In this document: positions 1 through 64,000 of the stretch, in pieces
Layout of the letters: each line of letters begins with the position of its first letter
Position numbering within the stretch: the stretch's first letter is position 1
Assembly: GCA_045539895.1 (NCBI GenBank)
Contig: JAZQGE010000055.1
Span: forward strand, 1,733 to 65,732
Origin: Acutalibacteraceae bacterium
GTDB taxonomy: Bacteria > Bacillota > Clostridia > Oscillospirales > Acutalibacteraceae
Direction: 5' to 3'
Length of the DNA stretch: 64,000 bases
Notes under the pieces: model-generated
What the model was told of the DNA's origin: nothing
The model's database searches: none
What the model saw: only the letters and a program-made list of their open reading frames with translations
Translations under genes and position numbers: made by a program

Positions 1-217
1 TGAGCTCTGACCACATGGGGAGGGCTTGTTTTTTGTGGAAAATCTAAAAAGTTACAAAAGGTTACAAAACGGTGTCAAAATGGTTTTTTAATATTATTTT
101 AAGAATTATAAATGACATTTTATGTCATTTATGTGTATACCTTGTTAAGCTGTAAAACACAAAAACCAAGCAAAATCAAGGCTTTTCGGGTTTCTTAAAA
201 TTATTACAAAAAGTTAC

Positions 218-244
218 AAAAAAACAGGGCGTATATACGCCCTG
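218..244 (-). terminator. Intrinsic terminator after the GPH-family transporter gene
   Basis: Perfect hairpin CAGGGCGTATATACGCCCTG (225-244). On the minus strand it is followed by a 7-nt U-tract (A-run 218-224 on plus). It lies 15 nt past the stop codon. Confidence 0.75.
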
Positions 245-258
245 AAATTTTACCGTTA

Positions 259-1698
259 TTAATACTTTCTGCTGAGCATTTTCTCTGCTTCGTCGCGTGT
301 GATTTTTCCCGCATTGCAGTCAGTCATAACCTGAACATCCTTGTCATTGAGCTTATAGAAATGCCAGATTATATATGCGATAAGACAGCCGATTGCAGGA
401 ATCATTGCGTAGCTGAACCAGAGCACATCAAGTGCGTGCTGACTCTGCTGAACACCAAGCGCCTGAAGCTCTTCAAAGCTTTCAACCTCAACCGTAATCC
501 AGCCTGTCGATTTAAGGCCAAGCAGGAACATACCGAGAGCACCGGAAATAGCGGCTGTAAGCTTGACCATAAAGGTCTGGATTGCAAAAGTAATTCCCTT
601 TGCCTCAATACCGCTCTTGAATTTACCGTATTCAGCACAGTCGGGTGTGAAGATAAACATGATGACACCGATAATTGCAAGCGGAACAGAACGGATAACA
701 TAGAGTACAATGTGAAGAATAAGGTTATTGTAGCCGACAAGCCACATAATGAGGCTGAGAACTACCATCAGCACTGCACAAAGCTTATACAGCTTCATTT
801 TGTCTATCTTGCGCAGCATTGTAGGCACAAGAAGAGAGAAAATGAGCGAAGGCACTGTACCGCAGGCGCTTACAATAAGAGAGAAGAGTGTATCGTTGAA
901 CAAATAGTAGGAAACAAGAAGATTGAGCGCACCGCTGATATTTGCGGCAGAATAGAAGAAGAAACCTACATAATAAATAAGAAGATACTTGTTTTTGAAA
1001 AGATAGCTGAGCATTCTGCGTATTGTAAAGCTTTCTTCTTCGGTGGGAACATAGCGCTCGTTGAGGGTTTTAAGCACGGGCACCATTGTTACAAAAGCAA
1101 ATACAGCCACAGCGGCAGCAACCCAGGCATAGCTCAGACCTACATGCTCACTGACAAACACTGTACCAACAACCGTAATGAAAGCAATGCCTACACCTGC
1201 CCAGATACTCTTATAAGACAGCATGGAGCTTCTTTCTTCAAGATTTCGTGTCATTGCGGTGATTGAGCCATAAATCGGCACATCACACAGTGTATATGCC
1301 GTATCCCAAATAATGTAAGCAACAGCAAACCAGAGAAGCTTCATCGTTTCACCGGAGCTTTTCGGTATACAGAAAAGCAGAAGCGTTGCCAAAGGAGTAA
1401 GAATTGTTGAAATTTTAAGCCAGGGCAGATATTTCTTGCCGCTTTTAAATTTTACGGAGTCGAAAATAACTCCGAATAAAGCATCATTTACTGCATCCCA
1501 TATTTTAACTGCAAGCATAACCGCCGCAGACTTTGCAGGATTGATGCCAAGGAACATCAGATAAGTTGTGAGATAATTTGCAAGCAGAAAATAAATAGCA
1601 TTCTGACCTGCAAAATAGAGATAATAACTCTTTCTTTCAAGCGGAGTGGTTTCCCACCCTGCAGGGGTTGATTTAAGTTTTTCCATAAGCTGTTTCAT
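259..1698 (-). CDS. Glycoside-pentoside-hexuronide (GPH)/MFS family sugar:cation symporter (MelB/YicJ-like)
   Basis: 479-aa polytopic membrane protein. The N-terminus (ERKSYYLYFAGQNAIYFLLANYLTTYLMFLGINPAKSAAVMLAVKIWDAVNDALFGVIFD) is typical of GPH symporters. About 12 hydrophobic segments. Confidence 0.8.
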   Translation of the reverse strand: MKQLMEKLKSTPAGWETTPLERKSYYLYFAGQNAIYFLLANYLTTYLMFLGINPAKSAAVMLAVKIWDAVNDALFGVIFDSVKFKSGKKYLPWLKISTILTPLATLLLFCIPKSSGETMKLLWFAVAYIIWDTAYTLCDVPIYGSITAMTRNLEERSSMLSYKSIWAGVGIAFITVVGTVFVSEHVGLSYAWVAAAVAVFAFVTMVPVLKTLNERYVPTEEESFTIRRMLSYLFKNKYLLIYYVGFFFYSAANISGALNLLVSYYLFNDTLFSLIVSACGTVPSLIFSLLVPTMLRKIDKMKLYKLCAVLMVVLSLIMWLVGYNNLILHIVLYVIRSVPLAIIGVIMFIFTPDCAEYGKFKSGIEAKGITFAIQTFMVKLTAAISGALGMFLLGLKSTGWITVEVESFEELQALGVQQSQHALDVLWFSYAMIPAIGCLIAYIIWHFYKLNDKDVQVMTDCNAGKITRDEAEKMLSRKY

Positions 1699-2075
1699 TG
1701 CGACAAAAAACCACCTTTCCTGCGTTTTATTATACAGCCCCTCATCTTTATTGTCAACCGTACAAAAACCTGTTTTTATCCGTGAATATTGAACTTTTAA
1801 TGAAAATAATTTATATCGATTATATTTATTAAATATTGTTTCGATAATTTACCGTTTGTCGGGGAAAAAATTAGGAAATCGGAATGCAGAATTAGGAATA
1901 AAGGGTGAGCTTGCGCGTACACCCATTATATACTGGTGCGTGTGACCCGCCATCAATTCCTAATTCATAATTCCTAACTCCGAATTAAACTGTAATTTAC
2001 AAATTAATCTTATCCCGCTCTATCACTGATGTTTTATATATCAACTTAATTGAGGTATCGGGTACAGCGGCACGC

Positions 2076-2091
2076 TGTTTCACGTGAAACA
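2076..2091. promoter_or_regulatory. parS: parS centromere-like site (perfect 16-bp palindrome)
   Basis: TGTTTCACGTGAAACA matches the Firmicute parS consensus TGTTNCACGTGAAACA. It lies about 165 nt downstream of the ParB/Noc-family gene. Confidence 0.8.
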
Positions 2092-2254
2092 TTTTTCCAT
2101 ACTGCAGTTTATCTCGTTTCATAATTCTTACTGAATATATACATATATTGAGGCATTAAATGACAAAAGGACAGACGGATTAACGCCTGCCCTTTTGCCG
2201 GATGTGGGGTGTGAAAGAGAAAGATATGGGTCGGTTCCGTTGAAACAGAACCTT

Positions 2255-3094
2255 TTATGTGGAAACCGCCTGCGCCTTGGCTTTGAGCACAGGGGTTGTT
2301 CCCGGTTGCTTAGGAATACGCACAACATATTCTATGTATTCCTCAGTTTCGCTTTTTACAGAATCTGCATCAATGCCTGCCCTGCGGATTGTGTCAACTG
2401 CGTGATTGAGTGTGTTCACAAACAGCCTTACATCGCGGATGCTGTGAAGAGGAATTCTTCTGCTGTTCTTTTTTCTTCCAAGCATCTGAGTAATCATTCG
2501 CTCGCTTTCAGCAACTGTCAGATGCTTATCTGCTATAATACTGAGCGCTCTTGCGCGCATTTTGCTGTCCTCAAGCCTCAGAAGTGCCCTCGCGTGCCTT
2601 TCAGATAAGCCTTCCTTTACTATTTTCTGCTGTTCTTCAGCTGTGAGAGCAAGTAAACGGAGCTTGTTTGAAATTGTGGACTGTGCCTTTCCGAGTCTTT
2701 TTGATATATCCTCTCGGCTCAGACCAAAATCCTTGTTAAGCTTGTCTATTGCAAGCGCCTCTTCAAAAAAGCCTAAGTTCTGTCGCTGAATGTTTTCAAT
2801 CAGAGAAAAAACAGCAGATTTTTCATCGTCTATGTTCATCATAATGCAGGGTATTTTTGAAATACCTACCATTCTCGCTGCTATAAGCCGCCTTTCCCCT
2901 GCTATCAGCTCAAACTTACCTTCTTCTGTAGGTCTGACTGTAAGTGGCTGAAGCAGACCGTTGGCGCGGATGCTTTCCGCAAGTCCGTTAAGCTCATCAA
3001 AATCAAACCTTAGTCTTGGCTGATTCGGGTTAGGTACAATGCTTTCCTGTTCAATCAGCAAAATTTGTCCTGCTATCTGTCTTTTCTGTTTCAT
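2255..3094 (-). CDS. noc: ParB/Spo0J/Noc-family DNA-binding protein with a Noc-like C-terminus
   Basis: ParB box LIAGERRLIAARMVG, then LIENIQRQNL, then HTH region GKAQSTISNKLRLL. The C-terminal DVRLFVNTLNHAVDTIRRAGI...EEYIEYVVRIPK resembles the B. subtilis Noc tail. It sits directly downstream of rsmG as in other Firmicutes. I chose the start at ATG 3094 (GGAA 7 nt upstream) rather than the ORF-track start at 3187, which has no RBS. Confidence 0.8.
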   Translation of the reverse strand: MKQKRQIAGQILLIEQESIVPNPNQPRLRFDFDELNGLAESIRANGLLQPLTVRPTEEGKFELIAGERRLIAARMVGISKIPCIMMNIDDEKSAVFSLIENIQRQNLGFFEEALAIDKLNKDFGLSREDISKRLGKAQSTISNKLRLLALTAEEQQKIVKEGLSERHARALLRLEDSKMRARALSIIADKHLTVAESERMITQMLGRKKNSRRIPLHSIRDVRLFVNTLNHAVDTIRRAGIDADSVKSETEEYIEYVVRIPKQPGTTPVLKAKAQAVST

Positions 3095-3204
3095 AATCAA
3101 GTTCCTTTTCGAAAATACATAAGCTCCTGCCTTCTGCCATGATGTTAGCAGAAAAACAGGAGCTTGTCCAGCAAAACCGTGCGACATAAAAGTGCCTGAT
3201 ATTC

Positions 3205-3942
3205 TTATTTTTTGGGCATTCCGAGCGGTTCTTTTGCAATTTTTGCCGAAGCTCGCGGATATTTGGGCGGTGTTGGCGAAACTTTCTTGATAACAACTAT
3301 GTTTCTTTCGCCCATATCGCTGAGGAATATCTGTTTTACATCAGCTATTTCGCCGCCGAGGATTTTAATAGCTGTTTTTGCTTCTTCAATTTCTTCCTGA
3401 GCCTTTGCGCCCTTAAGAGCAACAAAAGTTCCGCCAACCTTTGTTAAAGGAAGGCAATATTCGGAAAGGTCGCGCAAATTAGCTACAGCGCGTGAGAACG
3501 AAAAATCAAATCTGTTGCGCAGCTGAAGCTTGATTCCTGCCTCCTCAGCTCTCATATGTAAAGTTCTTCCATGCTCTTCAAGACCGAGCTTACCCAGAGC
3601 ATAGTCAACAAACATCAGCTTTTTCTTTGTGCTGTCAAGCATAACACCGTAAAGGTCGGGTCTTGCAATAAGAAGCGGTATGCCGGGGAAACCGCCGCCT
3701 GTGCCAACATCAATAAAGCCTGCTCCCTTGGGCACATCAACAGCGGCAAAAGCTGTTAGAGAATCGGCAAAATGCTTATATACAATACCCATAGGGTCAG
3801 TTATAGCGGTCAGATTGATTCTGCTGTTCCAATCAACAAGCATAGATGCAAATGCATCAAAGTTAGAAAGAGCTGTTTCATCAAGCTCAACACCGAGTCT
3901 TTCTGCTTCTTCTTTTAATAATTTTAAATCTATCATAGACAT
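3205..3942 (-). CDS. rsmG: 16S rRNA (guanine527-N7)-methyltransferase RsmG (GidB)
   Basis: 245 aa. SAM-binding motif IDVGTGGGFPGIPL. Conserved position after mnmG. Confidence 0.9.
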   Translation of the reverse strand: MSMIDLKLLKEEAERLGVELDETALSNFDAFASMLVDWNSRINLTAITDPMGIVYKHFADSLTAFAAVDVPKGAGFIDVGTGGGFPGIPLLIARPDLYGVMLDSTKKKLMFVDYALGKLGLEEHGRTLHMRAEEAGIKLQLRNRFDFSFSRAVANLRDLSEYCLPLTKVGGTFVALKGAKAQEEIEEAKTAIKILGGEIADVKQIFLSDMGERNIVVIKKVSPTPPKYPRASAKIAKEPLGMPKK

Positions 3943-3958
3943 AATTGCAGTTTCTCCT

Positions 3959-5824
3959 TTAATTCTCGCTCAGACGAATAAGCAGAACGGAAATATCTGC
4001 CGGACTGACACCGCTTATTCTTGAAGCCTGTCCGATATTTTCGGGGCGAACCTTATTTAGCTTTTCAACAGCCTCAAGGCGCAGACCGACGATTTTTGAG
4101 TAATCTATATTTTCAGGCAGTTTTTTTACCTCAAGGCGGCGCATTTCCGCAACCTGAGCCTCCTGCCTCTTTAAATAGCCTTCATATTTGATTGAAATTT
4201 CAACCTGTTCGTAAACCTCGTAAGGTAACTCAGGTCTTTCTTTATCAAAGGGAGCAAGGTCAGCATAGCTTATCTGAGGTCTTTTGAGAAGCTCAACCAT
4301 TCTTACACCTATGTTTAACGCAGATGTTTCACGTGAAACAAGCATTTCGTTTAACTCGGCGGACGGGTGAATAACAACAAGCTTTACTCTTTCCGCCTCT
4401 TCAGCTATCATTTCAAGCTTGCGGTTATATTTTTCCCAGCGGTCATCCCCTATCAGACCAATCTCTCTGCCAAGAGGAGTTAATCGTTGGTCTGCATTGT
4501 CCTGTCTTAAAAGCAGACGGTATTCGGAGCGAGAAGTCATCATTCTGTACGGGTCGGTACATCCTTTTGTGACAAGGTCATCAATCAGTGTGCCGATATA
4601 GCTTCCTGCGCGGTCAAGAATTACAGGTTCAAGTCCTTTTATCTTTCTTGCCGCATTGATACCTGCAACAAGACCCTGTGCAGCAGCTTCTTCATAACCG
4701 CTTGAGCCGTTGAACTGTCCTGCACCGTAAAGTCCTTCAAAATCACGGAATTCCAAGCTTGAACGCAGCGAAAGAGGGTCAACACAGTCATATTCAATTG
4801 CATAGGCTGTTCTCATAACCTGTGCATGTTCAAGACCGGGTATTGTATGAAGAAATTCAAGCTGAACATCTTCGGGCAGAGAGGAAGAAAGACCTTGCAG
4901 ATACATCTCCTGAGTATCTCCTCCGCAAGGCTCAACAAAAAGCTGATGTCTTTCTTTTTCTGCAAAGCGGACAATTTTATCCTCAATGCTCGGACAGTAT
5001 CGCGGACCCACACCGTCAATCTTGCCGCCATAAAGCGGAGAGCGGTGCAAATTATCAAGAATTATCTGCTTTGTCCTTTCATTTGTATATGTTACATAGC
5101 AGGCTTCAGTGTTTTCAATTTCACCTTCAAAGCCGAAAGAAAACGGAACCTTGTGCTCATCGCCGTATTGAGGCTCCATTACACTGAAATCAATGCTGTT
5201 GCGGTTAAGCCTTGGCGGTGTGCCCGTTTTAAATCGTCGCAAGCTCACACCTAAATCCTTTAAAGACTGTGCAAGCTCCGTTGCCGGAAACATACCGTCA
5301 GGACCGCTTTCATAAGAAACATCGCCCACGAAGATTCTGCCGCCAAGGAATGTACCTGTTGCAAGAATTACACATTTTGCCGTATATTCAGCCTCTAAAC
5401 GCGTAAAAAGATGCCACAAACCGTTTTCATCACGGGTGACAGATACAATTTCAGCCTGCTTAAGCTGCAAATCGGGCTGATTTTCTATTACATTTTTCAT
5501 ATATGCACAGTATCTGCGCCTGTCAATCTGAGCACGAAGGCTATGAACAGCAGGGCCTTTACCTGTGTTAAGCATTCGTGTCTGCAATGTGTTTTTATCT
5601 GCGGCAATTCCCATTTCACCGCCGAGCGCATCAATCTCGCGCACAAGATGACCCTTTGATGTGCCGCCGATTGAGGGGTTGCAAGGCATATTGCCGACAG
5701 AATCAAGGTTGATTGCAAACATAATTGTTTTGCAACCAAGGCGCGCAGAAGCAAGCGCCGCCTCAATTCCCGCGTGACCGCCGCCAATAACTGCAATATC
5801 TACATTTTCTGCAAAATACTTCAT
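3959..5824 (-). CDS. mnmG: tRNA uridine 5-carboxymethylaminomethyl modification enzyme MnmG (GidA)
   Basis: 621 aa. N-terminal FAD motif DIAVIGGGHAGIEAA, then PCNPSIGGTSKGHLVREIDALGG. Follows mnmE. Confidence 0.95.
   Translation of the reverse strand: MKYFAENVDIAVIGGGHAGIEAALASARLGCKTIMFAINLDSVGNMPCNPSIGGTSKGHLVREIDALGGEMGIAADKNTLQTRMLNTGKGPAVHSLRAQIDRRRYCAYMKNVIENQPDLQLKQAEIVSVTRDENGLWHLFTRLEAEYTAKCVILATGTFLGGRIFVGDVSYESGPDGMFPATELAQSLKDLGVSLRRFKTGTPPRLNRNSIDFSVMEPQYGDEHKVPFSFGFEGEIENTEACYVTYTNERTKQIILDNLHRSPLYGGKIDGVGPRYCPSIEDKIVRFAEKERHQLFVEPCGGDTQEMYLQGLSSSLPEDVQLEFLHTIPGLEHAQVMRTAYAIEYDCVDPLSLRSSLEFRDFEGLYGAGQFNGSSGYEEAAAQGLVAGINAARKIKGLEPVILDRAGSYIGTLIDDLVTKGCTDPYRMMTSRSEYRLLLRQDNADQRLTPLGREIGLIGDDRWEKYNRKLEMIAEEAERVKLVVIHPSAELNEMLVSRETSALNIGVRMVELLKRPQISYADLAPFDKERPELPYEVYEQVEISIKYEGYLKRQEAQVAEMRRLEVKKLPENIDYSKIVGLRLEAVEKLNKVRPENIGQASRISGVSPADISVLLIRLSEN
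4325..4340. promoter_or_regulatory. parS: Second parS site, embedded in the mnmG coding sequence
   Basis: The identical 16-bp palindrome TGTTTCACGTGAAACA occurs inside mnmG. Origin-proximal intragenic parS sites are usual in Firmicutes. Confidence 0.7.
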
Positions 5825-5866
5825 AATTTCACTTCTATACTAAAAATGTCATTTTTTGTCATTTTT

Positions 5867-7243
5867 TTATTTACCGACACAGAATCTTGAAAACACTTCA
5901 TTTATTACTGCATCGGTTGCTTTCTCGCCAGTCAATGTGAGAAGCTCGTTTATTGCACTGTCTGTGCTGACTGTTACAGCATCAAGTGTCATGTTCATCT
6001 TAAGTGCCGAAATAGCCTCACGGACACATTCTGCCGCTTTTTCACAGCAAATGCGCTGTCTTTCATTTGCAAGCAGTGCCGCTGATGTATCAACATTGTC
6101 GGTACCAAGCGCCTTTTCAACTGCTTCAGCTAATTTTTCAGCACCTGTGCCGTCCTTTGCGCTGATATAAACAATATGCTCAAACTGATTAAGCACAGAT
6201 TTATCAAATTTCGGTTCAAGGTCATCTTTATTGACAACTGCAACAGCACACTTGCCCTTGCAAAGCTCAAGCACAGCCATATCCTCACTGTCAGTTTCAC
6301 GCGAAAGGTCAAAAACTGCAAGTACTAGTGAAGCTCTCTCTACCCTGCCGACAGCAAAATCAACACCTATTTTTTCAACCTCATTTGCAGTTTCTCTGAT
6401 TCCGGCTGTGTCTGCAAGGTGAAGCACAACATTGCCAAGCCTTACTGTGTCCTCAACAACATCACGCGTTGTGCCGGCTATATCTGTTACTATTGAGCGC
6501 CTGAAGCCTGCAATATAATTCATCAGTGTGCTTTTACCTACATTCGGTTTGCCTGCAATAACTGTGTCAACACCTTCAGTAACAGCTCTGCCTGCATCAT
6601 AGTTTGAAAGCAGTGATTCAAGCGATTCAAGCACCTGTTCATAATCAGAAATCAGTTTGTCAGTTGAAATTTCTTCAATTTCATCATCGGGATAGTCAAC
6701 CCAGGCGGCAAGATAAGCAGAATCTGTAATCAGAATCTGTGCAGCCGCAAGAATTTTTTTACTGAGTGCACCCTCAAGTGCAGTCAGAGCCGCACCTGCG
6801 CTCTGCTCACCCTGAGCTGAAATAAGGCTCATAACAGCCTCAGCTTCTGTCAGGTCAAGCTTACCGTTTAAAAAGGCGCGTTTTGTAAATTCACCGGGTG
6901 CAGCAGGCTGAGCACCGGCATTGAGAACTGCGCGAAGTACACGGCTTACAACATAAACACCGCCGTGACACGAAATTTCCGCAACATCCTCACCCGTATA
7001 GCTGTGAGGAGCACGGAAAACAAGCAACACCGCCTCATCAATCGGCTTGCCTGCGTCAATTATAGTGCCATGTGCAGCAGTATAACCCTTCATCATATTA
7101 ACTTGCTTATTGCCTGACGGAAGAAAAACTCTGCTTGCAATTTCAATTGCATTGTCGCCCGAAATACGGATAACTCCGATTCCTCCGGCCGCAACAGGAG
7201 TTGAGATTGCAGCAACGGTTGATGTGTTTTTCACATTCTTCAC
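5867..7243 (-). CDS. mnmE: tRNA modification GTPase MnmE (TrmE)
   Basis: 458 aa. G1 motif GKPNVGKSTLMN, G3 motif DTAGIRE. The C-terminal CVGK is the characteristic C(I/L/V)GK motif. Confidence 0.95.
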   Translation of the reverse strand: MKNVKNTSTVAAISTPVAAGGIGVIRISGDNAIEIASRVFLPSGNKQVNMMKGYTAAHGTIIDAGKPIDEAVLLVFRAPHSYTGEDVAEISCHGGVYVVSRVLRAVLNAGAQPAAPGEFTKRAFLNGKLDLTEAEAVMSLISAQGEQSAGAALTALEGALSKKILAAAQILITDSAYLAAWVDYPDDEIEEISTDKLISDYEQVLESLESLLSNYDAGRAVTEGVDTVIAGKPNVGKSTLMNYIAGFRRSIVTDIAGTTRDVVEDTVRLGNVVLHLADTAGIRETANEVEKIGVDFAVGRVERASLVLAVFDLSRETDSEDMAVLELCKGKCAVAVVNKDDLEPKFDKSVLNQFEHIVYISAKDGTGAEKLAEAVEKALGTDNVDTSAALLANERQRICCEKAAECVREAISALKMNMTLDAVTVSTDSAINELLTLTGEKATDAVINEVFSRFCVGK

Positions 7244-7439
7244 CTTAAATGCTTAAGATATTAATACAAATAAATATTATATAAAAAAAAGGTATCAATT
7301 GCAATAGTTATAATTCTTAAACATAAATAATTAATTTTATATTTTTATAGACAATAATTCTTTTTTATGCTAAAATATTAGAATATTGGGTAAAATGTAT
7401 CTGTATGTAATTTTTTAGAAAAGGAGCGCTGTTTTTATT

Positions 7440-8873
7440 ATGACACTTAAAGAAAAAGCACAGCGTGCCGCAGCTTCGGCTGTACTTGAGCAATCTTTAA
7501 AATATATCAAAAAAAATCCGCACGAAAACCTTGTAAAGCTTGTCGATAAGGTTGAATCCTTTGCCGGTAAGGTTTTTCCTGCAAAAAATTTTGATAAATT
7601 CCGCGAAGGTGCAGCTGACCCTGACAATGTTTACACTCAGCTTGTACTTCGTGCAATCAATGACCTTGACCCTGGTGTTTTTAATGGCATGGCAATGGCA
7701 TTAGGTTTAGGTGTTGCCGCCGGAACAAAAACAGTAAGAGAAAATCGAGAAAAGTATCATTGCAATATTCCTTTTATTACTCTTATCGACCCGACAAGCG
7801 CCTGCAACCTCAAATGTAAAGGCTGCTGGTCAGCAGAATACGGTCATAAGCTCAGACTCAGCTATGAGGAAATGGAATCTATTGTTGAACAGGGCCGTGA
7901 GCTTGGCACACACCTTTACATGTTTACCGGCGGAGAACCGCTAATCTGTAAAAAAGAAATTCTCAAGCTTTGCGAAACATATCCGCAGTGTGCTTTCCTT
8001 GCCTATACAAACGCAACTCTTATTGACCAACAGTTCTGCGACGATTTAAAGAGAGTCGGCAACCTTGCACTTGCAATCAGCATTGAGGGCGATGAAGAAA
8101 GCAACGATTTCCGCAGAGGTGACGGTGCTTATAAAACCTCCGTTGAGGCTATGGAGCTTCTTAAAAAGAATGGCTGCCTTTTCGGTATTTCCGTTTGCTA
8201 CACAAGCAAGAATATATATTCTGTCACAAGCGACGAATTCCTTGACGATATGATTTCAAAGGGTGTTATGTTCAGTCTTTATTTCAATTATATGCCTCTT
8301 GGTAAAGGTGCTCTGCCTGAGCTAATTCCCGACCCCGAACAAAGAAAATATATGTATAAGAGAATCCGCGACCTCAGAAATTCAAAAACAGGTAAATCAA
8401 TGTTCATTATGGATTTCCAGGGTGACGGAGAATATGTCGGCGGTTGTATTGCAGGCGGCAGAAACTATTTTCATGTAAATTCTGCAGGAGATATTGAGCC
8501 CTGCGTTTTCATTCACTTCTCAGATTCAAATATCCGCACTCATACTTTACTTGAGGCACTGCAGAATCCGCTGTTTATGTCGTTCTATAAAAATCAGCCG
8601 TTTAACGATAATCACATGCGTCCCTGCCCGATGCTTGAAAACCCCGATTATCTGTGCAGAATTGTTAAAGAAACAGGCGCAAAATCAACCGACCTTATTG
8701 ACCAGGAATCTGCAGAGGACCTTTGCGCTAAGTGCAGAAAATTTGCAGAAGAATGGGCACCTGTTGCAAAAGAGGTATGGGAATCCACACCGCATAAGCC
8801 CAGCAAGACTTACTACTACCGCGACACTCCCGAAGGTAAGGCTGAGCTTGAAAAAAAGAATAGCGAAGAATAA
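7440..8873 (+). CDS. Radical SAM protein of unknown function
   Basis: 477 aa. CxxxCxxC motif in TSACNLKCKGCWSAEYG. GGEPL SAM-binding motif. Additional C-terminal Cys residues (GGCIAGG...EPCVF...MRPCPM) suggest an auxiliary cluster. Confidence 0.75.
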   Translation: MTLKEKAQRAAASAVLEQSLKYIKKNPHENLVKLVDKVESFAGKVFPAKNFDKFREGAADPDNVYTQLVLRAINDLDPGVFNGMAMALGLGVAAGTKTVRENREKYHCNIPFITLIDPTSACNLKCKGCWSAEYGHKLRLSYEEMESIVEQGRELGTHLYMFTGGEPLICKKEILKLCETYPQCAFLAYTNATLIDQQFCDDLKRVGNLALAISIEGDEESNDFRRGDGAYKTSVEAMELLKKNGCLFGISVCYTSKNIYSVTSDEFLDDMISKGVMFSLYFNYMPLGKGALPELIPDPEQRKYMYKRIRDLRNSKTGKSMFIMDFQGDGEYVGGCIAGGRNYFHVNSAGDIEPCVFIHFSDSNIRTHTLLEALQNPLFMSFYKNQPFNDNHMRPCPMLENPDYLCRIVKETGAKSTDLIDQESAEDLCAKCRKFAEEWAPVAKEVWESTPHKPSKTYYYRDTPEGKAELEKKNSEE

Positions 8874-8878
8874 AAAAT

Positions 8879-8912
8879 GAGCTTTCGATTTTTTCGAAAG
8901 CTCTCTTTTTTT
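8879..8912. terminator. Bidirectional intrinsic terminator between the convergent radical-SAM and EEP genes
   Basis: Hairpin GAGCTTTCG / CGAAAGCTC. It is flanked by an A-run upstream and TCTTTTTTTT downstream. Confidence 0.7.
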
Positions 8913-8918
8913 TAACTA

Positions 8919-9671
8919 TCAATATTCAAGGTCTGCATAAATAGCAAAGTGGTCGGAGGCATGGTTGCCGTTTATTTTTTCATTGAGCACTCTGTATTTA
9001 TAAGCTTTTACTTTATCATTAATAAATATAAAGTCAATAATATGTCCTTCATGCTTTTCGGGGCAATTATCGTGATATGTAAGATAATCCATTGTATCCG
9101 GCGCAGCAAATTTTGAATCGCGAAGGAATTTTACAACTTCATTATATTCTCTGCCGTTCTGAAATGAATTAAAATCACCCGAACAGGAAAGAGGATAAAC
9201 CATAAGCGGCTCAATTTTTTCTTTAAGAATCGGAATACTCTTAAAAATAAGGTCAAAATCACAATCCATATGTGTATTTACATGGGCAAATTTTTTATTC
9301 TCTTTTTTATCATAAAAAATTCCCCATGTACAAATTCGGTGATGATATGAGGTCCAGCAAGGTGACATAATATCAGGTGTATCTGAATACCAGAAGTTAC
9401 CTGTTTCAATAACATCAAAACGGTCTTTCTTATAAAAAATTGCGCTGTATTCACTTTCGCCGCCTTTGCGGTCACCTCTGCCAATACCTATATAATTCCA
9501 ATCTGTCAGATTTTCATTAAGATCTGCCATCCATTCAGGAGTAGCCTCCTGTACACCGAGCAATTCACAGCCTGAATCAAGAATTGTTTTTACACAGTCG
9601 TCTACTCTGTCTTCTCTTTCTCGTTCGCCTACATTTGTGCATCGCAGGTTAAATGACATTACTCTGACCAT
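8919..9671 (-). CDS. Endonuclease/exonuclease/phosphatase (EEP) family protein
   Basis: 250 aa. Starts MVRVMSFNLR as in EEP enzymes. It has GVQEA, NTHMD, and C-terminal SDHFAIYADL, the catalytic SDH motif. Confidence 0.75.
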   Translation of the reverse strand: MVRVMSFNLRCTNVGEREREDRVDDCVKTILDSGCELLGVQEATPEWMADLNENLTDWNYIGIGRGDRKGGESEYSAIFYKKDRFDVIETGNFWYSDTPDIMSPCWTSYHHRICTWGIFYDKKENKKFAHVNTHMDCDFDLIFKSIPILKEKIEPLMVYPLSCSGDFNSFQNGREYNEVVKFLRDSKFAAPDTMDYLTYHDNCPEKHEGHIIDFIFINDKVKAYKYRVLNEKINGNHASDHFAIYADLEY

Positions 9672-9683
9672 AATTTTTTCACC

Positions 9684-9935
9684 TTATCTTTTTTTAACAA
9701 GAATATTCATAAAAGGTACACTTGCAGTGTCACCGTCGCGAAGTTTTTTTCCTCGCATTGTGCACACCTCACCGTTTACCTTAACCTCTCCGTCCTGAAT
9801 AATAATTTTTGCGTGACCGCCACTCTGAACTGCATCAGCAAGCTTAAGCGCAGCATCAAGACGGATAAAATCTGTGTCAATAAATATTTCTTTAACAGGC
9901 TTTTCTTTAATCTTTGCTTTAATTTTAATTGCCAT
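9684..9935 (-). CDS. yaaA: S4-domain RNA-binding protein YaaA
   Basis: 83 aa. The LDAALKLADAVQSGGHAKIIIQDGEVKVNGEVCTMRGKKLRDGD pattern is characteristic of this protein. It sits immediately after dnaN, as in B. subtilis. Confidence 0.8.
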   Translation of the reverse strand: MAIKIKAKIKEKPVKEIFIDTDFIRLDAALKLADAVQSGGHAKIIIQDGEVKVNGEVCTMRGKKLRDGDTASVPFMNILVKKR

Positions 9936-9941
9936 TTTTTA

Positions 9942-11048
9942 TCAGTCCTTCTTGAATCTCATCGGAAGAATAAGGAAAAGGAATCTGTCACCCTGAGTAG
10001 GAAGAATAAGAATAGGTGCAGCGCTGCTGTTCAGTTCAATTTTAACTTCATCTGAATCGCACACACGAAGAGCATCAAGAAGAAGCTTATTATTAAAGCC
10101 TATTTCAATCTTATTACCCTCATATTTACAGGGGAAGCTGTCATTAGCCGTACCGAGGGCAGTAACAGAAGAAATTCTTATAATATCATTATCAAAAATA
10201 AATCTTACAGGACTCTTGAATTTATCTGTAATAATAAGACTTGTTCTGTCAATACTTTCAATCATCTCGCGTGTGTTTACAACAGCCGTTGAAGTGCAAG
10301 AAGCGGGAATTGCATTTTTATAGTTTAAAAATTCACCGTCAAGAAGTCGTGAAACAATGCTGTAGTTTCCGATTTCAAAAACAATGTGTCTTTTACCTAC
10401 ACCAAGTGAAACTGTTTCTTCATCATCGCCTATAAGCTTTGTAACTTCATTAAGTGTTTTTGCAGGTACTACGAAGCTTAGCTCATCACCCATATAGTTT
10501 ACAGACTCTGTTCTCATAGCAAGACGAGAGCCGTCAACAGCAACAAGGCGGATAAGATTCTGAGTTATTTCAAACTTGACACCTGTGTGAACAACCTTGC
10601 TGTCATTGACCGAAACAGCAAAAATTGTCTGGCGCACCATATCCTTTAATAGCTTCTGATCAATAACAACGGGATAACCGCCGCTTACAGTGGGAAGCTC
10701 CGGAAATTCGTTACCGTCAATGCCGATAAGTGAATATTCTGCTTCTCCTCCTCTAATAGTTGCAAGAAGTCTTTCATCAGTTTCAATATAAATCTGATCA
10801 CCGGGAATTTTTCGTACTATGTCACAAAGAATTTTTGCATTTAAAATAATTGCACCCTGCTCAACAACACGGCAAGGAATGGATGTACTGATGCCTACTT
10901 CAAGATCATAGCCTGTAAGAAGAAGCTCATTACCTATTGCTTTAATGAGAATACCTTCAATTGCAGGAATTGTGGTTTTGTTTGAAACTGCTCTTTGAAC
11001 ATTAAGGCATGCTTCACTGAGTACAGCGGTTTCACAGTAAATTTTCAT
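9942..11048 (-). CDS. dnaN: DNA polymerase III beta sliding clamp
   Basis: 368 aa. It follows dnaA. N-terminal LSEACLNVQRAVSNKTTIPAIEGILIKA and overall three-domain length match DnaN. Confidence 0.95.
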   Translation of the reverse strand: MKIYCETAVLSEACLNVQRAVSNKTTIPAIEGILIKAIGNELLLTGYDLEVGISTSIPCRVVEQGAIILNAKILCDIVRKIPGDQIYIETDERLLATIRGGEAEYSLIGIDGNEFPELPTVSGGYPVVIDQKLLKDMVRQTIFAVSVNDSKVVHTGVKFEITQNLIRLVAVDGSRLAMRTESVNYMGDELSFVVPAKTLNEVTKLIGDDEETVSLGVGKRHIVFEIGNYSIVSRLLDGEFLNYKNAIPASCTSTAVVNTREMIESIDRTSLIITDKFKSPVRFIFDNDIIRISSVTALGTANDSFPCKYEGNKIEIGFNNKLLLDALRVCDSDEVKIELNSSAAPILILPTQGDRFLFLILPMRFKKD

Positions 11049-11106
11049 GTCAGGTTCCCTCCGGTATAAGAGATATAGTTAATTATTCAGTAGTAGTATT
11101 AGTGTC

Positions 11107-11270
11107 TGTGAAATTTGTGGAAAAGTTCTTTAAACATTGAAACAGCTTAAAAAACGAAAAAATTGAAATGTGAAAATTTTAAGAAAAGTTTTTTACACTT
11201 TCCGCGTGAAAAATTAGAATGTGGAATATGTGAAAAAATCAATGTGGAAAGTGAAGAAAAGAGTGGAAAA
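11107..11270. promoter_or_regulatory. oriC: DnaA-box cluster in the dnaA-dnaN intergenic region (part of oriC)
   Basis: Repeated near-consensus DnaA boxes, written as the reverse of TTATCCACA: TGTGGAAAA (11116), TGTGAAAAT (11169), TGTGGAATA (11220), TGTGAAAAA (11229), TGTGGAAAG (11243), AGTGGAAAA (11262). The intergenic region is AT-rich and non-coding. Confidence 0.7.
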
Positions 11271-11279
11271 AATTTTTCA

Positions 11280-12584
11280 TCAGTTCGGCTTAACATTTTT
11301 CATAATATCGGTAATAATTGTTTTAAGAGAATAATTATTTTCCTTTTCATTTTCAATTCTTCTGTAAGCATACATAACAGATGAATGGTCGCTTAATCCG
11401 AAAACCTCTGCAACTTTTTTGTTTGTAAGAGGTGTCATTTCACGGATTATATACATTGCAACATGTCGGGGAAGAACATATTTTGCATCGTGCTTTTTAC
11501 CTTTTATTTCTTCAACCGTAACACCGTATGTGCGTGAAACTTCATCTATAATTTTATCTATCAAAACAGGTGTGGGATCGCCTTCGCTGAAAATATCTCG
11601 TATAGCTTTTTGTGCAGTTGCAAGGTTTGGTGCTTCGCCAAGATGCATATATGCCTTCATCTTTTTAACTGTGCCTTCAAGCTGACGGATATTATTTTTA
11701 ATTTTTTCTGCAATAAAAAGAATTATCTGAGGGGGAATTTCAAGACCGTAGGACTCAGCCTTGCTTTTAATAATAGCAACTCTTGTTTCAAGGTCAGGCG
11801 GCTGAATGTCAGCTATAAGACCGCTTTCAAATCTGTTTCTGAGTCTTTCCTCAAGTGTTGCAATTTCTTTCGGGGGACGGTCAGATGTAAGAACAATCTG
11901 ACTTTTTGCTTTTACAAGTGTTTCAAAGGTGTGGAAAAATTCAAGCTCGGTTGCGGGCTTACCGGCAATAAACTGAACGTCGTCAACAAGAAGAACATCA
12001 GCATTGCGGTATTTATTATGAAAAACAGATGTATCTTTTTTATTCTGAAGATAATCAATAAGTTCATTCATAAAATCCTCGCTGCGTACATATATAATGT
12101 ATGCATCAGGATTATTTTTAAGAATCTCGTTGCAGATAGCATTAAGAAGGTGGGTTTTGCCAAGACCCGAATTGCCGTGAATAAAAAGAGGGTTATATGT
12201 GTTACCGGGGTCTGATGCAACAGCAAGAGAAGCTGCGTGAGCAAATTTATTAGAATCACCTACAATAAAATTATCAAAGGTGGATTCATTAGTGTCTGAC
12301 AGTTTGAATTCTTTCTGAGGTTCTTTCTTTGTGTTTTTCTGTTGTTTGGGCATTACGTTAACATTTATCTTAAAGCCCATTACATTTTCGAAACATTCTT
12401 CAAGCAGAGGAATAAACTTATCATTGATGATTTTACATCTGAATGGATCATCCGTCAGCACAACGGAGTCACCGTCAAAGCTATCAAGAGCAAGCTCATT
12501 AAACCAGACAGAATAAACAGTTTCGGAAGTATTCCTTTTAAGCTCTGCTTTTACGTTTTCCCATAACTGATAAACAAGGTCCAT
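11280..12584 (-). CDS. dnaA: Chromosomal replication initiator DnaA
   Basis: Walker A GNSGLGKTHLL. Box VII/sensor region LRNRFESGL. C-terminal DnaA-box-binding helix (VLPRHVAMYIIREMT...S...V). I chose the start at ATG 12584 (MDLVYQLWENV, AAGGA upstream). The ORF-track GTG at 12707 adds 41 atypical residues. Confidence 0.93.
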   Translation of the reverse strand: MDLVYQLWENVKAELKRNTSETVYSVWFNELALDSFDGDSVVLTDDPFRCKIINDKFIPLLEECFENVMGFKINVNVMPKQQKNTKKEPQKEFKLSDTNESTFDNFIVGDSNKFAHAASLAVASDPGNTYNPLFIHGNSGLGKTHLLNAICNEILKNNPDAYIIYVRSEDFMNELIDYLQNKKDTSVFHNKYRNADVLLVDDVQFIAGKPATELEFFHTFETLVKAKSQIVLTSDRPPKEIATLEERLRNRFESGLIADIQPPDLETRVAIIKSKAESYGLEIPPQIILFIAEKIKNNIRQLEGTVKKMKAYMHLGEAPNLATAQKAIRDIFSEGDPTPVLIDKIIDEVSRTYGVTVEEIKGKKHDAKYVLPRHVAMYIIREMTPLTNKKVAEVFGLSDHSSVMYAYRRIENEKENNYSLKTIITDIMKNVKPN

Positions 12585-12759
12585 ACCGTACACATCCTTT
12601 CTTATAATATTTTTTTCATTACTATAAACACTGCGGGGTGAGCAGTTGAGATAGTATTCATTGTAAGGCTTATTACTTTTACCGTAACAGCCATAAGAGT
12701 ATATCACAAATCGGCCTCCTTTTCAACTTTTGCGGGAGGAGAAAGTTTTGAACAATATC

Positions 12760-12960
12760 TTGATTAAATGTGAAAAAGTCCTCCCATAAATAGTGCAAAA
12801 CAGGCCATTTTTTAATGTGATCAGGTTAAAAAACACGAAAAATTTCCAAAAAAAATTATTTATGATATTTAGGGTGATTTTTTGGCGGTTTTCACGAAAT
12901 TTTCTTTTTGATAAAATATTTACATTTTTTCACTTGACAAAGCTTAAATAATGGTATCTA
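12760..12960. promoter_or_regulatory. oriC: AT-rich region upstream of dnaA with weak DnaA-box-like motifs (candidate second oriC half / unwinding region and dnaA promoter)
   Basis: TGTGAAAAA at 12769 and TTTTCAC motifs near 12889 and 12925. There are long A/T runs. It coincides with the strand-orientation switch between dnaA (-) and rpsF (+). Confidence 0.45.
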
Positions 12961-13008
12961 AATAAAAGAGCAATGAAATAGCCGATAAAAAAATTGAACA
13001 AAAAATGC

Positions 13009-13037
13009 TTGACAGTTTTGGTTATTTCTGCTATAAT
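13009..13037 (+). promoter_or_regulatory. Consensus sigma-A promoter for rpsF-ssb-rpsR
   Basis: TTGACA (13009-13014), exact 17-nt spacer, TATAAT (13032-13037). About 85 nt upstream of rpsF. Confidence 0.75.
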
Positions 13038-13121
13038 CCATTTTTGCCGCTGTATATTTGGCGGTAAATCCTTGCTTCAGGGCAGAACCTGAGGCCAAAG
13101 ACCATAAGGAGGTGCAAAACA

Positions 13122-13409
13122 ATGTCAGCAAGCTACAATTACGAGATCATGATGGTTTTCTCAGTCGCTAACGGCGAAGAGGGTGCAAATGCTCTCCTCG
13201 AGAAATTCAAGGGTATGATCGAAGCAAACGGTACTGTCGACAACGTTGATGTATGGGGTAAGCGCAAGCTTGAATACCTTATCAATGACGAGGCAGAGGG
13301 CTTCTATGCAGTTATCAGCTATCAGAGTGCTCCCGAGTTCCAGAAAGAGCTTGACCGTGTACTCAAGATCACAGAAGGTGTTCTTCGTACAATGATCATC
13401 CGCAAGTAA
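13122..13409 (+). CDS. rpsF: 30S ribosomal protein S6
   Basis: 95 aa. YEIMMVF...WGKRKLEY signature. AAGGAGG RBS. Confidence 0.95.
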   Translation: MSASYNYEIMMVFSVANGEEGANALLEKFKGMIEANGTVDNVDVWGKRKLEYLINDEAEGFYAVISYQSAPEFQKELDRVLKITEGVLRTMIIRK

Positions 13410-13429
13410 TAATAAGGAGGAAAACCGCA

Positions 13430-13885
13430 ATGCTCAACTGCGCAGTTTTAATGGGTCGCCTTGTTGCAGATCCTGAGCTCCGTACTACTACTTCAGGAAT
13501 TTCCGTTACCTCATTCCGAATTGCTGTTGACCGCAGCTTTGTCCGTCAGGGCGAAGAGCGCCAGGCAGATTTTATCGACATCGTTGCATGGAGACAGACA
13601 GCAGATTTTGTCTGCCGCTATTTCCGCAAAGGCTCGATGATAGCTGTTCAGGGTTCAATCCAGACACGCAATTATGAGGATAAACAGGGTAACAAGCGTA
13701 CAGCCGTTGAGGTTGTTGCAGACAATGTAAGTTTCTGCGGCTCAAAGGCTGAAAGCGGCACACAGGGCGCATCCCGCCCATTTGAAAGCGCTGTCCCCGC
13801 TGCAGCACCTGCTGCATCATATGCTTCGGGCAGCATGGGAGATTTTGAATCCATCGATGACGATGACGATTCACTCCCCTTCTAA
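13430..13885 (+). CDS. ssb: Single-stranded DNA-binding protein
   Basis: 151 aa. OB-fold N-terminus MLNCAVLMGRLVADPELRTT. Acidic C-terminal tip DDDDSLPF. Confidence 0.95.
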   Translation: MLNCAVLMGRLVADPELRTTTSGISVTSFRIAVDRSFVRQGEERQADFIDIVAWRQTADFVCRYFRKGSMIAVQGSIQTRNYEDKQGNKRTAVEVVADNVSFCGSKAESGTQGASRPFESAVPAAAPAASYASGSMGDFESIDDDDDSLPF

Positions 13886-13910
13886 ATCTGATTAAGGAGG
13901 AAATACCATC

Positions 13911-14156
13911 ATGGCATACGAGAAAAATAACGGCCGTCCCAACAGAAAAGGTCGCAAGAAGGTTTGCACATTCTGTGTTGAGAAGTGCGAATGCATCGAC
14001 TACAAGGACGTTAACAAGCTTCGCAAGTTCACATCGGAGAGATCAAAGATCCTTCCCCGCCGTGTAACTGGCACATGCGCAAAGCACCAGAGAGAGCTCA
14101 CAACAGCTATCAAGCGTGCTCGCTACGTCGCTCTTCTTCCCTACACAAGCGACTGA
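13911..14156 (+). CDS. rpsR: 30S ribosomal protein S18
   Basis: 81 aa. CTFC...[12 protein letters not shown]...ILPRRVTG...[14 protein letters not shown] signature. Confidence 0.95.
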
Positions 14157-14177
14157 TAAAAATTAAACAAATTTTTA

Positions 14178-14208
14178 CCTGCATCTTTATACGGGATGCA
14201 GGTTTTTT
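14178..14208 (+). terminator. Intrinsic terminator of the rpsF-ssb-rpsR operon
   Basis: Hairpin CCTGCATC / GATGCAGG followed by TTTTTT. Confidence 0.8.
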
Positions 14209-14324
14209 CTTTTCTTTACAGATATATATTGCAATAATAAATTTCATTGACATTTAATACTTATAATGCTATACTTTTATCTGTATAAATAAAAGTATAT
14301 AAAGAAAGGGTCGGAAAATAAAAA

Positions 14325-15017
14325 ATGAAAAAAAATATGATTAAATATGTTGCAATTCTTCTGTGTTTTGCGTCAATAATTACTGTGTTTGCAGCTTGCT
14401 CAAACAAGGATGACGGCTCACTTATTTTTAAAGAAAAAGGTAAGATTTTCTACCGTCGGAGCGAAACGGACAATGCTTACGAGCTTGTAACCGATTCAAA
14501 CGGTGTTACGGTTGTAGATGAGCAGGGCAACCTTCTCTGGAAGGTTACGGATGCAGAAGGTCAGGACCAGACTCATCCTGTTTCGTTCCCTGCATATCTT
14601 GAAGACGGTAAAGAAATTTCTTGCCAGCAGTTTACAATTAAACTGCCCAGAGGCTGGGAAAATATAGGCAATTATAAAATTATGCTTAAAAATCCTAAAG
14701 AAGGTCTCCAGATTGACTATTCCTTCCTTGAGCCGGATGATGAAAACGGAAAAGTAACGGTTGACAGCGAAATGGAAAACCTTGAAAAGCTTTTTGGTCA
14801 GACAGGTGAAATTACTCGCAGCAAAACACAGGTTGGCGGACGCGACGCGGAAAAAATCGCAATTGACATTTCCGGAGAAACACCTGCATATATGGAAGTA
14901 TATTGTGTTGAACTTGGCTCAGGTCTTATGTGCTTCAACTGTACAAATGATGATTATGCCGAAAAGGGCGAATTTGATTTTAAAGCAGTGCTTGATACTA
15001 TTGAATACAGAATTTAA
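14325..15017 (+). CDS. Putative lipoprotein, unknown function
   Basis: 230 aa. Signal peptide with lipobox VFAAC|S. I recognised no catalytic motif. Confidence 0.6.
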   Translation: MKKNMIKYVAILLCFASIITVFAACSNKDDGSLIFKEKGKIFYRRSETDNAYELVTDSNGVTVVDEQGNLLWKVTDAEGQDQTHPVSFPAYLEDGKEISCQQFTIKLPRGWENIGNYKIMLKNPKEGLQIDYSFLEPDDENGKVTVDSEMENLEKLFGQTGEITRSKTQVGGRDAEKIAIDISGETPAYMEVYCVELGSGLMCFNCTNDDYAEKGEFDFKAVLDTIEYRI

Positions 15018-15059
15018 AATAACGGAAAATAAAACCATTCAGATAAGGAGTAATAATTT

Positions 15060-16082
15060 ATGCTTTTTTCACAGGATATAGGAATTGACCTCGGCACTGC
15101 CAACACACTCGTATTTGTTAAAGGCAAGGGTATTGTAATCAGAGAGCCCAGTGTTGTTGCCGTTGATGTCCGCTCACAGCCGCCAAAGGTTGTTGCAGTC
15201 GGTGCAGAAGCAAAGGAAATGATCGGCCGTACACCCGGCTCAATTACAGCTGTCCGTCCTCTCAAAGACGGTGTTATTGCAGACTTTGATGTAACTGCAG
15301 ATATGCTCAAGGCTTTCATAAAGCGCGCAATCAGCTCTTCCCCCTTTACAAGAGCAAGAGTTATGATTTGTATTCCTTCAGGTGTTACCGAGGTTGAGCG
15401 CAGAGCCGTTCATGATGCCGCACGTTCAGCAGGCGCAAAATATGTTTCACTTATCGAAGAGCCTATGGCAGCCGCAATCGGTGCAGGTCTTCCCGTAAGC
15501 GAAGCAACCGGCAGCATGGTTGTCGACATTGGCGGCGGTACTGCTGAGGTTGCTGTTCTTTCACTCGGCGATATTGTTACATCCCGCTCGGCAAGAGTTG
15601 CAGGTGACGATTTTGACGATGCAATCATCGCATATATTAAGAAAAAGTATAACCTTCTTGTCGGTGAGCGCACTGCAGAGGATATTAAAATCCGCATCGG
15701 CTCAGCTTATCCTTACGACGGTGAGGGCGCAATGAATGTCAAGGGCCGTAACCTTATGGACGGTCTGCCCAAGAATGTTGAGGTAACATCGGAAGAAATC
15801 CGTGAAGCTCTTTCAGACCCTGTCAGTCAGATTATAGATGCTATCCGTTCCACTCTTGAAAAGACTCCGCCTGAGCTTGCAGCCGATATTATCGACCACG
15901 GTATCACACTCACAGGCGGCGGCGCACTTCTGCGCGGTCTTGATAAGCTTATTGAAATTGAAACAAAAATGCCCGTTCATATTGCACAGAATCCGCTTGA
16001 CTGTGTTGTTGACGGTACAGGTATCTGCCTTGAGAACGATGCTCTGGGCACACTCAGCGGAGAAAAGAAAAAGAAGAGGTAA
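15060..16082 (+). CDS. mreB: Rod-shape-determining actin homolog MreB
   Basis: 340 aa. [13 protein letters not shown] phosphate-1 motif and [11 protein letters not shown] phosphate-2 motif. Confidence 0.95.
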
Positions 16083-16089
16083 TTAACCT

Positions 16090-16944
16090 ATGCGAAGCTT
16101 TTTCAGAAGCAATCGCTTCAAGGGCTTTCTTGGTGTTTTTGCTGTTTTGCTCATAGGTATTGTTTTTGCAGGTGTTACCGAAAACAGTGCTTCACCTGCT
16201 TCAACGGTTTTAGGTACTGTTTTTTCACCGCTCCAGAGTCTTTCTTCAGGCATTGCTGACAGTGTAAAAGAATTTTCTGTTTACTTCCGCTCTGCAAGAA
16301 GCTATGCGGACAGAGTTGCCGAGCTTGAGAAGGAGCTTGCAGACAGTCGCTCACAGATGGTTGACTATGAAAAAACAAAGCAGCAGCTTGAGCTTTATGA
16401 GGAATTCCTTGAGCTTAAAGAGCAAAATGAAGATTTTAAGTTTGCCAGCGCATCCGTCATCGGCAAGGACGGTACAGATGCGTTTGGTACTTTTACGCTC
16501 AATAAGGGTGAGCTCGACGGTGTAAAGGTTAATAATCCTGTTATATACGGCAAATATCTTGTCGGCGTGGTGGTGAAAGCTGCGCCGACTTATTGCGTTG
16601 TAAATACAATTCTCAACCCTGATGTAAATGTAAGCGCATACGAAGTGCGCACGCGTGAATCAAGCTTTGTCACAACAAATACCGAGCTTTCGGAAAAAGG
16701 ACAGTGCTGTCTGTCCGGTCTTGTTCGCTCCACTTCAATTGCACCGGGCGGCATTGTCTGCACCTCCGGTGTCGGCGGTATTTATCCTGCCGACCTGATA
16801 ATCGGTATTGTGGAAGAAGTGAAAAACGACACAACAAATATTTCGTCCTATGCTGTCATTAATTCACAGGTTGATTTTGAACAGCTGCGCGATGTTTTTG
16901 TTATTACCGAATTCAGAGGTATGGGCGTCGGTGATGTAAATTGA
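16090..16944 (+). CDS. mreC: Rod-shape-determining protein MreC
   Basis: 284 aa. N-terminal TM segment, coiled-coil, then C-terminal beta domain with GGIYPADLIIG. Sits between mreB and mreD. Confidence 0.9.
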   Translation: MRSFFRSNRFKGFLGVFAVLLIGIVFAGVTENSASPASTVLGTVFSPLQSLSSGIADSVKEFSVYFRSARSYADRVAELEKELADSRSQMVDYEKTKQQLELYEEFLELKEQNEDFKFASASVIGKDGTDAFGTFTLNKGELDGVKVNNPVIYGKYLVGVVVKAAPTYCVVNTILNPDVNVSAYEVRTRESSFVTTNTELSEKGQCCLSGLVRSTSIAPGGIVCTSGVGGIYPADLIIGIVEEVKNDTTNISSYAVINSQVDFEQLRDVFVITEFRGMGVGDVN

Positions 16945-17142
16945 CAAATTCTATTTAAGAATTTGTCAGCGATATAAATCCTTACAGATTTTCGATATAT
17001 CTTCGATTCAATATGTTGCTTCGCAATGCGATATGCACTGAGGTGCACGGAGGATTTAAATCATATCGCAGGCGAGTGTAACGAGCCTATATCGAAATTT
17101 GTGAAGCAAAATATATCGGGTGACCGACAGGTCACATATCGT
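16942..17142 (+). repeat. ATATCG-rich structured intergenic repeat, copy A (between mreC and mreD)
   Basis: Aligns position by position with 40092-40306 and in reverse with 45117-45281. Hairpins: TGACAAATTC/GAATTTGTCA, AAATC/GATTT, TGCAC/GTGCA nested inside GCGATATG/CATATCGC, and GTGACC/GGTCAC. ATATCG motifs recur throughout. The first hairpin starts on the mreC stop codon. Confidence 0.8.
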
Positions 17143-17179
17143 TAAAACAAAAATAAAAACGAAGGAAGGAGGAGAGAAC

Positions 17180-17725
17180 ATGATACCGCAGGCATGGAAG
17201 GAAAACAGACCGAAGATTATGAGAAGAGGCTGTTTCTTTCTTGTTGTTATTGCTGTTGGCATTCTGCAGATTTCCGATGTACTCCCCACCTTTTTCGGTG
17301 TGCGCTTTCTTCCGCTTCTTCCTCTGACCATTGTGCTCGGTATGTTTGAGCGCGAAACCTACGGACTTTATTACGGTCTGCTTGCAGGCATAATATGGGA
17401 CATGAATGTCGGTGAGGGCGACGGCTTCAATGCTTTTTTCTTTGCTCTTGTCGGCTTCACCTGCGGTCTGCTGATGACCTATCTTATGATGAACAATCTG
17501 ATAACTGCAGGCATCCTCTGCTTTTCATGGAGTATGATCTACTTTATTGTCAGCTTCATTATTTTTGTTGCGGCAAAGGGGATTGAAGGCAGCTTTTCTG
17601 TTTTTGTTTCCGATTATCTTCCTGCGGCTTTGCTCAACATTGTAACACTTCCGTTTTACTACTATACGGTGCGCGCTGTGATGAAAACCTTCAAGCTTAT
17701 GGAAAATGACGAGCTGTCGTTCTGA
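17180..17725 (+). CDS. mreD: Rod-shape-determining protein MreD
   Basis: About 181-aa polytopic membrane protein following mreC. Start chosen at ATG 17180, preceded by GGAGGAG. The ORF-track start at 17120 lies inside the repeat element. Confidence 0.8.
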   Translation: MIPQAWKENRPKIMRRGCFFLVVIAVGILQISDVLPTFFGVRFLPLLPLTIVLGMFERETYGLYYGLLAGIIWDMNVGEGDGFNAFFFALVGFTCGLLMTYLMMNNLITAGILCFSWSMIYFIVSFIIFVAAKGIEGSFSVFVSDYLPAALLNIVTLPFYYYTVRAVMKTFKLMENDELSF

Positions 17726-17813
17726 TTATATTCAAAGATTTTAAAGAGAGGAGTGAGCGGCAACGCAACAGAAACCAAAATTCAGCAAACGCGGTCTTGC
17801 GGCGCTTGTCGCA

Positions 17814-19811
17814 ATGTGCCTTATCTTTACAGTTTTCACAGGTGTTCTTTTTAAAATTCAGGTTATAGACGGCGAGAAATATGCGGCTGCAGGCTCTTCC
17901 ATAAAGGTCAAAACCGTTAAGGTAGAGGGCGCGCGCGGTGAGATTCTTGACCGCAACGGTAACCCACTTGTCACTAACAGACAGGGTAATTCAATTATTT
18001 TTGATTATTCTTATTTCCCCTCTGCAAAGGAGCAGGAAAAGCGAAACCAGATTATTGCTGCACTTATAAATATATTTGAGCAGAAGGGTCTTGAATGGAT
18101 AGACAATCTGCCGATTCGTATGACAGAAAACGGCTATGAATTTATTGAAGACAGGGAAAAGGATATTGACGAGCTTCGTGAGGATATTCTTGACCTTCAG
18201 AATTATGCAACTGCAGAAAACTGTATGGATGCCCTGACAAAAAAATACAAGCTCGAAAGCTATCAGCCCGCGGAGAGAAGAAAAATTGCATCCGTCTGCT
18301 ACGAAATGCGAAGAATTATTTTCTCTGTCAGCACACCTTACACCTTTGCTCACGATGTGCCGACGGATGTTGTGGCATTAATCAAAGAAAACAGTGCATT
18401 TTTTATTGGTGTTGATGTTGAAATTGAGTCCTACCGCGAATACAGCGACGGAACTCTTCTTCCTCATATTCTCGGCAGAACAGGTCTTATAAGCGCCGAA
18501 GAATACAAGGAGAAAAAAGATGCAGGTGAAAGCTATGCACTCAATGCGGTTATAGGCAAAGAGGGCATTGAAAGCGCAATGGAAAAATATCTGCGCGGTA
18601 CAATCGGAATAAAAACAATAAGCACCGATGCAGACGGTAAGGTTACCTCGGATTACAGCATTGACCCGATGCAGGGCAACACGGTTGTTCTTACAATCAA
18701 CAAAACCCTGCAGGAGATAGCAAAAAATGCTCTCTCAAAAGGACTTGAAGCCCTGCGCGAGGACACATGGGTTGACCCGGCAGGAGCGGTAATTATTCAG
18801 GATGTAAATAACGGTGAAATTCTTGCAAGCTACTCCTATCCGAGCTATGATGTTTCAACCTTTTCTCAGGATTATAAAGAGCTGAGCACTGCAACGAACT
18901 CACCCTTGTGGAACAGAGCGCTGCTGAGCACCTACTCACCCGGCTCTACCTTCAAGCCGTGCACGGCAATTTGCGCGCTTGAAGAAGGCATCATCACAAG
19001 CGACACTTATTTTCGTTGCACTCGCGCACACACCTATCTTCATCATCAGTTCCAGTGCCTTCAGAAGCACGAAAGCCTGACAATGAATGTTGTTTCGGCA
19101 ATCAACGAATCGTGTAACATTTTCTTTTACAATGTTGCCGAGCGTACGGACATCCAGACAATAAATGAATATGCCGCAATTCTCGGCCTCGGTTCAAAAA
19201 CCGGAGTCGAGCTTCCCGAAGCTACCGGCAGACTTGACAGCCCCGATTACCGTGCTTCAATAAATCAGGAATGGATGCCGGGTTTCACACTGCAGAATGC
19301 AATCGGCAACGGCGGCAGTATGTTCTCTCCTGTTCAGCTTGTTAATTACTGTTCAACAATTGCAAACGGCGGCACGCGTTACAGACCTCATTTTGTAAAA
19401 ACAGTAAAGACTGCCGACTATGAGCAGACAGTGCTTGACAACAGCGCACAGATCGTGCTTGAAACGGGAATTTCACAAAGCACATTGCGCACTGTACGCA
19501 GAGGCATGGAGCTTGTCGGTTCAATCGGCTACTGTAAATATGCTTTTAAGGATTTGCCCGTATCCGCTGCAGCTAAAACAGGTACTTCACAGGTTGACCG
19601 TAAAATAAACGGTTACTCCGTCACAACAAACAACGGCTTCCTTATCACCTATGCACCGGTTGAAAATCCGCAGATTGCAATATGTATTGCGGCAGAGGGT
19701 GCAGGAAGCGGTTCTTCACTCGCACCAATTGCGGCAAAGATTTACGATTACTATTTTAACGAAATGGGAACTCTTGACGAGCCTCAGTATGAAAACGAAC
19801 TTTTAAAATAA
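17814..19811 (+). CDS. mrdA: Penicillin-binding protein 2 (elongation transpeptidase, MrdA-like)
   Basis: 665 aa. Transpeptidase motifs STFK (PGSTFKPCTA), SxN (SCN) and KTGT. Follows mreBCD. The 5' end is uncertain (see findings). Confidence 0.88.
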   Translation: MCLIFTVFTGVLFKIQVIDGEKYAAAGSSIKVKTVKVEGARGEILDRNGNPLVTNRQGNSIIFDYSYFPSAKEQEKRNQIIAALINIFEQKGLEWIDNLPIRMTENGYEFIEDREKDIDELREDILDLQNYATAENCMDALTKKYKLESYQPAERRKIASVCYEMRRIIFSVSTPYTFAHDVPTDVVALIKENSAFFIGVDVEIESYREYSDGTLLPHILGRTGLISAEEYKEKKDAGESYALNAVIGKEGIESAMEKYLRGTIGIKTISTDADGKVTSDYSIDPMQGNTVVLTINKTLQEIAKNALSKGLEALREDTWVDPAGAVIIQDVNNGEILASYSYPSYDVSTFSQDYKELSTATNSPLWNRALLSTYSPGSTFKPCTAICALEEGIITSDTYFRCTRAHTYLHHQFQCLQKHESLTMNVVSAINESCNIFFYNVAERTDIQTINEYAAILGLGSKTGVELPEATGRLDSPDYRASINQEWMPGFTLQNAIGNGGSMFSPVQLVNYCSTIANGGTRYRPHFVKTVKTADYEQTVLDNSAQIVLETGISQSTLRTVRRGMELVGSIGYCKYAFKDLPVSAAAKTGTSQVDRKINGYSVTTNNGFLITYAPVENPQIAICIAAEGAGSGSSLAPIAAKIYDYYFNEMGTLDEPQYENELLK

Positions 19812-19833
19812 ATAGAAAAAGGGGAAAGAAAAA

Positions 19834-20940
19834 ATGGATATTATGCAGGCAAAACTCGAAGTTATTGAAGCAGGCAAAAAGCTTGTTGAAAAAGGTCTTA
19901 TCGCAAGAACATGGGGTAATGTTAGCTGTCGTATAAATGAGAACGAATTTGTTATCACACCCAGCGGCAGATCATACGAATCTCTTACACCCGATGAGAT
20001 TGTTCTTGTAAAAATCAGCGACCTCACATACGAAGGCGATGTAAAGCCCTCTTCTGAAAAGGGTGTTCATGCATCTGCATATATGCTTCGTCCCGAATGT
20101 AATTTTGTAATTCACACCCACCAGCTCAACGCATCCGTTGTCAGTGTCATGAGCAAGGATATGGCTGTTGAGAATGAAGAGTTTGCAAACATACTTGGTA
20201 AGGTTGTTCCGCTTGCAGCCTACGGTATGCCCAGCACAAAGAAGCTCAAGAAGGGTGTTTTCACAGCAATTGAGCAGTATCCCGAATCAAAGGCTGTTAT
20301 CATGTCTAATCACGGTGCGGTCTGCATGGGTAAGGACAGCGAGGATGCTTTCCTTATTACTCAGACTCTTGAGGATGCATGCGAGGCTCACCTTGCAAAG
20401 AAGTACAGCATTTACACAGCAAACAAGCCTGTCTGCTACTCATCGGTCCGCGAGGGTATGAAGTTTGTTATCACAGGTGATGACGGAACAAGCGCAGATG
20501 TTGCTTTTGTTGACAGCGAGTGCCCTGCTTATGCAACAGTCCACAAGGATATTTATGTTGCGCGCGAGGATGTAAACGCAATTGTTCAGTCTGCAACACC
20601 TGATATTATGGGTGCAGCTGCAAAGTGCGGCAAGAAGCTCAAGCCCCTGCTTGATGACTTTGCTCAGATTGCAGGCACAACAGTTAAAAAAATCAAAAAG
20701 GATTCAAAGGCAGTCAAGGCTCTCAAGGGCAGAAACGCTGTCTTTATGCCCGACGGCACTGCGCTTTGCTGCGGTCCCGATGAAGACGATGCAAAGGCAG
20801 TAGAAATGGTTGTTGATAAAAACTGCAAGGCTTACCTTGCCGCAGATGCTTTTGATGCGGTCAAGTACATAAGCGGACTTGACAGTGTTATTATGAACCT
20901 TGTATATAAGATGAAGTACTCAAAACAGAAGAATAAATAA
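19834..20940 (+). CDS. Class II aldolase/adducin-family protein with tandem-domain architecture
   Basis: 368 aa. The N-terminal half has the GNVSCRI...ITPSG...HTH pattern of class II aldolases. The C-terminal half looks like a second, degenerate aldolase-like domain. Confidence 0.65.
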   Translation: MDIMQAKLEVIEAGKKLVEKGLIARTWGNVSCRINENEFVITPSGRSYESLTPDEIVLVKISDLTYEGDVKPSSEKGVHASAYMLRPECNFVIHTHQLNASVVSVMSKDMAVENEEFANILGKVVPLAAYGMPSTKKLKKGVFTAIEQYPESKAVIMSNHGAVCMGKDSEDAFLITQTLEDACEAHLAKKYSIYTANKPVCYSSVREGMKFVITGDDGTSADVAFVDSECPAYATVHKDIYVAREDVNAIVQSATPDIMGAAAKCGKKLKPLLDDFAQIAGTTVKKIKKDSKAVKALKGRNAVFMPDGTALCCGPDEDDAKAVEMVVDKNCKAYLAADAFDAVKYISGLDSVIMNLVYKMKYSKQKNK

Positions 20941-21063
20941 GCAGCGTGCGGCTTCACCCGATACCTCATTGAAGCGCTTACCCACAAAAAGTTGAGAGGC
21001 ATCGGTATTAAGTTGCATCCACTCAAATCAGGATTTTATCAGCACACAACAGGGAGCAGAATT

Positions 21064-22599
21064 ATGTTTTCAAAGGTCAGCAGTGTCGGACTTTTCGGTC
21101 TGGCAACATATATGGTCGAGGTTGAGGCAGATGTTTCAAACGGTTTGCCCCGCTTCGATGTTGTCGGTCTGCCTGATACTGCTGTCAGCGAATCACGCGA
21201 GAGAGTACGCTCCGCAATGAAAAACGCAGGTTTATCCTTTCCCGTCGGCAGAATTACCGTTAATCTTGCTCCTGCAGACAAACGCAAGGAAGGTCCGCTT
21301 TACGATTTGCCGATTTTTGTTGCACTTCTTCAGGCAACGGGTCAGCTTCGCTGTAATCTCAACGGCAAGGCTTTTTTCGGCGAGCTTTCGCTTAACGGAA
21401 ACATCCGCCGTGTCAACGGTGCACTGCCTATGGTAATTGAAGCCAGACAGAGCGGCATTGAAGAAATTTTTGTGCCGGCGCTCAATGCGGCAGAGAGCTG
21501 TGTTGTTGAAGGCATAAAGGTTTATCCTGTAAATAATGTTTTTGAGCTTCTTTCACACTTCAGGGGAACGGAGCTTATTGTCCCTGCCGTAAAAGAGAAT
21601 TATTCCGAGCAGTATCTTGAGCCTGATGCTCCCGATTTCAGCGATGTTATGGGTCAGTTTGAGGCAAAGTATGCGCTTGAGGTTGCAGCTGCGGGAGGTC
21701 ACAATGTTATGATGATAGGTCCTCCCGGCTCAGGTAAAAGTATGCTTGCAAAGCGTATACCTTCAATTCTGCCCGATATGACTTTTGAAGAGTCGATTGA
21801 AACCACAAAGGTTCACTCTGTTGCAGGTGCTCTGCCTTCAGGTGTTTCTTTGATTCGCTCGCGTCCCTTCCGATCGCCGCATCACACCGTTTCAAGAGCC
21901 GGATTTTCAGGCGGCGGAGGAGGCTCAATGCCTCGCCCCGGTGAAATGTCGCTTGCCCACAACGGTGTGCTGTTTCTGGACGAGCTTCCCGAATTTGACA
22001 AGACCACTCTTGAGTCAATGCGCCAGCCGATGGAGGATTCGGTTATAAATATCACCCGTGTTGCAGGTACGGTTACCTATTCCTGCTCGTTTATGCTTGT
22101 GTGCGCAATGAATCCGTGTCCCTGCGGCTATTACGGTCACCCGACAAAGCCGTGCACCTGTACAAGCGGCATGGCAAGTCGTTATCTAAACCGCGTTTCA
22201 GGTCCGCTTCTTGACAGACTTGATATTCATATCGAGGTGCCGCCCGTTGATTATGATGATTTATCTTCAAAAACCAAGGCGGAGAGCTCGGCGGAAATCA
22301 AAAAGCGCGTTGATGCCGCAAGACAGATTCAGCGCGAGCGCTTCAAGGGCACTTCAACCTCCTGCAATGCGAAAATGACACCTGCCCAGACAAGGCAGTT
22401 CTGTACTGTTACGGAGCAGGCGGACAAGCTTCTTAAAAAAGCATTTGAAACAATCGGTCTTTCTGCCCGTGCTTACGATAAAATTCTGCGTGTAGCGCGC
22501 ACCGTTGCCGACCTTGACTCAAGTGAAATGATTGACACCGTTCATATCAGCCGCGCAATCCAGTTCCGCAGCCTTGACCGTAAATTCTGGGGAAGGTAA
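21064..22599 (+). CDS. comM: Mg-chelatase-like AAA+ ATPase YifB/ComM
   Basis: N-terminal Lon-protease-like domain (VEVEADVSNGLPRFDVVGLPDTAVSESRERV). Walker A GPPGSGKSM. Walker B VLFLDELPEF. Start set at ATG 21064 (MFSKVSSVGL). Confidence 0.9.
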   Translation: MFSKVSSVGLFGLATYMVEVEADVSNGLPRFDVVGLPDTAVSESRERVRSAMKNAGLSFPVGRITVNLAPADKRKEGPLYDLPIFVALLQATGQLRCNLNGKAFFGELSLNGNIRRVNGALPMVIEARQSGIEEIFVPALNAAESCVVEGIKVYPVNNVFELLSHFRGTELIVPAVKENYSEQYLEPDAPDFSDVMGQFEAKYALEVAAAGGHNVMMIGPPGSGKSMLAKRIPSILPDMTFEESIETTKVHSVAGALPSGVSLIRSRPFRSPHHTVSRAGFSGGGGGSMPRPGEMSLAHNGVLFLDELPEFDKTTLESMRQPMEDSVINITRVAGTVTYSCSFMLVCAMNPCPCGYYGHPTKPCTCTSGMASRYLNRVSGPLLDRLDIHIEVPPVDYDDLSSKTKAESSAEIKKRVDAARQIQRERFKGTSTSCNAKMTPAQTRQFCTVTEQADKLLKKAFETIGLSARAYDKILRVARTVADLDSSEMIDTVHISRAIQFRSLDRKFWGR

Positions 22600-22635
22600 A
22601 CAGATAACAGAGAATATTGAATAGATAATAGATAT

Positions 22636-22664
22636 AAAAAAACAGCAGAGATTTATCTCTGCTG
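22636..22664 (-). terminator. Intrinsic terminator of the metallophosphoesterase gene
   Basis: Hairpin CAGCAGAGAT/ATCTCTGCTG followed on the minus strand by a U-tract (A-run 22636-22642 on plus). Confidence 0.7.
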
Positions 22665-22676
22665 TAACATGAACCT

Positions 22677-23360
22677 TTATTTGATTATTTCACCGGTTGC
22701 GGTGTTTATAACTTTTTTGAAAACGGCAATGTGTGTGCTTGAAATGTGCTTGTCAATATGCATGCTTCCGAAGTACCAGCGCTTATACTCGCAGGCATTG
22801 CTCATTTCGTCAAAATAAGCGTTCAGTCCTGTGATTCGGGCAGGTAACTCACTCTTGAGCTTCATAAAGCTTTTGATTTTTGCAGGCGGCTCGTGAGTTA
22901 TTATGTAGTCAACCTTGCAGTTTAATTTTTCAAGGTTGTCCGCGCCCTCTGCAAGCTCCTGCGCGTTAGGAAATTCGCGGCGCGACCAAGCACCGTTGTC
23001 AAACAACATATCAATGTCGGGGCTTTCGCCGCCGCCCATTGCAAAATATGTTTCGCCCTCAATGTTAAAAATCTGCCCGCGCATAAGGTGGTAGAGGTTA
23101 CCGCTTATATTGCGCGCCTTACCGCCGCAGAAAACACACTGCTCATATTCGTCGAGCAGCTCAAAGTTTTCGTGTGTGCCGTCAATAAAGCAGATGTTGA
23201 ATTTCTTTTTACCCAGCTGCTTGAGAATTTTTTCTTCTCTTGCGCTTCCGTCCCACACAAAACCGAAATCGCCGCAGACAATAAGGGTATCTCCTTTTTT
23301 GAGCTTGAGCGAATCGAGGCGTTCGAAATCGCCGTGGGTATCTCCTGTAACATAAACCAT
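22677..23360 (-). CDS. Metallophosphoesterase (calcineurin-like) family protein
   Basis: 227 aa. Motifs VTGDTHGD, GDFGF, GTHEN and THEPP. Confidence 0.8.
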   Translation of the reverse strand: MVYVTGDTHGDFERLDSLKLKKGDTLIVCGDFGFVWDGSAREEKILKQLGKKKFNICFIDGTHENFELLDEYEQCVFCGGKARNISGNLYHLMRGQIFNIEGETYFAMGGGESPDIDMLFDNGAWSRREFPNAQELAEGADNLEKLNCKVDYIITHEPPAKIKSFMKLKSELPARITGLNAYFDEMSNACEYKRWYFGSMHIDKHISSTHIAVFKKVINTATGEIIK

Positions 23361-23442
23361 AATTTATTCAATCCTTAAATAAGAAAGTAAATGCAATTAA
23401 GTGTTGCATTTAATAATATACTAAATTTGTGAGGCTTTGTCT

Positions 23443-24792
23443 ATGAAAAAAGCAATAATTTTTTTAACAACGCTGTTCCTTATTCTGGGAATGTATGCTC
23501 CGCTTGGTGCGAGCGCGCTTTACAACTCTCAGGTGGAAACTGAAACCGAAATCTATTATATCGCAAGTCTTGATACAGGTACTGTGTTGTTTGAAAAGAA
23601 TTCGCTCAAGCAGGCAGCCCCCGCATCTCTTACCAAAATTGTTACGGCGATTGTTGCGCTTGAAAACTGTGAGGACCTGAGCACCGTTGTCACCGTTAAG
23701 GAAGAGAGCATTCGTATGCTTGACGGTACTGGCAGCTCACTTGCAGGTATCAAGGTTGGCGAGCGGATGACAATGCAGAGCCTTCTTTACTGCTTGCTTA
23801 TCAGCAGTGCGAATGAGGCGGCAACAATTATTGCCGATTATATAGGCGGCGGAGATGTAAGTAAATTTGTCGGCATGATGAACGATGTTGCAAAGCGCCT
23901 TGGCTGCACAAACACACAGTTTATGAATCCCCACGGTCTTGATGAAGACGGTCACTACTCTTGTGCACAGGATATGGCAAAGCTTACAATTCACGCAATG
24001 ACTTTCCCTATTTTCAATGAAATCACAAGCACATCCGTATATAAGCTTCCCGCTACTAACCTTCAGGAGGAGCGTACAATCCGTTCCACAAACTTTATGA
24101 TGTCAAGCGGATATAAAGAGTATTACCTGCCCGAAGCAAAGGGTATAAAGACAGGTTCTACCACAAAAGCCGGCAAGTGTATTGTAACCACTGCCGCAAA
24201 GGACGGCTACAGCTACATTGCTGTTGCAATGAAAGCTCCTTTTTACGATTATGACAAGGACGGTGTCAACGAAAACTTTGCTTTTATGGACACCAAAAAA
24301 ATGCTCAACTGGATTTTTGACAACATCAAGCTCAAGGTAGTTACAGACCCGTCAAAAATAATTACGGTTGTTGATGTTAAATATGCGTGGAATATTGATC
24401 ATGTGCGCCTTGTTCCCGAAAAAGAGTGTGTTGCGCTTGTGCCTGACTCGGTCAATTCTGACAGTGTGCTGGTTGAGCCGGTAAAAGAAAGTCTTCCCGA
24501 ATTTGTTGAAGCGCCGCTCAAAAAGGGCGACGAGGTCTGCGAAGCGGTTGTCAGCTATGCAGGTGAGGAGATTGCACGCATCAAGCTTGTTGCCGCAGAG
24601 GATATAAACCGCAGCCTTATTCTCATGCTTATCGGTAAAACTGGTGACCTTATAAAAACAACCGGCTTTAAAATCTTTGCTCTTATTCTGCTTGCCGTTA
24701 TTCTTTTCTTTATCGGTGCAAACATTTATGTCAACCGCCACAGAAGACGCAGAAGAATAAAAGTTTTCAATTACCGCGATATGCATCGCTGA
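23443..24792 (+). CDS. D-alanyl-D-alanine carboxypeptidase (peptidase S11, PBP5/DacB-like) with C-terminal membrane anchor
   Basis: Signal peptide. SxxK (PASLTKIV), SxN (SSANE) and KTG (IKTGST) motifs. C-terminal TM segment plus RRRRR tail. Start chosen at ATG 23443 (GAGG 8 nt upstream) rather than TTG 23437. Confidence 0.88.
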   Translation: MKKAIIFLTTLFLILGMYAPLGASALYNSQVETETEIYYIASLDTGTVLFEKNSLKQAAPASLTKIVTAIVALENCEDLSTVVTVKEESIRMLDGTGSSLAGIKVGERMTMQSLLYCLLISSANEAATIIADYIGGGDVSKFVGMMNDVAKRLGCTNTQFMNPHGLDEDGHYSCAQDMAKLTIHAMTFPIFNEITSTSVYKLPATNLQEERTIRSTNFMMSSGYKEYYLPEAKGIKTGSTTKAGKCIVTTAAKDGYSYIAVAMKAPFYDYDKDGVNENFAFMDTKKMLNWIFDNIKLKVVTDPSKIITVVDVKYAWNIDHVRLVPEKECVALVPDSVNSDSVLVEPVKESLPEFVEAPLKKGDEVCEAVVSYAGEEIARIKLVAAEDINRSLILMLIGKTGDLIKTTGFKIFALILLAVILFFIGANIYVNRHRRRRRIKVFNYRDMHR

Positions 24793-24917
24793 GAGCGAAT
24801 CAAATACCTCAATGAAGTTTAGGCTTTAAGAGAAGCGAGCGGCAACGAGAAAAGTTATAAAACCCATATCGCAAAAATCAATAAAAAATAAACCTTAATA
24901 TAAAGGAGCGAAAATAC

Positions 24918-27900
24918 ATGTTAACACCAAAAATCGGCGTTCTTAAGGATATGTACAATCAGCTTCGCAAGTACAATGCACTTTACAAGGCGGACCTTGC
25001 AGAGTGGTCACATGTTCAGGGCAAATACGAAGCCGGTGAATATTTTATGCAGTCGGGCGAGAGCACAATCCGTCTTGATGACCATTGGAGCACAGGCTAT
25101 GACGAGGCTCATTTCTTCCGCACTGCTTTTACAGTGCCTTCTGAGATGGCGGATAAGGAGCTTAGGATTGAATTCTTTATCGGCGGCGAAGCTCTCGTAA
25201 AGGTCAACGGTAAATTCTGCGGCTCTGTTTCATCCTCGAAATATGCGCCTGAGCGCGGTACAATTATTCTTGGCGAAACCTTCAAGGAGGGCGATGTGCT
25301 TAACATCGAGCTTGAGGGTGCTGTTAACTCGATGGAATTCTGCGACCCTGCAATGGACGGCGCAAAGAGCACCGAATATACTTTCAGCACAGCATATATC
25401 TGGGTTCCCGATGAAGTGTGTGAGGGCTATTGGTATGACCTTGAGGTTGCCTTCCAGGCACTTGAGTTTATTAAGGACGAGCATATAAAAAGCCGCGTTT
25501 ACAAAGCTGTTGATGACAGCCTTCATGTTGTTGATTATGATTTTGACGAGGCGCAGGTAAGAAAGTCTATCGCTGAGGCTCGCAAGGTTTACGGTGAGCA
25601 GCTTGCCGCTATCCCGTGGTCTGCAACATCAAAGGTTATTTTTACCGGTCACAGCCATATTGATGTTGCCTGGCTGTGGAGAGTTCAGGAGAGTATCCGC
25701 AAGAGTGCTCGCACATTCTCAAATGTTGTTTCTCTTATGGATAAATATCCCGAAATGACCTTCGGTCAGAGTCAGGCCGTGCTTTACGATATGGTAAAAG
25801 AGCATTATCCTGAGCTTTACGAAAAAATCAAGGAAAAGGTAAAGGCTAAGCAGTGGGACATTTGCGGTAATGTATGGGTTGAGGCTGATACAAATGTAGC
25901 TTCCGGCGAAGCGCTTATCCGTCAGATTCTTTACGGTACCGAGTTCTTTGAAAAAGAGTTTGGCAGTGTTTCAAATACATACTGGCTGCCTGACTGCTTC
26001 GGCTTTACATGGGCACTTCCTCAGATTATCAAGCGCAGCGGTATGACAAATTTCATCACATCCAAGCTTTCATATAACGATACAAACAAGTTCCCGTTCA
26101 ATATGTTCCGCTGGCAGGGTAACGACGGCACACAGGTTACCGCGCACATGATGCACCCCGGCTACAACGGTGTGTTCAGTGTTTCTGAGCTTATGACATC
26201 AGACCGCGAGTGCAACAACAAGGAACAGCTTGACACCGCAATGCAGATGTACGGCTACGGTGACGGCGGCGGCGGTCCGACAAACTGGATGCTTGAGCGC
26301 GGCAGAAGACTTCAGAATTTCCCCGGTCTTCCCAAGGCGGAAATCGGCCATGTTGACGATTTCTTTGCAATCACTGCCGAGAAGCAGGAGGAGCTTCCCG
26401 TCTGGAACGGTGAAATGTACTATGAAAATCACAGAGGCACATTCACAAGTCAGGCTTTTGTAAAGAAAAATAACCGCAAGGGTGAATATGCAATTGAGCG
26501 TAACGAAATGCTCAGTGTAATTGCAGGCAAAATCTGCGGCAGCAAATATCCGAAAGAGGATGTTGAAAAGGCATGGCGCCTTCTTCTTACAAATCAGTTC
26601 CACGATATTCTTCCCGGCACATCAATTCACGAGGTTTTTGAGGACTGCAAGAAAGAGTATGCTCAGCTTCGCAAAATGAACGGTGAGCTTTGCGGTTCAC
26701 TTCTTGCTGAGCTTAATGCAGCGGTTAAGACCGACGGCGACAGCCTTATCTGCTGGAACCTTCTCAGCTGCGAAAATTCTCTGCCCGTAACAGCTCAGCT
26801 TGAGTCTGACAAGCTTGTTCCCCTCGGTGCGGACGGCAAGTCACTTCCCTGCACGTTTGAAACGGTTGACGGCAAGCTGTATATCACCTTCACACCCGAT
26901 GAGGCGCTGCCTGCATTCGGCTGCAAGGTATTCAAGCTCGGCGAAAAGAATGCAGAGTTTGATGCAGTTACGGCAACAACTGCTCTTCTTGAAAACTCAA
27001 AGCTCAGAGTTGAGTTTGACGAAAACGGTATCATCACAAGTGTTTATGATAAGGTCAATGACCGCGAATCACTTGATGGCGAGGGCAACCTTCTTACTGT
27101 TGCGCTTGACAAGTGTATTCACGAAACAGCCTGGAACCTTGAAATAAATTACAGGAAGAAAATGTGGGAGCTTCGCGATGCAGAGAGCATCCGCGTAGTT
27201 GAAGCTAACGAACAGCGCGGTGTAATTGAAATTGTCCGCAACTTCCACAAATCTGTGGTCAAACAGAAGGTTATTCTCAACCGCGACAGCGATATGGTTC
27301 TTTTTGACACTGAGGTTGACTGGCACGAGAGCGACAAGGTGCTCAAGGCCGAGTTCAATGTTGCTGTTATTGATACCGATGCTACATATAATATCGCTCA
27401 CGGTGCAATCAAGCGCCCGACACACTGGAACACAAGCTTTGATTACACCCGCTTTGAGGTTGCCGCACACAAGTGGGCAGACCTTTCAGAGGGCGGCTAC
27501 GGTGTGAGTGTGCTTAACGATTGCAAGTACGGCTACGACATTCACAACTCGCGCATGAGAATCACGCTTATGCGTGCACCTACCTGCCCCGACAGAACAG
27601 GTGACCATGGAATCAGCACATTTATTTATGCTTACTATCCGCATAAGAACTCCTGGCAGGATGCCCAAACCGTCAAAAACGGTCTGTGCCTCAATGTGCC
27701 TGTTCTTTCCTCTGCTGCTTCAAAGCACGACGGTGCAGTTGAAAGCGGCACAAGCTTTGTTTCACTTGATAGCGACAACTTTGCTGTTGATTGTATCAAG
27801 GCAGCACAGGACGGCAGAGGCTTCATTGTGCGTGTTGCTGAAGAAGAGCGCCGCAGAGGCAAGGCAAAGCTCACTTGGAAGCTTGGCGGCACAAGGGTTG

Positions 27901-28007
27901 TTGAGTGTAATATGATTGAGAAGGACGAAACAGAGATTGAGTTTGACGGCGAAAGCTTTGAATTTACATACCGTCCGTTCGAAGTCAAGACATTCAGAAT
28001 TTATTAA
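24918..28007 (+). CDS. Alpha-mannosidase, glycoside hydrolase family 38
   Basis: 1029 aa. GH38 catalytic N-domain signature GHSHIDVAWLW. Also WLPDCFG and the QFHDILPGTSI motif. Confidence 0.9.
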   Translation: MLTPKIGVLKDMYNQLRKYNALYKADLAEWSHVQGKYEAGEYFMQSGESTIRLDDHWSTGYDEAHFFRTAFTVPSEMADKELRIEFFIGGEALVKVNGKFCGSVSSSKYAPERGTIILGETFKEGDVLNIELEGAVNSMEFCDPAMDGAKSTEYTFSTAYIWVPDEVCEGYWYDLEVAFQALEFIKDEHIKSRVYKAVDDSLHVVDYDFDEAQVRKSIAEARKVYGEQLAAIPWSATSKVIFTGHSHIDVAWLWRVQESIRKSARTFSNVVSLMDKYPEMTFGQSQAVLYDMVKEHYPELYEKIKEKVKAKQWDICGNVWVEADTNVASGEALIRQILYGTEFFEKEFGSVSNTYWLPDCFGFTWALPQIIKRSGMTNFITSKLSYNDTNKFPFNMFRWQGNDGTQVTAHMMHPGYNGVFSVSELMTSDRECNNKEQLDTAMQMYGYGDGGGGPTNWMLERGRRLQNFPGLPKAEIGHVDDFFAITAEKQEELPVWNGEMYYENHRGTFTSQAFVKKNNRKGEYAIERNEMLSVIAGKICGSKYPKEDVEKAWRLLLTNQFHDILPGTSIHEVFEDCKKEYAQLRKMNGELCGSLLAELNAAVKTDGDSLICWNLLSCENSLPVTAQLESDKLVPLGADGKSLPCTFETVDGKLYITFTPDEALPAFGCKVFKLGEKNAEFDAVTATTALLENSKLRVEFDENGIITSVYDKVNDRESLDGEGNLLTVALDKCIHETAWNLEINYRKKMWELRDAESIRVVEANEQRGVIEIVRNFHKSVVKQKVILNRDSDMVLFDTEVDWHESDKVLKAEFNVAVIDTDATYNIAHGAIKRPTHWNTSFDYTRFEVAAHKWADLSEGGYGVSVLNDCKYGYDIHNSRMRITLMRAPTCPDRTGDHGISTFIYAYYPHKNSWQDAQTVKNGLCLNVPVLSSAASKHDGAVESGTSFVSLDSDNFAVDCIKAAQDGRGFIVRVAEEERRRGKAKLTWKLGGTRVVECNMIEKDETEIEFDGESFEFTYRPFEVKTFRIY

Positions 28008-28028
28008 TAAATTTTTTGAGGGAAAGAT

Positions 28029-28574
28029 ATGTGTAATTCAGTTGAAGAATATAATTCTAAAATTAAAAGAGTAATTATCAGCGAAGAAGAAATTAAGGAA
28101 AAAATTACAGAGGCCGGTAAATATATAGATTCGCTCTATGACGGCAGACCGATTCTTCTTGTCAGCATTCTCAACGGTGCGTTTGTTTTTATGGCGGATT
28201 TGTGCCGTGCGGTAACTGTTCCGTGCGAGATTGCCTTTATGTGCGCAAAAAGCTATTATAAAGGCACTGTTTCGAGCGGTATTGTAAACATCACAATGGA
28301 CATTGAACAGGACATCAGCGGTTATCATGTGATTATCGTTGAAGATATAATTGATACAGGCCGCACTCTCTTTGATGTTACAAAACTGCTCAGAGCGAGA
28401 AATCCTCTTTCGCTCAGAGTAATCACTCTGCTTGACAAGCCTTCGAGAAGGCTTGTTGAGTTCGAGCCGGATATGGCTCTGTTTGAAATTCCGGATTATT
28501 TTGTTATCGGCTACGGCCTTGATTGCGGCGAATATTACCGCAACCTGCCTTATATAGCAGAATATGCAAACTAA
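28029..28574 (+). CDS. hpt: Hypoxanthine phosphoribosyltransferase
   Basis: 181 aa. PRPP-binding motif VIIVEDIIDTGRTL. Typical Hpt length and N-terminus. Confidence 0.9.
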   Translation: MCNSVEEYNSKIKRVIISEEEIKEKITEAGKYIDSLYDGRPILLVSILNGAFVFMADLCRAVTVPCEIAFMCAKSYYKGTVSSGIVNITMDIEQDISGYHVIIVEDIIDTGRTLFDVTKLLRARNPLSLRVITLLDKPSRRLVEFEPDMALFEIPDYFVIGYGLDCGEYYRNLPYIAEYAN

Positions 28575-28669
28575 ATTTATATTTGGAATCTTCAGGCATT
28601 GTTTACAAAGATGTTACCGGAAAATAAGCTAATTTTGCATATTTCAATTCGGTTTTTTTGAAAAAATGC

Positions 28670-28698
28670 TTGAATTTTCCTGCTTAGTATAGTATAAT
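28670..28698 (+). promoter_or_regulatory. Sigma-A type promoter for the surface-protein gene
   Basis: TTGAAT (28670-28675), 17-nt spacer, TATAAT (28693-28698). About 55 nt upstream of ATG 28754. Confidence 0.6.
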
Positions 28699-28753
28699 CA
28701 CAATGCATATTAAGTCCCATTCAAATATGTATCAAAATCAGGAGGAAATAATC

Positions 28754-29458
28754 ATGAAGAAACTCAGCATTTTTCTCGCACTTGTTATGGCTCTTTCCTG
28801 CTTCGGCATTACAGCATTTGCTGCTGACGAGTCATCAACAGCTGCACCCGCAGATGTAATCGTAACTGTTAAATGGCAGAACCTTGAGGGTTCAAAGCTT
28901 GAGCCCAAGGCTGATGTTGTACTTAAGTATCAGGCAGCTCCCGGCGGCACACTTACAGCTGACGATGTTATCAAGGCTGTTAAGGTTCGTCTTGACGATG
29001 ACGGCAACAAGCTTGTTGATGCAGAAGAGTATGTAATCTCTGAAACAGTTCACGGCTACGATGCAAACGGCAAGTACGAATTCAAGAGTGTTAAGGTTGA
29101 AGAAGGCGCTGAATACAAATTTGATGTATACGCAGTTGAAATCAACGATGTAGAGGTTTTCGCTTCTGTTCTCGCTGATGAGGCAGCAAGCATTCCGTGG
29201 GGCGACATTGCTTCAGCAAATGTAACTCTCATCAACCAGATCATCAACGGCTTCAAGGCAGCTATCAACAGCCTCACATCAAACATTCCTGAGAAGGAAG
29301 TAAAGACAGAAGAGGAAGTTGCAGAGCCCACAACAGCTGAAGCAGAAGAAGTTGAAACAACACCCGACACAGGCGCATCTGCAGTTGCAGGCGCAGCAGT
29401 TGTTGTTCTTGCTCTCTCCGCAGCAACAGCAGTTGTTCTTCGCAAGAAGGAAGACTGA
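28754..29458 (+). CDS. Secreted cell-wall-anchored surface protein (sortase-type sorting signal, PDTG variant)
   Basis: Signal peptide MKKLSIFLALVMALSCFGITAFA. The C-terminus has TPDTG, then a hydrophobic stretch, then RKKED, which is the LPXTG-like architecture. Start set at ATG 28754 after AGGAGG. Confidence 0.7.
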   Translation: MKKLSIFLALVMALSCFGITAFAADESSTAAPADVIVTVKWQNLEGSKLEPKADVVLKYQAAPGGTLTADDVIKAVKVRLDDDGNKLVDAEEYVISETVHGYDANGKYEFKSVKVEEGAEYKFDVYAVEINDVEVFASVLADEAASIPWGDIASANVTLINQIINGFKAAINSLTSNIPEKEVKTEEEVAEPTTAEAEEVETTPDTGASAVAGAAVVVLALSAATAVVLRKKED

Positions 29459-29657
29459 TTTCTAAATTAGTTTAAATTCACAACATATTCAGCCGCAGAG
29501 TTATCTGCGTCTGTTTTGTTACCTAAATGTTATTGTTGTTCACGATTTTTTAATAATTACCAATTATTTTGCGAAAAAAGAAGAATAAATTCTTTTTTTG
29601 TGATATAATGTCTATTTGGAAGTATATATTAAAAATCTATTATAAAGGAAGTGCACT

Positions 29658-31394
29658 ATGGCTTTTTCAGATCTTGGTATTCTGATTGGTGATGTTACTC
29701 TCAACAAAATTGAGCGCACATCAAAGAACCCTATGAAAGCTCAGGAGAAGCTTCTCAGCAGAATAATTCGTAAAAATAAAAACTGTGAGCTTGGTAAAAA
29801 GTACAACTTTGCCGATATTCACAGCATGGAAGAATTCCGCACAAAGGTTCCGCTTACAACTTATGCAGATTACGATCCGCTTGTAGACCGTATGATTCAT
29901 AACAGAGAAAAGAACATTATGTATACAGGCTATAATGTCCGCTACTGCTCATCATCAGGCAGTGTCGGTAAGCCGAAGATTCTGCCTAAGTCAATTTATG
30001 ATATATGGAATATGCAGTGCATCGGCTTCTCATGCACCGTTTCAACAACCGCACACCATCTTAAGAAGGTATACAACAAGAAGATGCCCGCACAGATGGG
30101 TCCGATTGTTCTTGTCCTCACAGGTCACACGCTTGAAGACGGCAAAATGTGCAACGGTGCCGGTCAGGTTCCGCTGACTTACCTTAAGCCCATCACAAAG
30201 TTTTTCTGCACATCGCCCCTTTCTCTTCTTTACCCTGAGCATGAAGAGCTGCTTGATACAGCATATCTCCAGCTCCGCTTTGCTCTTCAGGAAGAAAAGG
30301 TTTCATATATCGGTTCCGTTGTTATCACCCTTGTTACAACGATGTTCGATTACCTTGAAGAAAACTGGGAAAAGCTCTGCGATGATATTGAACACGGTAC
30401 AATCGGTAAGGATGTCAAAATTACTCCTGAACTTCGTGAGGAATATGAAAAGAAGCTCAAGCCCAACCCCAAGAGAGCAGAATTCCTTCGCAGTGAGTTC
30501 CGTAAGGGCTTCGAAACACCTATTGCACCCAGAATCTGGCCCAGACTCACTTATGCTTACGGTATGGTTGGCTCAAACCTTAAGGTTTATGTTGAGAAGC
30601 TCCGCCGTTCAGTTGGTGATATTCCGATTCACAATATGGGCTATGCTGCTGCAGAAGGCTTCTTTGCAATGCCCACAGAGCTTGATGTTCACGACAGTGT
30701 ACTCATTCCCTATGGAATTTTCTTTGAGTTTATCCCTGTAAATGATGATGTTGAGGAGGATGAAACCGAGCAACCCAAGACACTTCTTCTCAACGAGGTT
30801 GAGGTAGGCAAAAAGTACGAGCTTGTTGTTACAAACTCTTCAGGCCTTTACAGATACCGTATGGAAGATATTGTTCAGGTTACAAGAATGCATAACAACA
30901 CACCTGTTATTGAGTTCCTTTACAGAAAGAACCTGAGCATGAATGTTGCAAACGAAAAGACAACAACCGCAATGGTTGACCACGCGGCAAAGAACACCTT
31001 TGCAAAGACAGACAGCGAGTTTGTCGGCTACAGCTTTTATCCTGATTTCTCATCAAATCCCCCTCGTTACTGCCTGTTCACAGAAATCAAGGGCGATGTC
31101 AGCGAAGAAAAACGTCAGCAGATGATTGATGTTCTTGATGAAGAACTCAAGGAAGTTAACGAAAAGTATTATAAGTACAGGCGTTGGGGTATGCTCAACC
31201 GTCCTGAAATTCTCATTCTCAAGCCGAACACTTATTGGGATTACAGAGAAAACCTCCGTGCGCAGGGCGTAGTTCTTAACCAGATTAAGCCCGTAACTGT
31301 TATCAACAGCAAGCCGCGCGAAGAGTTCTTCTTCTCACATGTTCTTACTGAAGAATCATCAACAATTGATTTCTACAATGCGCACAAGGAATAA
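29658..31394 (+). CDS. GH3 (auxin-responsive promoter) family acyl-acid amido synthetase-like adenylating enzyme
   Basis: 578 aa. The N-terminal pattern (KNPMKAQEKLLSRII...FRTKVPLTTYADYDPLVDRM), the SSG(S/T)xGKPK P-loop-like motif (SSSGSVGKPKILP) and RYRMEDIV are characteristic of the GH3 family. Confidence 0.7.
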   Translation: MAFSDLGILIGDVTLNKIERTSKNPMKAQEKLLSRIIRKNKNCELGKKYNFADIHSMEEFRTKVPLTTYADYDPLVDRMIHNREKNIMYTGYNVRYCSSSGSVGKPKILPKSIYDIWNMQCIGFSCTVSTTAHHLKKVYNKKMPAQMGPIVLVLTGHTLEDGKMCNGAGQVPLTYLKPITKFFCTSPLSLLYPEHEELLDTAYLQLRFALQEEKVSYIGSVVITLVTTMFDYLEENWEKLCDDIEHGTIGKDVKITPELREEYEKKLKPNPKRAEFLRSEFRKGFETPIAPRIWPRLTYAYGMVGSNLKVYVEKLRRSVGDIPIHNMGYAAAEGFFAMPTELDVHDSVLIPYGIFFEFIPVNDDVEEDETEQPKTLLLNEVEVGKKYELVVTNSSGLYRYRMEDIVQVTRMHNNTPVIEFLYRKNLSMNVANEKTTTAMVDHAAKNTFAKTDSEFVGYSFYPDFSSNPPRYCLFTEIKGDVSEEKRQQMIDVLDEELKEVNEKYYKYRRWGMLNRPEILILKPNTYWDYRENLRAQGVVLNQIKPVTVINSKPREEFFFSHVLTEESSTIDFYNAHKE

Positions 31395-31455
31395 TTAGTT
31401 GTAATTTATTTGACGGTAAATTATTTCTTGCTCAGTCAGTTTAATAACAAGAAAA

Positions 31456-31488
31456 AACCGACCTGTGTTTCAAATACACAGGTCGGTT
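31456..31488. terminator. Bidirectional terminator between the convergent GH3-family and isomerase genes
   Basis: 12-bp hairpin AACCGACCTGTG/CACAGGTCGGTT flanked by an A-run (upstream) and TTTA (downstream). Confidence 0.65.
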
Positions 31489-31497
31489 TAACTTTAT

Positions 31498-32358
31498 TTA
31501 CTGAGCATATTTTTTCAGGTTTTCAAGTCCTGTTTTAATTGCCCATTCGTTGTCCTCGATACCCTCAAACTCAATGGTTACATATCCGTCATAACCGCTT
31601 CTTTTAAGTGTCTGCAGGCACTGGTATACGGGAACATCGCCGTGACCGACAACTGCACCTCTGAGGTAGTCGCCTGCGCGTGTGCGGAAAAATCCGTCGC
31701 CGGGGTCAGGTCCGTTGCCGCTCTTTTTATGGAAATCCTTTGCGTGCACATGCTTAGCATAAGGAGCAACTCTGCCGACTGCAACGGCAGGGTCATCATC
31801 TGCACACATAAAGTTACCCATATCAACAAGCAGACCGAAATTCGGGTGAGCAACAGCATTGACAAGCTTTTCAACCCTTACAGAGTCCTGACAGAAATAG
31901 CCGTGGTTTTCAACCATTGTAGCAATTCCTTTTTCTGAGGCATACTCTGTTACCATTCGGCATCCGTTTGCCAGAATCGGAAGCGCGCTGTCAAAGCTTT
32001 TATACTTTGCCTCATCTCCCTTAAAACCGCTTGTTGCATCGTGTCTCATGCATTTTGCGCCGAGAGCTTGTGCAATATCAACCTGAGAAAACAGCCTTTT
32101 GGCTTCTTCTTCCCAACTCTTTTCGCCAAGAAAATCTGCGCCGATTGTGTAGGCTACAATTTCAATGCCTTCCTTTTCTGCAGCTGCTCTGAGCACCTTT
32201 GCAAATTCAAGGTCTGTTAATCCGTCTGTGGGCATAAGGTCAATAAACTCAATGCCGTCAAAGCCCATTTCCTTTGCAACCTTAATAAGGTCAAGCTGAG
32301 TGTATTTGCCGCTGTTAAGCAGCCGCTGAAAGCTGTATGAACTGACTGAAAACTTCAT
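31498..32358 (-). CDS. Sugar phosphate isomerase/epimerase (xylose-isomerase-like TIM barrel)
   Basis: 286 aa. Typical AP-endonuclease-2/xylose-isomerase-like TIM-barrel pattern (GFDGIEF..., VENHG, HVHAKD, IEFEG). Confidence 0.75.
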   Translation of the reverse strand: MKFSVSSYSFQRLLNSGKYTQLDLIKVAKEMGFDGIEFIDLMPTDGLTDLEFAKVLRAAAEKEGIEIVAYTIGADFLGEKSWEEEAKRLFSQVDIAQALGAKCMRHDATSGFKGDEAKYKSFDSALPILANGCRMVTEYASEKGIATMVENHGYFCQDSVRVEKLVNAVAHPNFGLLVDMGNFMCADDDPAVAVGRVAPYAKHVHAKDFHKKSGNGPDPGDGFFRTRAGDYLRGAVVGHGDVPVYQCLQTLKRSGYDGYVTIEFEGIEDNEWAIKTGLENLKKYAQ

Positions 32359-33212
32359 TATCTGATATAACCCTCCAGGAAGCTGACGGCTTTGCGGATG
32401 TCTGCTTCGGGATTGTCGCCGACCTCGCGCTCAATTGTGAGGAAGCCTTTGTAACCAATATCATCAAGAGCCTTGAGATATTCAGGCCACGGCACGCTGC
32501 CTTCGCCGAGGGGTACTTCGTCAAATGAATCGCCTGTGACGATAACATCAACGGGGCGCTTCTTAAGGCCGTAGACAACCTCAGGATCTTCAAAGAAGTT
32601 CTGAACACCGTCTTTTGCGTGGGTATGTACAATGTATTTCTTAAGATTATGAACTGCGCCAACAGGGTCATCGCCTGTTACCATAACAAGGTTTGCAGGG
32701 TCAAGGTTAACGCCAACACCTGTTGAGCCGAGTGAATCAAGGAACTCTTTAAGCACAGCAGATGTTTCGGGACCCGTTTCAATTGCAAAGTGAGCGCCGA
32801 TTTCGTCTGCATAGCGTGAAAGCTCGTAGCAAGCCTCCTGCATAACCTTATATCTGTCGTGATTCTTGTCCTCAGGCACAACACCGATGTGAGTTGTAAC
32901 AACATTTGTGCCAAGCTCTTTTGCAAGGTCAAGAATTCTCTTTGACTTCTCAATCTTTTCGGGATTTCTGTCAGCAAAGGAGAATCCCCCGCCGCCAAGG
33001 TCGCCGCAGAGTGCGGAAATTACAAGGCCGTTGCCCTCAACTAATCTTTTGAATTCTGCGCGTGCAGCAGCATCAAGATTTTCGGGAGCCATTTCGCCCC
33101 TTGTTGAGTAAACCTGAATACCCTGTGCGCCAACTTCAGCAGCCTTTTTTACTGCCTCTTTAATGGGCAGGCGAAATGAATCAATAATTACGCCGATTGA
33201 AAAATTATACAT
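32358..33212 (-). CDS. Sugar phosphate isomerase/epimerase (xylose-isomerase-like TIM barrel), paralog
   Basis: 284 aa with the same fold pattern (FAIETG, HTHAKD, LTIEREV). Its stop overlaps the start of the downstream paralog by 1 nt. Confidence 0.75.
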   Translation of the reverse strand: MYNFSIGVIIDSFRLPIKEAVKKAAEVGAQGIQVYSTRGEMAPENLDAAARAEFKRLVEGNGLVISALCGDLGGGGFSFADRNPEKIEKSKRILDLAKELGTNVVTTHIGVVPEDKNHDRYKVMQEACYELSRYADEIGAHFAIETGPETSAVLKEFLDSLGSTGVGVNLDPANLVMVTGDDPVGAVHNLKKYIVHTHAKDGVQNFFEDPEVVYGLKKRPVDVIVTGDSFDEVPLGEGSVPWPEYLKALDDIGYKGFLTIEREVGDNPEADIRKAVSFLEGYIR

Positions 33213-33236
33213 TATAAAGCACCTCTCAGTGTTAAA

Positions 33237-33452
33237 TTATTTCTTTTTATTTCCCTTGCGCTCAACCTTTGTTTTGTTACCCTTTTCGTCAACAATGTAG
33301 GTCACATCAAGCTGTGAGGTAAGGCTGAGCTTGAAGCTGTCTATATATTTTCTGCGCAGGGTTGCTCTTTCTTCCTGCTCTTCAGGAGTAAGCTCGCGTT
33401 CGCGCGCAATGCGTGTCAGCTCGCTTATTCTGTCATATTCCCACTGTTCCAT
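33237..33452 (-). CDS. DUF896/UPF0291 family small protein (YnzC-like)
   Basis: 71 aa. ISELTRIARERELTPEEQEERATLRRKYIDSFK is the characteristic helical motif. Confidence 0.7.
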   Translation of the reverse strand: MEQWEYDRISELTRIARERELTPEEQEERATLRRKYIDSFKLSLTSQLDVTYIVDEKGNKTKVERKGNKKK

Positions 33453-33595
33453 TTTTAATACCTCAGATAAATTGATTTACTATTATACTGTGAGACACCG
33501 AGAGAAAAATCCGCCTCTGTCTTTACAGTTAATTCCGAATTCCTCATTCATAATTCCTAATTGATTTTACCACACACTTAACCCAAAAACAAGGC

Positions 33596-35659
33596 TTATT
33601 CCACACCTCTGTAATAAAGACCGCGTGTAAATTCGTCAGCCGACGGTGCAGATGCGCCAGACAGATATTTTTTCATAACCTCGTTACATTCTTCGGGGCT
33701 TTCATTTGTAAACCAAAGAAGATTAAAATCCGCAAAATCGGTTTCTCTAAGCCTGTCTGCCATATAAATCGGACGGGAATTTAGCACCTGCGAATATCCG
33801 TTTTCACACATCACCGGGAATTTCACACCCAGTCTGTCCGTAAGGTATCTTTTTGAGCCGCAGTGTGCACAGTCTGTACCGTTTTTAATAGGACAGTTGC
33901 GCGTTATCATAAGCGGCAATTTTCCGTAGACAATAATGCCTGTTTTAGCTTCATCACTTGTGCGCGATGCCTGAAGCAAGGTCATTTCAGGTGAGAGCAC
34001 AATTTCTTCTGCGCCAAGCTCTGCCATTTGCTTTACACTAAGTGAATTAAAAACATTGCTTCCGTGGCTGAGTAATATTTTCATACCCGCCTGCCTTGCA
34101 AGATACACCGCATCAAGTGTTGAGCAGGCTGCTTTTTCAATTCCTTTTTCTTTAAGTGCGCAAAGCTTTTTGAGCACGGAGTCTTCTTTGCTGAAAAATA
34201 CTCTCGGTAATTCTGCAACAGTTTTTGAGGCAAATTCGGGTGGTGTTTTTGCTGCTTCGTTGAGCGGTAAAATTATTCTTTCCACATTTTCCCAAACCGC
34301 ATTTGCCTGTTCAATCCTTGAAAAACGCGCGAAAAACACGGGGTTTTTCACTTTTTTCACACGGTTTTCCACATTGACACTGTGAAAAGCATGTGTGTAA
34401 GGGCGTTTCAACTCTTCGTAAAGTTTGTCGAATGCGGCTCTGCGGAGTGCGTTTATTGAGGAAAGAGGAAGGCTGATATTCTCGTCAATATCCGTTTCAA
34501 TGCTCTCTATAAAGAACGGTGTGCCGCCGCATTTTTCAAGCTGAGTGCGCACCTTTTCTTCTGTCAGAGGAACATTTTGTGCCGGCTGTGCTTCAACCTC
34601 GCCAAGCACAAATGCACTCTTTCCTGCCGCCTTTGCGGAAAGGCTTGCTGCTTCGCCTTCATAGGCGCAGAACATAAATTCTACACCGACTCTGGGTGTT
34701 TCTTTATCGTAAAGTCTGGCAAGCTCTTTGAGTACCGGTGCCGCCGCTGTAACATCATCTTTTCTGCGTATTCCGAACATATCTCTGCCAAGCTCATTTG
34801 TCAGGTAGCCATGTGTAAAGCCTGAACGAGAGAACACACTGCGAAGCTGTTCGCGAAGCGTGTCATCTTTTTCGTTTTTAATTGCCTTTTTGCAGGCTGT
34901 CACCGCTGCGGCGACATATTCCGGGCGCTTCATTCTGCCCTCTATTTTAAAAGATTTTACACCGATTTCTTTGAGCCTTGTCAGGTAGTCAACTGCAGAC
35001 AAATCTTTAAGGCTCAGGTCGTTGCCGGTGCCACCTTCTGTTGCAAAGGGCAGACGGCAAGGCTGAGCACAAAGTCCTCTGTTTGCGCTTCGTGAGCCGA
35101 GCATAGCACTCATCAGGCACTGACCCGAAACGCACATACACAGCGCGCCGTGAACAAATACTTCAATTTCAATCGGTGAATTCTTAACTATATATTCAAT
35201 TTCATCAAGCGAAAGCTCTCTTGCAAGCACAGCTCTTGTAAAGCCGAGCTCGCTGAGCATTTTAACACCTGCAAGTGTGTGTACTGACATCTGAGTGGAT
35301 GCATGAAGAGTCATTGTCGGCGCACACATTTTTGCAACACGAAAAACACCCATATCCTGAATGATAAGGGCGTCTATTCCTGCCAGACACGCATCTCTGA
35401 CTGCACACTGAACATCGTTTTTCAGCTCTTCATCAGTCGCAAGTGTATTAAGAGTAAGATAAACCTTTGTGCCTCGTGCATGACAATATTCAGTTGCTTT
35501 CTTAAGCTCCTCAAAACTGAAATTGCCCGCGTTGCGGCGGGCATTCAGCACTTTGCCGCCAAGGTAAACAGCATCTGCGCCACAGCGCACCGCCGCCTCG
35601 ACAGCTTCATATGTTCCGGCTGGAGCAAGTATTTCAGTCGCTGAGTTTAGACTGGGCAT
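33596..35659 (-). CDS. Peptidase U32 family protein (collagenase-like / RlhA-TrhP family)
   Basis: 687 aa. N-terminal ELLAPAG-type start (TEILAPAGTYEAVEAAV), GADAVYLGG, EVFVHGALCMCVSGQC and the CAQPCR motif. Confidence 0.85.
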   Translation of the reverse strand: MPSLNSATEILAPAGTYEAVEAAVRCGADAVYLGGKVLNARRNAGNFSFEELKKATEYCHARGTKVYLTLNTLATDEELKNDVQCAVRDACLAGIDALIIQDMGVFRVAKMCAPTMTLHASTQMSVHTLAGVKMLSELGFTRAVLARELSLDEIEYIVKNSPIEIEVFVHGALCMCVSGQCLMSAMLGSRSANRGLCAQPCRLPFATEGGTGNDLSLKDLSAVDYLTRLKEIGVKSFKIEGRMKRPEYVAAAVTACKKAIKNEKDDTLREQLRSVFSRSGFTHGYLTNELGRDMFGIRRKDDVTAAAPVLKELARLYDKETPRVGVEFMFCAYEGEAASLSAKAAGKSAFVLGEVEAQPAQNVPLTEEKVRTQLEKCGGTPFFIESIETDIDENISLPLSSINALRRAAFDKLYEELKRPYTHAFHSVNVENRVKKVKNPVFFARFSRIEQANAVWENVERIILPLNEAAKTPPEFASKTVAELPRVFFSKEDSVLKKLCALKEKGIEKAACSTLDAVYLARQAGMKILLSHGSNVFNSLSVKQMAELGAEEIVLSPEMTLLQASRTSDEAKTGIIVYGKLPLMITRNCPIKNGTDCAHCGSKRYLTDRLGVKFPVMCENGYSQVLNSRPIYMADRLRETDFADFNLLWFTNESPEECNEVMKKYLSGASAPSADEFTRGLYYRGVE

Positions 35660-35981
35660 TCTGAAGCTCCCTTGTAAGTCTTTCTACTTCTCTCTTTGCG
35701 ATTTCGGCGTCCATCTTTGAACGCGCGCTGTCTTCGAGATATTCTTTAATCTGACCGCGGAGATTGTCTGCGCTGATTTCAGCCTTTTTGTACATATCAG
35801 CATATTCAAGAGCGGCAAGAATTGCAGCCTGAGTCACTGAAAGACGGCTGTTTTCACGAAGTGTTTTTGTGAGGGAAGCATCAAGCTCATCGCCAAGCGC
35901 TGTTACATACTTGGGGTCGTCCTCTGTTGTGATTGTGTAATCTGCACCGCAGATATTGAGTCTGATTCGGTTTTTCTCCAT
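35634..35981 (-). CDS. zapA: Cell division protein ZapA
   Basis: 115 aa. The N-terminus IRLNICGADYTITTEDDPKYVTALGDELD, followed by a coiled-coil tail, is typical of ZapA. Confidence 0.8.
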   Translation of the reverse strand: MEKNRIRLNICGADYTITTEDDPKYVTALGDELDASLTKTLRENSRLSVTQAAILAALEYADMYKKAEISADNLRGQIKEYLEDSARSKMDAEIAKREVERLTRELQNAQSKLSD

Positions 35982-36049
35982 AATATTTCACCCTTACTTT
36001 GTATATTTCTTTTATGACAAAATGGTATTACATCAACTTATATTATACA

Positions 36050-36796
36050 TTATATTTTTGAGATTATCAAGCCTATTACAAATATAATCGGCCAATGAAG
36101 TATATAAATCGGAAGGGTTTTTCCGCCTGTAACCGACAATGCACGGCAGCGGGATACATACCAGCCTTGCGGAATCCGTCCTTCTTTTTCAAGTCTGCCG
36201 AAAAAAGTGCCTGCAAAAAACATAAACATATAAGGCAGCACCGGAAAATAATCTGCCGAATAAAAGCCGAGAGGTGCAAAGCCAAGCGGTGCAAGAAAAC
36301 CGTAGCGGTAAAAGCTCTGCGGCAAATCAAGCCACAATAATTTTCCCGACTGTACTGAAAAGGTGAGAATAAAGAGCAAAAAGCAAACGGCAACACCCAA
36401 GTTTGTCGGTACTTTTTCAAGCGGCTTTTTTACCAGAGCATAAAGCAGCATTGAAACACTGAGAAGATGAAGAATGCCAAAATAAATTTCTGCACCTGTA
36501 ATGCCAAACTTCGGCAAAACCAAAGCCGTAACAACCGTAAAGCCTGCCGCGATTAAAAGAAGTCTGAATCCGCGCTTTAAATTGCTGCGCGAAAGGTTAG
36601 AGGAAAAGCCTGAAATAAAAATAAAAAGGCAGGCAAAAAGAGGTTGAAGCGGAGAAAAGAAAACCTGCGCTTCATGCATCAGTTCAAAGCCGAAAAAATC
36701 GCCGAGAATAAAAAATGCATGGTAAAAAACCATCAGTATTATCGACAATCCTCTGACTTCATCAATGAGGTATATTCTTCTGCGGTCGGATTTCAT
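36050..36796 (-). CDS. DUF1624 (heparan-alpha-glucosaminide N-acetyltransferase-like) membrane protein
   Basis: 248 aa, polytopic. N-terminal RIYLIDEVRGLSIILMVFYHAFF motif. Confidence 0.65.
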   Translation of the reverse strand: MKSDRRRIYLIDEVRGLSIILMVFYHAFFILGDFFGFELMHEAQVFFSPLQPLFACLFIFISGFSSNLSRSNLKRGFRLLLIAAGFTVVTALVLPKFGITGAEIYFGILHLLSVSMLLYALVKKPLEKVPTNLGVAVCFLLFILTFSVQSGKLLWLDLPQSFYRYGFLAPLGFAPLGFYSADYFPVLPYMFMFFAGTFFGRLEKEGRIPQGWYVSRCRALSVTGGKTLPIYILHWPIIFVIGLIISKI

Positions 36797-37713
36797 ATTT
36801 TCTCCTGTGCAGTTTCAAGAATGAAGAAATAGCTTTCGAGCGATGCTCTGTAATAATTCTGAAAATCGGTATATGACTTGAAGAAAAGAGGATTTCTCTC
36901 GCCTGTTTTATCCTCTTGCCTTACCATGGTCATAAAAATAGCATAATAGTCCTTGGCTTCAATCATACTGCCAAGCCATTTATCAAGCTGTTCATTGCCG
37001 ACAAACTGATAAAGGGTTTTATCGGATTTTATTTCATCAACAGCCGACTGAATGTTTTTGATGTAATCATCAATTGCTTTTTCAGCGCCGTAGAAATCGC
37101 CCTCAACAAGGCACTCCTCAAACGGATTTTCAACGCCCTTTACAATACTGATAAGCTTTTGAGCTTTTGCGGGAGTAAGCTCGCCGTCAATTGCCTGTGT
37201 GGGAGCATCAATTTCAGGCACTTTAACCGTTGTCTTTTCAGGCACAAGCACTGAGCTTCCCTGCTGAGTTGTTGTTTCAGCGGAGGGCCTGCTTTCGCTC
37301 TGCTTTGTTGTGTCGGTTTCATTCTGTTTTGTTTCCTCAGGCTTTGTTGTGATTCCTTCAAAATTGCCGTTATCGCTGTCAACAATCTTGTCTGTGGTCG
37401 ATACAGAGCCTGAAGCTGTTGTTGAGCCGGGAAGTGAAGGGATGGTGCTGCCTGCGGCATCAGTTACAAGGTAGCCGTCCTTTTCAGTAACGGGCGGAAT
37501 GTAGGGGATATATTTTGTTTCACCCTCTGCATCCGTTGCAACTTCACCGTTTGTTTCCGTCACAATCTCATAAATCACGGTTTCGCCGTTTTCAAAGGTA
37601 ACAACCTCTGTCTGTGGCGGCACATAGATTTCCCCTTTGTTTTTGTTCTTATTACAGGCAGCAAAGCATAATATAACCGCAAAAGCAACAAGAACAATCA
37701 AAATTTTTTTCAT
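36793..37713 (-). CDS. Putative lipoprotein with T/S/E-rich linker, unknown function
   Basis: 306 aa. Lipobox CFAAC|N. Low-complexity Thr/Ser/Glu-rich middle region. Confidence 0.55.
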   Translation of the reverse strand: MKKILIVLVAFAVILCFAACNKNKNKGEIYVPPQTEVVTFENGETVIYEIVTETNGEVATDAEGETKYIPYIPPVTEKDGYLVTDAAGSTIPSLPGSTTASGSVSTTDKIVDSDNGNFEGITTKPEETKQNETDTTKQSESRPSAETTTQQGSSVLVPEKTTVKVPEIDAPTQAIDGELTPAKAQKLISIVKGVENPFEECLVEGDFYGAEKAIDDYIKNIQSAVDEIKSDKTLYQFVGNEQLDKWLGSMIEAKDYYAIFMTMVRQEDKTGERNPLFFKSYTDFQNYYRASLESYFFILETAQEKI

Positions 37714-37725
37714 TGTTTTTACTCC

Positions 37726-38436
37726 TTATCTGTTTTTTAAATGTGAAATAATGCTCTTTATATTATTTTCGGTGTGCAGTGAAAGAGATGCCGGCGGAAG
37801 GCTGTCAAGTCTGTGCGCATCCGATGAGGTGAGGATTTTCATTTCTCTCAGAATCGGGTGTTGTTTTATGAGCGCATCAATATCTCCGTTTGGAGAAACC
37901 TCCGCAACCTCAAAGCCCATCTCTTTTGTAATCATACCGAGGTTTGAAATTACGCTGTAGGATGAACGGTCTATGTGTGCGGGGTAGCAAACACCGCCGT
38001 AGCCGTCAATAATTTTTTCAACATTGGTGATTGAAATTCCGCTTGCTGTTGTCAGAAGTATTTCCTGACTGCCAAGTACTTTGTCGGTTTCATCCATAAT
38101 AAGCTGTGTGCCGAAAATTTCGGGTCGGTTTTTGACGGGAGGAGCAGTGCTAAGCACATAGTCGGAAAATTCCTCTGCCGCTTTAAGCTCTTGAAAAAGG
38201 CAGACAACATGAACCTCTTCGCTTGTGCAAAGCTCCATACCGGGTATTACCGTGATGCCGGCCTCTTCGCCTGCACGCATTGCTGCACCGCAGTTCTGAC
38301 ACGAGTTGTGGTCGGTCAGTGCAATTGCCTGCATACCCATCAGTGCGGAAAGATTGACAAGGTTATACGGTGTCATATCCTCTTCTGCACAGGGCGACAG
38401 GCAGGAATGAATGTGAAAATCGTAAAACAGGCTCAT
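37726..38436 (-). CDS. PHP-domain metal-dependent phosphoesterase
   Basis: 236 aa. FHIHSCLSPCA start, ALTDHN, and SSDAH near the C-terminus. Confidence 0.75.
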   Translation of the reverse strand: MSLFYDFHIHSCLSPCAEEDMTPYNLVNLSALMGMQAIALTDHNSCQNCGAAMRAGEEAGITVIPGMELCTSEEVHVVCLFQELKAAEEFSDYVLSTAPPVKNRPEIFGTQLIMDETDKVLGSQEILLTTASGISITNVEKIIDGYGGVCYPAHIDRSSYSVISNLGMITKEMGFEVAEVSPNGDIDALIKQHPILREMKILTSSDAHRLDSLPPASLSLHTENNIKSIISHLKNR

Positions 38437-38765
38437 AACTTTTCAGCAATCTTTACTGCAAGGTCGAAGGCATTTTCTTTACTGCGGAGCACGATTACTC
38501 CGTTCTGGACTGCCCTGAGCTTTGCATCGTCATCAAAAGCGGAGTTTTCAGTGAGCAGAATGCAAGCAACATCGGTAAGCACAGCCACACCGATTGAGTT
38601 GACATTGCCCATAACCGTAAGCCAGCAGTCGCCTTCATTTGCCTTGGACATTACCCAGCTGAGAAGGTCGCCGCAATAGCCGCCCATAACCTCTTTGTCT
38701 GCCGCCTTATCGCCGCAGCAAAGCACTTCAAGCGAAAAATCGTCTATCAGATTCTGTACTGTCAT
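38433..38765 (-). CDS. DRTGG-domain protein
   Basis: 110 aa. Small DRTGG-like domain (CWLTVMGNVNSIGVAVLTDVACILLTE...). Overlapping stop/start with both neighbours. Confidence 0.6.
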   Translation of the reverse strand: MTVQNLIDDFSLEVLCCGDKAADKEVMGGYCGDLLSWVMSKANEGDCWLTVMGNVNSIGVAVLTDVACILLTENSAFDDDAKLRAVQNGVIVLRSKENAFDLAVKIAEKL

Positions 38766-40078
38766 TTCAGATCCTCTCCTTTTATATATCCGTCGTCTGA
38801 CCTGTAGGGTGCAGGTATAAACTCAAGGTCAAGACCGCTGAGCTCTTCGCGCAGACGGAAAACACAGTCTGTTTCCTTTGCAAATCCGCGGACAATATCG
38901 TCTGCAAGTGCTGCACATGAGGGTGCACCGCAGGTGCCGCAGTCAAGACCGGGCAATCGCTTTAAAATTTGCTGTTTCTCGGCCATTTTTCTCATTGCAG
39001 CAGGCACGCTGTCCGCGAGCTTCATAATGTCGGTTGCAACAAGCGGTTTAGTCCAATACATTTCGTCGGGTACATCCGCAGTGTCAAGTCTGTTGCACGA
39101 AACAGGAAGATATTTGCGAAGGCGCTTCATTCTTGCTTTTGCAACATACGGGTTTTCGTATGTAAGCGAGCCGCCTACACAGCCGCCCGTACAGGCGTTA
39201 AGCTCAATAAAGTCAATGTTGTCGAGCTTTTCGTCCTCAATTTCGTTGAGAATTTTTATAACATTTTCAATTCCGTCTGCGGCAAGGCAGTTGTCGCGCA
39301 GAAGTGCACTTGCTTCTCCTCCGCTGCTTGCCCAGCTTACTCCGATAACACCAGAATCCTGAATTGTGTCAACTTCTTTCAGGTGGTTCATCTGTGAAAG
39401 CAGTGCGGGGTAAATTTCTTTGATTGCAAAGGCACCGTTGATGTTGGAGCCGCCAAGACAAATCGGCGCTCTGATAGCGGTCATTTTTGCAGGGCAGGGC
39501 GTAATAAAGAATACGCCGATGTCGCTGTCTTCAAGACCTGTTTCAGCCTTTGCTTTTTCTCTTGCAAGGCGTGCTGCTATTTCCATGGGAGAGTTAAGCG
39601 GCACAACATGGTCGATAAGATTGGGAAAGTTAACCCTGATAAGCCTGACTATTGCCGGACAGGCAGAGGAAATTGCAGGTGTTTTAATCTGCCCCTGCTC
39701 AAACATTTTTCTTGTTGCGTCGCTTACAAGCTCTGCACCCTTTGAAACCTCAAACACATCGTCAAAGCCAAGGCCTTTGAGCGCGGTGAGCACATAGTCA
39801 ACATCGTCAAGATTGTTGAACTGGCCGTAAAGCGCCGGAGCAGGAAGCGCAATTTTGTATTTGAATTCGTTTATTCTATCGAGCGGCTCATACTCCGCAT
39901 ATTTTGCGTGGTGCGGACAGACATTTATACATTCGCCGCAGTCTATACATCTTTCTTTTATGATGTGTGCTTTACCGCCGCGCACACGGATTGCACCTGT
40001 GGGGCAACGCTTGATGCAGTTGGTGCAGCCGCGGCATTTATCGCGGTCAAGTCGCACGGAGTGGTAATAATCAGCCAT
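38762..40078 (-). CDS. [FeFe]-hydrogenase-like protein, putative sensory type (2x[4Fe-4S] ferredoxin N-domain, H-cluster domain, C-terminal Fe-S domain)
   Basis: Ferredoxin motifs CRGCTNCIKRCP and CIDCGECINVCP. H-cluster-like motifs SSACP (versus canonical TSCCP), TPCPAK and ELNACTGGCVGG. C-terminal CGTCGAPSC. Start set at ATG 40078 (MADYYHSV, AAGGAGG upstream). Confidence 0.75.
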   Translation of the reverse strand: MADYYHSVRLDRDKCRGCTNCIKRCPTGAIRVRGGKAHIIKERCIDCGECINVCPHHAKYAEYEPLDRINEFKYKIALPAPALYGQFNNLDDVDYVLTALKGLGFDDVFEVSKGAELVSDATRKMFEQGQIKTPAISSACPAIVRLIRVNFPNLIDHVVPLNSPMEIAARLAREKAKAETGLEDSDIGVFFITPCPAKMTAIRAPICLGGSNINGAFAIKEIYPALLSQMNHLKEVDTIQDSGVIGVSWASSGGEASALLRDNCLAADGIENVIKILNEIEDEKLDNIDFIELNACTGGCVGGSLTYENPYVAKARMKRLRKYLPVSCNRLDTADVPDEMYWTKPLVATDIMKLADSVPAAMRKMAEKQQILKRLPGLDCGTCGAPSCAALADDIVRGFAKETDCVFRLREELSGLDLEFIPAPYRSDDGYIKGEDLK

Positions 40079-40091
40079 AATATGCCTCCTT

Positions 40092-40306
40092 TGAATTTTA
40101 TCTGCGAAGCATATAAAATTCAGCGAGATAAATCCCTTGCGGGATTTTCGATATATATGTCGATTCGATATGTTACTTAGCAACGCGATATATGCTGCGG
40201 CATGAGAACAGGATTTATCTCATATCGCAGGCAAGATTTATCTTGCCTATATCGCAACCGAATGCAATGAGGTTATATCGTATCTGCCATCAGGCAGATA
40301 TATCAA
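40092..40306 (+). repeat. ATATCG-rich structured intergenic repeat, copy B (antisense to the surrounding operon)
   Basis: Colinear with copy A. Hairpins: TGAATTTTAT/ATAAAATTCA, AAATCCC/GGGATTT, ATGC/GCAT inside GCGATAT.../CATATCGC, AGGCAAGA/TCTTGCCT, and TATCTGCC/GGCAGATA. Stem sequences differ from copy A but pairing is maintained. Confidence 0.8.
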
Positions 40307-40312
40307 TTAATT

Positions 40313-40738
40313 TTAAAATGCGTTGATTTTAAGTGTCATAACAGTACCGACACCAAGCTCGGTCTGAATGTCCATTTCATCGCTGTATTTTTTGATGTTG
40401 GGCAGGCCCATGCCTGCGCCAAAGCCAAGCGCACGAATTCGATCGGGCGCTGTTGAATATCCCTCCTGCATTGCAAGTTCAACATTTTCAATGCCGGGGC
40501 CGTGGTCGGTCAGCACAACCTTTACATATTCGGGTGTGATTTCAACATCAATCTCACCGCCGCCTGCGTGAATTACAAGGTTGATCTCAGCCTCGTAAAC
40601 TGCAATCGCCGTGTTGCGTACTGCCTCAGGCGGAAAGCCTATATCCTTGAGTGTCTTTTTGATTTTGCCCGATGCTTCGCCCGCCCTTGTAAAGTCGGTG
40701 CCGTCCACTTCGTAATGCTGTTTAATAACTTCACTCAT
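40313..40738 (-). CDS. Anti-sigma-factor-like serine kinase (HATPase_c family ATP-binding protein)
   Basis: About 141 aa. HATPase motifs YEAEINLVIHA (N-box-like), DHGPGI (G1) and GFGAGMGLPN (G2). Start set at ATG 40738 (MSEVIKQ). Confidence 0.7.
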   Translation of the reverse strand: MSEVIKQHYEVDGTDFTRAGEASGKIKKTLKDIGFPPEAVRNTAIAVYEAEINLVIHAGGGEIDVEITPEYVKVVLTDHGPGIENVELAMQEGYSTAPDRIRALGFGAGMGLPNIKKYSDEMDIQTELGVGTVMTLKINAF

Positions 40739-41090
40739 GGTAACGGTGTGCACCTCCTCGCAGACCGTTTTCATAAAGAATACCGCAGGAAGTGAACATC
40801 TCTCGCTTTGTCCTGAGCAGAGGGATGCCGTTTTCTTCTGCAAGTTCAATCATGCTTTCGTCAGGTTTTTTGCCTCTTACGAAAACTATGCACTTCATAT
40901 CCATCATTTCGGCGGTGCGGACAACCTGAGGGTTGACAAGACCTGTCAGAAGCACAGCCTGCTCCTTGACATAGGCGAGCACATCGCTCATCATATCACT
41001 GCCGCAGGCAGAGATTACATCTCTGTCAAGAAATTCTTCGCCGTAAATAAGCTCGGCATCAAGAACTTTCATAATTTCGGAAACTTTCAT
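40731..41090 (-). CDS. DRTGG-domain protein
   Basis: 119 aa. LLTGLVNPQVVRTAEMMDMKCIVFVRGKKP is the DRTGG-type motif. Confidence 0.65.
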   Translation of the reverse strand: MKVSEIMKVLDAELIYGEEFLDRDVISACGSDMMSDVLAYVKEQAVLLTGLVNPQVVRTAEMMDMKCIVFVRGKKPDESMIELAEENGIPLLRTKREMFTSCGILYENGLRGGAHRYHE

Positions 41091-41142
41091 AATCGGTTTT
41101 CCTTTCGGTTTATATTTTTGGAAAATTTTTTATTAATCTTAT

Positions 41143-41997
41143 TCAGCAGCACTGTTTCTTCGCTGTTTTCTGTTTGATTTTGCCTGCAATACTGAAAAGC
41201 ACAAACATTACTGCGTTTACAGCAACAACGCTTGCGCCCGTCGGCAAATCAAAGCGGTATGCTGCAACAAAGCCGATGAAAAAGCTCAGCGCCGAAACAA
41301 CGGCAGAGCACATCACAACTCCGCGGAAGCTGCGGAAAAATCGCATTGCGGTGAGCGACGGGAAAATCAGCAGAGAGGAAATGAGGATTGCACCCATAAG
41401 CCTCATGCCCACAACAATAGTGACTGCGGTTAATATTGCAACAACCGTGTTGTAAAAAGAAACCTTTGTGCCTGTTGCCTTTGCAAAGCTTTCGTCAAAG
41501 GTGACACTGAAAATTCCGTTGTACATAAGCAGATACATCAGTATAACAACTGCAGAAAGCGCAATGCTTATAATCACATCGGATTTATCAATTGCAACAA
41601 TACTGCCGAACATATAACTGCCAACATCAATGTTGACATTGCCAGCAAGCTTAACCGTCAGCACACCAACCGCAATTGCCGTACCTGAAATGAGGGCGAT
41701 TGCGCTGTCGCCGTTAATGCGGCTGTTTCGGCTTATGCGAAGAAGAAAGAATGCCGCAACAATTACAACAGGGATTGCAATTTTAAGCGGTGCAATACCG
41801 GCTGCCGCGGCGACACAGAGTGCGCCGTAGCCTACATGTGAAAGTCCGTCGCCAATCATTGAAAAGCGCTTGAGCACAAGCACCGAGCCGAGCAGTGCCG
41901 CACACAGTGACACAAGAATGCCTACAAGCAGCGGAACGGTTAAAAATGAATATGAAAATATTTCGGTTATAGCTGTAATAAATGACATTTGGTTCAC
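41143..41997 (-). CDS. Metal (Zn/Mn) ABC transporter permease, ABC-3 family
   Basis: 284 aa with 8-9 TM segments. ABC-3 pattern (LKRFSMIGDGLSHVGYGA...). No cognate ATPase or substrate-binding gene is adjacent. Confidence 0.8.
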   Translation of the reverse strand: MNQMSFITAITEIFSYSFLTVPLLVGILVSLCAALLGSVLVLKRFSMIGDGLSHVGYGALCVAAAAGIAPLKIAIPVVIVAAFFLLRISRNSRINGDSAIALISGTAIAVGVLTVKLAGNVNIDVGSYMFGSIVAIDKSDVIISIALSAVVILMYLLMYNGIFSVTFDESFAKATGTKVSFYNTVVAILTAVTIVVGMRLMGAILISSLLIFPSLTAMRFFRSFRGVVMCSAVVSALSFFIGFVAAYRFDLPTGASVVAVNAVMFVLFSIAGKIKQKTAKKQCC

Positions 41998-42010
41998 CTA
42001 AATTTGTTTA

Positions 42011-42032
42011 ATGAATTGATAAATCAATTCAT
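42011..42032. promoter_or_regulatory. Perfect 10-2-10 palindrome just upstream of the permease RBS (candidate metalloregulator operator or RNA hairpin)
   Basis: ATGAATTGAT-AA-ATCAATTCAT lies 14-35 nt upstream of the start codon at 41997. Its function is inferred only from position and symmetry. Confidence 0.3.
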
Positions 42033-42450
42033 CGTAAATTACATCTCATACTTTTCAGAACATACATGAATTTATGCGGATAAATCCGCAGTTACTTTTG
42101 TCACGCGTTACAAAAGTAACCAAAAGAACTTTTTTAAGTTATAAGCACTCCACTACGGCTGACTAAATCAAATCCGCTCGGTTCAGCAGAACACAAAGGT
42201 GTGTTCTGCCACCGTAACGGCGGCGAAAATAAATCTGACATTCAGGCTTAATCTGTCCGCCTACGGTTCCCTCGCTCGTATCTGTGAATAAAGTGTAATA
42301 TCGTCAGCCTGTTCCGTTCGGGGTCACAGCATTATCATTTACAGGTACATAGCAGAGAACGGTCTTAACCGTTCCGCCGTAAAATTCATATGAATTCTAA
42401 AATATATATCTGTCATTCTGAACGCAAGTGAAGAATCTTGTTTAACTGTT

Positions 42451-43029
42451 TTAAAAAGTATATGTTTCGGGACAAACTTCCATAATCTTTTCACGAAGTG
42501 CAAGAAAATCCTCAAGCGCTTCGGGCTTTTGTCTGGGGTTACGGAGCAATGCTGCAGGGTGGAAGGTGCCCATCATAAGTGTACCGTTTTTCTCAATGAA
42601 CTGACCGTGCTGTTTGGTCACCTTGAAATCGGGTGATATAAGGCGGGTTGCAGAAATTCTGCCAAGGCACACAATGATTTTGGGCTTGAGCAGTCTTGTC
42701 TGTTCGCGAAGCCAGCCAATGCACATATCCTGCTCTGCGGGCAGAGGATCGCGGTTCTGCGGAGGGCGGCATTTTACCATGTTTGCAATGTAGATGTTCT
42801 TTTTTCTGTCAAGGTCAACGGCGGCAAGGAATTTGTCAAGAAGCTGACCGCCTCTGCCGACAAACGGCTCACCCTGCAGGTCCTCGTTCGCGCCGGGACC
42901 TTCACCTATGAAAAGTACCTTTGCATTTTCATTGCCCACTCCGAAAACAAGCTTTGTTCTTGTTTTTCCAAGCTCGCATTTCTGACAGCCCATGCAGTCA
43001 TTTTTGAGCTGTTCCCAATTATCATACAT
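42451..43029 (-). CDS. Uracil-DNA glycosylase, family 4
   Basis: 192 aa. [23 protein letters not shown] motif. N-terminal Cys pattern C..C for the Fe-S cluster. HPAALLR near the C-terminus. Confidence 0.85.
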
Positions 43030-43041
43030 AAAAATTACTCC

Positions 43042-44121
43042 CTAAAGCCGCTCTACAGTGAAATCGAGGTCTGCAATGCGGCTGATATTTTCTTCGTCAC
43101 AGCAGGTGATGAAAACCTGTCTGTTCTCAAAATGTTTTACAAGATATTTTTGCCTTTGCGGATCAAGCTCACTGAAAACATCGTCAAGCAGAATGACAGG
43201 CTCTTCACCCGTAACCTGTGTTATGATGTCCGCTTCTGCAAGCTTTAAGGAAAGTGCAGCAGAGCGTTGCTGACCCTGTGAGCCGAACTGTCTTGCGCTC
43301 TTGCCCGAAAGCTCAACGGAAAAATCCTCGCGGTGAGCACCTACGCTTGTTGTGCAGTGTTCAATATCCGTCTGCCTTTTTTCATACAGTGCCTTCATAA
43401 GGCTTTCGGCAATTTCTTTTCTGCCCTTTGCTTTTTCGCGGGCATATTCTTTATATCTGAGTTCGAGCATTTCCTTGCCCGAAGAAATTTCGTTGTAAGT
43501 TTTGCAGGCAAAGTCCTTCAATTTTTCAAGGTAGTTCATCCTGCTGTCAATTATAATTGCGCCTTTTTTTGCAAGCTCCACGTCCCATATATCGAGCATG
43601 GCAAGCATTGCAGGGTTTTCTCTTGCGGCATGCAGTGTTGCATTGCGCTGTTTTAGTGCCTTGCCGTATTCAAGTATTGTTTTTGCGTAGTTGGGTTTAA
43701 GCTGGCTGAGCGCAATGTCCAGAAACTTTCTGCGCTCGTCCGGTCCTTCTTTAATAATTGATAGGTGAAGCGGAGTGAACACAACACTTGTAAATTCACC
43801 CATCATCTTTCTGCCCGACGGCAGGTTGATACCGTTCAACGAAAAGTGTCTTTTGTCGTCAATTTTAATCTCTGCCTCTTTGTTTCTGCTGCCTGAGAAA
43901 AACTCCATTTTAAGCTTTGCCTCATCGCAGTCAAATTGCACAACATCCTTATCCTTTGTACTGCGGAAGCTGCGGCAGCCCGTAAAAAGCCAGATGCTTT
44001 CAATAAGGTTTGTTTTGCCCAGTCCGTTTTCACCGCAAATGATGTTGACCCCACTGCCCGGATTATATTCACGGGCAGTGAGGTTGCGGAAGTTTTCGGT
44101 TTTCAGGCTGATAACCTTCAT
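43042..44121 (-). CDS. recF: DNA replication and repair protein RecF
   Basis: 359 aa. N-terminal FRNL...GENGLGKTNLIESI Walker A. Signature SQGQQRS. Walker B ILLDDVFSELD. Confidence 0.93.
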   Translation of the reverse strand: MKVISLKTENFRNLTAREYNPGSGVNIICGENGLGKTNLIESIWLFTGCRSFRSTKDKDVVQFDCDEAKLKMEFFSGSRNKEAEIKIDDKRHFSLNGINLPSGRKMMGEFTSVVFTPLHLSIIKEGPDERRKFLDIALSQLKPNYAKTILEYGKALKQRNATLHAARENPAMLAMLDIWDVELAKKGAIIIDSRMNYLEKLKDFACKTYNEISSGKEMLELRYKEYAREKAKGRKEIAESLMKALYEKRQTDIEHCTTSVGAHREDFSVELSGKSARQFGSQGQQRSAALSLKLAEADIITQVTGEEPVILLDDVFSELDPQRQKYLVKHFENRQVFITCCDEENISRIADLDFTVERL

Positions 44122-44139
44122 TTTACACCAACTGATAAT

Positions 44140-45063
44140 TTATCTGATAATCTTACCTTTATCAAAGAGAATTACGCCGAAGCCGTGACCTGTTTTGCCG
44201 CCTGCTTCAACATATTCTGCAAAAGCTCTGCGCAGAGAATTATCTCTGGGCCACTGCTCAACAGGAAGGTCGGAGAAGCGTTCAAAAATTCTCCAGCCGT
44301 CGTTGAATTCTTCTTTTTCCTCTTGTTCAAGCAGTTCAAAATCGCGGATGAATTTTGCTGTGTTGCTCTTTTCAGGCAGGAAGTCAAGATACTTATCATA
44401 AAGCAGCCATGAGCCGCAGCCGAAGAGGATCGGGCCGTCGCCGAATTCGCCTTTGAAGAATTCCTGAGCCTTTTTGTATGCGTCAAATCTTACCTCATCT
44501 GTAAGCGGAACACCCGATGAGGGGATGTGGAAGTTTACATATTTGTCGCCTGCGTGAAGCACATGTCCGCTTGAAAGCACCTTTCCGTCGTGCTTTTCGT
44601 CAAGCTCTCGAAGCTCAAACTGGAATCTGCCAAGTGCAAAGCGGTCAACCTCATACTGACCGTGGAACCAGCCGCCAACAAATGTACCCCAGCAGTTTTC
44701 GCAGTCGCGGCACTCGATAAGCTTATACTTGAGGTCGCACATAAGATCGTAATACATATCATCGCTCAGACCTTTTTCGCGGTAGCGCTTGAGAAGCTCC
44801 TCGCTGCAGCAAAGCAGGAAAACCATGTGCATTGTCTGCTCCGGCTTGTTCATTTTCTTTGCGAGCTCTGTCACTTTTTCGAGCGACTTGCCAAGCTCAT
44901 TTGCCCAGGGGAACATATATTCCTCATATATTTTATCAAATTCATCGCCCCACTCCTTGTTGTCATCAAGAAGCTGGAATACTTTTGTGAAGCAGTACTG
45001 TGCCTCTGCAGGGAAACCGATTTTTTCCATAATTTCACGGTTGAACTGAGAATTGTGAAGCAT
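44140..45063 (-). CDS. Conserved hypothetical protein (possibly acyltransferase-like; function not established)
   Basis: 307-aa soluble protein with no motif I can assign confidently. It resembles clostridial proteins annotated as acyltransferase-domain/DUF proteins, but this is from memory only. Confidence 0.3.
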   Translation of the reverse strand: MLHNSQFNREIMEKIGFPAEAQYCFTKVFQLLDDNKEWGDEFDKIYEEYMFPWANELGKSLEKVTELAKKMNKPEQTMHMVFLLCCSEELLKRYREKGLSDDMYYDLMCDLKYKLIECRDCENCWGTFVGGWFHGQYEVDRFALGRFQFELRELDEKHDGKVLSSGHVLHAGDKYVNFHIPSSGVPLTDEVRFDAYKKAQEFFKGEFGDGPILFGCGSWLLYDKYLDFLPEKSNTAKFIRDFELLEQEEKEEFNDGWRIFERFSDLPVEQWPRDNSLRRAFAEYVEAGGKTGHGFGVILFDKGKIIR

Positions 45064-45116
45064 AAGTTGTAATTCCTCTCTATGTTTTAAATTTATAATT
45101 TTTTTTAAATTATTTT

Positions 45117-45281
45117 GTGTACGGTCACTCGATATATTGTGCTAATCGCTCAATTCGATATAAATCCTTTTGTCTTGTGCCGGCAGGCACATATCGAGCC
45201 GAAGGCATATCGAGTCGCTGAAAGCAACATATCGAAAATCCGCAAGGATTTATATAGAGGCAATTTATTCTGATAAATTGC
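45117..45281 (-). repeat. ATATCG-rich structured intergenic repeat, copy C (shorter, minus orientation)
   Basis: The reverse complement aligns with copies A and B. Hairpins: GCAATTTAT/ATAAATTGC, AAATCC/GGATTT and GTGCC/GGCAC. ATATCG motifs recur. The terminal TATATCGAGTGACC matches copy A. The first hairpin abuts the GH127 stop codon. Confidence 0.7.
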
Positions 45282-45282
45282 A

Positions 45283-47100
45283 TTATTTCCTTGTCATCCA
45301 GATAATCATATCCGTTTCGCCGCGGTTAGCATAGGCATAGTACGGTATGAGCTTTATTGTCTGCGGCTCAAAGTTTTCGTCCCAGTCATAATAAAGCTCG
45401 TCAGATTCAGGCTTGATATAACCGTCAAGCTCAACTGTCATAACACCCATTCGGTTATCGTCGCTGACTCTTGCAGCTTTGGTCGGGTCAACATAAAGTC
45501 CCTTGAGCGGGAGCGGATTGTCCACACCCTCTGCACAGTAAACAATCGGACCTCTTTGTACGGCAATTCTGCCGCAGCACTGACGCACTTTCGGGTTAGC
45601 CTGAACATAGCGTACGGGCATATCCATTTCGAAATTTATAACGTCACCGTCGGTGACATCAATGTAAATGTAACCGTTTTTCTTTGCGTATTCTTCCTTG
45701 TTTCTGAGCATACAGCTCTTGCACCAGCCGGGAATACGGATTGCAAGAGTGAAGTTGCCTGAACAGGTGATTTCAACCTCGCCGCTTTTCGGATAAACAG
45801 TCTTTACGGAAATTTTCTTGTTACCGTCTTCAAATTCGCCGCAGATAAACTGGTGAAGCCAGATTGTATCTTCATTTGCCGTGCAGGCAAGCTCACCTAC
45901 CGAAGCAATAAGCCTTGTCACATTGGGCGGACAGCAGGAGCAGTCAAACACCTCAAGTCGCTGCGTAATCGGATAGAAGGGCTTGTGTCTGTTATCGTGA
46001 GGGTTATTGATTCCTATAAGGTCAACTTCAATTGAGTTGTCGTAGAAGAAGCCCTTACCGTCAAGTGATAAGCCGCAGAGAAAGCCGTTATAAAGCGCAA
46101 GCTCTGCAATGTCGGCATATTTTCTGTCGGGCTTTATTGCGTACATGCGTTTTGCGAAAAGAACAAGACCTATATCGGCACAGGTTTCGCAATAAGATGA
46201 GGTTTCAGGCAGGTCATAGTCGCCGAGGAAGGCTTCGCCGACGCAGGTCTGACCAAGACCGCCTGTGATATACATGCGTTTTTTAGCCATAGAATCAAAA
46301 AGTTTATCTGCCGCATTGAAAAGTGATTCGTCGCCGTATGCTGCGGCAAGGTCTGCCATGGCGCAGTAAAGATAAACCGCACGCACGCTGTGTCCGACAG
46401 CGTCTGTCTGCTCTCTTACCGGAACATGAGCCTGAGAATAAAACTCCTCTTCTGTTTTGCCTCTCTCTTCAATGAAGTGGCGGCTCAGCTCAAGATAGCG
46501 TTTTTTGCCCGTAGCCTGCCACAGCTTAACAAGCGCAAGCTCAATTTCTTCGTGACCGGGGCTGTAAAATTCTGCCCACTTGTCGGTGACAAATGCCTTT
46601 TCAATCATGTCGGCATAGTCGCACATCAGCTTTAAAAATTTGTCTTTGCCGGTTGCGTTGTAATATGCGACAGCCGCCTCCATAAGATGACCTGCACAGT
46701 AAAGCTCGTGGTTGTGCCTTGCGGTGAATCTGTCCTCAGGCTCGAAAAGAATGTAGCTGATGTTGAAATACCCGTCGTCCATACGGTTTTTCTCAATCAG
46801 GTCAACAACCTCATCAATTATTTTTTCAAGGTCCGGCGCAGGTGTTTTTTCTGTTATGTATGCCGCGCTTTCAATCCACTTTGCAATGTCAGAATCCCAG
46901 AATATGTGAGGGCGGTTGGGGTCGCCGTCCTTCCAGTCAAGTTTAAAGGCGTCAAACCTGCCTGTTTCCTTGAAACGGTCGTAAACGCTGTGAATTGTCA
47001 CCTCGCGGTTGATTTTCTGCTTCTCTGCCCAGAATCCGCCTGTGACAGCTGTATTTTTAAGAGGTATAGTTTTGCTAATTGCTTGCATATTAAGAGTCAC
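45283..47100 (-). CDS. Glycoside hydrolase family 127 (beta-L-arabinofuranosidase-like, DUF1680)
   Basis: 605 aa. HELYCAGHLMEAAVAYYNATG motif. Conserved Cys cluster region (FDCSCCPPN) typical of GH127. Confidence 0.8.
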   Translation of the reverse strand: MTLNMQAISKTIPLKNTAVTGGFWAEKQKINREVTIHSVYDRFKETGRFDAFKLDWKDGDPNRPHIFWDSDIAKWIESAAYITEKTPAPDLEKIIDEVVDLIEKNRMDDGYFNISYILFEPEDRFTARHNHELYCAGHLMEAAVAYYNATGKDKFLKLMCDYADMIEKAFVTDKWAEFYSPGHEEIELALVKLWQATGKKRYLELSRHFIEERGKTEEEFYSQAHVPVREQTDAVGHSVRAVYLYCAMADLAAAYGDESLFNAADKLFDSMAKKRMYITGGLGQTCVGEAFLGDYDLPETSSYCETCADIGLVLFAKRMYAIKPDRKYADIAELALYNGFLCGLSLDGKGFFYDNSIEVDLIGINNPHDNRHKPFYPITQRLEVFDCSCCPPNVTRLIASVGELACTANEDTIWLHQFICGEFEDGNKKISVKTVYPKSGEVEITCSGNFTLAIRIPGWCKSCMLRNKEEYAKKNGYIYIDVTDGDVINFEMDMPVRYVQANPKVRQCCGRIAVQRGPIVYCAEGVDNPLPLKGLYVDPTKAARVSDDNRMGVMTVELDGYIKPESDELYYDWDENFEPQTIKLIPYYAYANRGETDMIIWMTRK

Positions 47101-47230
47101 CCGCCGAATTTATTAGTAACATTTGACAAAAATATATTTGACAAATATATTATAATACTCTAATATAACTATATAGAAGATAAACCGTTTTGTCAACGGA
47201 TTTTTTTGCAAAAAACAGGGAGGTTAACTT

Positions 47231-50200
47231 ATGCTTTACAAGAAAAACACTACCCCCATGACCGAGGATTTGTTCCGCAACCCAACAAGTGAATACCGTG
47301 CCACACCATTTTGGGCGTGGAACTGTGAGCTCAATCAGGCTTTGCTTGACAAGGAAATCGGCTATATGCAGGATATGGGCTTCGGCGGCTTTCATATGCA
47401 TGTGCGCGTCGGTATGTCAACCGAGTACCTTTCAGATGATTTTATGGACCTTATCAAGGGCAGTATAAAGACCGCAAAGGATAAAAAGATGCTTGCCTGG
47501 CTTTATGATGAGGATAAGTGGCCTTCGGGTTTTGCAGGCGGACTTGTTACAAAAAAGAAAGAAAACAGAGAAAAATATCTGCTTTTTACACGCAAGGGCT
47601 ACGGTACAGGCAAAGGCTCTTCAAACGATTCCTCCGCCGCTGCAGTGCGTGAAGAAAACGGCTATCTGCTTGCTCGCTACGAGGTAGAGCTTGACGATAA
47701 CGGCTGTCTTAAAAATTACCGCAGACTCAGTGATGATGAGGCAAGTGAAAATTGTTGGTATGCCTATTGTGAAACTCAGGGCGAGAGCGATTGGTTCAAT
47801 CTGCAGACCTATGTTGATTCACTTTCACCTGCCGCAATGACAGATTTTATAAATATCACACACGAGAGATACAAGGAATGTGTTGGTGAGGATTTCGGCG
47901 AGGCAGTGCCGGCAATTTTCACCGATGAGCCTCAGGTTGCGCGCAAGAAAATGTTTGGCAAAGCAATTGGTGACAGTGATGCCTTCCTGCCCTATACAAC
48001 AGACTTTGCAGATACATACGGCAAGATGTACGGCGAAGAGCTTTTTGACAAGCTTCCTGAGCTTTTCTGGGAGCTTCCCGACGGCAAGGTTTCCGTTACA
48101 AGATACCGCTATCATGACCATGTTGCAGAGCGCTTTGCTGTAGCTTTTGCTGATAACATCGGCGGTTGGTGCGAAAGAAACGGCATTATGCTAACCGGTC
48201 ATATGATGGAAGAGCCTTCACTTGAAAGTCAGAATGCCGCAACGGGCGACTGTATGCGCTCCTACAGAGGCTTCCAGCTTCCCGGTATTGATATGCTCTG
48301 TGACAGCAGAGAATTTACAACAGCAAAGCAGTGTCAGTCTGCCGTGCATCAGTATGGCAGAGAGGGTATGCTCAGTGAGCTTTACGGTGTAACAGGCTGG
48401 GATTTCAAGTTTACGGGTCACAAGCTTCAAGGTGACTGGCAGGCAGTGCTCGGCGTTACGGTACGCGTGCCGCACCTTTACTGGGTTTCAATGAAGGGCG
48501 AGGCAAAGCGCGACTATCCAGCTTGCATCGGTCACCAGTCACCGTGGTATAAAGAATACCCTTATATCGAAGACCATTTTGCACGAGTCAACACAGCTAT
48601 GACACGCGGCAAGCCTGTAGTCAGAGTCGGTGTAATTCACCCGATTGAAAGCTACTGGCTCAGGTACGGTCCGCGCGAGCAGACAAGTGCAGTCCGCGAA
48701 GAAATGAACGAGCAGTTTATGCAGCTTGCTGACTGGCTTCTGTTTAATCTTGTTGATTACAACTATATTTGTGAAGCTAACCTTCCTGAGCAGATAAAGG
48801 GCACAAAGGTTGGTCAGATGCAGTACGATACAATTATCGTGCCCAACCTTCTCACAATCCGCGGCACAACGCTTGAATTTCTCAAGGAGTTTAAAAAGGG
48901 CGGCGGAAAGGTCATTTTTGCAGGCAGCCTGCCCGAATATGTCGATGCAGTGGAAAACGGCGAAGCAAAGGCTTTTGCTGCAGAAAATACGGTAATCGGC
49001 TGGTCGAAGATTCAGCTTATAAATGCACTTGAAGCAAACCGTGAAATTGATATGCGCGATGACAGGGGTGAAAGAACGGATAACCACATGTATCAGCTCC
49101 GTCAGGAGGGTGAGCACCGCTGGCTGTTTGTTGCGCCGATTAATCATCAGGCAGATCACTACGGCTGCTGGAGCGAAGATTATACACTCCGCATAAAGGG
49201 TGAGTATGTGCCTGAGCTGTGGAACACAATGGACGGCACGGTTAAAAAACTTGCCGCAGAGTACAGGCTTGGCGACACATTTGTTGATTTTGAGCTTTAT
49301 CCGCATGACAGTGTTCTGCTTAAGCTCATTCCCGGCAAGTCCGAAGCAAAGCCCGAACCGAGAAAAGAGAGAAAAGAAATCGGTTCACTTCCCTCAAAGG
49401 TGGCGGTTGAGCTTGCAGAGCCTAATGTTGCCGTGCTCGATATGCCTCAGTACAGCCTTAACGGTGGCGAGTGGAGAGAGCGCGAGGAAATTCTGCGCAT
49501 AACAGACGCACTCAAGGCTGAACTGAAAATGGAAAATGCCATTGCAGGCGGTGCTCAGCCGTGGCTTTTCGGTGTTGAAAAAGAAACCGAAACCGTTGAG
49601 CTTAAATACACTGTTTATTCCGATGTTGAGGTTGAAAATGTAACCCTTGCGCTTGAGGATTTTGACAAGAGCAAAGTAACTTTCAACGGTAAGGCTGTTC
49701 CGATGGTCAGCGCAGGCATTTATGTTGACGATTCAATAGAAAAAGTCAGCCTCGGCAAGCTTGAAAAGGGTGAAAATACTGTAATTATTTCCCGTTCCTT
49801 CGGTAAGGTTTCAACACTTGAGGCTGTTTATCTGCTCGGTGATTTCGGTGTGGAGCTTGCAGGCTCAACATATAAGATTACAGCACCCGTCCGCGAGCTT
49901 GAATTCGGCGACTGGACCCGTCAGGGACTTCCCTTCTATGGCGGCAATGTTACTTATAAATGCAAGGTACAGGGAAACGGCGAAGAGCTCAGCGTGATGA
50001 TTCCGCATTTTGTACAGCCTGTATGCACCGTTGATGTTGACGGTAAACGCACGGGTACGGTTGCTCTTGCTCCTTACACCGCACCGCTCGGAAAGCTCAG
50101 CGAAGGCGAGCACCTTGTGGAAATCACAGCCTACGGCAACCGCTACAATACCTTTGGCGCGCTTCATATGGCTGACCCTGCACGCAGCTGGTACGGACCG

Positions 50201-50296
50201 GATGCATGGCGAACAAAGGGCACTCGCTGGTCTTATGAATATGTTATCAGACCCGGCGGAATTACAGCCGCACCGATTGTAGTAAAGTACGAATAA
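47231..50296 (+). CDS. Large putative glycoside hydrolase (family uncertain)
   Basis: 1021 aa. The N-terminal YRATPFWAWNCELN...GFGGFHMH motif resembles uncharacterised glycosidase families. It is divergently arranged with GH127. Confidence 0.45.
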   Translation: MLYKKNTTPMTEDLFRNPTSEYRATPFWAWNCELNQALLDKEIGYMQDMGFGGFHMHVRVGMSTEYLSDDFMDLIKGSIKTAKDKKMLAWLYDEDKWPSGFAGGLVTKKKENREKYLLFTRKGYGTGKGSSNDSSAAAVREENGYLLARYEVELDDNGCLKNYRRLSDDEASENCWYAYCETQGESDWFNLQTYVDSLSPAAMTDFINITHERYKECVGEDFGEAVPAIFTDEPQVARKKMFGKAIGDSDAFLPYTTDFADTYGKMYGEELFDKLPELFWELPDGKVSVTRYRYHDHVAERFAVAFADNIGGWCERNGIMLTGHMMEEPSLESQNAATGDCMRSYRGFQLPGIDMLCDSREFTTAKQCQSAVHQYGREGMLSELYGVTGWDFKFTGHKLQGDWQAVLGVTVRVPHLYWVSMKGEAKRDYPACIGHQSPWYKEYPYIEDHFARVNTAMTRGKPVVRVGVIHPIESYWLRYGPREQTSAVREEMNEQFMQLADWLLFNLVDYNYICEANLPEQIKGTKVGQMQYDTIIVPNLLTIRGTTLEFLKEFKKGGGKVIFAGSLPEYVDAVENGEAKAFAAENTVIGWSKIQLINALEANREIDMRDDRGERTDNHMYQLRQEGEHRWLFVAPINHQADHYGCWSEDYTLRIKGEYVPELWNTMDGTVKKLAAEYRLGDTFVDFELYPHDSVLLKLIPGKSEAKPEPRKERKEIGSLPSKVAVELAEPNVAVLDMPQYSLNGGEWREREEILRITDALKAELKMENAIAGGAQPWLFGVEKETETVELKYTVYSDVEVENVTLALEDFDKSKVTFNGKAVPMVSAGIYVDDSIEKVSLGKLEKGENTVIISRSFGKVSTLEAVYLLGDFGVELAGSTYKITAPVRELEFGDWTRQGLPFYGGNVTYKCKVQGNGEELSVMIPHFVQPVCTVDVDGKRTGTVALAPYTAPLGKLSEGEHLVEITAYGNRYNTFGALHMADPARSWYGPDAWRTKGTRWSYEYVIRPGGITAAPIVVKYE

Positions 50297-50303
50297 AAAG
50301 TCA

Positions 50304-50339
50304 AAAAGTCACCTCAAGAATTTTTGAGGTGACTTTTTT
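50304..50339. terminator. Bidirectional terminator between the convergent glycosidase and TIR-Sel1 genes
   Basis: 14-bp hairpin AAAAGTCACCTCAA/TTGAGGTGACTTTT flanked by A/T runs on both sides. Confidence 0.75.
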
Positions 50340-50377
50340 CGTGATTTATATTTTTGGGTTTGAATAATTTGAATAAA

Positions 50378-51967
50378 TTATTTGTTCATATAAAGCTCTT
50401 CAATTTTTTCCATCATAAATTTTCCCTGTACAAATCCATGATGATAAGATTTTTTAAAAAGCTCGTAGGCTTTATCAATATCGGGTTCACAGCCTCTGCC
50501 GAGGAAGAAAAGCATGCCTAAAATATATTCGCCTTCCTCATCGCCGTTATCGGCAGAGATTTTGGCAAAATTAAATGCCTTCTGATAATTCTGGTATTTC
50601 GGATACTGATATATAACCGACAGATGAAGCACTGACAAAAGATGTCCCTGTTCTGCTGCCAGCAAATGATATTCCAGTGCTTTGTCCAGATTCGTTTCAA
50701 CATGGCCGTGCTCATACATATATCCCAGTGTATAACAAGCGTTTATATGTCCGGCAGCAGCTGCGATTTTGAAATTATCCTGAGCAATACGGAAATCAAT
50801 CATAAAGCCGTTAGAGCCTCTGAAATAGAGCAAACCTAACTGATAATATACATCTGCATCACAGTAGCCTGCACTAATGGCATGGTGAAAATAGAAAGCG
50901 GCTTTCATATAGTCCGGCTGCTTTGATTCGCTGAGCACGCCCTGCATGTAAAGCTTTCCCAATTCGTAGCCGGCCTGCGGAAAATTATCAATAATGCGTG
51001 TGTATAAATCGGCAGCTTTTTTAAACTCTCCGTATCTTAAGTAGAAATCGGCTAGACCTTGAACTGCAATATTGTCGCCGGATTCGATAACAGATAAATA
51101 ATACTGCTCTGCTGAGTCGTAATCATACTCACAGCCCAGACCTAAGGACATCATAATTGCTACCTGCTGCTTGGCATAGCCGCTTTCTTCAGCAGCAATT
51201 TTGTAGCATTCCAAAGATTTTGCGTAGGACTGCTTTTCTCTCGGCACAACTCCTTTGTAATGCAGCTTTCCGAGCATTACAAGGGATAATATACCAAACT
51301 CATCCTTTGTTTCGGCTGCTTTCTGATACCATTTGCAGGCTTCGGTAAAGCTTCTGGCAGAGCCTCCCTTTTCATCGGCTATGCCGTAAAAATACATGTT
51401 TCCCAGTTCGTACATTGCCTTTGTGTTGCCGGCTTCAGCTAATTTAAGGTTTTCCTGAAAAGCTTCATTGATGTCATAATCGGGGTTGCTTTGATATACA
51501 TTTTTAAAAGAGCTCTTATCGGCAGGCTGGGATTTTATCCATTCAATCAAATAATTCAGCGGAGATTTGCGGTAATTATCGGTTACGGAAATTGCATCGG
51601 TATCCGGCAAAAAGCGCAGAGCTTCGGGCATATCTTCTTTGTCCTTGGGCATGGAAACACCGGGCATAAGAAGAGGGATTATGTTTTTACCGTTGTTATG
51701 TGCAATGAGAATCTCTTCTCTCACCCAGTCGATTTTTTCGTTTCTCATCAACTGTTCAAGACAGGCTTTGGAAACTATCAGCAAAAAGTCCTTACAGGAT
51801 TGGATGGCATTGCGTAATCTGTCCGGAAAACTTCCTGCATGCTGTTCGTTGGGATTATAATAAACATCATAACCCATCTCTTCAAGGTCAGCACATAATC
51901 TTGCCGCAAAGTTATTACCTTCGCCATCGTTTTTATATGATATAAAAATATCTCTGGTATTTGACAT
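50378..51967 (-). CDS. TIR-domain protein fused to Sel1-like (SLR/TPR-family) repeats
   Basis: 529 aa. The N-terminal ~140 aa (DIFISYKNDGEGNNFAARLCADLEEMGYDVYYN...DFLLIVS...IDWVREEILIA) matches the bacterial TIR_2 pattern, including the W-x-x-E glutamate. The C-terminal ~380 aa are 8-10 repeats of the Sel1 pattern (A..WY.KAAE.G...A...LG.MY..G). Confidence 0.8.
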   Translation of the reverse strand: MSNTRDIFISYKNDGEGNNFAARLCADLEEMGYDVYYNPNEQHAGSFPDRLRNAIQSCKDFLLIVSKACLEQLMRNEKIDWVREEILIAHNNGKNIIPLLMPGVSMPKDKEDMPEALRFLPDTDAISVTDNYRKSPLNYLIEWIKSQPADKSSFKNVYQSNPDYDINEAFQENLKLAEAGNTKAMYELGNMYFYGIADEKGGSARSFTEACKWYQKAAETKDEFGILSLVMLGKLHYKGVVPREKQSYAKSLECYKIAAEESGYAKQQVAIMMSLGLGCEYDYDSAEQYYLSVIESGDNIAVQGLADFYLRYGEFKKAADLYTRIIDNFPQAGYELGKLYMQGVLSESKQPDYMKAAFYFHHAISAGYCDADVYYQLGLLYFRGSNGFMIDFRIAQDNFKIAAAAGHINACYTLGYMYEHGHVETNLDKALEYHLLAAEQGHLLSVLHLSVIYQYPKYQNYQKAFNFAKISADNGDEEGEYILGMLFFLGRGCEPDIDKAYELFKKSYHHGFVQGKFMMEKIEELYMNK

Positions 51968-51995
51968 AACTGCCTCCTTTGAGCTTTATGAATAC

Positions 51996-52024
51996 ATTGT
52001 ACTATATCTGACAAAAAACGGCAA
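51996..52024 (-). promoter_or_regulatory. Candidate sigma-A promoter of the TIR-Sel1 gene
   Basis: On the minus strand: TTGCCG (52024-52019), 17-nt spacer, TACAAT (52001-51996). It is followed by AAAGGAGG 5 nt before the ATG. Confidence 0.4.
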
Positions 52025-52046
52025 TATATTTTGAGTGTGTTTTTTG

Positions 52047-52081
52047 ACAAAAAATCCACGGTGAACCGGCACCGTGGATTT
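52047..52081 (-). terminator. Intrinsic terminator of ppa
   Basis: Hairpin AATCCACGGT/ACCGTGGATT followed on the minus strand by a U-tract. It separates ppa from the TIR-Sel1 gene. Confidence 0.75.
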
Positions 52082-52087
52082 AATCTT

Positions 52088-52633
52088 TTATTCAGCTTCC
52101 GAACCGAACTTTTCGTTATATGCTGCAATTGCTTTTTCGATAACCGCTATTGCTTCATTTTCGTCCATAACCTCGTCAACTGCGGTGTCTTTCTTTTCAA
52201 GTGCTTTGTAAACCTTGAAGAAGTGCGACATTTCATCGTAAATGTGGCGGGGCAGGTTGAATATGCTGCGGTAACCGTTATAATTGGGGTCGGAGAAGGG
52301 CACGGCAATAATCTTTTCGTCGCTTCTGCCGTTGTCAAGCATTTTGATAACACCAATCGGATAACAGCGCACAAGTGTCATTGGATGAATCGGCTCTGCG
52401 CAGATAACAACAACATCGAGCGGATCAAAATCGTCCGCATAGGTGCGGGGAATAAAGCCGTAGTTTGCAGGGTAGTGAGTTGATGTGTAAAGAATACGGT
52501 CGAGCGAAAGAAGGCCTGTTTCTTTGTCAAGCTCATACTTGTTTTTGCTGCCCTGCGGAATTTCGATTACCGCAACGAAATCGGTCGGAGTAATGCGTTT
52601 GGGGTCAATGTTATAAAGGGCATTGTGAAGCAT
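52088..52633 (-). CDS. ppa: Inorganic pyrophosphatase, family I
   Basis: 181 aa. IEIPQGSKNKYELDKETG and YPANYGFIPRTYADDFDPLDVVV motifs. Confidence 0.93.
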   Translation of the reverse strand: MLHNALYNIDPKRITPTDFVAVIEIPQGSKNKYELDKETGLLSLDRILYTSTHYPANYGFIPRTYADDFDPLDVVVICAEPIHPMTLVRCYPIGVIKMLDNGRSDEKIIAVPFSDPNYNGYRSIFNLPRHIYDEMSHFFKVYKALEKKDTAVDEVMDENEAIAVIEKAIAAYNEKFGSEAE

Positions 52634-52648
52634 CAGTTATCACCCGAA

Positions 52649-53545
52649 TTATTCAGCAACTGTTGTAACTGTTGCGGGATCTGTCCAGTCAAACTCATAA
52701 ACATCTGCACCGTTTACAACAAAGTGGAGGTTAGTTGTGCCGACGGAAGCGAGTGTGCCGACACCTGTAACCTCAACATCAACCTCAATGTTGCGGTGGA
52801 ACTCAACCTTGATAACTTCGTCAGTCTGTCTGTTGATTTCCATGTAGATTGAGCAGCCTGTGTATTTTGCTGTGTATGTGCCGTCGTATGAAAGGTAATC
52901 CTTAGCCTTTGCCATTTCGTCAGCAATCTTTGCTCTGTCGGGGATGTTGTAGATTGTGCCGAAGAGACCTGCGCCTGCCTGAGGATCTGTTTCATCCTTG
53001 AGTGTGATTGTGATTTTTCTTACATCTTCATCAAGCTCAACATACTCTGTTGTGTATGCTGTGTCGCTCTCTGCCTTTGCTGACTCTTCTTCGTAGCGGC
53101 TGAAAGCTTCGGGGTTGACAGCAATTTCAACAATGTCAGCAGCTGTGAGCTGAAGAGCGCCGCCGTTCTTGATGGGGATAATGTCGGAGAGGGGCTGGCC
53201 GTACTCAACCTCTGCGCCGAGGTCAGCATTGAAGCCGCCGCTCATAAGTTTGACAACTGTGGGAAGAGCAGCTGCGAGAGTGGAGTTTTCGCACTCGAAG
53301 CCCTTGGGGTCGTAGTTGCTGCTGTATGTAAGCTTTGCTTTGCCTGCGTCAACCTTAGCCATAAGGGAATTGAAGTAGTTGATAACTTCTGCAGACTCTG
53401 TCATAAGGGGAGTTGCACTTGCGATAGTTGTGGGCTCTGTTGTTTCTTCCTCATTGCCGCCGCCAATTGATGAGCAGGATGTAACACCGAGGAATACGCA
53501 TGCTGTGAGAAGGAGAGCGAGAATTTTAATTGTTTTGGATTTCAT
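52649..53545 (-). CDS. Putative lipoprotein, unknown function
   Basis: 298 aa. Signal peptide with lipobox GVTSC|S. Confidence 0.55.
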   Translation of the reverse strand: MKSKTIKILALLLTACVFLGVTSCSSIGGGNEEETTEPTTIASATPLMTESAEVINYFNSLMAKVDAGKAKLTYSSNYDPKGFECENSTLAAALPTVVKLMSGGFNADLGAEVEYGQPLSDIIPIKNGGALQLTAADIVEIAVNPEAFSRYEEESAKAESDTAYTTEYVELDEDVRKITITLKDETDPQAGAGLFGTIYNIPDRAKIADEMAKAKDYLSYDGTYTAKYTGCSIYMEINRQTDEVIKVEFHRNIEVDVEVTGVGTLASVGTTNLHFVVNGADVYEFDWTDPATVTTVAE

Positions 53546-53687
53546 TAGTGAAAGCTCCTTTCGGTTAATAACACTTTGTGGAATTATACCATATATTTTT
53601 CAAAAATAAAAGACATTTTCAGAAAATTTTGCTTTTTGTTTATATTTAAGCTTTCACTGTCCTGATTCGCAACTCTCAATGTGTAAT

Positions 53688-55892
53688 TTATGTCACGATT
53701 TCATATGCTGCTAATGCATCAATCTGCAAGGGGTAGGTTTCCATAACTCTGCCGTCATAAATTACCGTTACAATATCACCTTTTTTAAGCATGGAGGTGC
53801 TGATTTGCGGTGCATATGACAACATTGACCCAAGGCGCACCGTTACGGGTGTACCTTTCTTGATTCCGCCCTGGTCAGAGGTAAGCTCCATGTATATCGT
53901 GTTGTCGGATGCAGAGGTTACCTTGCCTGTAAGCTTCGGTTCAGCTTCGGGGCTGATGTCAGCTGTTACACCGTTGATTTCATCGGAAACGGTTGTAATT
54001 TCATAATTTTTCATACTGTCTGCTATAAATTCAACACAGCTGCTGTAATCTACCACGGACATTTTTGCAGGACCTATAATCAGGTCACGGTTACCGTCGA
54101 TAGTGTTGCGCTTTATTATTGTGTAGTTTTTGTAAAGATAAATCTTTGTGCCGCCGTCTTTGATTATATCGTTTGCTATTTTACCTGCTTTTAAATCCTC
54201 TTCTGCCTTTTTTAGCAGAATGTCGGCATCCATTTTGCCTGAGTTGAGAGCATCACCGATATAAATATCCTTACCATCAAGTGTGATATATGCTTTATCA
54301 AGGCAGTAGAGATAGGCATGGTAACCGTTGTTTTTGTAAAAGCCTTCGTCAGTCATCCATGTTACGCCTGTGTTTTCACTTTTTGTCACCGTCAACTCAT
54401 ATTCGCTCTTTGCTTCAAGCATAACGGTGGTCATTTCAACACTGTGCTGTTCGGTGGTATCGTTTTCGCTTAACCCAAAATACTCTGCAGCCTGATGTCT
54501 GCAGTCTGCCTGCAGTTCTTCAACATAGGTCTGCGTGTCGTAGTCAACGCCAATGGGGAATTTCGCCTGAAGGTCTTTAGTATACTGTGCGCCCATACCC
54601 GGCTCCCAATATTCCGTCAGGGCATAAGTGTCCTCTCCTGTTGAAATATCCTTTTCGACAAGGAAGCTGAGCGCAAGCGGAGTTATACCGCCGCTTACAT
54701 CAACAAGCTTGCCGTTTTTCTCGCTGTATTCTTCATAAAGCGCAATGAGATAAACTGTAATCTTTTTGTCGGAATTATCGTCGGTTAATGATTTTGTTGC
54801 AAGCACCTTGTGTGCCTCGAAGCTCATCATCCCGTCGAGGTATTTGCCTTGGTTGTGCTCAATTATGTTCAGGCTTATAACGCGGTCAAGCTTGTCGCTT
54901 ATTTTTGGTGTGTAATCTGTTTTTTCGCTTTCCTTAGGGTTTGTAAGGAAGCAGACGGCTGTTATGATACAAACCGCAACTGCCGCAATAACAACCCAGA
55001 AAGCTGGTTTTTTATAGTTCATAACTCCTTTAATCCTTTCTTTAACGCCGACCTCGCCGAAGGCAAGCGGACATGCTGCAATTGACCTGCGGCTGATGCT
55101 TGCGTTAAGCAGTGCCGTTGAGTAGCTGCGGCGGCAATCCTCACCCAAATCGCGGATAACCTTTTCATCGCAGGCGGCTTCAATATCTCTGCAAAGCAGA
55201 ATGTATGCCGCCCACATAAGGGGGTTAAACCAATGCATGCTCAGCAGTAAAAAGCCAAGCGGCTTTATGATGTGGTCAAGGCGCTTGATGTGTGTCTTTT
55301 CGTGTGCAATTACGAGCGGAACATCTGCTTCGTTTATTTTATAGGGCAGATAGATTTTCGGTCTGATTAATCCCAAAACAAACGGCGATGAAACCGACTC
55401 GCTCTGATATATGTTACCTTCCTTTTTTGTGGCTGTGCGCAGGCTCAGTTCAAGTCGCATAAAGCTTATGAAAGCGTAAGCCGCCATAGCAACCGCACCG
55501 ATAATCCAAACAAGTGCGGCAATACCCGCAATTTCAACACCGGCACCGGCTGATATATCCGCGCTGTTATATAAGTCGGTTACCGTGCTGTCAACAGCGG
55601 AAAAGCCTGTGTTCACTTCAAAGCTGTTGTTATAAATTGCAGAAGGGTTTACCGTCTGCGTGCTCGGCACAAGGCTGAATATGCTCTCGATTGAAACAGG
55701 CAGAACAAGACGCAGTGCAACGATGCCCCAAAGCGCGCAGGAAAGCCATTTCGGAGCTTTTCTGAACACAAGGCGCACTGCAATTACCGCAAGCACAGCC
55801 CAGCCTGCAGTTATGCTGATGTTTACAAGCTCAAGAAACGGTGCGGAAATAAATATCATAAACCGTTCAAGCAGATATATAATATCTTCCAT
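53688..55892 (-). CDS. BlaR1/MecR1-family M56 peptidase signal transducer with a long non-PBP extracellular C-terminal region
   Basis: 734 aa. N-terminal TM helices. HEKTHIKRLDH zinc-metalloprotease motif. The C-terminal ~420 aa lack SxxK/KTG motifs. Directly downstream of a BlaI-family repressor gene. Confidence 0.8.
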   Translation of the reverse strand: MEDIIYLLERFMIFISAPFLELVNISITAGWAVLAVIAVRLVFRKAPKWLSCALWGIVALRLVLPVSIESIFSLVPSTQTVNPSAIYNNSFEVNTGFSAVDSTVTDLYNSADISAGAGVEIAGIAALVWIIGAVAMAAYAFISFMRLELSLRTATKKEGNIYQSESVSSPFVLGLIRPKIYLPYKINEADVPLVIAHEKTHIKRLDHIIKPLGFLLLSMHWFNPLMWAAYILLCRDIEAACDEKVIRDLGEDCRRSYSTALLNASISRRSIAACPLAFGEVGVKERIKGVMNYKKPAFWVVIAAVAVCIITAVCFLTNPKESEKTDYTPKISDKLDRVISLNIIEHNQGKYLDGMMSFEAHKVLATKSLTDDNSDKKITVYLIALYEEYSEKNGKLVDVSGGITPLALSFLVEKDISTGEDTYALTEYWEPGMGAQYTKDLQAKFPIGVDYDTQTYVEELQADCRHQAAEYFGLSENDTTEQHSVEMTTVMLEAKSEYELTVTKSENTGVTWMTDEGFYKNNGYHAYLYCLDKAYITLDGKDIYIGDALNSGKMDADILLKKAEEDLKAGKIANDIIKDGGTKIYLYKNYTIIKRNTIDGNRDLIIGPAKMSVVDYSSCVEFIADSMKNYEITTVSDEINGVTADISPEAEPKLTGKVTSASDNTIYMELTSDQGGIKKGTPVTVRLGSMLSYAPQISTSMLKKGDIVTVIYDGRVMETYPLQIDALAAYEIVT

Positions 55893-55895
55893 AGC

Positions 55896-56246
55896 TTATT
55901 CTCCTATAATTCTGCGGATTTCTTCAATTTCCTTTTCACTAAGTTTTTTGCTTTTTGCAAATGCGGCAATAAACGCAGGCACCGAGCCGTCAAACTTCTT
56001 TTCAACAAGCTCGTCAATCTCGGATGCCTGCACCTCCTCCTTTGAAACAAGCGAGGTGACAACCGTGTTTTCGTTTTTCACAACTCCTCTGTCAGACAGT
56101 CTTTTTATTACGGTGTAGGTTGTGGTTTTGGACCAGCCGAGTTGCTCCTTGCAAAGCTCGGAAAGCTCGCGTGATGTTATCGGCTCGTTCTCCCACAAAA
56201 TCTGACAGAAGCGGTATTCGCTTTCAAAAATCTTGGGCACGGACAT
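55896..56246 (-). CDS. BlaI/MecI/CopY-family transcriptional repressor
   Basis: 116 aa. Winged-helix N-terminus (ILWENEPITSRELSELCKEQLGWSKTTTYTVIKRLSDRGVV). Confidence 0.85.
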   Translation of the reverse strand: MSVPKIFESEYRFCQILWENEPITSRELSELCKEQLGWSKTTTYTVIKRLSDRGVVKNENTVVTSLVSKEEVQASEIDELVEKKFDGSVPAFIAAFAKSKKLSEKEIEEIRRIIGE

Positions 56247-56267
56247 ATTTTATTCCTCTCCTTTTGT

Positions 56268-56312
56268 TTATTCTAATGCATTAGTACAATATTATTCTAA
56301 TGCATTAGAATA
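56268..56312. promoter_or_regulatory. Tandem palindromic operators upstream of the blaI-like gene
   Basis: TTCTAATGCATTAGTA (56271-56286, one mismatch) and the perfect 16-bp palindrome TTCTAATGCATTAGAA (56295-56310). Their centres are 24 bp apart, 25-64 nt upstream of the start codon. Confidence 0.65.
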
Positions 56313-56364
56313 AACTTGTCAAGAATAAATTTCAATTTGGCGGCGACTCGCCGACAAACTGAAA

Positions 56365-56396
56365 TTAAAACAGGCACAGATGAAAATCCGTGCCTG
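56365..56396 (-). terminator. Intrinsic terminator after the beta-helix protein gene
   Basis: Hairpin CAGGCAC/GTGCCTG with a U-rich tract on the minus strand, about 10 nt after the stop. Confidence 0.55.
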
Positions 56397-56405
56397 CCGT
56401 AAAAT

Positions 56406-57614
56406 TCAGTTAAATAAATCTCTTAAAAACCAAATAATATTTTCTTTTTCAAAGAAGAGGTGATTAATATCCGATACGCTGCCTGTACGCAGGTTATCAA
56501 ACACACCGTAGCCTGTGACTTTTCCTGCAACAATAACCGAGTTGTTTGTGTCACTTCTGAAGCCTGTGCGCAGGTTTGTTACAATTGAGTTGAACTCGCC
56601 GTCTGCCTTGAATGCAATTTCTCTGCCGCCTGCGGCACTGTACCAGAAGCAGAAGCAGTTGTCAAAAATGCTGGATTTGTTTTCGGTTGTACGGAATGCA
56701 ATGCAGAACTGGTCGCTGTAGCAGAAGTCGTACACATTGTTGCCGCCGTCGTCAAGGAAGCCGCAGCTGTTTTCATAATCGGTGTAATCGGAATAATAAA
56801 GCGGATGAATATTGCGCAGCGAGTTAGCGCACGATTTGATATATACACCTGTGAAAACGTTGCCGATTCGCACATTTGTAACGGTGTTGTCAAAGCCTTC
56901 AATCCAGATTCCGACCGAATCTGTGCCGCCCGTTCCAATAATGTTGATGTCGCTCAGGTCAGCATCGGACGAGCCGCTGTTAGCGCCGTATTTGATGTTT
57001 ATTCCAATAGGTGTGTTTTTGATTGAAATGCTCTTTATTACAGTTTCTCTGCCGGAGTCAATGCTCACACCGTCTGCTCTGCCTGAGCCGTCAATAATTC
57101 CACCTGTCAGCGAGTAGTTGCTGCCCGGCGTATGGGTGTCGTTTTTTGCATCCTTACCGCCAAGGCGAATCATCGCCTCATCGTCTGACCAGCTTTCTGC
57201 CGCGCGGATAAGCGCGTAATTTGAAAGCTGAAGGTCAACACTTTTGCGAGGGTCAGCAGGTGTGCATATAGGCTTTCCTATAACATAAATACCGTCGGGA
57301 AAATAAATTGTGCGGTTGGGGTTGGCATCAATTATTGCTTGAATTTCGTCCGCTACATCACGGCTTCCGTCATTGGGAATGAAGTCAGTGACGATTATAT
57401 AGCCAAGCGCAGATGACGCGCCGCTGTTTACGGGAGCGGTTGCTGCCTGTTCCGCAATTTCAAGTGCAGCATCAACCTGCTTTTCCATTGCGTATATTTC
57501 ATTACTTCTGTCAGGTGCAGTGAAGCCGTAATTTTTTTCGCCGGGAATGCTGATAATTGTTGAAACAATTATTATTGCAACGGCAGCTGCAAGAAATTTC
57601 ATCGTTTTTTTCAT
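56406..57614 (-). CDS. Secreted right-handed beta-helix protein (pectate-lyase-superfamily / glycosidase-like)
   Basis: 402 aa. N-terminal signal/anchor. DVADEIQAIIDANPNRTIYFPDGIYVI is typical of the Pectate_lyase_3-type N-terminus. Repetitive G/N/I-rich beta-helix coils follow. Confidence 0.6.
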   Translation of the reverse strand: MKKTMKFLAAAVAIIIVSTIISIPGEKNYGFTAPDRSNEIYAMEKQVDAALEIAEQAATAPVNSGASSALGYIIVTDFIPNDGSRDVADEIQAIIDANPNRTIYFPDGIYVIGKPICTPADPRKSVDLQLSNYALIRAAESWSDDEAMIRLGGKDAKNDTHTPGSNYSLTGGIIDGSGRADGVSIDSGRETVIKSISIKNTPIGINIKYGANSGSSDADLSDINIIGTGGTDSVGIWIEGFDNTVTNVRIGNVFTGVYIKSCANSLRNIHPLYYSDYTDYENSCGFLDDGGNNVYDFCYSDQFCIAFRTTENKSSIFDNCFCFWYSAAGGREIAFKADGEFNSIVTNLRTGFRSDTNNSVIVAGKVTGYGVFDNLRTGSVSDINHLFFEKENIIWFLRDLFN

Positions 57615-57790
57615 TCGGAAATTCTCCTTTGCAGAATAAAATTAAATTACTTTAACTATATCAGAATTTTACGCGAGTTTCAACTTATTGTTATATTTTG
57701 ATATTATTCAGATAAATAATTTGCAGAAAACAGGTTGATTTTTTAAAAATAATTTCATATCATATAACTATTCGGAAAGGAGTGCTTTGA

Positions 57791-58372
57791 ATGAGAATCT
57801 GTGTTTACGGTGCAGCATCACCGACAATTGACCGGGAATATATCCGTCAGGTTGAAATAATGGGCGAAGAAATGGCAAAGCGCGGACATTCGCTTGTTTT
57901 CGGCGGCGGCGGCAACGGCCTTATGGGTGCTGCAGCAAGAGGTGTTACAAAAGGCGGCGGTCACATTATCGGTGTTATACCGAAGTTTTTTGAGGAAGAG
58001 GCCGTCGAAGCGATTTACGATAAGTGCGATGAACTTATAATGCCCGAAACAATGCGCGAGCGCAAGCAGATTATGGAGGACAATGCGGACGCATTTATAG
58101 TTACCCCAGGCGGTATCGGCACCTATGAAGAGTTTTTTGAAATTCTCACATTAAAACAGCTGTGCCGTCATAATAAACCGATTGCGGTTTTCAACATTCT
58201 CAATTATTATGACGGACTCAATGATGTTATGGAACAGGCAACGCAGAAAAATTTCATCCGTGAAAACTGTGAAGCGCTGTATTATATTACCGATAATCTC
58301 GACAAATTACTTGATTATATTGAAGCTCCTATTGATGAAACACTCACCGTCAAACAGCTCAAAGACGGCTAA
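57791..58372 (+). CDS. LOG-family (TIGR00730) nucleotide 5'-monophosphate nucleosidase
   Basis: 193 aa. GGGGNGLMG and PGGIGTYEEFFE motifs. Confidence 0.85.
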   Translation: MRICVYGAASPTIDREYIRQVEIMGEEMAKRGHSLVFGGGGNGLMGAAARGVTKGGGHIIGVIPKFFEEEAVEAIYDKCDELIMPETMRERKQIMEDNADAFIVTPGGIGTYEEFFEILTLKQLCRHNKPIAVFNILNYYDGLNDVMEQATQKNFIRENCEALYYITDNLDKLLDYIEAPIDETLTVKQLKDG

Positions 58373-58380
58373 TGGGCAGC

Positions 58381-58777
58381 ACACACGGCGAAGAACAAAA
58401 CAAACAAAAATATTTAAAAGTGGCACGAGATAACTTGTGCCGCTTTTTTACTGTCATAAAGAAAAAAATAAAGTTTGTTTTTAGCTGTTTTTTCCTCCTC
58501 GGCGTATCGCATACACCTGTCGTCGGAAGAAAACAGCTTCTTCATCCGTGTCTGCTGCCCCTCCTTAACACACGGCGAAGAACAAAACAAACAAAAATAT
58601 TTAAAAGTGGCACGAGATAACTTGTGCCGCTTTTTTACTGTCATAAAGAAAAAAATAAAGTTTGTTTTTAGCTGTTTTTTCCTCCTCGGCGTATCGCATA
58701 CGCCTGTCGTCGGAAGAAAACAGCTTCTCCATCCGTGTCTGCTGCCCCTTCTTAACACACGGCGAAGAACAAAACAA
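58381..58777. repeat. Tandem direct repeat, about 187-bp unit x 2.1 copies
   Basis: Units are 58381-58567, 58568-58753 and a 24-nt partial third copy at 58754-58777. I count 3 substitutions between the two full units. Each unit contains a terminator hairpin. Confidence 0.9.
58422..58449 (+). terminator. Intrinsic terminator of the LOG gene (duplicated at 58609-58636)
   Basis: Hairpin GGCACGAG-ATAA-CTTGTGCC followed by GCTTTTTT. Confidence 0.75.
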
Positions 58778-58804
58778 AAGACTTGCGTAGTTTTTACGCA
58801 AGTC
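58778..58804. terminator. Bidirectional terminator downstream of rlmH
   Basis: Hairpin AGACTTGCGTA/TACGCAAGTCT with T-rich flanks on both strands. Confidence 0.7.
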
Positions 58805-58811
58805 TGATTTT

Positions 58812-59291
58812 TTATTTATGATATTTTCCGCCGTTTTCAATCTGAAAGGCGCGGTAAATCTGTTCAAGCAGCATTACACGCGCAAGCTGGTGAGGAAATG
58901 TCATTTTTGACATTGAAAGCCTGTGTTTGCTCATCTGTTTTATTTTTTCGCTCAGACCGAAGCTGCTGCCGATTATAAACACAACATTTGAGCCGCCTTC
59001 AACCGATGCCGACTGAATAAATCTGCTAAATTCCGGTGAGGAATACTGCTTGCCTTCAATGCACATTGAAATACACGAAGCACCCTTCGGAATTTTTGCG
59101 GTAATGCGCTTTGCCTCGTCCTCAAGTGCCGCATCAATATGCGACTGAGAAGGATTGTCAGGCAGACGCGAAGGCTCAAGCTCAACAATCTGAAGACGGC
59201 AGAATGCACCGAGCCGCTTTGCATATTCCGCACAGGCGGCGCGCAGATAATCTTCCTTGAGTTTTCCTAAAGCAATAAGTGTTACATTCAT
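58812..59291 (-). CDS. rlmH: 23S rRNA (pseudouridine1915-N3)-methyltransferase RlmH
   Basis: 159 aa. SPOUT fold. C-terminal FPHQLARVMLLEQIYRAF motif. Confidence 0.92.
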   Translation of the reverse strand: MNVTLIALGKLKEDYLRAACAEYAKRLGAFCRLQIVELEPSRLPDNPSQSHIDAALEDEAKRITAKIPKGASCISMCIEGKQYSSPEFSRFIQSASVEGGSNVVFIIGSSFGLSEKIKQMSKHRLSMSKMTFPHQLARVMLLEQIYRAFQIENGGKYHK

Positions 59292-59292
59292 T

Positions 59293-60084
59293 TTAAAATA
59301 CCATCATTTTCGGTGCGCCTGTACCTGCCACACGCAGAATATAGTCGTTGCCCTCTTCCATGCCGCGTGCGCAAAGTGCACTGTAGGTGCTCTGATAAGC
59401 AAGCTGCGGCAGGTTGTTTTCTTTGCTCAGGTGGCCGAGAATAAGCCTTGTTGTGCCGCTTTCAATAAGGTCTGCGGCGGTAGCGGCGCAAACATCGTTT
59501 GAAAGGTGACCTCTGTCAGAAAGGATGCGCCTTTTGAGCATGTACGGATAACTCGGATTGTTCTGAAGCATACGCACATCGTGGTTTGATTCAAGCATTA
59601 CAAGCTGACAGCAGGTAATGTTGCTGAGCACTTCATCAGTGATTTTGCCAATGTCGGTTGCAACGGCAATTCTGTTGCCGTCCGCCGTTTCGACCGTGTA
59701 GCCAAGGCTTTCTCTGCTGTCGTGCGGTGTGTGAAAAGGCCGCACAAACATACCGTTTATTTCAATCCCCTGCTCAGGGATAACCTCTGCCGGGAATTTT
59801 CCGTTGAGTGTACCGTTTTCGGCAAGAGCTTCAAGTGTGCCTGCGCTTGCGTAAACCGGGATATTGTGTTTTGAAGCGAGCACGCGTATGCCTTTTATAT
59901 GGTCGCTGTGTTCATGGGTAACAAAAATTGCGCCGACGCTGCGGATGTCAACGCCGATGCAATCTAATGTTTCGGCGGTTTGCTTTGCGCTTACGCCGAC
60001 ATCTATAAGTATTCCTGAGTCAGGCTGACCAACATAGCTGCAGTTGCCGCTGCTCGATGAGAAAAGTGAACAGAATCTTGCCAT
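59293..60084 (-). CDS. MBL-fold metallo-hydrolase (YycJ/WalJ-like)
   Basis: HEHSDH motif (THEHSDHIKG). About 263 aa. It sits adjacent to rlmH, as in other Firmicutes. Confidence 0.8.
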   Translation of the reverse strand: MARFCSLFSSSSGNCSYVGQPDSGILIDVGVSAKQTAETLDCIGVDIRSVGAIFVTHEHSDHIKGIRVLASKHNIPVYASAGTLEALAENGTLNGKFPAEVIPEQGIEINGMFVRPFHTPHDSRESLGYTVETADGNRIAVATDIGKITDEVLSNITCCQLVMLESNHDVRMLQNNPSYPYMLKRRILSDRGHLSNDVCAATAADLIESGTTRLILGHLSKENNLPQLAYQSTYSALCARGMEEGNDYILRVAGTGAPKMMVF

Positions 60085-60086
60085 AA

Positions 60087-61373
60087 TCAACAAAGACCCG
60101 ATGTGCCGTTGCCTTCGGGAAAATTAACGCGTTTAATGTCTGCACCGATATTGCGGAATTTCTCGACAAAGTTTTCATAGCCTCTGTCGATGTGTGAGAG
60201 ATTTTCTATTTCGGATGTGCCCTCTGCTGCAAGAGCCGCAATAAGCATTGCCGCGCCTGCGCGAAGGTCGTCGGCTGCAACGGGTGCGCCCTGAAGCTTT
60301 TCAACACCCTGAATGAAGGCGACCTTTCCTTCAACGCGTATGTTAGCGCCCATTCTCAACAGCTGGTCCACATATCGGAATCGGTTATCCCAAACACTTT
60401 CGGATACGATGCTTGTGCCTTCTGCAAGGGCGAGAAGCACGGTGATCTGGGGCTGCATATCAGTCGGGAAGCCGGGGTGAGGCATGGTTTTGACATTGCA
60501 TTTTGTCGGCTTGTCCGAACAGCTTACGCGCACAGCCTCGTCAAACTCCTGAACCTCAACACCGCAGTCGATAAGCTTTTTGGTTATGGATTCAAGATGC
60601 TTGGGGATGACATTTTTTATCAGGACATTGCCCTTTGTAGCTGCCGCGGCAACCATATATGTGCCCGCCTCAATCTGATCGGGTATAATAGAGTATGAGC
60701 AGCCGTGAAGCTCCTCAACACCGTTAATTTTTATTGTGTCCGTACCTGCACCGCGTATGTCTGCACCCATGGAGTTGAGGAAGTTTGCAAGGTCAACAAT
60801 ATGGGGTTCACGCGCCGCATTTTCAATAACGGTTTTGCCCTTCGCCTTGACGGCGGCAAGCATAACATTTACCGTTGCTCCTACGGAAACAGGGTCCATA
60901 TAAATAAGTGAACCGATAAGATTTTCTGCAGCAGCATTTACAACTGCATTGTCACACGAAACCTCTGCACCGAGCATTTCAAATCCGCGCAGGTGAAGGT
61001 CAATGGGTCGTGCACCGAACCAACAGCCGCCGGGCATCGAAACGGTGGCCTTGCCGAATCTGCCAAGCAGTGCGCCGAGCATATAGTATGATGCACGAAG
61101 GTGCTTTGTGTGCTCGTTGGGCACTGTGTATGAGTTGACATTTCTTGTGTCAATTTCATAGGTTGTGCGGTCTATTTTTTTAACACTCGCACCGAGCTGA
61201 GTGAGAATTTTGAGCATAATGGTAACGTCGCTTATATCGGGAATGTTTTCGATAAGGCAGACATCCTGAGCAAGAATAGTTGCCGGGAGAATAGCAACGA
61301 CAGCGTTTTTTGCACCGCTTATTTCAACAGTACCCTTGAGCGGAGTGCCGCCGTTGATGACTATTTTTTCCAT
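60087..61373 (-). CDS. murA: UDP-N-acetylglucosamine 1-carboxyvinyltransferase
   Basis: 428 aa. N-terminus KIVINGGTPLKGTVEISGAKNAV. Active-site-loop region (RPIDLH) and overall EPSP-synthase-like repeat pattern. Confidence 0.93.
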   Translation of the reverse strand: MEKIVINGGTPLKGTVEISGAKNAVVAILPATILAQDVCLIENIPDISDVTIMLKILTQLGASVKKIDRTTYEIDTRNVNSYTVPNEHTKHLRASYYMLGALLGRFGKATVSMPGGCWFGARPIDLHLRGFEMLGAEVSCDNAVVNAAAENLIGSLIYMDPVSVGATVNVMLAAVKAKGKTVIENAAREPHIVDLANFLNSMGADIRGAGTDTIKINGVEELHGCSYSIIPDQIEAGTYMVAAAATKGNVLIKNVIPKHLESITKKLIDCGVEVQEFDEAVRVSCSDKPTKCNVKTMPHPGFPTDMQPQITVLLALAEGTSIVSESVWDNRFRYVDQLLRMGANIRVEGKVAFIQGVEKLQGAPVAADDLRAGAAMLIAALAAEGTSEIENLSHIDRGYENFVEKFRNIGADIKRVNFPEGNGTSGLC

Positions 61374-61686
61374 CTTTTTTGTGTCGCTCCCTTCATATCA
61401 TAGTGAGTTTTATCCGAAGCCAAAAGGCAGAAAATTACAAATTTACATAATTAACTGTTGTATTATATCACTGTATTTTACCTTTGTAAAGATTGATGTG
61501 TCCATTTTGTGGTGCATTTTATATAATTTTGTAATATTACACAAAATATTCTCAGGCTTTTTTACGAAAAATTACGCGGTTATGCAATTTCGCTATTTAT
61601 TATTTGAAAAATGTGTGTTATAATACTTTGAAATATTATTTGAATATTATTATGGAATGGTATGGTGATAAATTGTGAAAGAAGTT

Positions 61687-63999
61687 ATGAGAATTTTTGT
61701 TGAAAAGCGTGACGGATTTGATGTTGAGGCTAAGGGCGTGCTTTCTGACATCCGCTCAACTCTTGGCATTACATCGCTTGAAAAGGTGCGCCTTATCAAC
61801 CGCTACGATGTTCAGGGCCTTACTGCAGAGCAGTTTGATCGCGCCTGCACAGCGGTTCTTTCAGAACCCAATGCAGACACAATCTGTGCGGAGCTTTCAA
61901 TTCCCGAAGACTGCCGCTTCCTTGCAAGCGAGTATCTGCCCGGTCAGTATGACCAGCGCGCAGACTCTGCTGGACAGTGTATTGCTCTTCTCACTTGCGA
62001 AGAGCAGCCTGCTGTCGCAAGCGCAAAGGTATATATTTTTGAGGGTAATCTCACTGATGATGAGTATGCAACAATCAAGTCCTACTTAATCAACCCGGTT
62101 GAATCCAGAGAGGCTACAATGGACAAGCCTGACGACCTCAATATTGTTGCAGAGGTTCCTGCTGACATCAGACGCGTTGAGGGCTTTATCAACTGGACAG
62201 ATGAGCAGGTTGCCGCATATCACAAGGAAACAGGCTTTGCAATGACAGTTGCAGACCTCTGCTTCTGCCGCGACTATTTCAAGAATGACGAAAACCGTGA
62301 CCCCAGCATCACAGAGCTGAAGGTTATCGACACATATTGGTCAGACCACTGCCGCCACACAACCTTCCTCACTCAGCTTGAAAGTGTTGAGTTTGAAGAC
62401 GGTAAGATGGCAAAGGTTATCGAATCTGCATGGAACGAGTACCTTAAGGTCCGTGAGGATGTTTACGCAGGACGCACACCCAAGAACATCACACTCATGG
62501 ATATGGGTACAATCGGCACAAAGGCACTCAAGAAGGCAGGCGAGGTCAACGACCTTGACGAGAGCGAGGAAATCAATGCCTGCTCAATTGAGGTTACCGT
62601 TGATGTTGACGGCAAGGACGAGCAGTGGCTTGTTCAGTTCAAGAACGAAACTCACAACCATCCCACAGAAATTGAGCCCTTCGGCGGCGCAGCAACATGT
62701 CTTGGCGGCGCAATCCGTGACCCGCTTTCAGGCAGAGCTTATGTTTATCAGGCAATGAGAGTTACAGGCAGCGGTGACCCCACAGCAGCTTTTGAGGATA
62801 CCCTTGCAGGTAAGCTTCCTCAGCGTAAAATTACACTCGGTGCAGCTCAGGGTTATTCATCATACGGTAACCAGATCGGTCTTGCAACAGGTCAGGTCGT
62901 CGAGCTTTATGACGAAGGCTACAAGGCAAAAAGAATGGAAATCGGTGCAGTTGTCGGCGCATCTCCCAAGGAGAATGTCCGCCGCGAAACACCTGCTCCC
63001 GGTGACTGCATTGTTCTTCTCGGCGGCCGCACAGGCCGTGACGGCTGCGGCGGTGCAACAGGCTCCTCCAAGGCACATAACACTCAGTCAATCGAAACCT
63101 GCGGTGCAGAGGTACAGAAGGGTAATCCGCCCACAGAGCGTAAGCTTCAGCGTCTTTTCCGCAACCCCGAAGCAGCAAAGCTTATCCGCCGCTGTAACGA
63201 TTTCGGTGCCGGCGGTGTCTGCGTTGCCATTGGCGAGCTTGCAGACGGTCTGAAGATTGAGCTTGACAAGGTCACAAAGAAATATGACGGTCTTGACGGT
63301 ACAGAGCTTGCGATCTCCGAATCACAGGAGAGAATGGCGGTTGTGCTTGATGCGGGCGATGTAGATAAGTTCGTTGAGCTTGCAGGCACAGAAAACCTTG
63401 AGGCAACAGTTGTTGCAAAGGTAACAGAGGAAGCAAGACTTGTTATGTACTGGAGAGGCGACAACATTGTCAACCTCAGCCGCGAATTCCTCAACACAAA
63501 CGGTGTTACACAGAAGGCAACAGCCGTTATCACATCCCCCGATGCAGACAAGAATTACAGAGAGCTTGTTCCCTGTGTTCTTTCCGATAAAGAGGGCGCA
63601 GAAGCTCTCAAGGCAAACTTAAGCCGACTTGAGGTTTGCTCACAGATTGGTCTTTCCGAGCGCTTTGATGCTTCGATCGGTGCAGCAACAGTCAACATGC
63701 CCTTTGCAGGCAAGACTCAGCTCACACCCGAAGAGGCTATGACAGCAAAGGTTCCCGTGCCCGGCGGAAAGACAGATGCCGCAACAGCAATGAGCTACGG
63801 CTTTATTCCCGCACTCAGCCGCTGGAGTCCCTTCCACGCATCCGCTTATGCTGTAACAGAGTCACTTGCAAAGCTTGCCGCAACAGGAGCAGACCCGTTC
63901 AAGGCAAGACTTACATTCCAGGAATATTTCGAGCGCCTTAACGCAGTGCCCGAGCGCTGGGGCAAGCCCGCAGCAGCACTTCTCGGTGCACTCACAGCT
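61687..63999 (+). CDS. purL: Phosphoribosylformylglycinamidine (FGAM) synthase, single-chain large PurL, 5' partial (continues past the window end)
   Basis: I read this frame by hand from ATG 61687: MRIFVEKRDGFDVEAKGVLSDIRSTLGI... It includes YWSDHCRHTTF, ETHNHPTEIEPFGGAATCLGGAIRD and GRDGCGGATGSS. There is no stop before position 64000. It is absent from the ORF track because it is open-ended. Confidence 0.9.
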   Translation, partial: MRIFVEKRDGFDVEAKGVLSDIRSTLGITSLEKVRLINRYDVQGLTAEQFDRACTAVLSEPNADTICAELSIPEDCRFLASEYLPGQYDQRADSAGQCIALLTCEEQPAVASAKVYIFEGNLTDDEYATIKSYLINPVESREATMDKPDDLNIVAEVPADIRRVEGFINWTDEQVAAYHKETGFAMTVADLCFCRDYFKNDENRDPSITELKVIDTYWSDHCRHTTFLTQLESVEFEDGKMAKVIESAWNEYLKVREDVYAGRTPKNITLMDMGTIGTKALKKAGEVNDLDESEEINACSIEVTVDVDGKDEQWLVQFKNETHNHPTEIEPFGGAATCLGGAIRDPLSGRAYVYQAMRVTGSGDPTAAFEDTLAGKLPQRKITLGAAQGYSSYGNQIGLATGQVVELYDEGYKAKRMEIGAVVGASPKENVRRETPAPGDCIVLLGGRTGRDGCGGATGSSKAHNTQSIETCGAEVQKGNPPTERKLQRLFRNPEAAKLIRRCNDFGAGGVCVAIGELADGLKIELDKVTKKYDGLDGTELAISESQERMAVVLDAGDVDKFVELAGTENLEATVVAKVTEEARLVMYWRGDNIVNLSREFLNTNGVTQKATAVITSPDADKNYRELVPCVLSDKEGAEALKANLSRLEVCSQIGLSERFDASIGAATVNMPFAGKTQLTPEEAMTAKVPVPGGKTDAATAMSYGFIPALSRWSPFHASAYAVTESLAKLAATGADPFKARLTFQEYFERLNAVPERWGKPAAALLGALTA

Positions 64000-64000
64000 C

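Follow-up and report, generated by a model that had tools for sequence, protein, structure and literature searches.

The window analysed here, a 64-kb stretch of DNA, carries three colinear copies of a structured repeat in spacers between protein-coding genes (Table 1). Copy A occupies the mreC-mreD junction and ends 38 nt short of the mreD start codon, and copy C lies in sense orientation behind a GH127 gene. The three segments had been recognized in an initial annotation made from the sequence alone. Their positions hold, with refined limits, as do their location between genes, one of them in the usually tight mreC-mreD junction, the start of copy A on the mreC stop codon and the abutment of copy C on the GH127 stop codon; all hairpins quoted in that annotation are found in the sequence. 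Copy B is antisense to its operon, being flanked by minus-strand genes on both sides, a point absent from the earlier description.

Table 1. Arrays, array components and neighboring genes in the window
Feature	Position	Strand	Description
mreC ORF	16090-16944		upstream of copy A
Copy A	16942-17141	+	refined limits; mreC-mreD spacer
Copy A, P0 hairpin	16942..16968	+	TGACAAATTC / GAATTTGTCA; bases 1-3 are the mreC stop codon
Copy A, left half	16969..17062	+	linkers (T/G)CGATAT at 16970, 16993, 17009, 17029
Copy A, left half hairpins		+	conserved AAATC-loop-GATTT; variable ATC-TTC-GAT, GTTGC-TTC-GCAAT, GCAC-TGAG-GTGC
Copy A, sub-threshold Gut-1 match	16967-17039	+	Rfam RF01706
Copy A, centre piece	17052-17062	+	GGATTTAAATC
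Copy A, right half	17063..17141	+	ATATCG linkers at 17063, 17089, 17113, 17136
Copy A, right half hairpins		+	AGGCGAG..CGAGCCT (tandem G.A), ATTTG..CAAAT, GTGACC-GACA-GGTCAC
mreD start codon	17180		downstream of copy A
Flanking gene of copy B	38762-40078	-	
Copy B	40092-40305	+	complete; between protein-coding genes
Copy B, P0		+	TGAATTTTAT/ATAAAATTCA
Flanking gene of copy B	40313-40849	-	
Lone hairpin	42013..42030	-	GAATTGATTTATCAATTC; P0 of the AATTCATG/AAATCATG array family
Copy C	45117-45281	-	3'-truncated; directly behind GH127 gene
Copy C, P0		-	GCAATTTAT/ATAAATTGC; begins 1 nt past GH127 stop
GH127 gene, ORF	45283-47100		Pfam GH127

The copies differ in completeness. The copy A linker at 17009 is degenerate (CAATAT). 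In copy B the first linker, CGAGAT, pairs with the centre GGATTTATCTC, three hairpins stand on the left and three on the right, and the last linker is degenerate (ATATCA). In copy C the first linker is degenerate (CTATAT). The left half is followed by a centre that has fused with the first right linker, and by two right linkers; the 3' cut interrupts the third right hairpin, its last, within the 5' arm. The many CGATAT motifs noted by the initial annotation are borne out, with 50 occurrences in the window against 21 expected, 18 of them within the three copies, and the conserved core AAATCC-N-GATTTTCGATAT occurs twice in the window against 0.05 expected. All three copies fold more stably than their shuffles (z = -6.7, -5.4, and -4.4 for A, B, and C). 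When 39 outside copies were combined with A and B, but not C, into a profile, its only matches in the window were A, B, and C; copy C is recovered at E = 1e-22, aligning to profile positions 4-142 only, and this search yields no fourth array copy in the 64 kb.

A dispersed family of two-halved linker-hairpin arrays

The profile search and the outside copies establish that the proposed repeat family, with its ordered hairpins, is real, and the search of related genomes that the initial annotation had suggested turns its count of three copies into a large underestimate. At least 120 further loci turned up in a genome scan, in MAGs of gut Oscillospirales and other Clostridia, and the hosts among the loci listed are almost all Oscillospiraceae, Acutalibacteraceae, Faecousia, Fimenecus, and other Clostridia MAGs. 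The flanking genes are distinct in 179 of 197 clusters among the matches listed, which rules out that the copies represent one orthologous locus, and a phage element is ruled out by near absence from 2.9 million viral contigs (four true matches, two of them distinct). About 18 of 124 listed matches lie less than 250 nt from a real contig end, consistent with repeats that break metagenome assemblies, and a covariance model of the family would improve the annotation of gut MAGs. The arrays constitute a modular "linker-hairpin array" element, scattered in high copy number across abundant gut Clostridia, and A, B, and C are gene-less copies of it.

A complete unit spans ~175-215 nt. It opens with a 5' hairpin (P0) that is specific to its subfamily. 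Four TCGATAT linkers follow, set apart by hairpins: one, AAATCC(C)-loop-(G)GGATTT, is conserved, and the three others are short and perfectly paired but vary in sequence. The centre, GGATTTAT(A/C)TC, is complementary to the first linker plus AAATCC, and in the right half four ATATCGA linkers, the reverse complement of TCGATAT, part three further variable hairpins. Linker length is constant at 7 nt. The form with 4+4 linkers is the commonest (48 of 111 untruncated copies among the matches listed), but the number of modules varies, and truncations, nested insertions, antisense copies, left-only forms, and hybrids with a foreign right half all occur. At least three linker families exist, the third being AATTCATG/CATGAATT, and the CGATAT family of the window was previously undescribed; the literature returns its hexamers in primers and unrelated sequences only. 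In every one of the three families the right linker is the exact reverse complement of the left, and the two change together in a GCGATAT/ATATCGC subvariant. One subfamily has its own conserved terminator, and the ~190 nt conserved downstream of the GCGTGTTATCC subfamily have no match in Rfam.

The contention that pairing is kept while the stems change was tested on 48 distinct outside copies by an anchored, alignment-free count and by pair counting on a MAFFT alignment, and it is upheld by both. Each stem position is 93-100% Watson-Crick, against 31-84% with shuffled partners, with two to four pair types at every position. On the alignment, 96.9% of pairs are formed against 76.9% after shuffling, and the covariation score of 0.528 (0.158 when shuffled) is reached by none of 500 shuffles; slid controls are 27-51% paired. 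Each hairpin slot holds 32-42 distinct stem sequences among the 48 copies, and hairpins differ even inside one element. The long-range helix covaries as well, with CGATAT/TATATC seen 48 times, CGAGAT/TATCTC 23 times, CGAAAT/TATTTC once, and no cross-combination of these variants. The 5' arm variants AAATCC, AAATCCC, and AAATCCGC each have a matching partner both locally and distally, and the local AAATCC/GGATTT hairpin is strongly preferred thermodynamically over the distal pairing in 42-45 of 48 copies. A "GCGATATG...CATATCGC stem" reported by the initial annotation is a pairing of two linkers, both of which are invariant, so that no covariation test of it is possible. A nested ladder of left-right linker pairs is predicted at >0.5 probability in 17-29 of the 48 copies, and the same ladder is predicted with DNA energy parameters; left-right linker pairing stays a thermodynamic prediction. 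The seventh linker base does not reveal the pairing register, all registers scoring alike, since within a subfamily the G/C variant switches at all linkers together.

The initial annotation took covariation to point to structure in RNA or single-stranded DNA. The covariation is strong, but on its own it cannot tell these two apart. G.T pairs are as rare as A.C pairs, and the loops of the two halves fall into mirror-image classes. There are 10 G.T and 8 A.C in ~1,700 pairs, an absence of asymmetry that yields no strand call by G.U versus A.C and that is unusual for a selected RNA. Left-half loops are T..C in 101 of 144 cases and never G..A, right-half loops are G..A in 70 of 144 and never T..C, and tandem G.A mismatches are confined to a single strand, with 100 G.A counted and nearly all of them in the right half. 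Mirror-image loops and scarce G.T suit a DNA-level unit read on opposite strands, and C-GNA-G loops are reported to be the hallmark of very stable DNA mini-hairpins (PMC13037366). Loop-loop "kissing" of left T..C with right G..A loops was rejected, their complementarity being no higher than in shuffles.

Placement, turnover, and relatives of the arrays

Arrays follow genes in a preferred orientation. Among the matches listed, the gene upstream of the array is co-oriented in 83 cases against 24. In the commonest context, between convergent genes and hence with no gene downstream, the array lies closer to the co-oriented gene in 31 of 35 pairs (median 43 vs. 211 nt, p = 3e-6), and between co-directional genes 25 arrays are sense and 11 antisense; about a quarter of copies, copy B among them, are antisense to their neighbors. 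A sense terminator lies within 110 nt downstream of 40 of 81 copies and a terminator upstream of 18 of 81, an asymmetry discarded as a strand test, many terminators being bidirectional. Several loci of the Gut-1 type discussed below read as a terminator before the array and a promoter-like site after it.

The mreC-mreD junction documents insertion. In the most distant relatives the two genes overlap or lie 2 nt apart, and other relatives keep them 51-61 nt apart with no array in between. The window has a CGATAT array here, as does its ortholog, locus L109, whose P0 also starts on TGA with another stem (TGATAATTTCTG / CAGAAATTATCA), and the closest relative carries an array of the AATTCATG type. 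The tight site in distant relatives and the different array family in the closest one imply that arrays are inserted and turn over: they enter spacers, preferentially oriented just behind a co-oriented gene, and are lost or replaced over time; mreBCD and the pyrimidine genes are among the conserved operons that they have entered. A comparison of mreC-mreD sites with and without an array shows no clear target-site duplication, at a UDG/ABC-3 site the element boundary falls inside a repeated hairpin, and no mobilizing enzyme was identified.

The absence of any known RNA family reported in the initial annotation stands at curated Rfam thresholds, at which nothing matches anywhere in the window. 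Below threshold, the Rfam search that had been proposed returns the Gut-1 RNA motif (RF01706; Weinberg et al., 2010; PMC2864571), which scores 23.4 bits on copy A, 18.0 on B, and 13.9 on C against a gathering threshold of 50; as a positive control, GTGAAAT-type loci score 59-85 bits. Gut-1, an orphan motif in Rfam since 2010, received one sentence in its original description, from human-gut sequences only and with no function (PMC2864571), and is classed by Rfam as "Gene; sRNA". The Rfam model aligns end to end with the same stretch and strand of all three copies, namely the left half. Bona fide Gut-1 loci continue past this stretch into a centre piece and an inverted right half, usually with 4+4 linkers, GTGAAAT/ATTTCAC. 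The full element has two halves, as the CGATAT array does, and the Rfam Gut-1 model describes its left half only. Gut-1 loci L138, L147, L170, L211, and L221 have CGAAAT-AAATCC(C)-loop-(G)GGATTT and a centre GGATTTATTTC, as in the CGATAT family; this sharing of the AAATCC hairpin and the centre, outside the linkers, argues for homology rather than convergence, and genome block L033 holds arrays of both types. The CGATAT array is a sister of the Gut-1 RNA motif and hence not wholly new.

Arrays are also regular companions of the 23S_rRNA_IVP (S23p) gene family, a four-helix-bundle protein (PF05635/TIGR02436) found behind or within arrays of all three linker families. The gene lies 17-40 nt downstream of CGATAT arrays at L008, L029, L044/L119, and L046, and behind Gut-1 arrays at L147, L211, L219, and L234. 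Four IVP loci chosen by protein homology alone all have arrays, and in two of them (L270, L279), as in L032, the gene sits between the two array halves. Locus L032, which holds the ortholog of copy B with identical flanking genes, has at the site orthologous to the lone hairpin of Table 1 a hairpin, a left array, an IVP gene, a right array, and a second hairpin; the lone hairpin also heads a AATTCATG-type array at the mreC-mreD junction of L241. An abundant IVP clade (~80% identity) represents a single conserved carB-array-IVP-pyrK locus, so the independent contexts of CGATAT array plus IVP number four rather than dozens. At IVP loci with an array, the GNA-loop half reads as ending 10-40 nt upstream of the start codon, on the sense strand. 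The gene accompanies a minority of arrays and is absent from the 64-kb window. For 30 years the family has gone solely by the name "rRNA intervening sequence protein" and by its role as Avd partner in diversity-generating retroelements; to our knowledge it has no known biochemical activity, and a HEPN-like RNase identity finds no match, Pfam returning only PF05635 even at E = 10. The association provides a concrete, testable pairing of a protein family with a candidate nucleic-acid partner.

Interpretation and comparison with known elements

The most likely reading, to which we assign a probability of about 0.6 on sequence evidence, is that the arrays are co-transcribed selfish structured repeats that serve as a binding or processing platform. 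They would be non-autonomous relatives of IVP-carrying units, with gene-less and IVP-carrying arrays standing to each other, by analogy, as ORF-less to ORF-containing 23S rRNA intervening sequences. Riding on host transcripts, they would form a series of highly stable RNA mini-hairpins, joined by constant linkers that may be single-stranded or zipped left-to-right into a ladder of junctions. The linkers are putative recognition or processing sites, the best candidate partner being the IVP pentamer and the alternative a double-strand RNase. For the host, the effect might be segmental processing or stabilization of the mRNA, and mreD and other neighbors would not be specifically regulated. A stronger proposal, which we consider unlikely, is that arrays and the IVP/S23p gene form one unrecognized selfish element in which the toroidal four-helix-bundle pentamer recognizes heptamer-linked mini-hairpins, as RNA or single-stranded DNA, and thereby promotes spread or processing, with A, B, and C as non-autonomous copies and with Gut-1 and the ORF-containing intervening sequences as members. 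If true, this would at last provide a function for the IVP/S23p protein family.

We hold it to be rather unlikely that the element acts at the DNA level. Its unit would be a heptamer plus GNA-loop mini-hairpin, read from the top strand of the right half and the bottom strand of the left in DNA that is single-stranded or forms a cruciform, and recognized by a DNA enzyme or binding protein, as REP/BIME-REPIN are with RAYT, or used as a recombination site; the perfect stems would then reflect DNA hairpin stability or templated correction in quasi-palindromes, not selection on RNA. Such a unit would account for the mirror-image loop classes, with G..A loops closed by C-G as in d(GCGAAGC) mini-hairpins (PMC13037366), and for G.T being as rare as A.C. 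It also fits the occurrence in both orientations relative to genes, the reverse-complementary linkers of three families and their joint change in GCGATAT/ATATCGC, the insertion and replacement at a single site, and a ladder that is the same under DNA parameters. The bias of orientation and position toward the upstream gene is strong, however, tandem G.A is kept on one strand, and the GNA-loop half stands in sense shortly before the start codon at every array-bearing IVP locus examined. Furthermore, some arrays consist of a left half alone or join it to a foreign right half, hairpins differ inside one element, unlike REPs recognized by RAYT, and a tblastn search of 1.77 Mb of loci with a single approximate IS200 TnpA query, a weak test, returned no IS200/Y1-type transposase.

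A free-standing sRNA gene with its own promoter, acting in trans as the Rfam class of Gut-1 would have it, appears quite improbable. Conserved, covarying structure, the sense terminators downstream of some copies and terminators upstream of others, and the conserved terminator of one subfamily fit such a gene, but no conserved promoter was seen, and copies A and C stand tight against their genes, A running from the mreC stop codon almost to mreD and C starting directly past a stop. Variable module number, truncations, nested insertions, and antisense copies also speak against it, and an RNA acting in trans on one target would hardly be expected in so many diverged copies per genome. Least credible, and highly improbable in our view, is a cis-regulatory switch in which the local AAATCC/GGATTT pairing and the distal GGATTTATATC partner compete as an attenuator or riboswitch-like toggle of the downstream gene. 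Local and distal partners do both follow the changes of the 5' arm, and the distal helix covaries; yet the neighboring genes are unrelated, the commonest context is convergent and lacks a downstream gene, the local hairpin is favored in nearly all copies, and no conserved core resembles a ligand pocket.

The co-transcribed selfish repeat that we favor can be set beside several known classes. REP, BIME, and REPIN elements are short extragenic palindromes with a conserved flank, in inverted arrangement, present in many copies mostly at gene 3' ends and co-transcribed. The arrays share with them palindromic units with a short flank, inversion, copy number, a location mostly at gene 3' ends and, in the favored reading, co-transcription; they differ in that their hairpins vary and the 7-nt flank alone is constant, in lacking the GTAG-type 5' tetranucleotide, and in being associated with the gene of a four-helix-bundle protein. 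Type III toxin-antitoxin RNA arrays, which consist of tandem, near-identical direct repeats of ~34-36 nt upstream of an endoRNase toxin gene, were rejected as a match: repetition is limited to the 7-nt linker, the hairpins are unlike one another, the second half runs in inverted orientation, and the neighbor is PF05635/TIGR02436. Variable module number, pairable ends, dispersal, and gene-less derivatives recall BOX of Streptococcus pneumoniae and other modular repeats or MITEs, to which there is no evident sequence relation. Unlike those, the arrays have no long terminal inverted repeats, and nothing longer than the 6-7 nt linkers (CGATAT...ATATCG) forms their ends; no clear target-site duplication was found, and copies in one genome can be highly diverged with compensatory changes; their longer relatives carry behind or between the halves an IVP gene, which is not a known transposase. 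Gut-1 has the same left-half plan of three short hairpins parted and flanked by a repeated linker, but this linker is GUGAAAU instead of the UCGAUAU of the window element, whose copies score well under the Gut-1 threshold.

A further parallel is with the 23S rRNA intervening sequences of Coxiella and Leptospira, which are likewise regarded as selfish inserts with complementary, stem-forming borders (PMC4990558). In their ORF-containing forms an S23p family protein is encoded inside a stem cut by RNase III (PMC4990558), just as an S23p ORF lies between complementary halves in L032, L270, and L279. Membership by site was rejected, all three window copies lying between protein-coding genes and not in helix 25 or 45 of the 23S rRNA; arrays occupy spacers of protein-coding operons, the window copies have no ORF, and where the intervening sequence forms a continuous 28-bp stem, the array arms are branch hairpins with predicted linker helices of 6-8 bp. 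Read in this way, the arrays would link the rRNA intervening sequences to similar inserts in mRNA operons.

Architecture and covariation of the repeat unit

The intergenic segments A, B and C of the window belong to a large, structured, covarying and dispersed repeat family. All hairpins quoted for them in the initial annotation are present on reading the sequence, the three segments are colinear by alignment, and the stop-codon contacts of A and C agree with the gene positions. The feature is nevertheless more extensive than was reported: a profile HMM search found no copy other than these three in the 64 kb, but a core-pattern scan of one genome per species returned at least 120 matches, making the family far larger than three copies. 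Among the matches listed, all but about four are family members (Oscillospiraceae, Acutalibacteraceae, Faecousia, Fimenecus and other Clostridia MAGs), their MAGs deriving from animal and human guts. Within the window, two occurrences of the conserved core compare with an expectation of 0.05, CGATAT reaches double its frequency in shuffles (18 of 50 sites fall inside A, B and C), and the folding of each copy beats its own shuffles by 4.4 to 6.7 standard deviations.

Positions of the repeat copies and of other features in the window and in comparison loci
Feature	Locus	Position	Strand	Observation
Copy A	window	16942-17141	+	mreC-mreD spacer, sense; first bases are the mreC stop codon
Copy B	window	40092-40305	+	antisense, flanked by minus-strand genes for a HATPase protein and an Fe-hydrogenase-like protein
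Copy C	window	45117-45281	-	sense, 1 nt past the GH127 stop codon; 3' end truncated
dnaN	window	9945-11048	-	
DnaA-box-like repeat cluster	window	11049-11282		TGTGGAAAA, TGTGAAAA; between dnaN and dnaA, probably the chromosomal replication origin
dnaA	window	11283-12707	-	
Genes in the operon of the ABC-3/DRTGG site	window	40313-41997		junction tight
Single hairpin	window	42013-42030		all that is left at the site orthologous to the L032 block
Relic of uracil-DNA glycosylase 3' end	window	42039-42050		tatgagatgtaa; same sequence is the true gene end in L032
Stretch of ~400 nt	window	42051-42450	-	separates relic from present stop; looks like an insertion bringing a new stop codon to the gene
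Hairpin + ATAAATTCATG	window	42065-42089		closes the ~400-nt stretch
Uracil-DNA glycosylase gene	window	42451-43029	-	
Near-perfect palindrome, 50 nt	window	56266-56315		arms 25 nt, 92% complementary, no spacer (GTTTATTCTAATGCATTAGTACAAT / ATTATTCTAATGCATTAGAATAAAC)
Tandem direct repeat, 187 nt	window	58381-58778		two full copies 98% identical, third begun
Bona fide Gut-1	L033	7831-7912		57 bits
mreC-mreD insert	L243	1290-1501		two direct copies CTGCGGA(T/C)AAACCTGCCGATAT; otherwise unlike arrays

Within each window copy, CGATAT is confined to the first half and ATATCG to the second. The canonical unit opens with a 5' hairpin (P0), followed by (T/G)CGA(T/G)AT, AAATCC(C)-loop-(G)GGATTT and T; it continues through a left half (CGATAT, hairpin, T, CGATAT, hairpin, T, CGATAT, hairpin), a centre (G)GGATTTAT(A/C)TC and a right half (ATATCG, A, hairpin, ATATCG, A, hairpin, ATATCG, A, hairpin, ATATCG). 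This order implies a true linker of seven bases, reading TCGATAT in the left half and, as the reverse complement, ATATCGA in the right half. Among the matches listed, 4+4 linkers are the most frequent form (48 of 111 untruncated copies) and left-only forms account for 19-25 copies; module duplications, truncations and nested insertions also occur. Subfamilies have a specific P0 in common, some with their own terminator and about 130 more conserved bases. One of them, with P0 GCGTGTTATCCTTAACGGAGAACACGC (comparison loci L010, L013, L018, L030, L036, L056, L076, L087, L095, L105, L106), carries a conserved terminator AGAGCAAGAATAGAAGG...CTCTTGCTCTTTT downstream of the array, and the ~130 bases that follow (...TTGTAATATGGGGTTGGGCTTAGCCCATTTGCATTTGAC...) do not keep a reading frame and have no match in Rfam. 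At several unrelated loci (L018, L048, L051, L105), a nested repeat of ~40-45 nt with GGGGTTCCCC...TTTTGGGG lies in a right-half hairpin loop. Hybrids in the MAG SIG450 (L005, L078, L088, L090) join a CGATAT-type left half to a GGACGGAT...ATCCGTCC hairpin, after which L005, L078 and L090 continue with a AATTCATG-linker array and tandem GCATTCT heptamers, L088 differing from there; these hybrids show that the left half is a separable module.

The central claim of the initial annotation, that stem sequences change while pairing is kept, holds for both the local hairpins and a long-range helix. In an alignment-free test on 48 distinct canonical copies, with stems anchored on the linkers, pairs 1-4 in each of the five scored inter-linker hairpins (L1, L2, R1-R3) were all 93-100% Watson-Crick, against 31-84% in partner shuffles, with two to four pair types per stem position and 32-42 distinct stem sequences per slot. 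On a MAFFT alignment of 41 copies, count_structure_pairs gave 96.9% pairing versus 76.9% in shuffles and a covariation score of 0.528, which none of 500 shuffles attained (0.158 in shuffles); sliding the partners lowered pairing to 27-51%. The right-half hairpins were recovered independently by RNAalifold, with many compensatory pairs. In the long-range helix, the pair formed by position 4 of the first linker and the centre is T:A in 48 cases, G:C in 23 and A:T in one, and these variants are never cross-combined; each version of the 5' arm (AAATCC, AAATCCC or AAATCCGC) finds a match in its local as well as its distal partner. For the left and right linkers, thermodynamics predicts pairing with each other, the invariance of these bases placing it beyond the reach of a covariation test. 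A test for loop-loop complementarity between left and right halves was negative, and such contacts are rejected.

Kinship with Gut-1

The statement that the element matches no RNA family stands at the curated thresholds of Rfam, which give no match anywhere in the window, but has to be amended below them: at relaxed thresholds Gut-1 (RF01706) aligns end to end on the same stretch and strand of all three copies (23.4, 18.0 and 13.9 bits; threshold 50). Gut-1 was published as one sentence, from human-gut sequences only (PMC2864571). In a metagenome scan for three GTGAAAT linkers, the hairpin-bearing matches were bona fide Gut-1 (59-85 bits), built as CGAAAT-AAATCCC-loop-GGGATTT, three hairpins between GTGAAAT linkers, a centre GGATTTATTTC and four ATTTCAC linkers with hairpins. 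The complete plan is that of the window element, with GTGAAAT/ATTTCAC in place of TCGATAT/ATATCGA, and the common plan and sub-threshold alignments make the window element a sister family of a known, uncharacterised motif. Of the full Gut-1 element, the Rfam model covers only the left half.

The window element is hence not categorically new; the novelty first claimed for it applies to the linker variant, its kind being already known as Gut-1. A third linker family, AATTCATG/AAATCATG, is present in L241 between mreC and mreD, in the hybrids of a single MAG and at other places. In L033, Gut-1 and a CGATAT-type array share one 8-kb genome block, indicating that two linker families can reside in one genome. 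Gut-1-type arrays and IVP (23S_rRNA_IVP) genes often lie directly downstream of same-strand tRNA genes (L147, L169, L179, L211, L219, L221, and L116), with a strong terminator between tRNA and array at several of these loci. For the Gut-1 kind as such, the new findings are the complete two-halved plan, the existence of several linker families, mobility and the partnership with IVP genes, which make it more than an ordinary repeat.

Insertion, orientation and level of constraint

Among the matches listed, the genes flanking the arrays are nearly all different between loci and about 18 of the matches sit where a contig really ends; some genomes, such as L039 and L070, hold near-identical copies. 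Insertion and turnover are observed at the mreC-mreD junction, traced through MreD homologs of decreasing identity to the window. The window and L109 carry a CGATAT array; L241 (MreD 90%) has an array of a different family (left AATTCATG/AAATCATG, right CATGAATT/CATGATTT, with a lone ATATCG at the end), L242 (75%) a 61-nt spacer without array, L243 (62%) a different insert of 210 nt, L244 (57%) a 51-nt spacer without array and L245 (55%) a 2-nt junction, and in L246 (40%) the genes overlap. The last two bear out the description of this junction as normally tight, and the series shows that the tight state is ancestral, that arrays invaded the site and that its content turns over.

The arrays are also biased in orientation. 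Among the matches listed, the upstream gene is co-oriented with the array in 83 cases versus 24, arrays between co-directional genes are sense in 25 cases versus 11 antisense, and of 35 arrays between convergent genes, 31 lie closer to the co-oriented one (medians 43 versus 211 nt); P0 is frequently placed directly at a stop codon. Together with the strand-specific G.A pairs, tandem G.A mismatches being frequent in right-half hairpins (100 G.A versus 18 other non-Watson-Crick pairs), this bias is the main argument for constraint at the transcript level, under which the arrays would be co-transcribed and fold as RNA. The main rival, a DNA-level unit read on opposite strands, draws on the loops and on the pair types. 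Left-half loops are T..C in 101 of 144 cases and never G..A, right-half loops are G..A in 70 of 144 and never T..C, and these mirror-image classes imply that the two halves are inverted copies of one unit type. The GNA mini-hairpins are of a DNA type, and G.U pairs are lacking, G.T being no commoner than A.C (10 versus 8); the rarity of G.T and the mirror-image loops complicate the reading as RNA. A gene for a free-standing sRNA and a switch regulating in cis are both poor fits to the genomic contexts.

Association with IVP genes

The arrays are associated with a gene of ~120 codons, located 17-40 nt downstream of CGATAT arrays (L008, L029, L044/L119, L046) and also behind Gut-1 arrays (L147, L211, L219, L234). 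Its product falls in PF05635 (23S_rRNA_IVP), which corresponds to TIGR02436 'four helix bundle protein', and 2RLD is the closest solved structure. A very abundant IVP clade comes down to a single conserved locus, carB-array-IVP-pyrK, so that the independent CGATAT contexts with IVP number four. In L032, a genome whose sequence is orthologous to the copy B region of the window, an IVP gene lies between a left (AAATCATG x4) and a right (ATGATTT x4) array, the block being bracketed by two similar hairpins. As an unbiased test, four homologs of the L032 IVP were selected by protein similarity alone, and arrays were found at 4/4 loci: the gene lies between the array halves in two (ABC-3/DRTGG and CbiQ/TruA contexts) and behind both halves in two (PyrK and TRAM-methyltransferase contexts), and in all four the sense-strand GNA-loop half stops 10-15 nt before the IVP start codon. 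Window genes 40313-41997 are part of the operon that contains the ABC-3/DRTGG site, and in the window this junction is tight.

These associations are consistent with a scheme in which the constant linkers would be the sites of recognition or processing, IVP the candidate partner, and the window copies would be gene-less, non-autonomous members. Members of the IVP protein family are also encoded within the 23S rRNA intervening sequences that Coxiella and Leptospira carry, which are bordered by a stem and excised by RNase III; the Coxiella insert carries heptamer repeats, variable in number, just ahead of the start codon (PMC4990558).

What the first reader, a model, noticed from the sequence alone, without database searches (positions are those of the whole stretch)
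50378..51967. Stand-alone TIR-domain / Sel1-repeat fusion in an AT-rich, self-contained transcription unit: candidate single-gene NADase-type immune or effector module
The N-terminal ~140 aa carry the bacterial TIR pattern (DIFISY..., DFLLIVS..., and WVREE with the glutamate that is catalytic in TIR NADases). The remaining ~380 aa are 8-10 Sel1-like repeats, a classical protein-recognition scaffold. The gene is isolated: it converges on the left-hand glycosidase gene and shares a bidirectional terminator with it. The upstream ppa has its own terminator. The gene has a plausible own promoter (TTGCCG-17-TACAAT) and a strong RBS. It is visibly AT-richer than its flanks: spot counts give 14/60 G+C at 50401-50460 and 22/60 at 51001-51060, against 31/60 at 49501-49560 in the neighbouring gene. 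This suggests horizontal acquisition into a housekeeping/glycan-utilisation region. Bacterial TIR domains are the NAD+-degrading or signal-generating core of Thoeris and other anti-phage systems. A TIR enzymatic head fused to a repeat-type sensor in one polypeptide resembles other one-gene sensor-effector defence proteins. I do not know of a characterised system with this TIR-SLR architecture.
Basis: partly seen in the sequence, partly recalled or inferred. Interest (0 to 1): 0.8.

Follow-up and report, generated by a model that had tools for sequence, protein, structure and literature searches.

The report
SARM1-like TIR enzyme with Sel1 sensor
A self-contained gene in a gut Clostridia chromosome joins a predicted NAD-destroying enzyme head, of the type found in the human nerve-degeneration enzyme SARM1, to a protein-binding repeat tail; its large, untested family looks like a one-protein sense-and-kill immune module.

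Summary
ORF 50378-51967 (-) encodes 529 aa: a TIR domain (aa 1-145), a 20-aa linker and ten Sel1-like hairpins. It has its own promoter, RBS and terminators. There is no NTPase, signal peptide or partner gene.

New here: the TIR is specifically SARM1-type. The family profile scores 100 bits (E 1e-27) against SARM1 and TIR-1. Every other solved TIR scores 22 bits or less. E85 aligns with SARM1 E642 and is invariant in 71 homologues.

The family is large (over 1000 clusters at 90% identity) and uncharacterised. In seven of 14 distinct loci it lies among further TIR genes, STAND/NLR-like genes, or relaxase, recombinase and TraG genes. Tandem paralogues keep TIR heads 68-94% identical, but their solenoids are only 38-41% identical.

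In this genome the gene is a solitary copy. Four same-lineage assemblies carry it at the same site. Three related species with conserved left-hand synteny lack it there. It is under strong purifying selection (dN/dS 0.04-0.06).

The AT-richness is real but weak (GC3 z = -0.35), and the acquisition is not recent.

Best reading: an autonomous, solenoid-gated NADase used in phage or mobile-element conflict. Both the activity and the defence role are untested. I rate it a new variant of a known kind, interest about 0.5.

The parts
50378..51967 (-). Complete CDS of the TIR-SLR protein (529 aa plus stop)
   Evidence: ORF list. Pfam TIR_2 and Sel1 both above gathering score. Same-lineage orthologues in L004, L005 and L006 (P0121 and P0125, members of the 90%-identity cluster of P0001). 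dN/dS 0.04-0.06.
51533..51967 (-). TIR domain (aa 1-145), SARM1-type
   Evidence: phmmer against the PDB returns only SARM1 and TIR-1 among TIRs, E 5e-17. The family profile scores 100 bits against SARM1 and 22 bits or less against any other TIR. Foldseek gives TM 0.91 and rmsd 1.8 A to SARM1 TIR 9mw1_B. AF2 model.
51713..51715 (-). Codon of E85, the predicted catalytic glutamate, within DWVREE
   Evidence: Aligns with SARM1 E642. Invariant in 71 of 71 homologues. Coordinates checked by translation.
51827..51853 (-). BB-loop equivalent (aa 39-47, PNEQHAGSF). G45 and the invariant F47 align with SARM1 G601 and F603.
   Evidence: Alignment. F47 invariant. The only segment with pLDDT below 50 (aa 42-44) lies here.
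51473..51532 (-). Inter-domain linker (aa 146-165). It is too short to hold an NTPase, and it is where identity between tandem paralogues breaks down.
   Evidence: pLDDT about 74. Translation. Identity profile of paralogues.
50381..51472 (-). Sel1-like repeat solenoid (aa 166-529), ten helical hairpins: the predicted sensor and regulatory module
   Evidence: Pfam Sel1 E 1.6e-32. 20 helices in the AF2 model. Foldseek top hits are SLR proteins: EsiB/c5321 (4bwr), LceB (8sxq), LpnE (6deh) and SEL1L.
51996..52024 (-). Candidate sigma-70 promoter, TTGCCG-17-TACAAT
   Evidence: Consensus scan, 9 of 12 matches. Sequence. Consensus match only.
51973..51980 (-). Ribosome-binding site AAAGGAGG, with GGAGG 5 nt upstream of the ATG
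   Evidence: Direct reading of the sequence.
50303..50338 (.). Hairpin with an A-run before and a T-run after: an intrinsic terminator usable by both convergent genes
   Evidence: Terminator scan on the minus strand and the sequence. Inverted repeat I1, 18-nt arms, 94% complementary.
52052..52081 (-). Terminator of the upstream ppa gene. It insulates the TIR-SLR unit from read-through.
   Evidence: Terminator scan (listed on the + strand; the hairpin arms are a perfect inverted repeat) and, read on the minus strand, a T-run directly after the stem. Inverted repeat I13, 12-nt arms, 100% complementary.
50242..52087 (.). Lineage-specific segment: the gene plus both intergenic regions. It has no counterpart in the related species L012.
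   Evidence: blastn homology with L012 stops at 50241 and resumes at 52088. L012 carries FGGY, Ldh_2, malic enzyme and alpha-amylase genes there instead.

Best explanation
The gene encodes a cytoplasmic, autonomous sensor-effector protein.

Shown:
- The N-terminal domain is a SARM1-type TIR domain. It has the catalytic glutamate and the BB-loop and active-site residues that align with SARM1 S567, Y568, G601, F603, D637, W638 and E642.
- The C-terminal domain is a ten-hairpin Sel1-like solenoid.
- The linker is only 20 residues, with no NTPase, SAM or other oligomerisation domain.
- There is no conserved partner gene.
- Tandem paralogues in relatives keep the TIR head but differ widely in the solenoid.

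Inferred:
- In the resting state the solenoid keeps the TIR monomeric or occluded. The ARM solenoid does this in SARM1, and the TPR/Sel1 domain does it in Avs proteins.
- Binding of a specific ligand to the solenoid relieves this block and drives TIR-TIR assembly through the BB loop. The ligand is most likely a phage or mobile-element protein.
- Assembly forms the composite active site that cleaves NAD+ into nicotinamide and ADP-ribose or cyclic ADP-ribose.
- NAD+ collapse then arrests the infected cell, as in abortive infection.

In this genome the gene is a solitary copy that has long been resident. It was acquired at the base of this species-level lineage, at a variable junction between a glycosidase gene and ppa.
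For: - TIR_2 and Sel1 both score above Pfam gathering thresholds.
- The family TIR profile scores about 100 bits (E about 1e-27) against SARM1 and TIR-1 over the whole domain. The next best solved TIR scores 22 bits.
- Foldseek gives TM 0.91 and rmsd 1.8 A to the SARM1 TIR.
- E85 aligns with E642 and is invariant. F8, I9, S10, Y11, F47 and D60 are invariant, and D80, W81 and R83 are at least 90% conserved.
- The AF2 model has pLDDT 92, with a short linker and a flexible BB loop.
- No partner gene was found. The intergenic regions are 81 and 120 bp. PADLOC finds nothing relevant within 8 kb. A census of 103 neighbouring ORFs shows no recurrent partner.
- Seven of 14 distinct family loci have conflict or mobile-element contexts:
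  - L003: an array of TIR genes (five neighbouring TIR-domain genes besides the queried TIR-SLR gene, six in all; two of the neighbours are further TIR-SLR genes) next to MobA/MobL and a recombinase.
  - L007: TIR-NACHT-WD40, two TIR-SLR genes and a TIR-only gene.
  - L009: a recombinase, a VWA-PP2C-kinase cluster, TraG and two TIR-SLR genes.
  - L002 and L015: TraG, NACHT-Sel1 and TIR-TPR.
  - L024: TIR-NB-ARC.
  - L036: VapE, MobA/MobL and an SNF2-DUF4391-AAA_15 cluster.
  - L001: two adjacent TIR-SLR paralogues.
- Tandem paralogues have TIR domains 68-94% identical but solenoids only 38-41% identical. The break lies at the linker.
- The gene is absent at the syntenic site in three related species.
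- Both domains are under strong purifying selection, so the gene is functional.
- Precedents exist for solenoid-gated NAD-cleaving defence proteins: Avs5 (PMC12931631) and BcTpr (preprint 10.1101/2023.05.26.542521).
Against: - There is no biochemical or phenotypic evidence for any family member.
- In this window the gene lies among housekeeping and glycan-utilisation genes, not in a defence island. The L011 copy is likewise solitary.
- The solenoid shows no diversifying selection between orthologues (dN/dS 0.04-0.05). That would also fit a conserved cellular ligand.
- No relatives were found on viral contigs, sequenced phages or plasmids.
- PADLOC and NCBIfam hold no model for this architecture.
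- SARM1 H685 is not conserved. It aligns with D130.
- The mutual orientation of the two domains is uncertain (pTM 0.65). Autoinhibition by the solenoid is therefore pure inference.
- The neighbour census had no matched background control.
Confidence: 0.5

Rival explanations
1. A physiological NAD+ or metabolic-state switch, meaning a housekeeping-like role. In this reading the solenoid senses a conserved cellular metabolite or protein, as the SARM1 ARM domain senses the NMN/NAD+ ratio. The TIR then lowers NAD+ to enforce dormancy, a stress response or a sporulation-linked shutdown, with no invader involved.
For: - The copy here is solitary and stably inherited at a chromosomal site among core genes. 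dN/dS is as low as for ppa (0.04-0.06), and dS matches the neighbours.
- The solenoid is as constrained as the TIR between orthologues.
- L011 is also a solitary copy among metabolic genes.
- The TIR is SARM1-type, and SARM1 is itself a metabolic sensor (plus established knowledge of SARM1).
Against: - The gene is absent from three related species that keep the flanking synteny.
- Seven of 14 distinct loci lie on mobile elements or next to STAND or TIR conflict genes.
- Tandem paralogues with widely divergent solenoids argue for many different ligands.
Confidence: 0.2
2. A Thoeris-like signal generator. In this reading the TIR does not deplete NAD+. It makes a cyclic ADPR-type or other NAD-derived messenger that activates an effector encoded elsewhere in the genome.
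For: - There are weak PADLOC and NCBIfam similarities to ThsB and ThcB4 TIR domains (E 7e-4 and 1e-5).
- In relatives, extra TIR genes, Card1-like genes and RyR-domain genes lie nearby and could be signal-responsive.
- Many bacterial TIRs are known to make cADPR isomers (PMC9092222, PMC10022894).
Against: - No ThsA-like, SLOG/SIR2, Macro or SAVED/CARF effector lies within 8 kb in the window. The LOG/SLOG protein at 57791-58372 has no PADLOC hit.
- No partner recurs across 14 loci.
- The TIR is far closer to the NAD-consuming SARM1 than to ThsB-type TIRs.
Confidence: 0.12
3. A host-directed or community-directed factor. In this reading a gut commensal releases the TIR-SLR protein, by lysis or non-classical export. 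The protein then interferes with host TIR signalling or alters NAD-derived metabolites in the gut. The Sel1 repeats would mimic eukaryotic interaction modules, as in Legionella LpnE or Helicobacter Hcp proteins.
For: - The best structural matches for the solenoid are host-interaction SLR proteins: EsiB/c5321, LceB, LpnE and HcpC.
- The family is common in human-gut metagenome contigs.
- TIR NADase products of gut bacteria have been detected in vivo (PMC9092222).
Against: - The protein has no signal peptide or transmembrane segment. The TIR beta-strand A starts at residue 5.
- No secretion-system genes lie nearby.
- Known Tcp virulence TIRs (BtpA/TcpB, PdTIR, TcpC) do not appear among the profile hits at E of 1 or less.
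- The contexts in relatives are intracellular conflict genes such as STAND NTPases and relaxases.
Confidence: 0.08
4. Mobile-element competition or addiction cargo. In this reading the protein acts for the element that carries it, excluding rival plasmids, ICEs or phages or stabilising the element. The copy in this chromosome would be a domesticated remnant.
For: - The gene is linked with TraG coupling proteins, MobA/MobL relaxases, serine recombinases and VapE-like primases in L002, L003, L009 and L036.
Against: - No mobility gene, att-like repeat or insertion scar lies around the window copy.
- This rival overlaps mechanistically with the best explanation. The biochemistry is the same and only the beneficiary differs, so genomics alone can hardly separate the two.
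Confidence: 0.1

Closest known systems
SARM1 / C. elegans TIR-1 TIR domain (animal NAD+ hydrolase)
   Same: - SARM1 and TIR-1 are the only solved TIRs that match by sequence. A single query gives E 5e-17 and the family profile gives E 1e-27, both over the full domain.
- Identity to human SARM1 TIR is 29.5% (41 of 139 aligned positions). Foldseek gives TM 0.91 and rmsd 1.8 A.
- The catalytic Glu and residues Y568, G601, F603, D637 and W638 have aligned equivalents.
- Both proteins combine the TIR with an alpha-solenoid in one polypeptide.
   Different: - The domain order is reversed. Here the TIR is N-terminal. In SARM1 the order is ARM-SAM-SAM-TIR.
- There are no SAM domains to pre-form an octamer.
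- The solenoid is Sel1-like, not ARM.
- SARM1 H685 is not conserved.
- This is a bacterial cytoplasmic protein.
- SARM1's TIR is already known to branch within a bacterial clade (PMC13142454). The relationship is therefore expected in kind, although this family has not been singled out.
STAND/NLR-like anti-phage proteins with NADase heads and TPR/Sel1 sensors (Avs, e.g. Avs5 SIR2-nSTAND3-TPR/Sel1; bacterial TIR-NACHT and TIR-NB-ARC proteins)
   Same: - The logic is the same: an N-terminal NAD-consuming effector and a C-terminal solenoid that senses and autoinhibits (PMC12931631).
- Such proteins are physical neighbours of family members: TIR-NACHT-WD40 in L007, NACHT-Sel1 in L015 and TIR-NB-ARC in L024.
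   Different: - There is no NTPase domain. Only a 20-aa linker lies between head and solenoid.
- Activation therefore cannot use nucleotide-driven oligomerisation.
Thoeris ThsB (TIR signal generator paired with the ThsA effector)
   Same: - It is a bacterial TIR domain with a catalytic Glu.
- There are weak model similarities (PADLOC ThsB1 E 7e-4, NCBIfam ThcB4 E 1e-5).
   Different: - No ThsA-type partner is present.
- All scores fall far below the family cut-offs.
- The TIR belongs to the SARM1-type clade.
- It carries a large fused solenoid.
BcTir/BcTpr two-gene anti-phage system of Bacillus cereus (preprint 10.1101/2023.05.26.542521)
   Same: - An NAD-cleaving N-terminal head is fused to a C-terminal TPR solenoid that tunes its activity.
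- It occurs in Firmicutes.
- It was reported to deplete NAD+ on infection.
   Different: - Its active head is a MilB-like glycosidase, not a TIR.
- Its TIR is a separate, catalytically dead protein in which the Glu is replaced by Lys.
- It is a two-gene operon, whereas this is one gene with an intact Glu.
Bacterial SLR proteins (EsiB/c5321, LpnE, LceB, HcpC, AlgK) and eukaryotic SEL1L
   Same: - They share the fold and repeat type of the C-terminal 364 residues.
   Different: - Those proteins are secreted or periplasmic scaffolds without an enzymatic head.
- This protein has no export signal and carries a TIR.

Membership tests
TIR domain superfamily (Pfam TIR_2, PF13676) | Significant match to the family profile above the gathering score | tested here: met
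   47.8 bits against a cut-off of 28, E 2.6e-12, aa 7-104.
TIR domain superfamily (Pfam TIR_2, PF13676) | Flavodoxin-like alternating beta/alpha fold with a BB loop | tested here: met
   AF2 pLDDT about 90 over aa 5-145. Foldseek TM 0.91 to the SARM1 TIR.
Enzymatic (NADase) TIRs | Catalytic glutamate in the alpha-C helix (SARM1 E642 equivalent) | tested here: met
   E85 aligns with E642. It is invariant in 71 of 71 homologues.
Enzymatic (NADase) TIRs | Measurable NAD+ cleavage that depends on that glutamate | not testable with these tools
   Needs an enzyme assay of wild type against E85A.
SARM1-type TIR clade | Closer in sequence to SARM1/TIR-1 than to plant, TLR-adaptor, Thoeris, AbTIR or Tcp-type TIRs | tested here: met
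   Profile against the PDB gives SARM1 and TIR-1 at 94-100 bits. All other TIRs score 22 bits or less. This was tested against solved structures only, not by a phylogeny.
SARM1 orthologues | ARM-SAM-SAM-TIR architecture | tested here: not met
   No ARM or SAM domains. The TIR is N-terminal and followed by Sel1 repeats.
Sel1-like repeat (SLR) proteins (PF08238) | Multiple Sel1 repeats that form an alpha-solenoid | tested here: met
   111 bits against a cut-off of 30.7, six stretches. Ten hairpins in the model. Foldseek top hits are SLR structures.
Thoeris | A TIR protein (ThsB) encoded next to a ThsA effector (SIR2 or TM domain plus SLOG, or Macro) | tested here: not met
   No ThsA-like hit in any of 10 neighbours within 8 kb. 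ThsB models match only at E 7e-4 or weaker.
STAND / Avs / bacterial NLR-like defence proteins | A central P-loop NTPase (NACHT, NB-ARC or nSTAND) between effector and repeats | tested here: not met
   No NTPase family in the Pfam scan at E of 1 or less. The linker is 20 aa.
Bacterial Tcp virulence TIR proteins (TcpC, BtpA/TcpB, PdTIR, TirS) | C-terminal TIR of the Tcp type with N-terminal targeting or coiled-coil region, delivered to host cells | tested here: not met
   The TIR is N-terminal. No Tcp-type structure appears among the profile hits at E of 1 or less. No export signal. Delivery itself cannot be tested here.
Anti-phage defence systems in general | Enrichment next to known defence or mobile-element genes | tested here: inconclusive
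   This holds for 7 of 14 distinct family loci. It does not hold for the window copy or L011. No matched background control was run.
Anti-phage defence systems in general | Protection against phage when expressed | not testable with these tools
   Needs a phage-challenge experiment.

The most novel reading that the evidence does not exclude
TIR-SLR proteins would be a widespread, NTPase-independent class of one-protein immune receptors in gut Clostridia. A nearly constant SARM1-type NADase head would be recombined onto a repertoire of divergent Sel1 solenoids, each recognising a different invader protein. Ligand-templated solenoid assembly would replace both the STAND NTPase of NLRs and the SAM ring of SARM1. 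On this reading the family is a living example of the bacterial stock from which the animal SARM1 TIR was acquired, and it would show that solenoid-gated autoinhibition of this TIR type predates animals.
Probability: 0.2. Interest if true: 0.75.

Novelty: new variant of a known kind. Interest (0 to 1): 0.5.

Why it matters
If the model is right, this is the simplest form so far of a TIR immune receptor: a sensor solenoid and an NADase head in 529 residues, with no NTPase, no partner gene and no second messenger. Several things would follow.

- It would offer a tractable bacterial system for asking how SARM1-type TIR domains are held inactive and then switched on. That question matters for work on axon degeneration.
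- It would add an abundant, unannotated defence or conflict family to the gene catalogue of human-gut and rumen Clostridia. Current defence finders do not flag it.
- The constant-head, variable-solenoid paralogue arrays suggest a natural library of specificities. These could be mined for phage or mobile-element triggers.
- Gut bacterial TIR NADases also release NAD-derived metabolites in vivo (PMC9092222), so a family this common could contribute to that pool.

If the model is wrong, the gene is still a well-conserved, lineage-specific protein of unknown role.

Tried and rejected
1. Composition as evidence for foreign origin. Gene-by-gene GC, GC3, expected GC from amino-acid content and codon-usage distance show only mild deviation. 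dnaA and dnaN are far more AT-rich. I rejected this as meaningful evidence.
2. Insertion scars. No flanking direct or inverted repeats exist beyond the two terminator hairpins. The window has no tRNA genes, and no integrase or transposase lies nearby.
3. Phage or plasmid carriage. The viral-contig scan found nothing. tblastn against 50,697 phage and 72,556 plasmid records hit only generic Sel1 regions.
4. A Thoeris partner. The LOG/SLOG protein at 57791-58372 and nine other neighbours gave no relevant PADLOC hit. The one neighbour that does hit is an SMC/AAA_15 ATPase at 43042-44121, and it is conserved in relatives that lack the TIR gene.
5. A hidden NTPase or other domain in the linker. None was found.
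6. A regulatory RNA near the gene. Rfam gave no hit in the whole window.
7. Domain shuffling with the neighbouring NACHT-Sel1 protein of L015. Only generic repeat similarity was found.
8. A eukaryotic SARM1 among the close relatives. P0345 had SARM1-like geometry but is a bacterial DUF4062-NACHT-TIR protein.
9. An exact look-up of the window protein (P0001) in the contig index found nothing. I used cluster members P0121 and P0125 instead.
10. My first family alignment (A1) trimmed the start codon by mistake. I rebuilt it as A2.
11. Literature. No paper was found that characterises a TIR-Sel1 protein.
Full report
OBSERVATION

The ORF at 50378-51967 on the minus strand is real. It is 529 aa long and starts with ATG.

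Pfam assigns TIR_2 at E 2.6e-12 (47.8 bits against a gathering score of 28, aa 7-104). It assigns Sel1 at E 1.6e-32 (111 bits against 30.7, six stretches).

An AlphaFold2 model built on a 71-sequence family alignment has mean pLDDT 92. It shows a TIR fold at aa 5-145, a 20-residue linker at aa 146-165 (SQPADKSSFKNVYQSNPDYD) and 20 helices. The helices form ten Sel1-like hairpins at aa 166-528.

No other domain is present. There is no NTPase, no signal peptide and no transmembrane segment.

The transcription-unit features are all in the sequence:
- A hairpin at 50303-50338 has an A-run before it and a T-run after it, so it can terminate both convergent genes.
- A separate hairpin terminator for ppa lies at 52052-52081.
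- A TTGCCG-17-TACAAT promoter-like site lies at 52024-51996.
- The RBS AAAGGAGG has GGAGG 5 nt before the ATG.

COMPOSITION

The gene is AT-richer than its two neighbours: 41.1% GC against 48.7% and 45.2%. It is not an outlier among the window's 48 large ORFs. For GC, z = -1.2. For GC3, z = -0.35.

From its amino-acid content and the local codon usage one expects 44.2% GC. Its synonymous-codon distance ranks 3rd of 31 genes, about +1.8 sd.

The most AT-rich genes in the window are dnaA and dnaN, with GC3 of 28-30%. Composition is therefore at most a faint hint of foreign origin.

WHAT THE TIR IS

The most informative new result is that this TIR is specifically of the SARM1 type.

A single-sequence search of all PDB chains with aa 1-165 returned, among TIR domains, only human SARM1 and C. 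elegans TIR-1. The E-value was 5e-17 and the alignment covered aa 2-143. No bacterial or plant TIR reached E = 10.

A profile of the family's TIR domain raised SARM1 and TIR-1 to about 100 bits (E about 1e-27). All other solved TIRs stayed at 22 bits or less (E of 1.5e-3 or weaker). These include RPP1, RUN1, TIR-STING, AbTIR, SIGIRR and the TLRs.

Foldseek agrees. The first TIR hits are SARM1 TIR structures, with TM 0.91 (normalised to the target) and rmsd 1.8 A. Sequence identity to human SARM1 TIR is 29.5%.

In the alignment:
- E85 corresponds to the catalytic E642.
- S10 and Y11 correspond to S567 and Y568.
- G45 and F47 correspond to the BB-loop residues G601 and F603.
- D80 and W81 correspond to D637 and W638.
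- SARM1 H685 is not conserved. It aligns with D130.

E85, F47, S10, Y11 and D60 are invariant in 71 family members. D80, W81 and R83 are at least 90% conserved.

The only very low-confidence stretch of the model, aa 42-44, lies in the BB-loop equivalent. This fits a mobile loop.

SARM1's TIR is already known to branch inside a bacterial clade (PMC13142454, which cites earlier work). The kinship is therefore expected in kind. I found no paper that singles out this family.

THE FAMILY

The word-indexed search found more than 1052 clusters at 90% identity. The top 120 are nearly all TIR_2 + Sel1 proteins of 520-540 aa, 42-66% identical to the query over their full length (a few shorter fragments are among them).

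An exhaustive search with the TIR domain alone found 5047 representatives at 50% identity with E of 1e-3 or less. Of these, 931 have E of 1e-10 or less and 23 have E of 1e-30 or less. The last group is mostly the TIR-SLR architecture.

The same TIR type also occurs in other architectures:
- TIRx4-Sel1
- TIR-TIR-PP2C
- TIR-DnaA-ATPase-TIR
- DUF4062-NACHT-TIR

Source names and contig titles place the family in gut and rumen Clostridia (Acutalibacteraceae, Oscillospiraceae). Many of the contigs are human-gut metagenome contigs.

PADLOC 2.0 and NCBIfam contain no model for the architecture. They give only weak hits to the TIR part.

GENOMIC HISTORY OF THIS COPY

Three other assemblies of the same lineage (L004, L005, L006) carry the gene at the same position, between ppa and the 1021-aa putative glycosidase. 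This holds although nearby genes differ between them.

Synonymous divergence of the gene from L004 and L005 is dS 0.29 and 0.71. This lies within the range of its core neighbours, 0.22-0.91. dN/dS is 0.04-0.06, equally low in the TIR and in the solenoid, and as low as for ppa.

Three related species were found through the 1021-aa anchor protein, at 80%, 75% and 66% identity. They keep the left-hand synteny UDG-ATPase-NAT-GH127-1021aa but lack the gene there. In L012 four metabolic genes (FGGY kinase, Ldh_2, malic enzyme and alpha-amylase) fill the gap up to ppa.

Nucleotide homology with L012 stops at 50241 and resumes at the ppa stop codon, 52088. The lineage-specific segment is therefore just the gene and its two intergenic regions.

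No repeats, tRNA genes or mobility genes flank the segment.

In summary, the gene is accessory at genus level. It was gained at a variable junction and has long been fixed and strongly constrained in this lineage. I could not check whether the three relatives carry a copy elsewhere in their genomes.

CONTEXT IN RELATIVES

After removing redundancy, 51 full-length family ORFs fell into 22 groups and 14 distinct loci with usable flanks.

Seven loci lie in conflict or mobile-element neighbourhoods:
- L003 has an array of TIR genes — five neighbouring TIR-domain genes besides the queried TIR-SLR gene, six in all, two of the neighbours being further TIR-SLR genes — beside a MobA/MobL relaxase and a serine recombinase.
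- L007 has TIR-NACHT-WD40, two TIR-SLR genes and a TIR-only gene.
- L009 has a serine recombinase, a VWA-PP2C-kinase cluster, Card1-like and RyR genes, two TIR-SLR genes and TraG.
- L002 and L015 carry the closest non-conspecific homologue (66-67% identity). It lies with TraG, a NACHT-Sel1 protein and a TIR-TPR protein.
- L024 has a TIR-NB-ARC protein.
- L036 represents the most prevalent human-gut group (17 contigs). It has a VapE-like primase, a MobA/MobL relaxase and an SNF2-DUF4391-AAA_15/21 cluster.
- L001 has two adjacent TIR-SLR paralogues.

A census of 103 neighbouring ORFs found no recurrent partner. It did find strong matches to defence components: McrBC, RT_UG29, IetA, MzaA and an HKD+Snf2 protein.

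Other copies are solitary among metabolic genes, namely the window copy and L011.

This census has no matched background, so I treat the association as qualitative.

CONSTANT HEAD, VARIABLE SOLENOID

Tandem paralogues keep TIR domains that are 68-94% identical, while their solenoids are only 38-41% identical.

In the L007 and L003 pairs, identity is 85-100% through aa 140. It falls across the linker and stays at 10-78% (mostly 20-50%) in the solenoid. At the DNA level only nt 13-591 remain alignable, at 83% identity.

The domain boundary is thus also a recombination or gene-conversion boundary. The solenoid is the module that has diversified. This is the pattern expected of a specificity-determining sensor joined to a generic effector.

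It is the strongest genomic argument for the sensor-effector model. It must be weighed against the lack of diversifying selection between orthologues.

MECHANISM

Shown:
- The TIR is SARM1-type and has an intact catalytic site.
- It is joined through a short linker to a ten-hairpin Sel1 solenoid.
- The gene has no conserved partner and is autonomously transcribed.

Inferred from established knowledge of TIR NADases:
- TIR NADases need TIR-TIR assembly through the BB loop to form the active site.
- SARM1 is held inactive by its ARM solenoid.
- Avs5 uses a TPR/Sel1 domain as both sensor and lock (PMC12931631).

From this I infer that the solenoid keeps the TIR inactive. Binding of a ligand, probably an invader protein, would then nucleate oligomerisation. 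NAD+ would be hydrolysed, and the cell would arrest.

The preprint on BcTpr (10.1101/2023.05.26.542521) gives a tested precedent for an NAD-cleaving head tuned by a fused C-terminal TPR domain in phage defence. Its head is not a TIR, however, and the system has two genes.

I put about 0.75 on the protein being an active Glu-dependent NADase. I put about 0.5 on the full statement, including the conflict role.

RIVALS

The main rivals are:
- a physiological NAD+ or dormancy switch (0.2)
- a Thoeris-like signal generator with a distant effector (0.12)
- mobile-element competition cargo (0.1)
- a host-directed factor (0.08)

The evidence for and against each is given in the rival-explanations section.

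COMPARISON AND NOVELTY

The protein is a member of the TIR superfamily, of the SARM1-type TIR clade and of the SLR repeat class.

It is not a SARM1 orthologue, because it has no ARM or SAM domains. It is not a Thoeris system, because there is no ThsA. It is not a STAND/Avs protein, because there is no NTPase. It is not a Tcp-type effector.

It probably works like an Avs or SARM1-type gated NADase, but with less machinery.

The architecture is common in databases. As far as PADLOC 2.0, NCBIfam and seven literature searches show, it is unnamed and untested.

I rate it a new variant of a known kind.

VERDICT

The argument from composition is weak, and the acquisition is old rather than recent. 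The defence role is plausible but unproven.

- the specific kinship with SARM1
- the size and gut prevalence of the family
- the constant-head, variable-solenoid paralogue arrays

Three points lower it:
- the general idea of a TIR head plus a repeat sensor is familiar
- this copy is not in a defence island
- nothing has been tested experimentally

Overall interest is 0.5.

Noticed in passing
window 5867-13885: The window contains the chromosomal replication-origin region: mnmE (5867-7243, -), dnaN (9942-11048, -), dnaA (11280-12707, -) and SSB (13430-13885, +). dnaA and dnaN have the lowest GC3 of all ORFs in the window (28-30%).
   Followed up: partly
L002 6026-10362; L009 5016-8502: A small RyR-domain protein and a large protein with faint Card1-endonuclease similarity recur just upstream of TIR-SLR or TIR-TPR genes. 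Both loci are ICE-like elements with TraG, and L009 also has a serine recombinase. These could be a functionally linked module, because eukaryotic RyR channels respond to cADPR. Not analysed further.
   Followed up: no
L003 3730-5595; L018 6405-9875: An AAA/FtsH-like protein with a Peptidase_M41 domain lies upstream of TIR genes in two unrelated loci — immediately upstream of the TIR-SLR gene in L018, and upstream of the TIR gene array in L003. The L018 version has two AAA modules.
   Followed up: no
L009 1022-4915: A VWA - PP2C phosphatase - transglutaminase-like - Ser/Thr kinase gene cluster lies on the same element as two TIR-SLR genes. It resembles TerY-P-type conflict modules.
   Followed up: no
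P0279, P0261, P0258, P0345: The same SARM1-type TIR clade occurs in unusual architectures: four tandem TIR domains plus Sel1 repeats (1046 aa), TIR-TIR-PP2C, TIR-DnaA-like ATPase-TIR, and DUF4062-NACHT-TIR.
   Followed up: partly
window 47231-50296: The 1021-aa neighbour has no Pfam hit above threshold here. Many homologues carry PF17132 (GH106, alpha-L-rhamnosidase-like), and it sits next to a GH127 beta-L-arabinofuranosidase gene. It is probably a divergent glycoside hydrolase.
   Followed up: partly
window 42451-45063: A UDG - SMC_N/AAA_15 ATPase - NAT_N/GNAT_C acyltransferase cluster is conserved in all relatives examined. The ATPase matches PADLOC 'mad3' at E 4e-31 and more weakly AriA, PtuA and GajA. 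Its role is unclear, and it is independent of the TIR gene.
   Followed up: partly
window 53688-56246; L005 5168-8116: There is a BlaI/BlaR1-type repressor and M56 sensor-protease pair. The sensor protein is 734 aa here and in L004 but 864 aa in L005, so its C-terminal sensor part is variable.
   Followed up: no
window 62774-63253: A 159-aa ORF has the highest GC (55.8%) and GC3 (67%) in the window. It may be spurious or foreign.
   Followed up: no
window 57791-58372: A LOG/SLOG-cluster-4 protein (PF03641, PF18306) lies 6 kb from the TIR gene. SLOG domains bind TIR products in Thoeris ThsA, but this protein has no PADLOC hit. The same-lineage assemblies L004 and L005, which also carry the TIR-SLR gene, have it at the same position, so that conservation says nothing about linkage to the TIR gene; it looks like an ordinary LOG enzyme.
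   Followed up: partly
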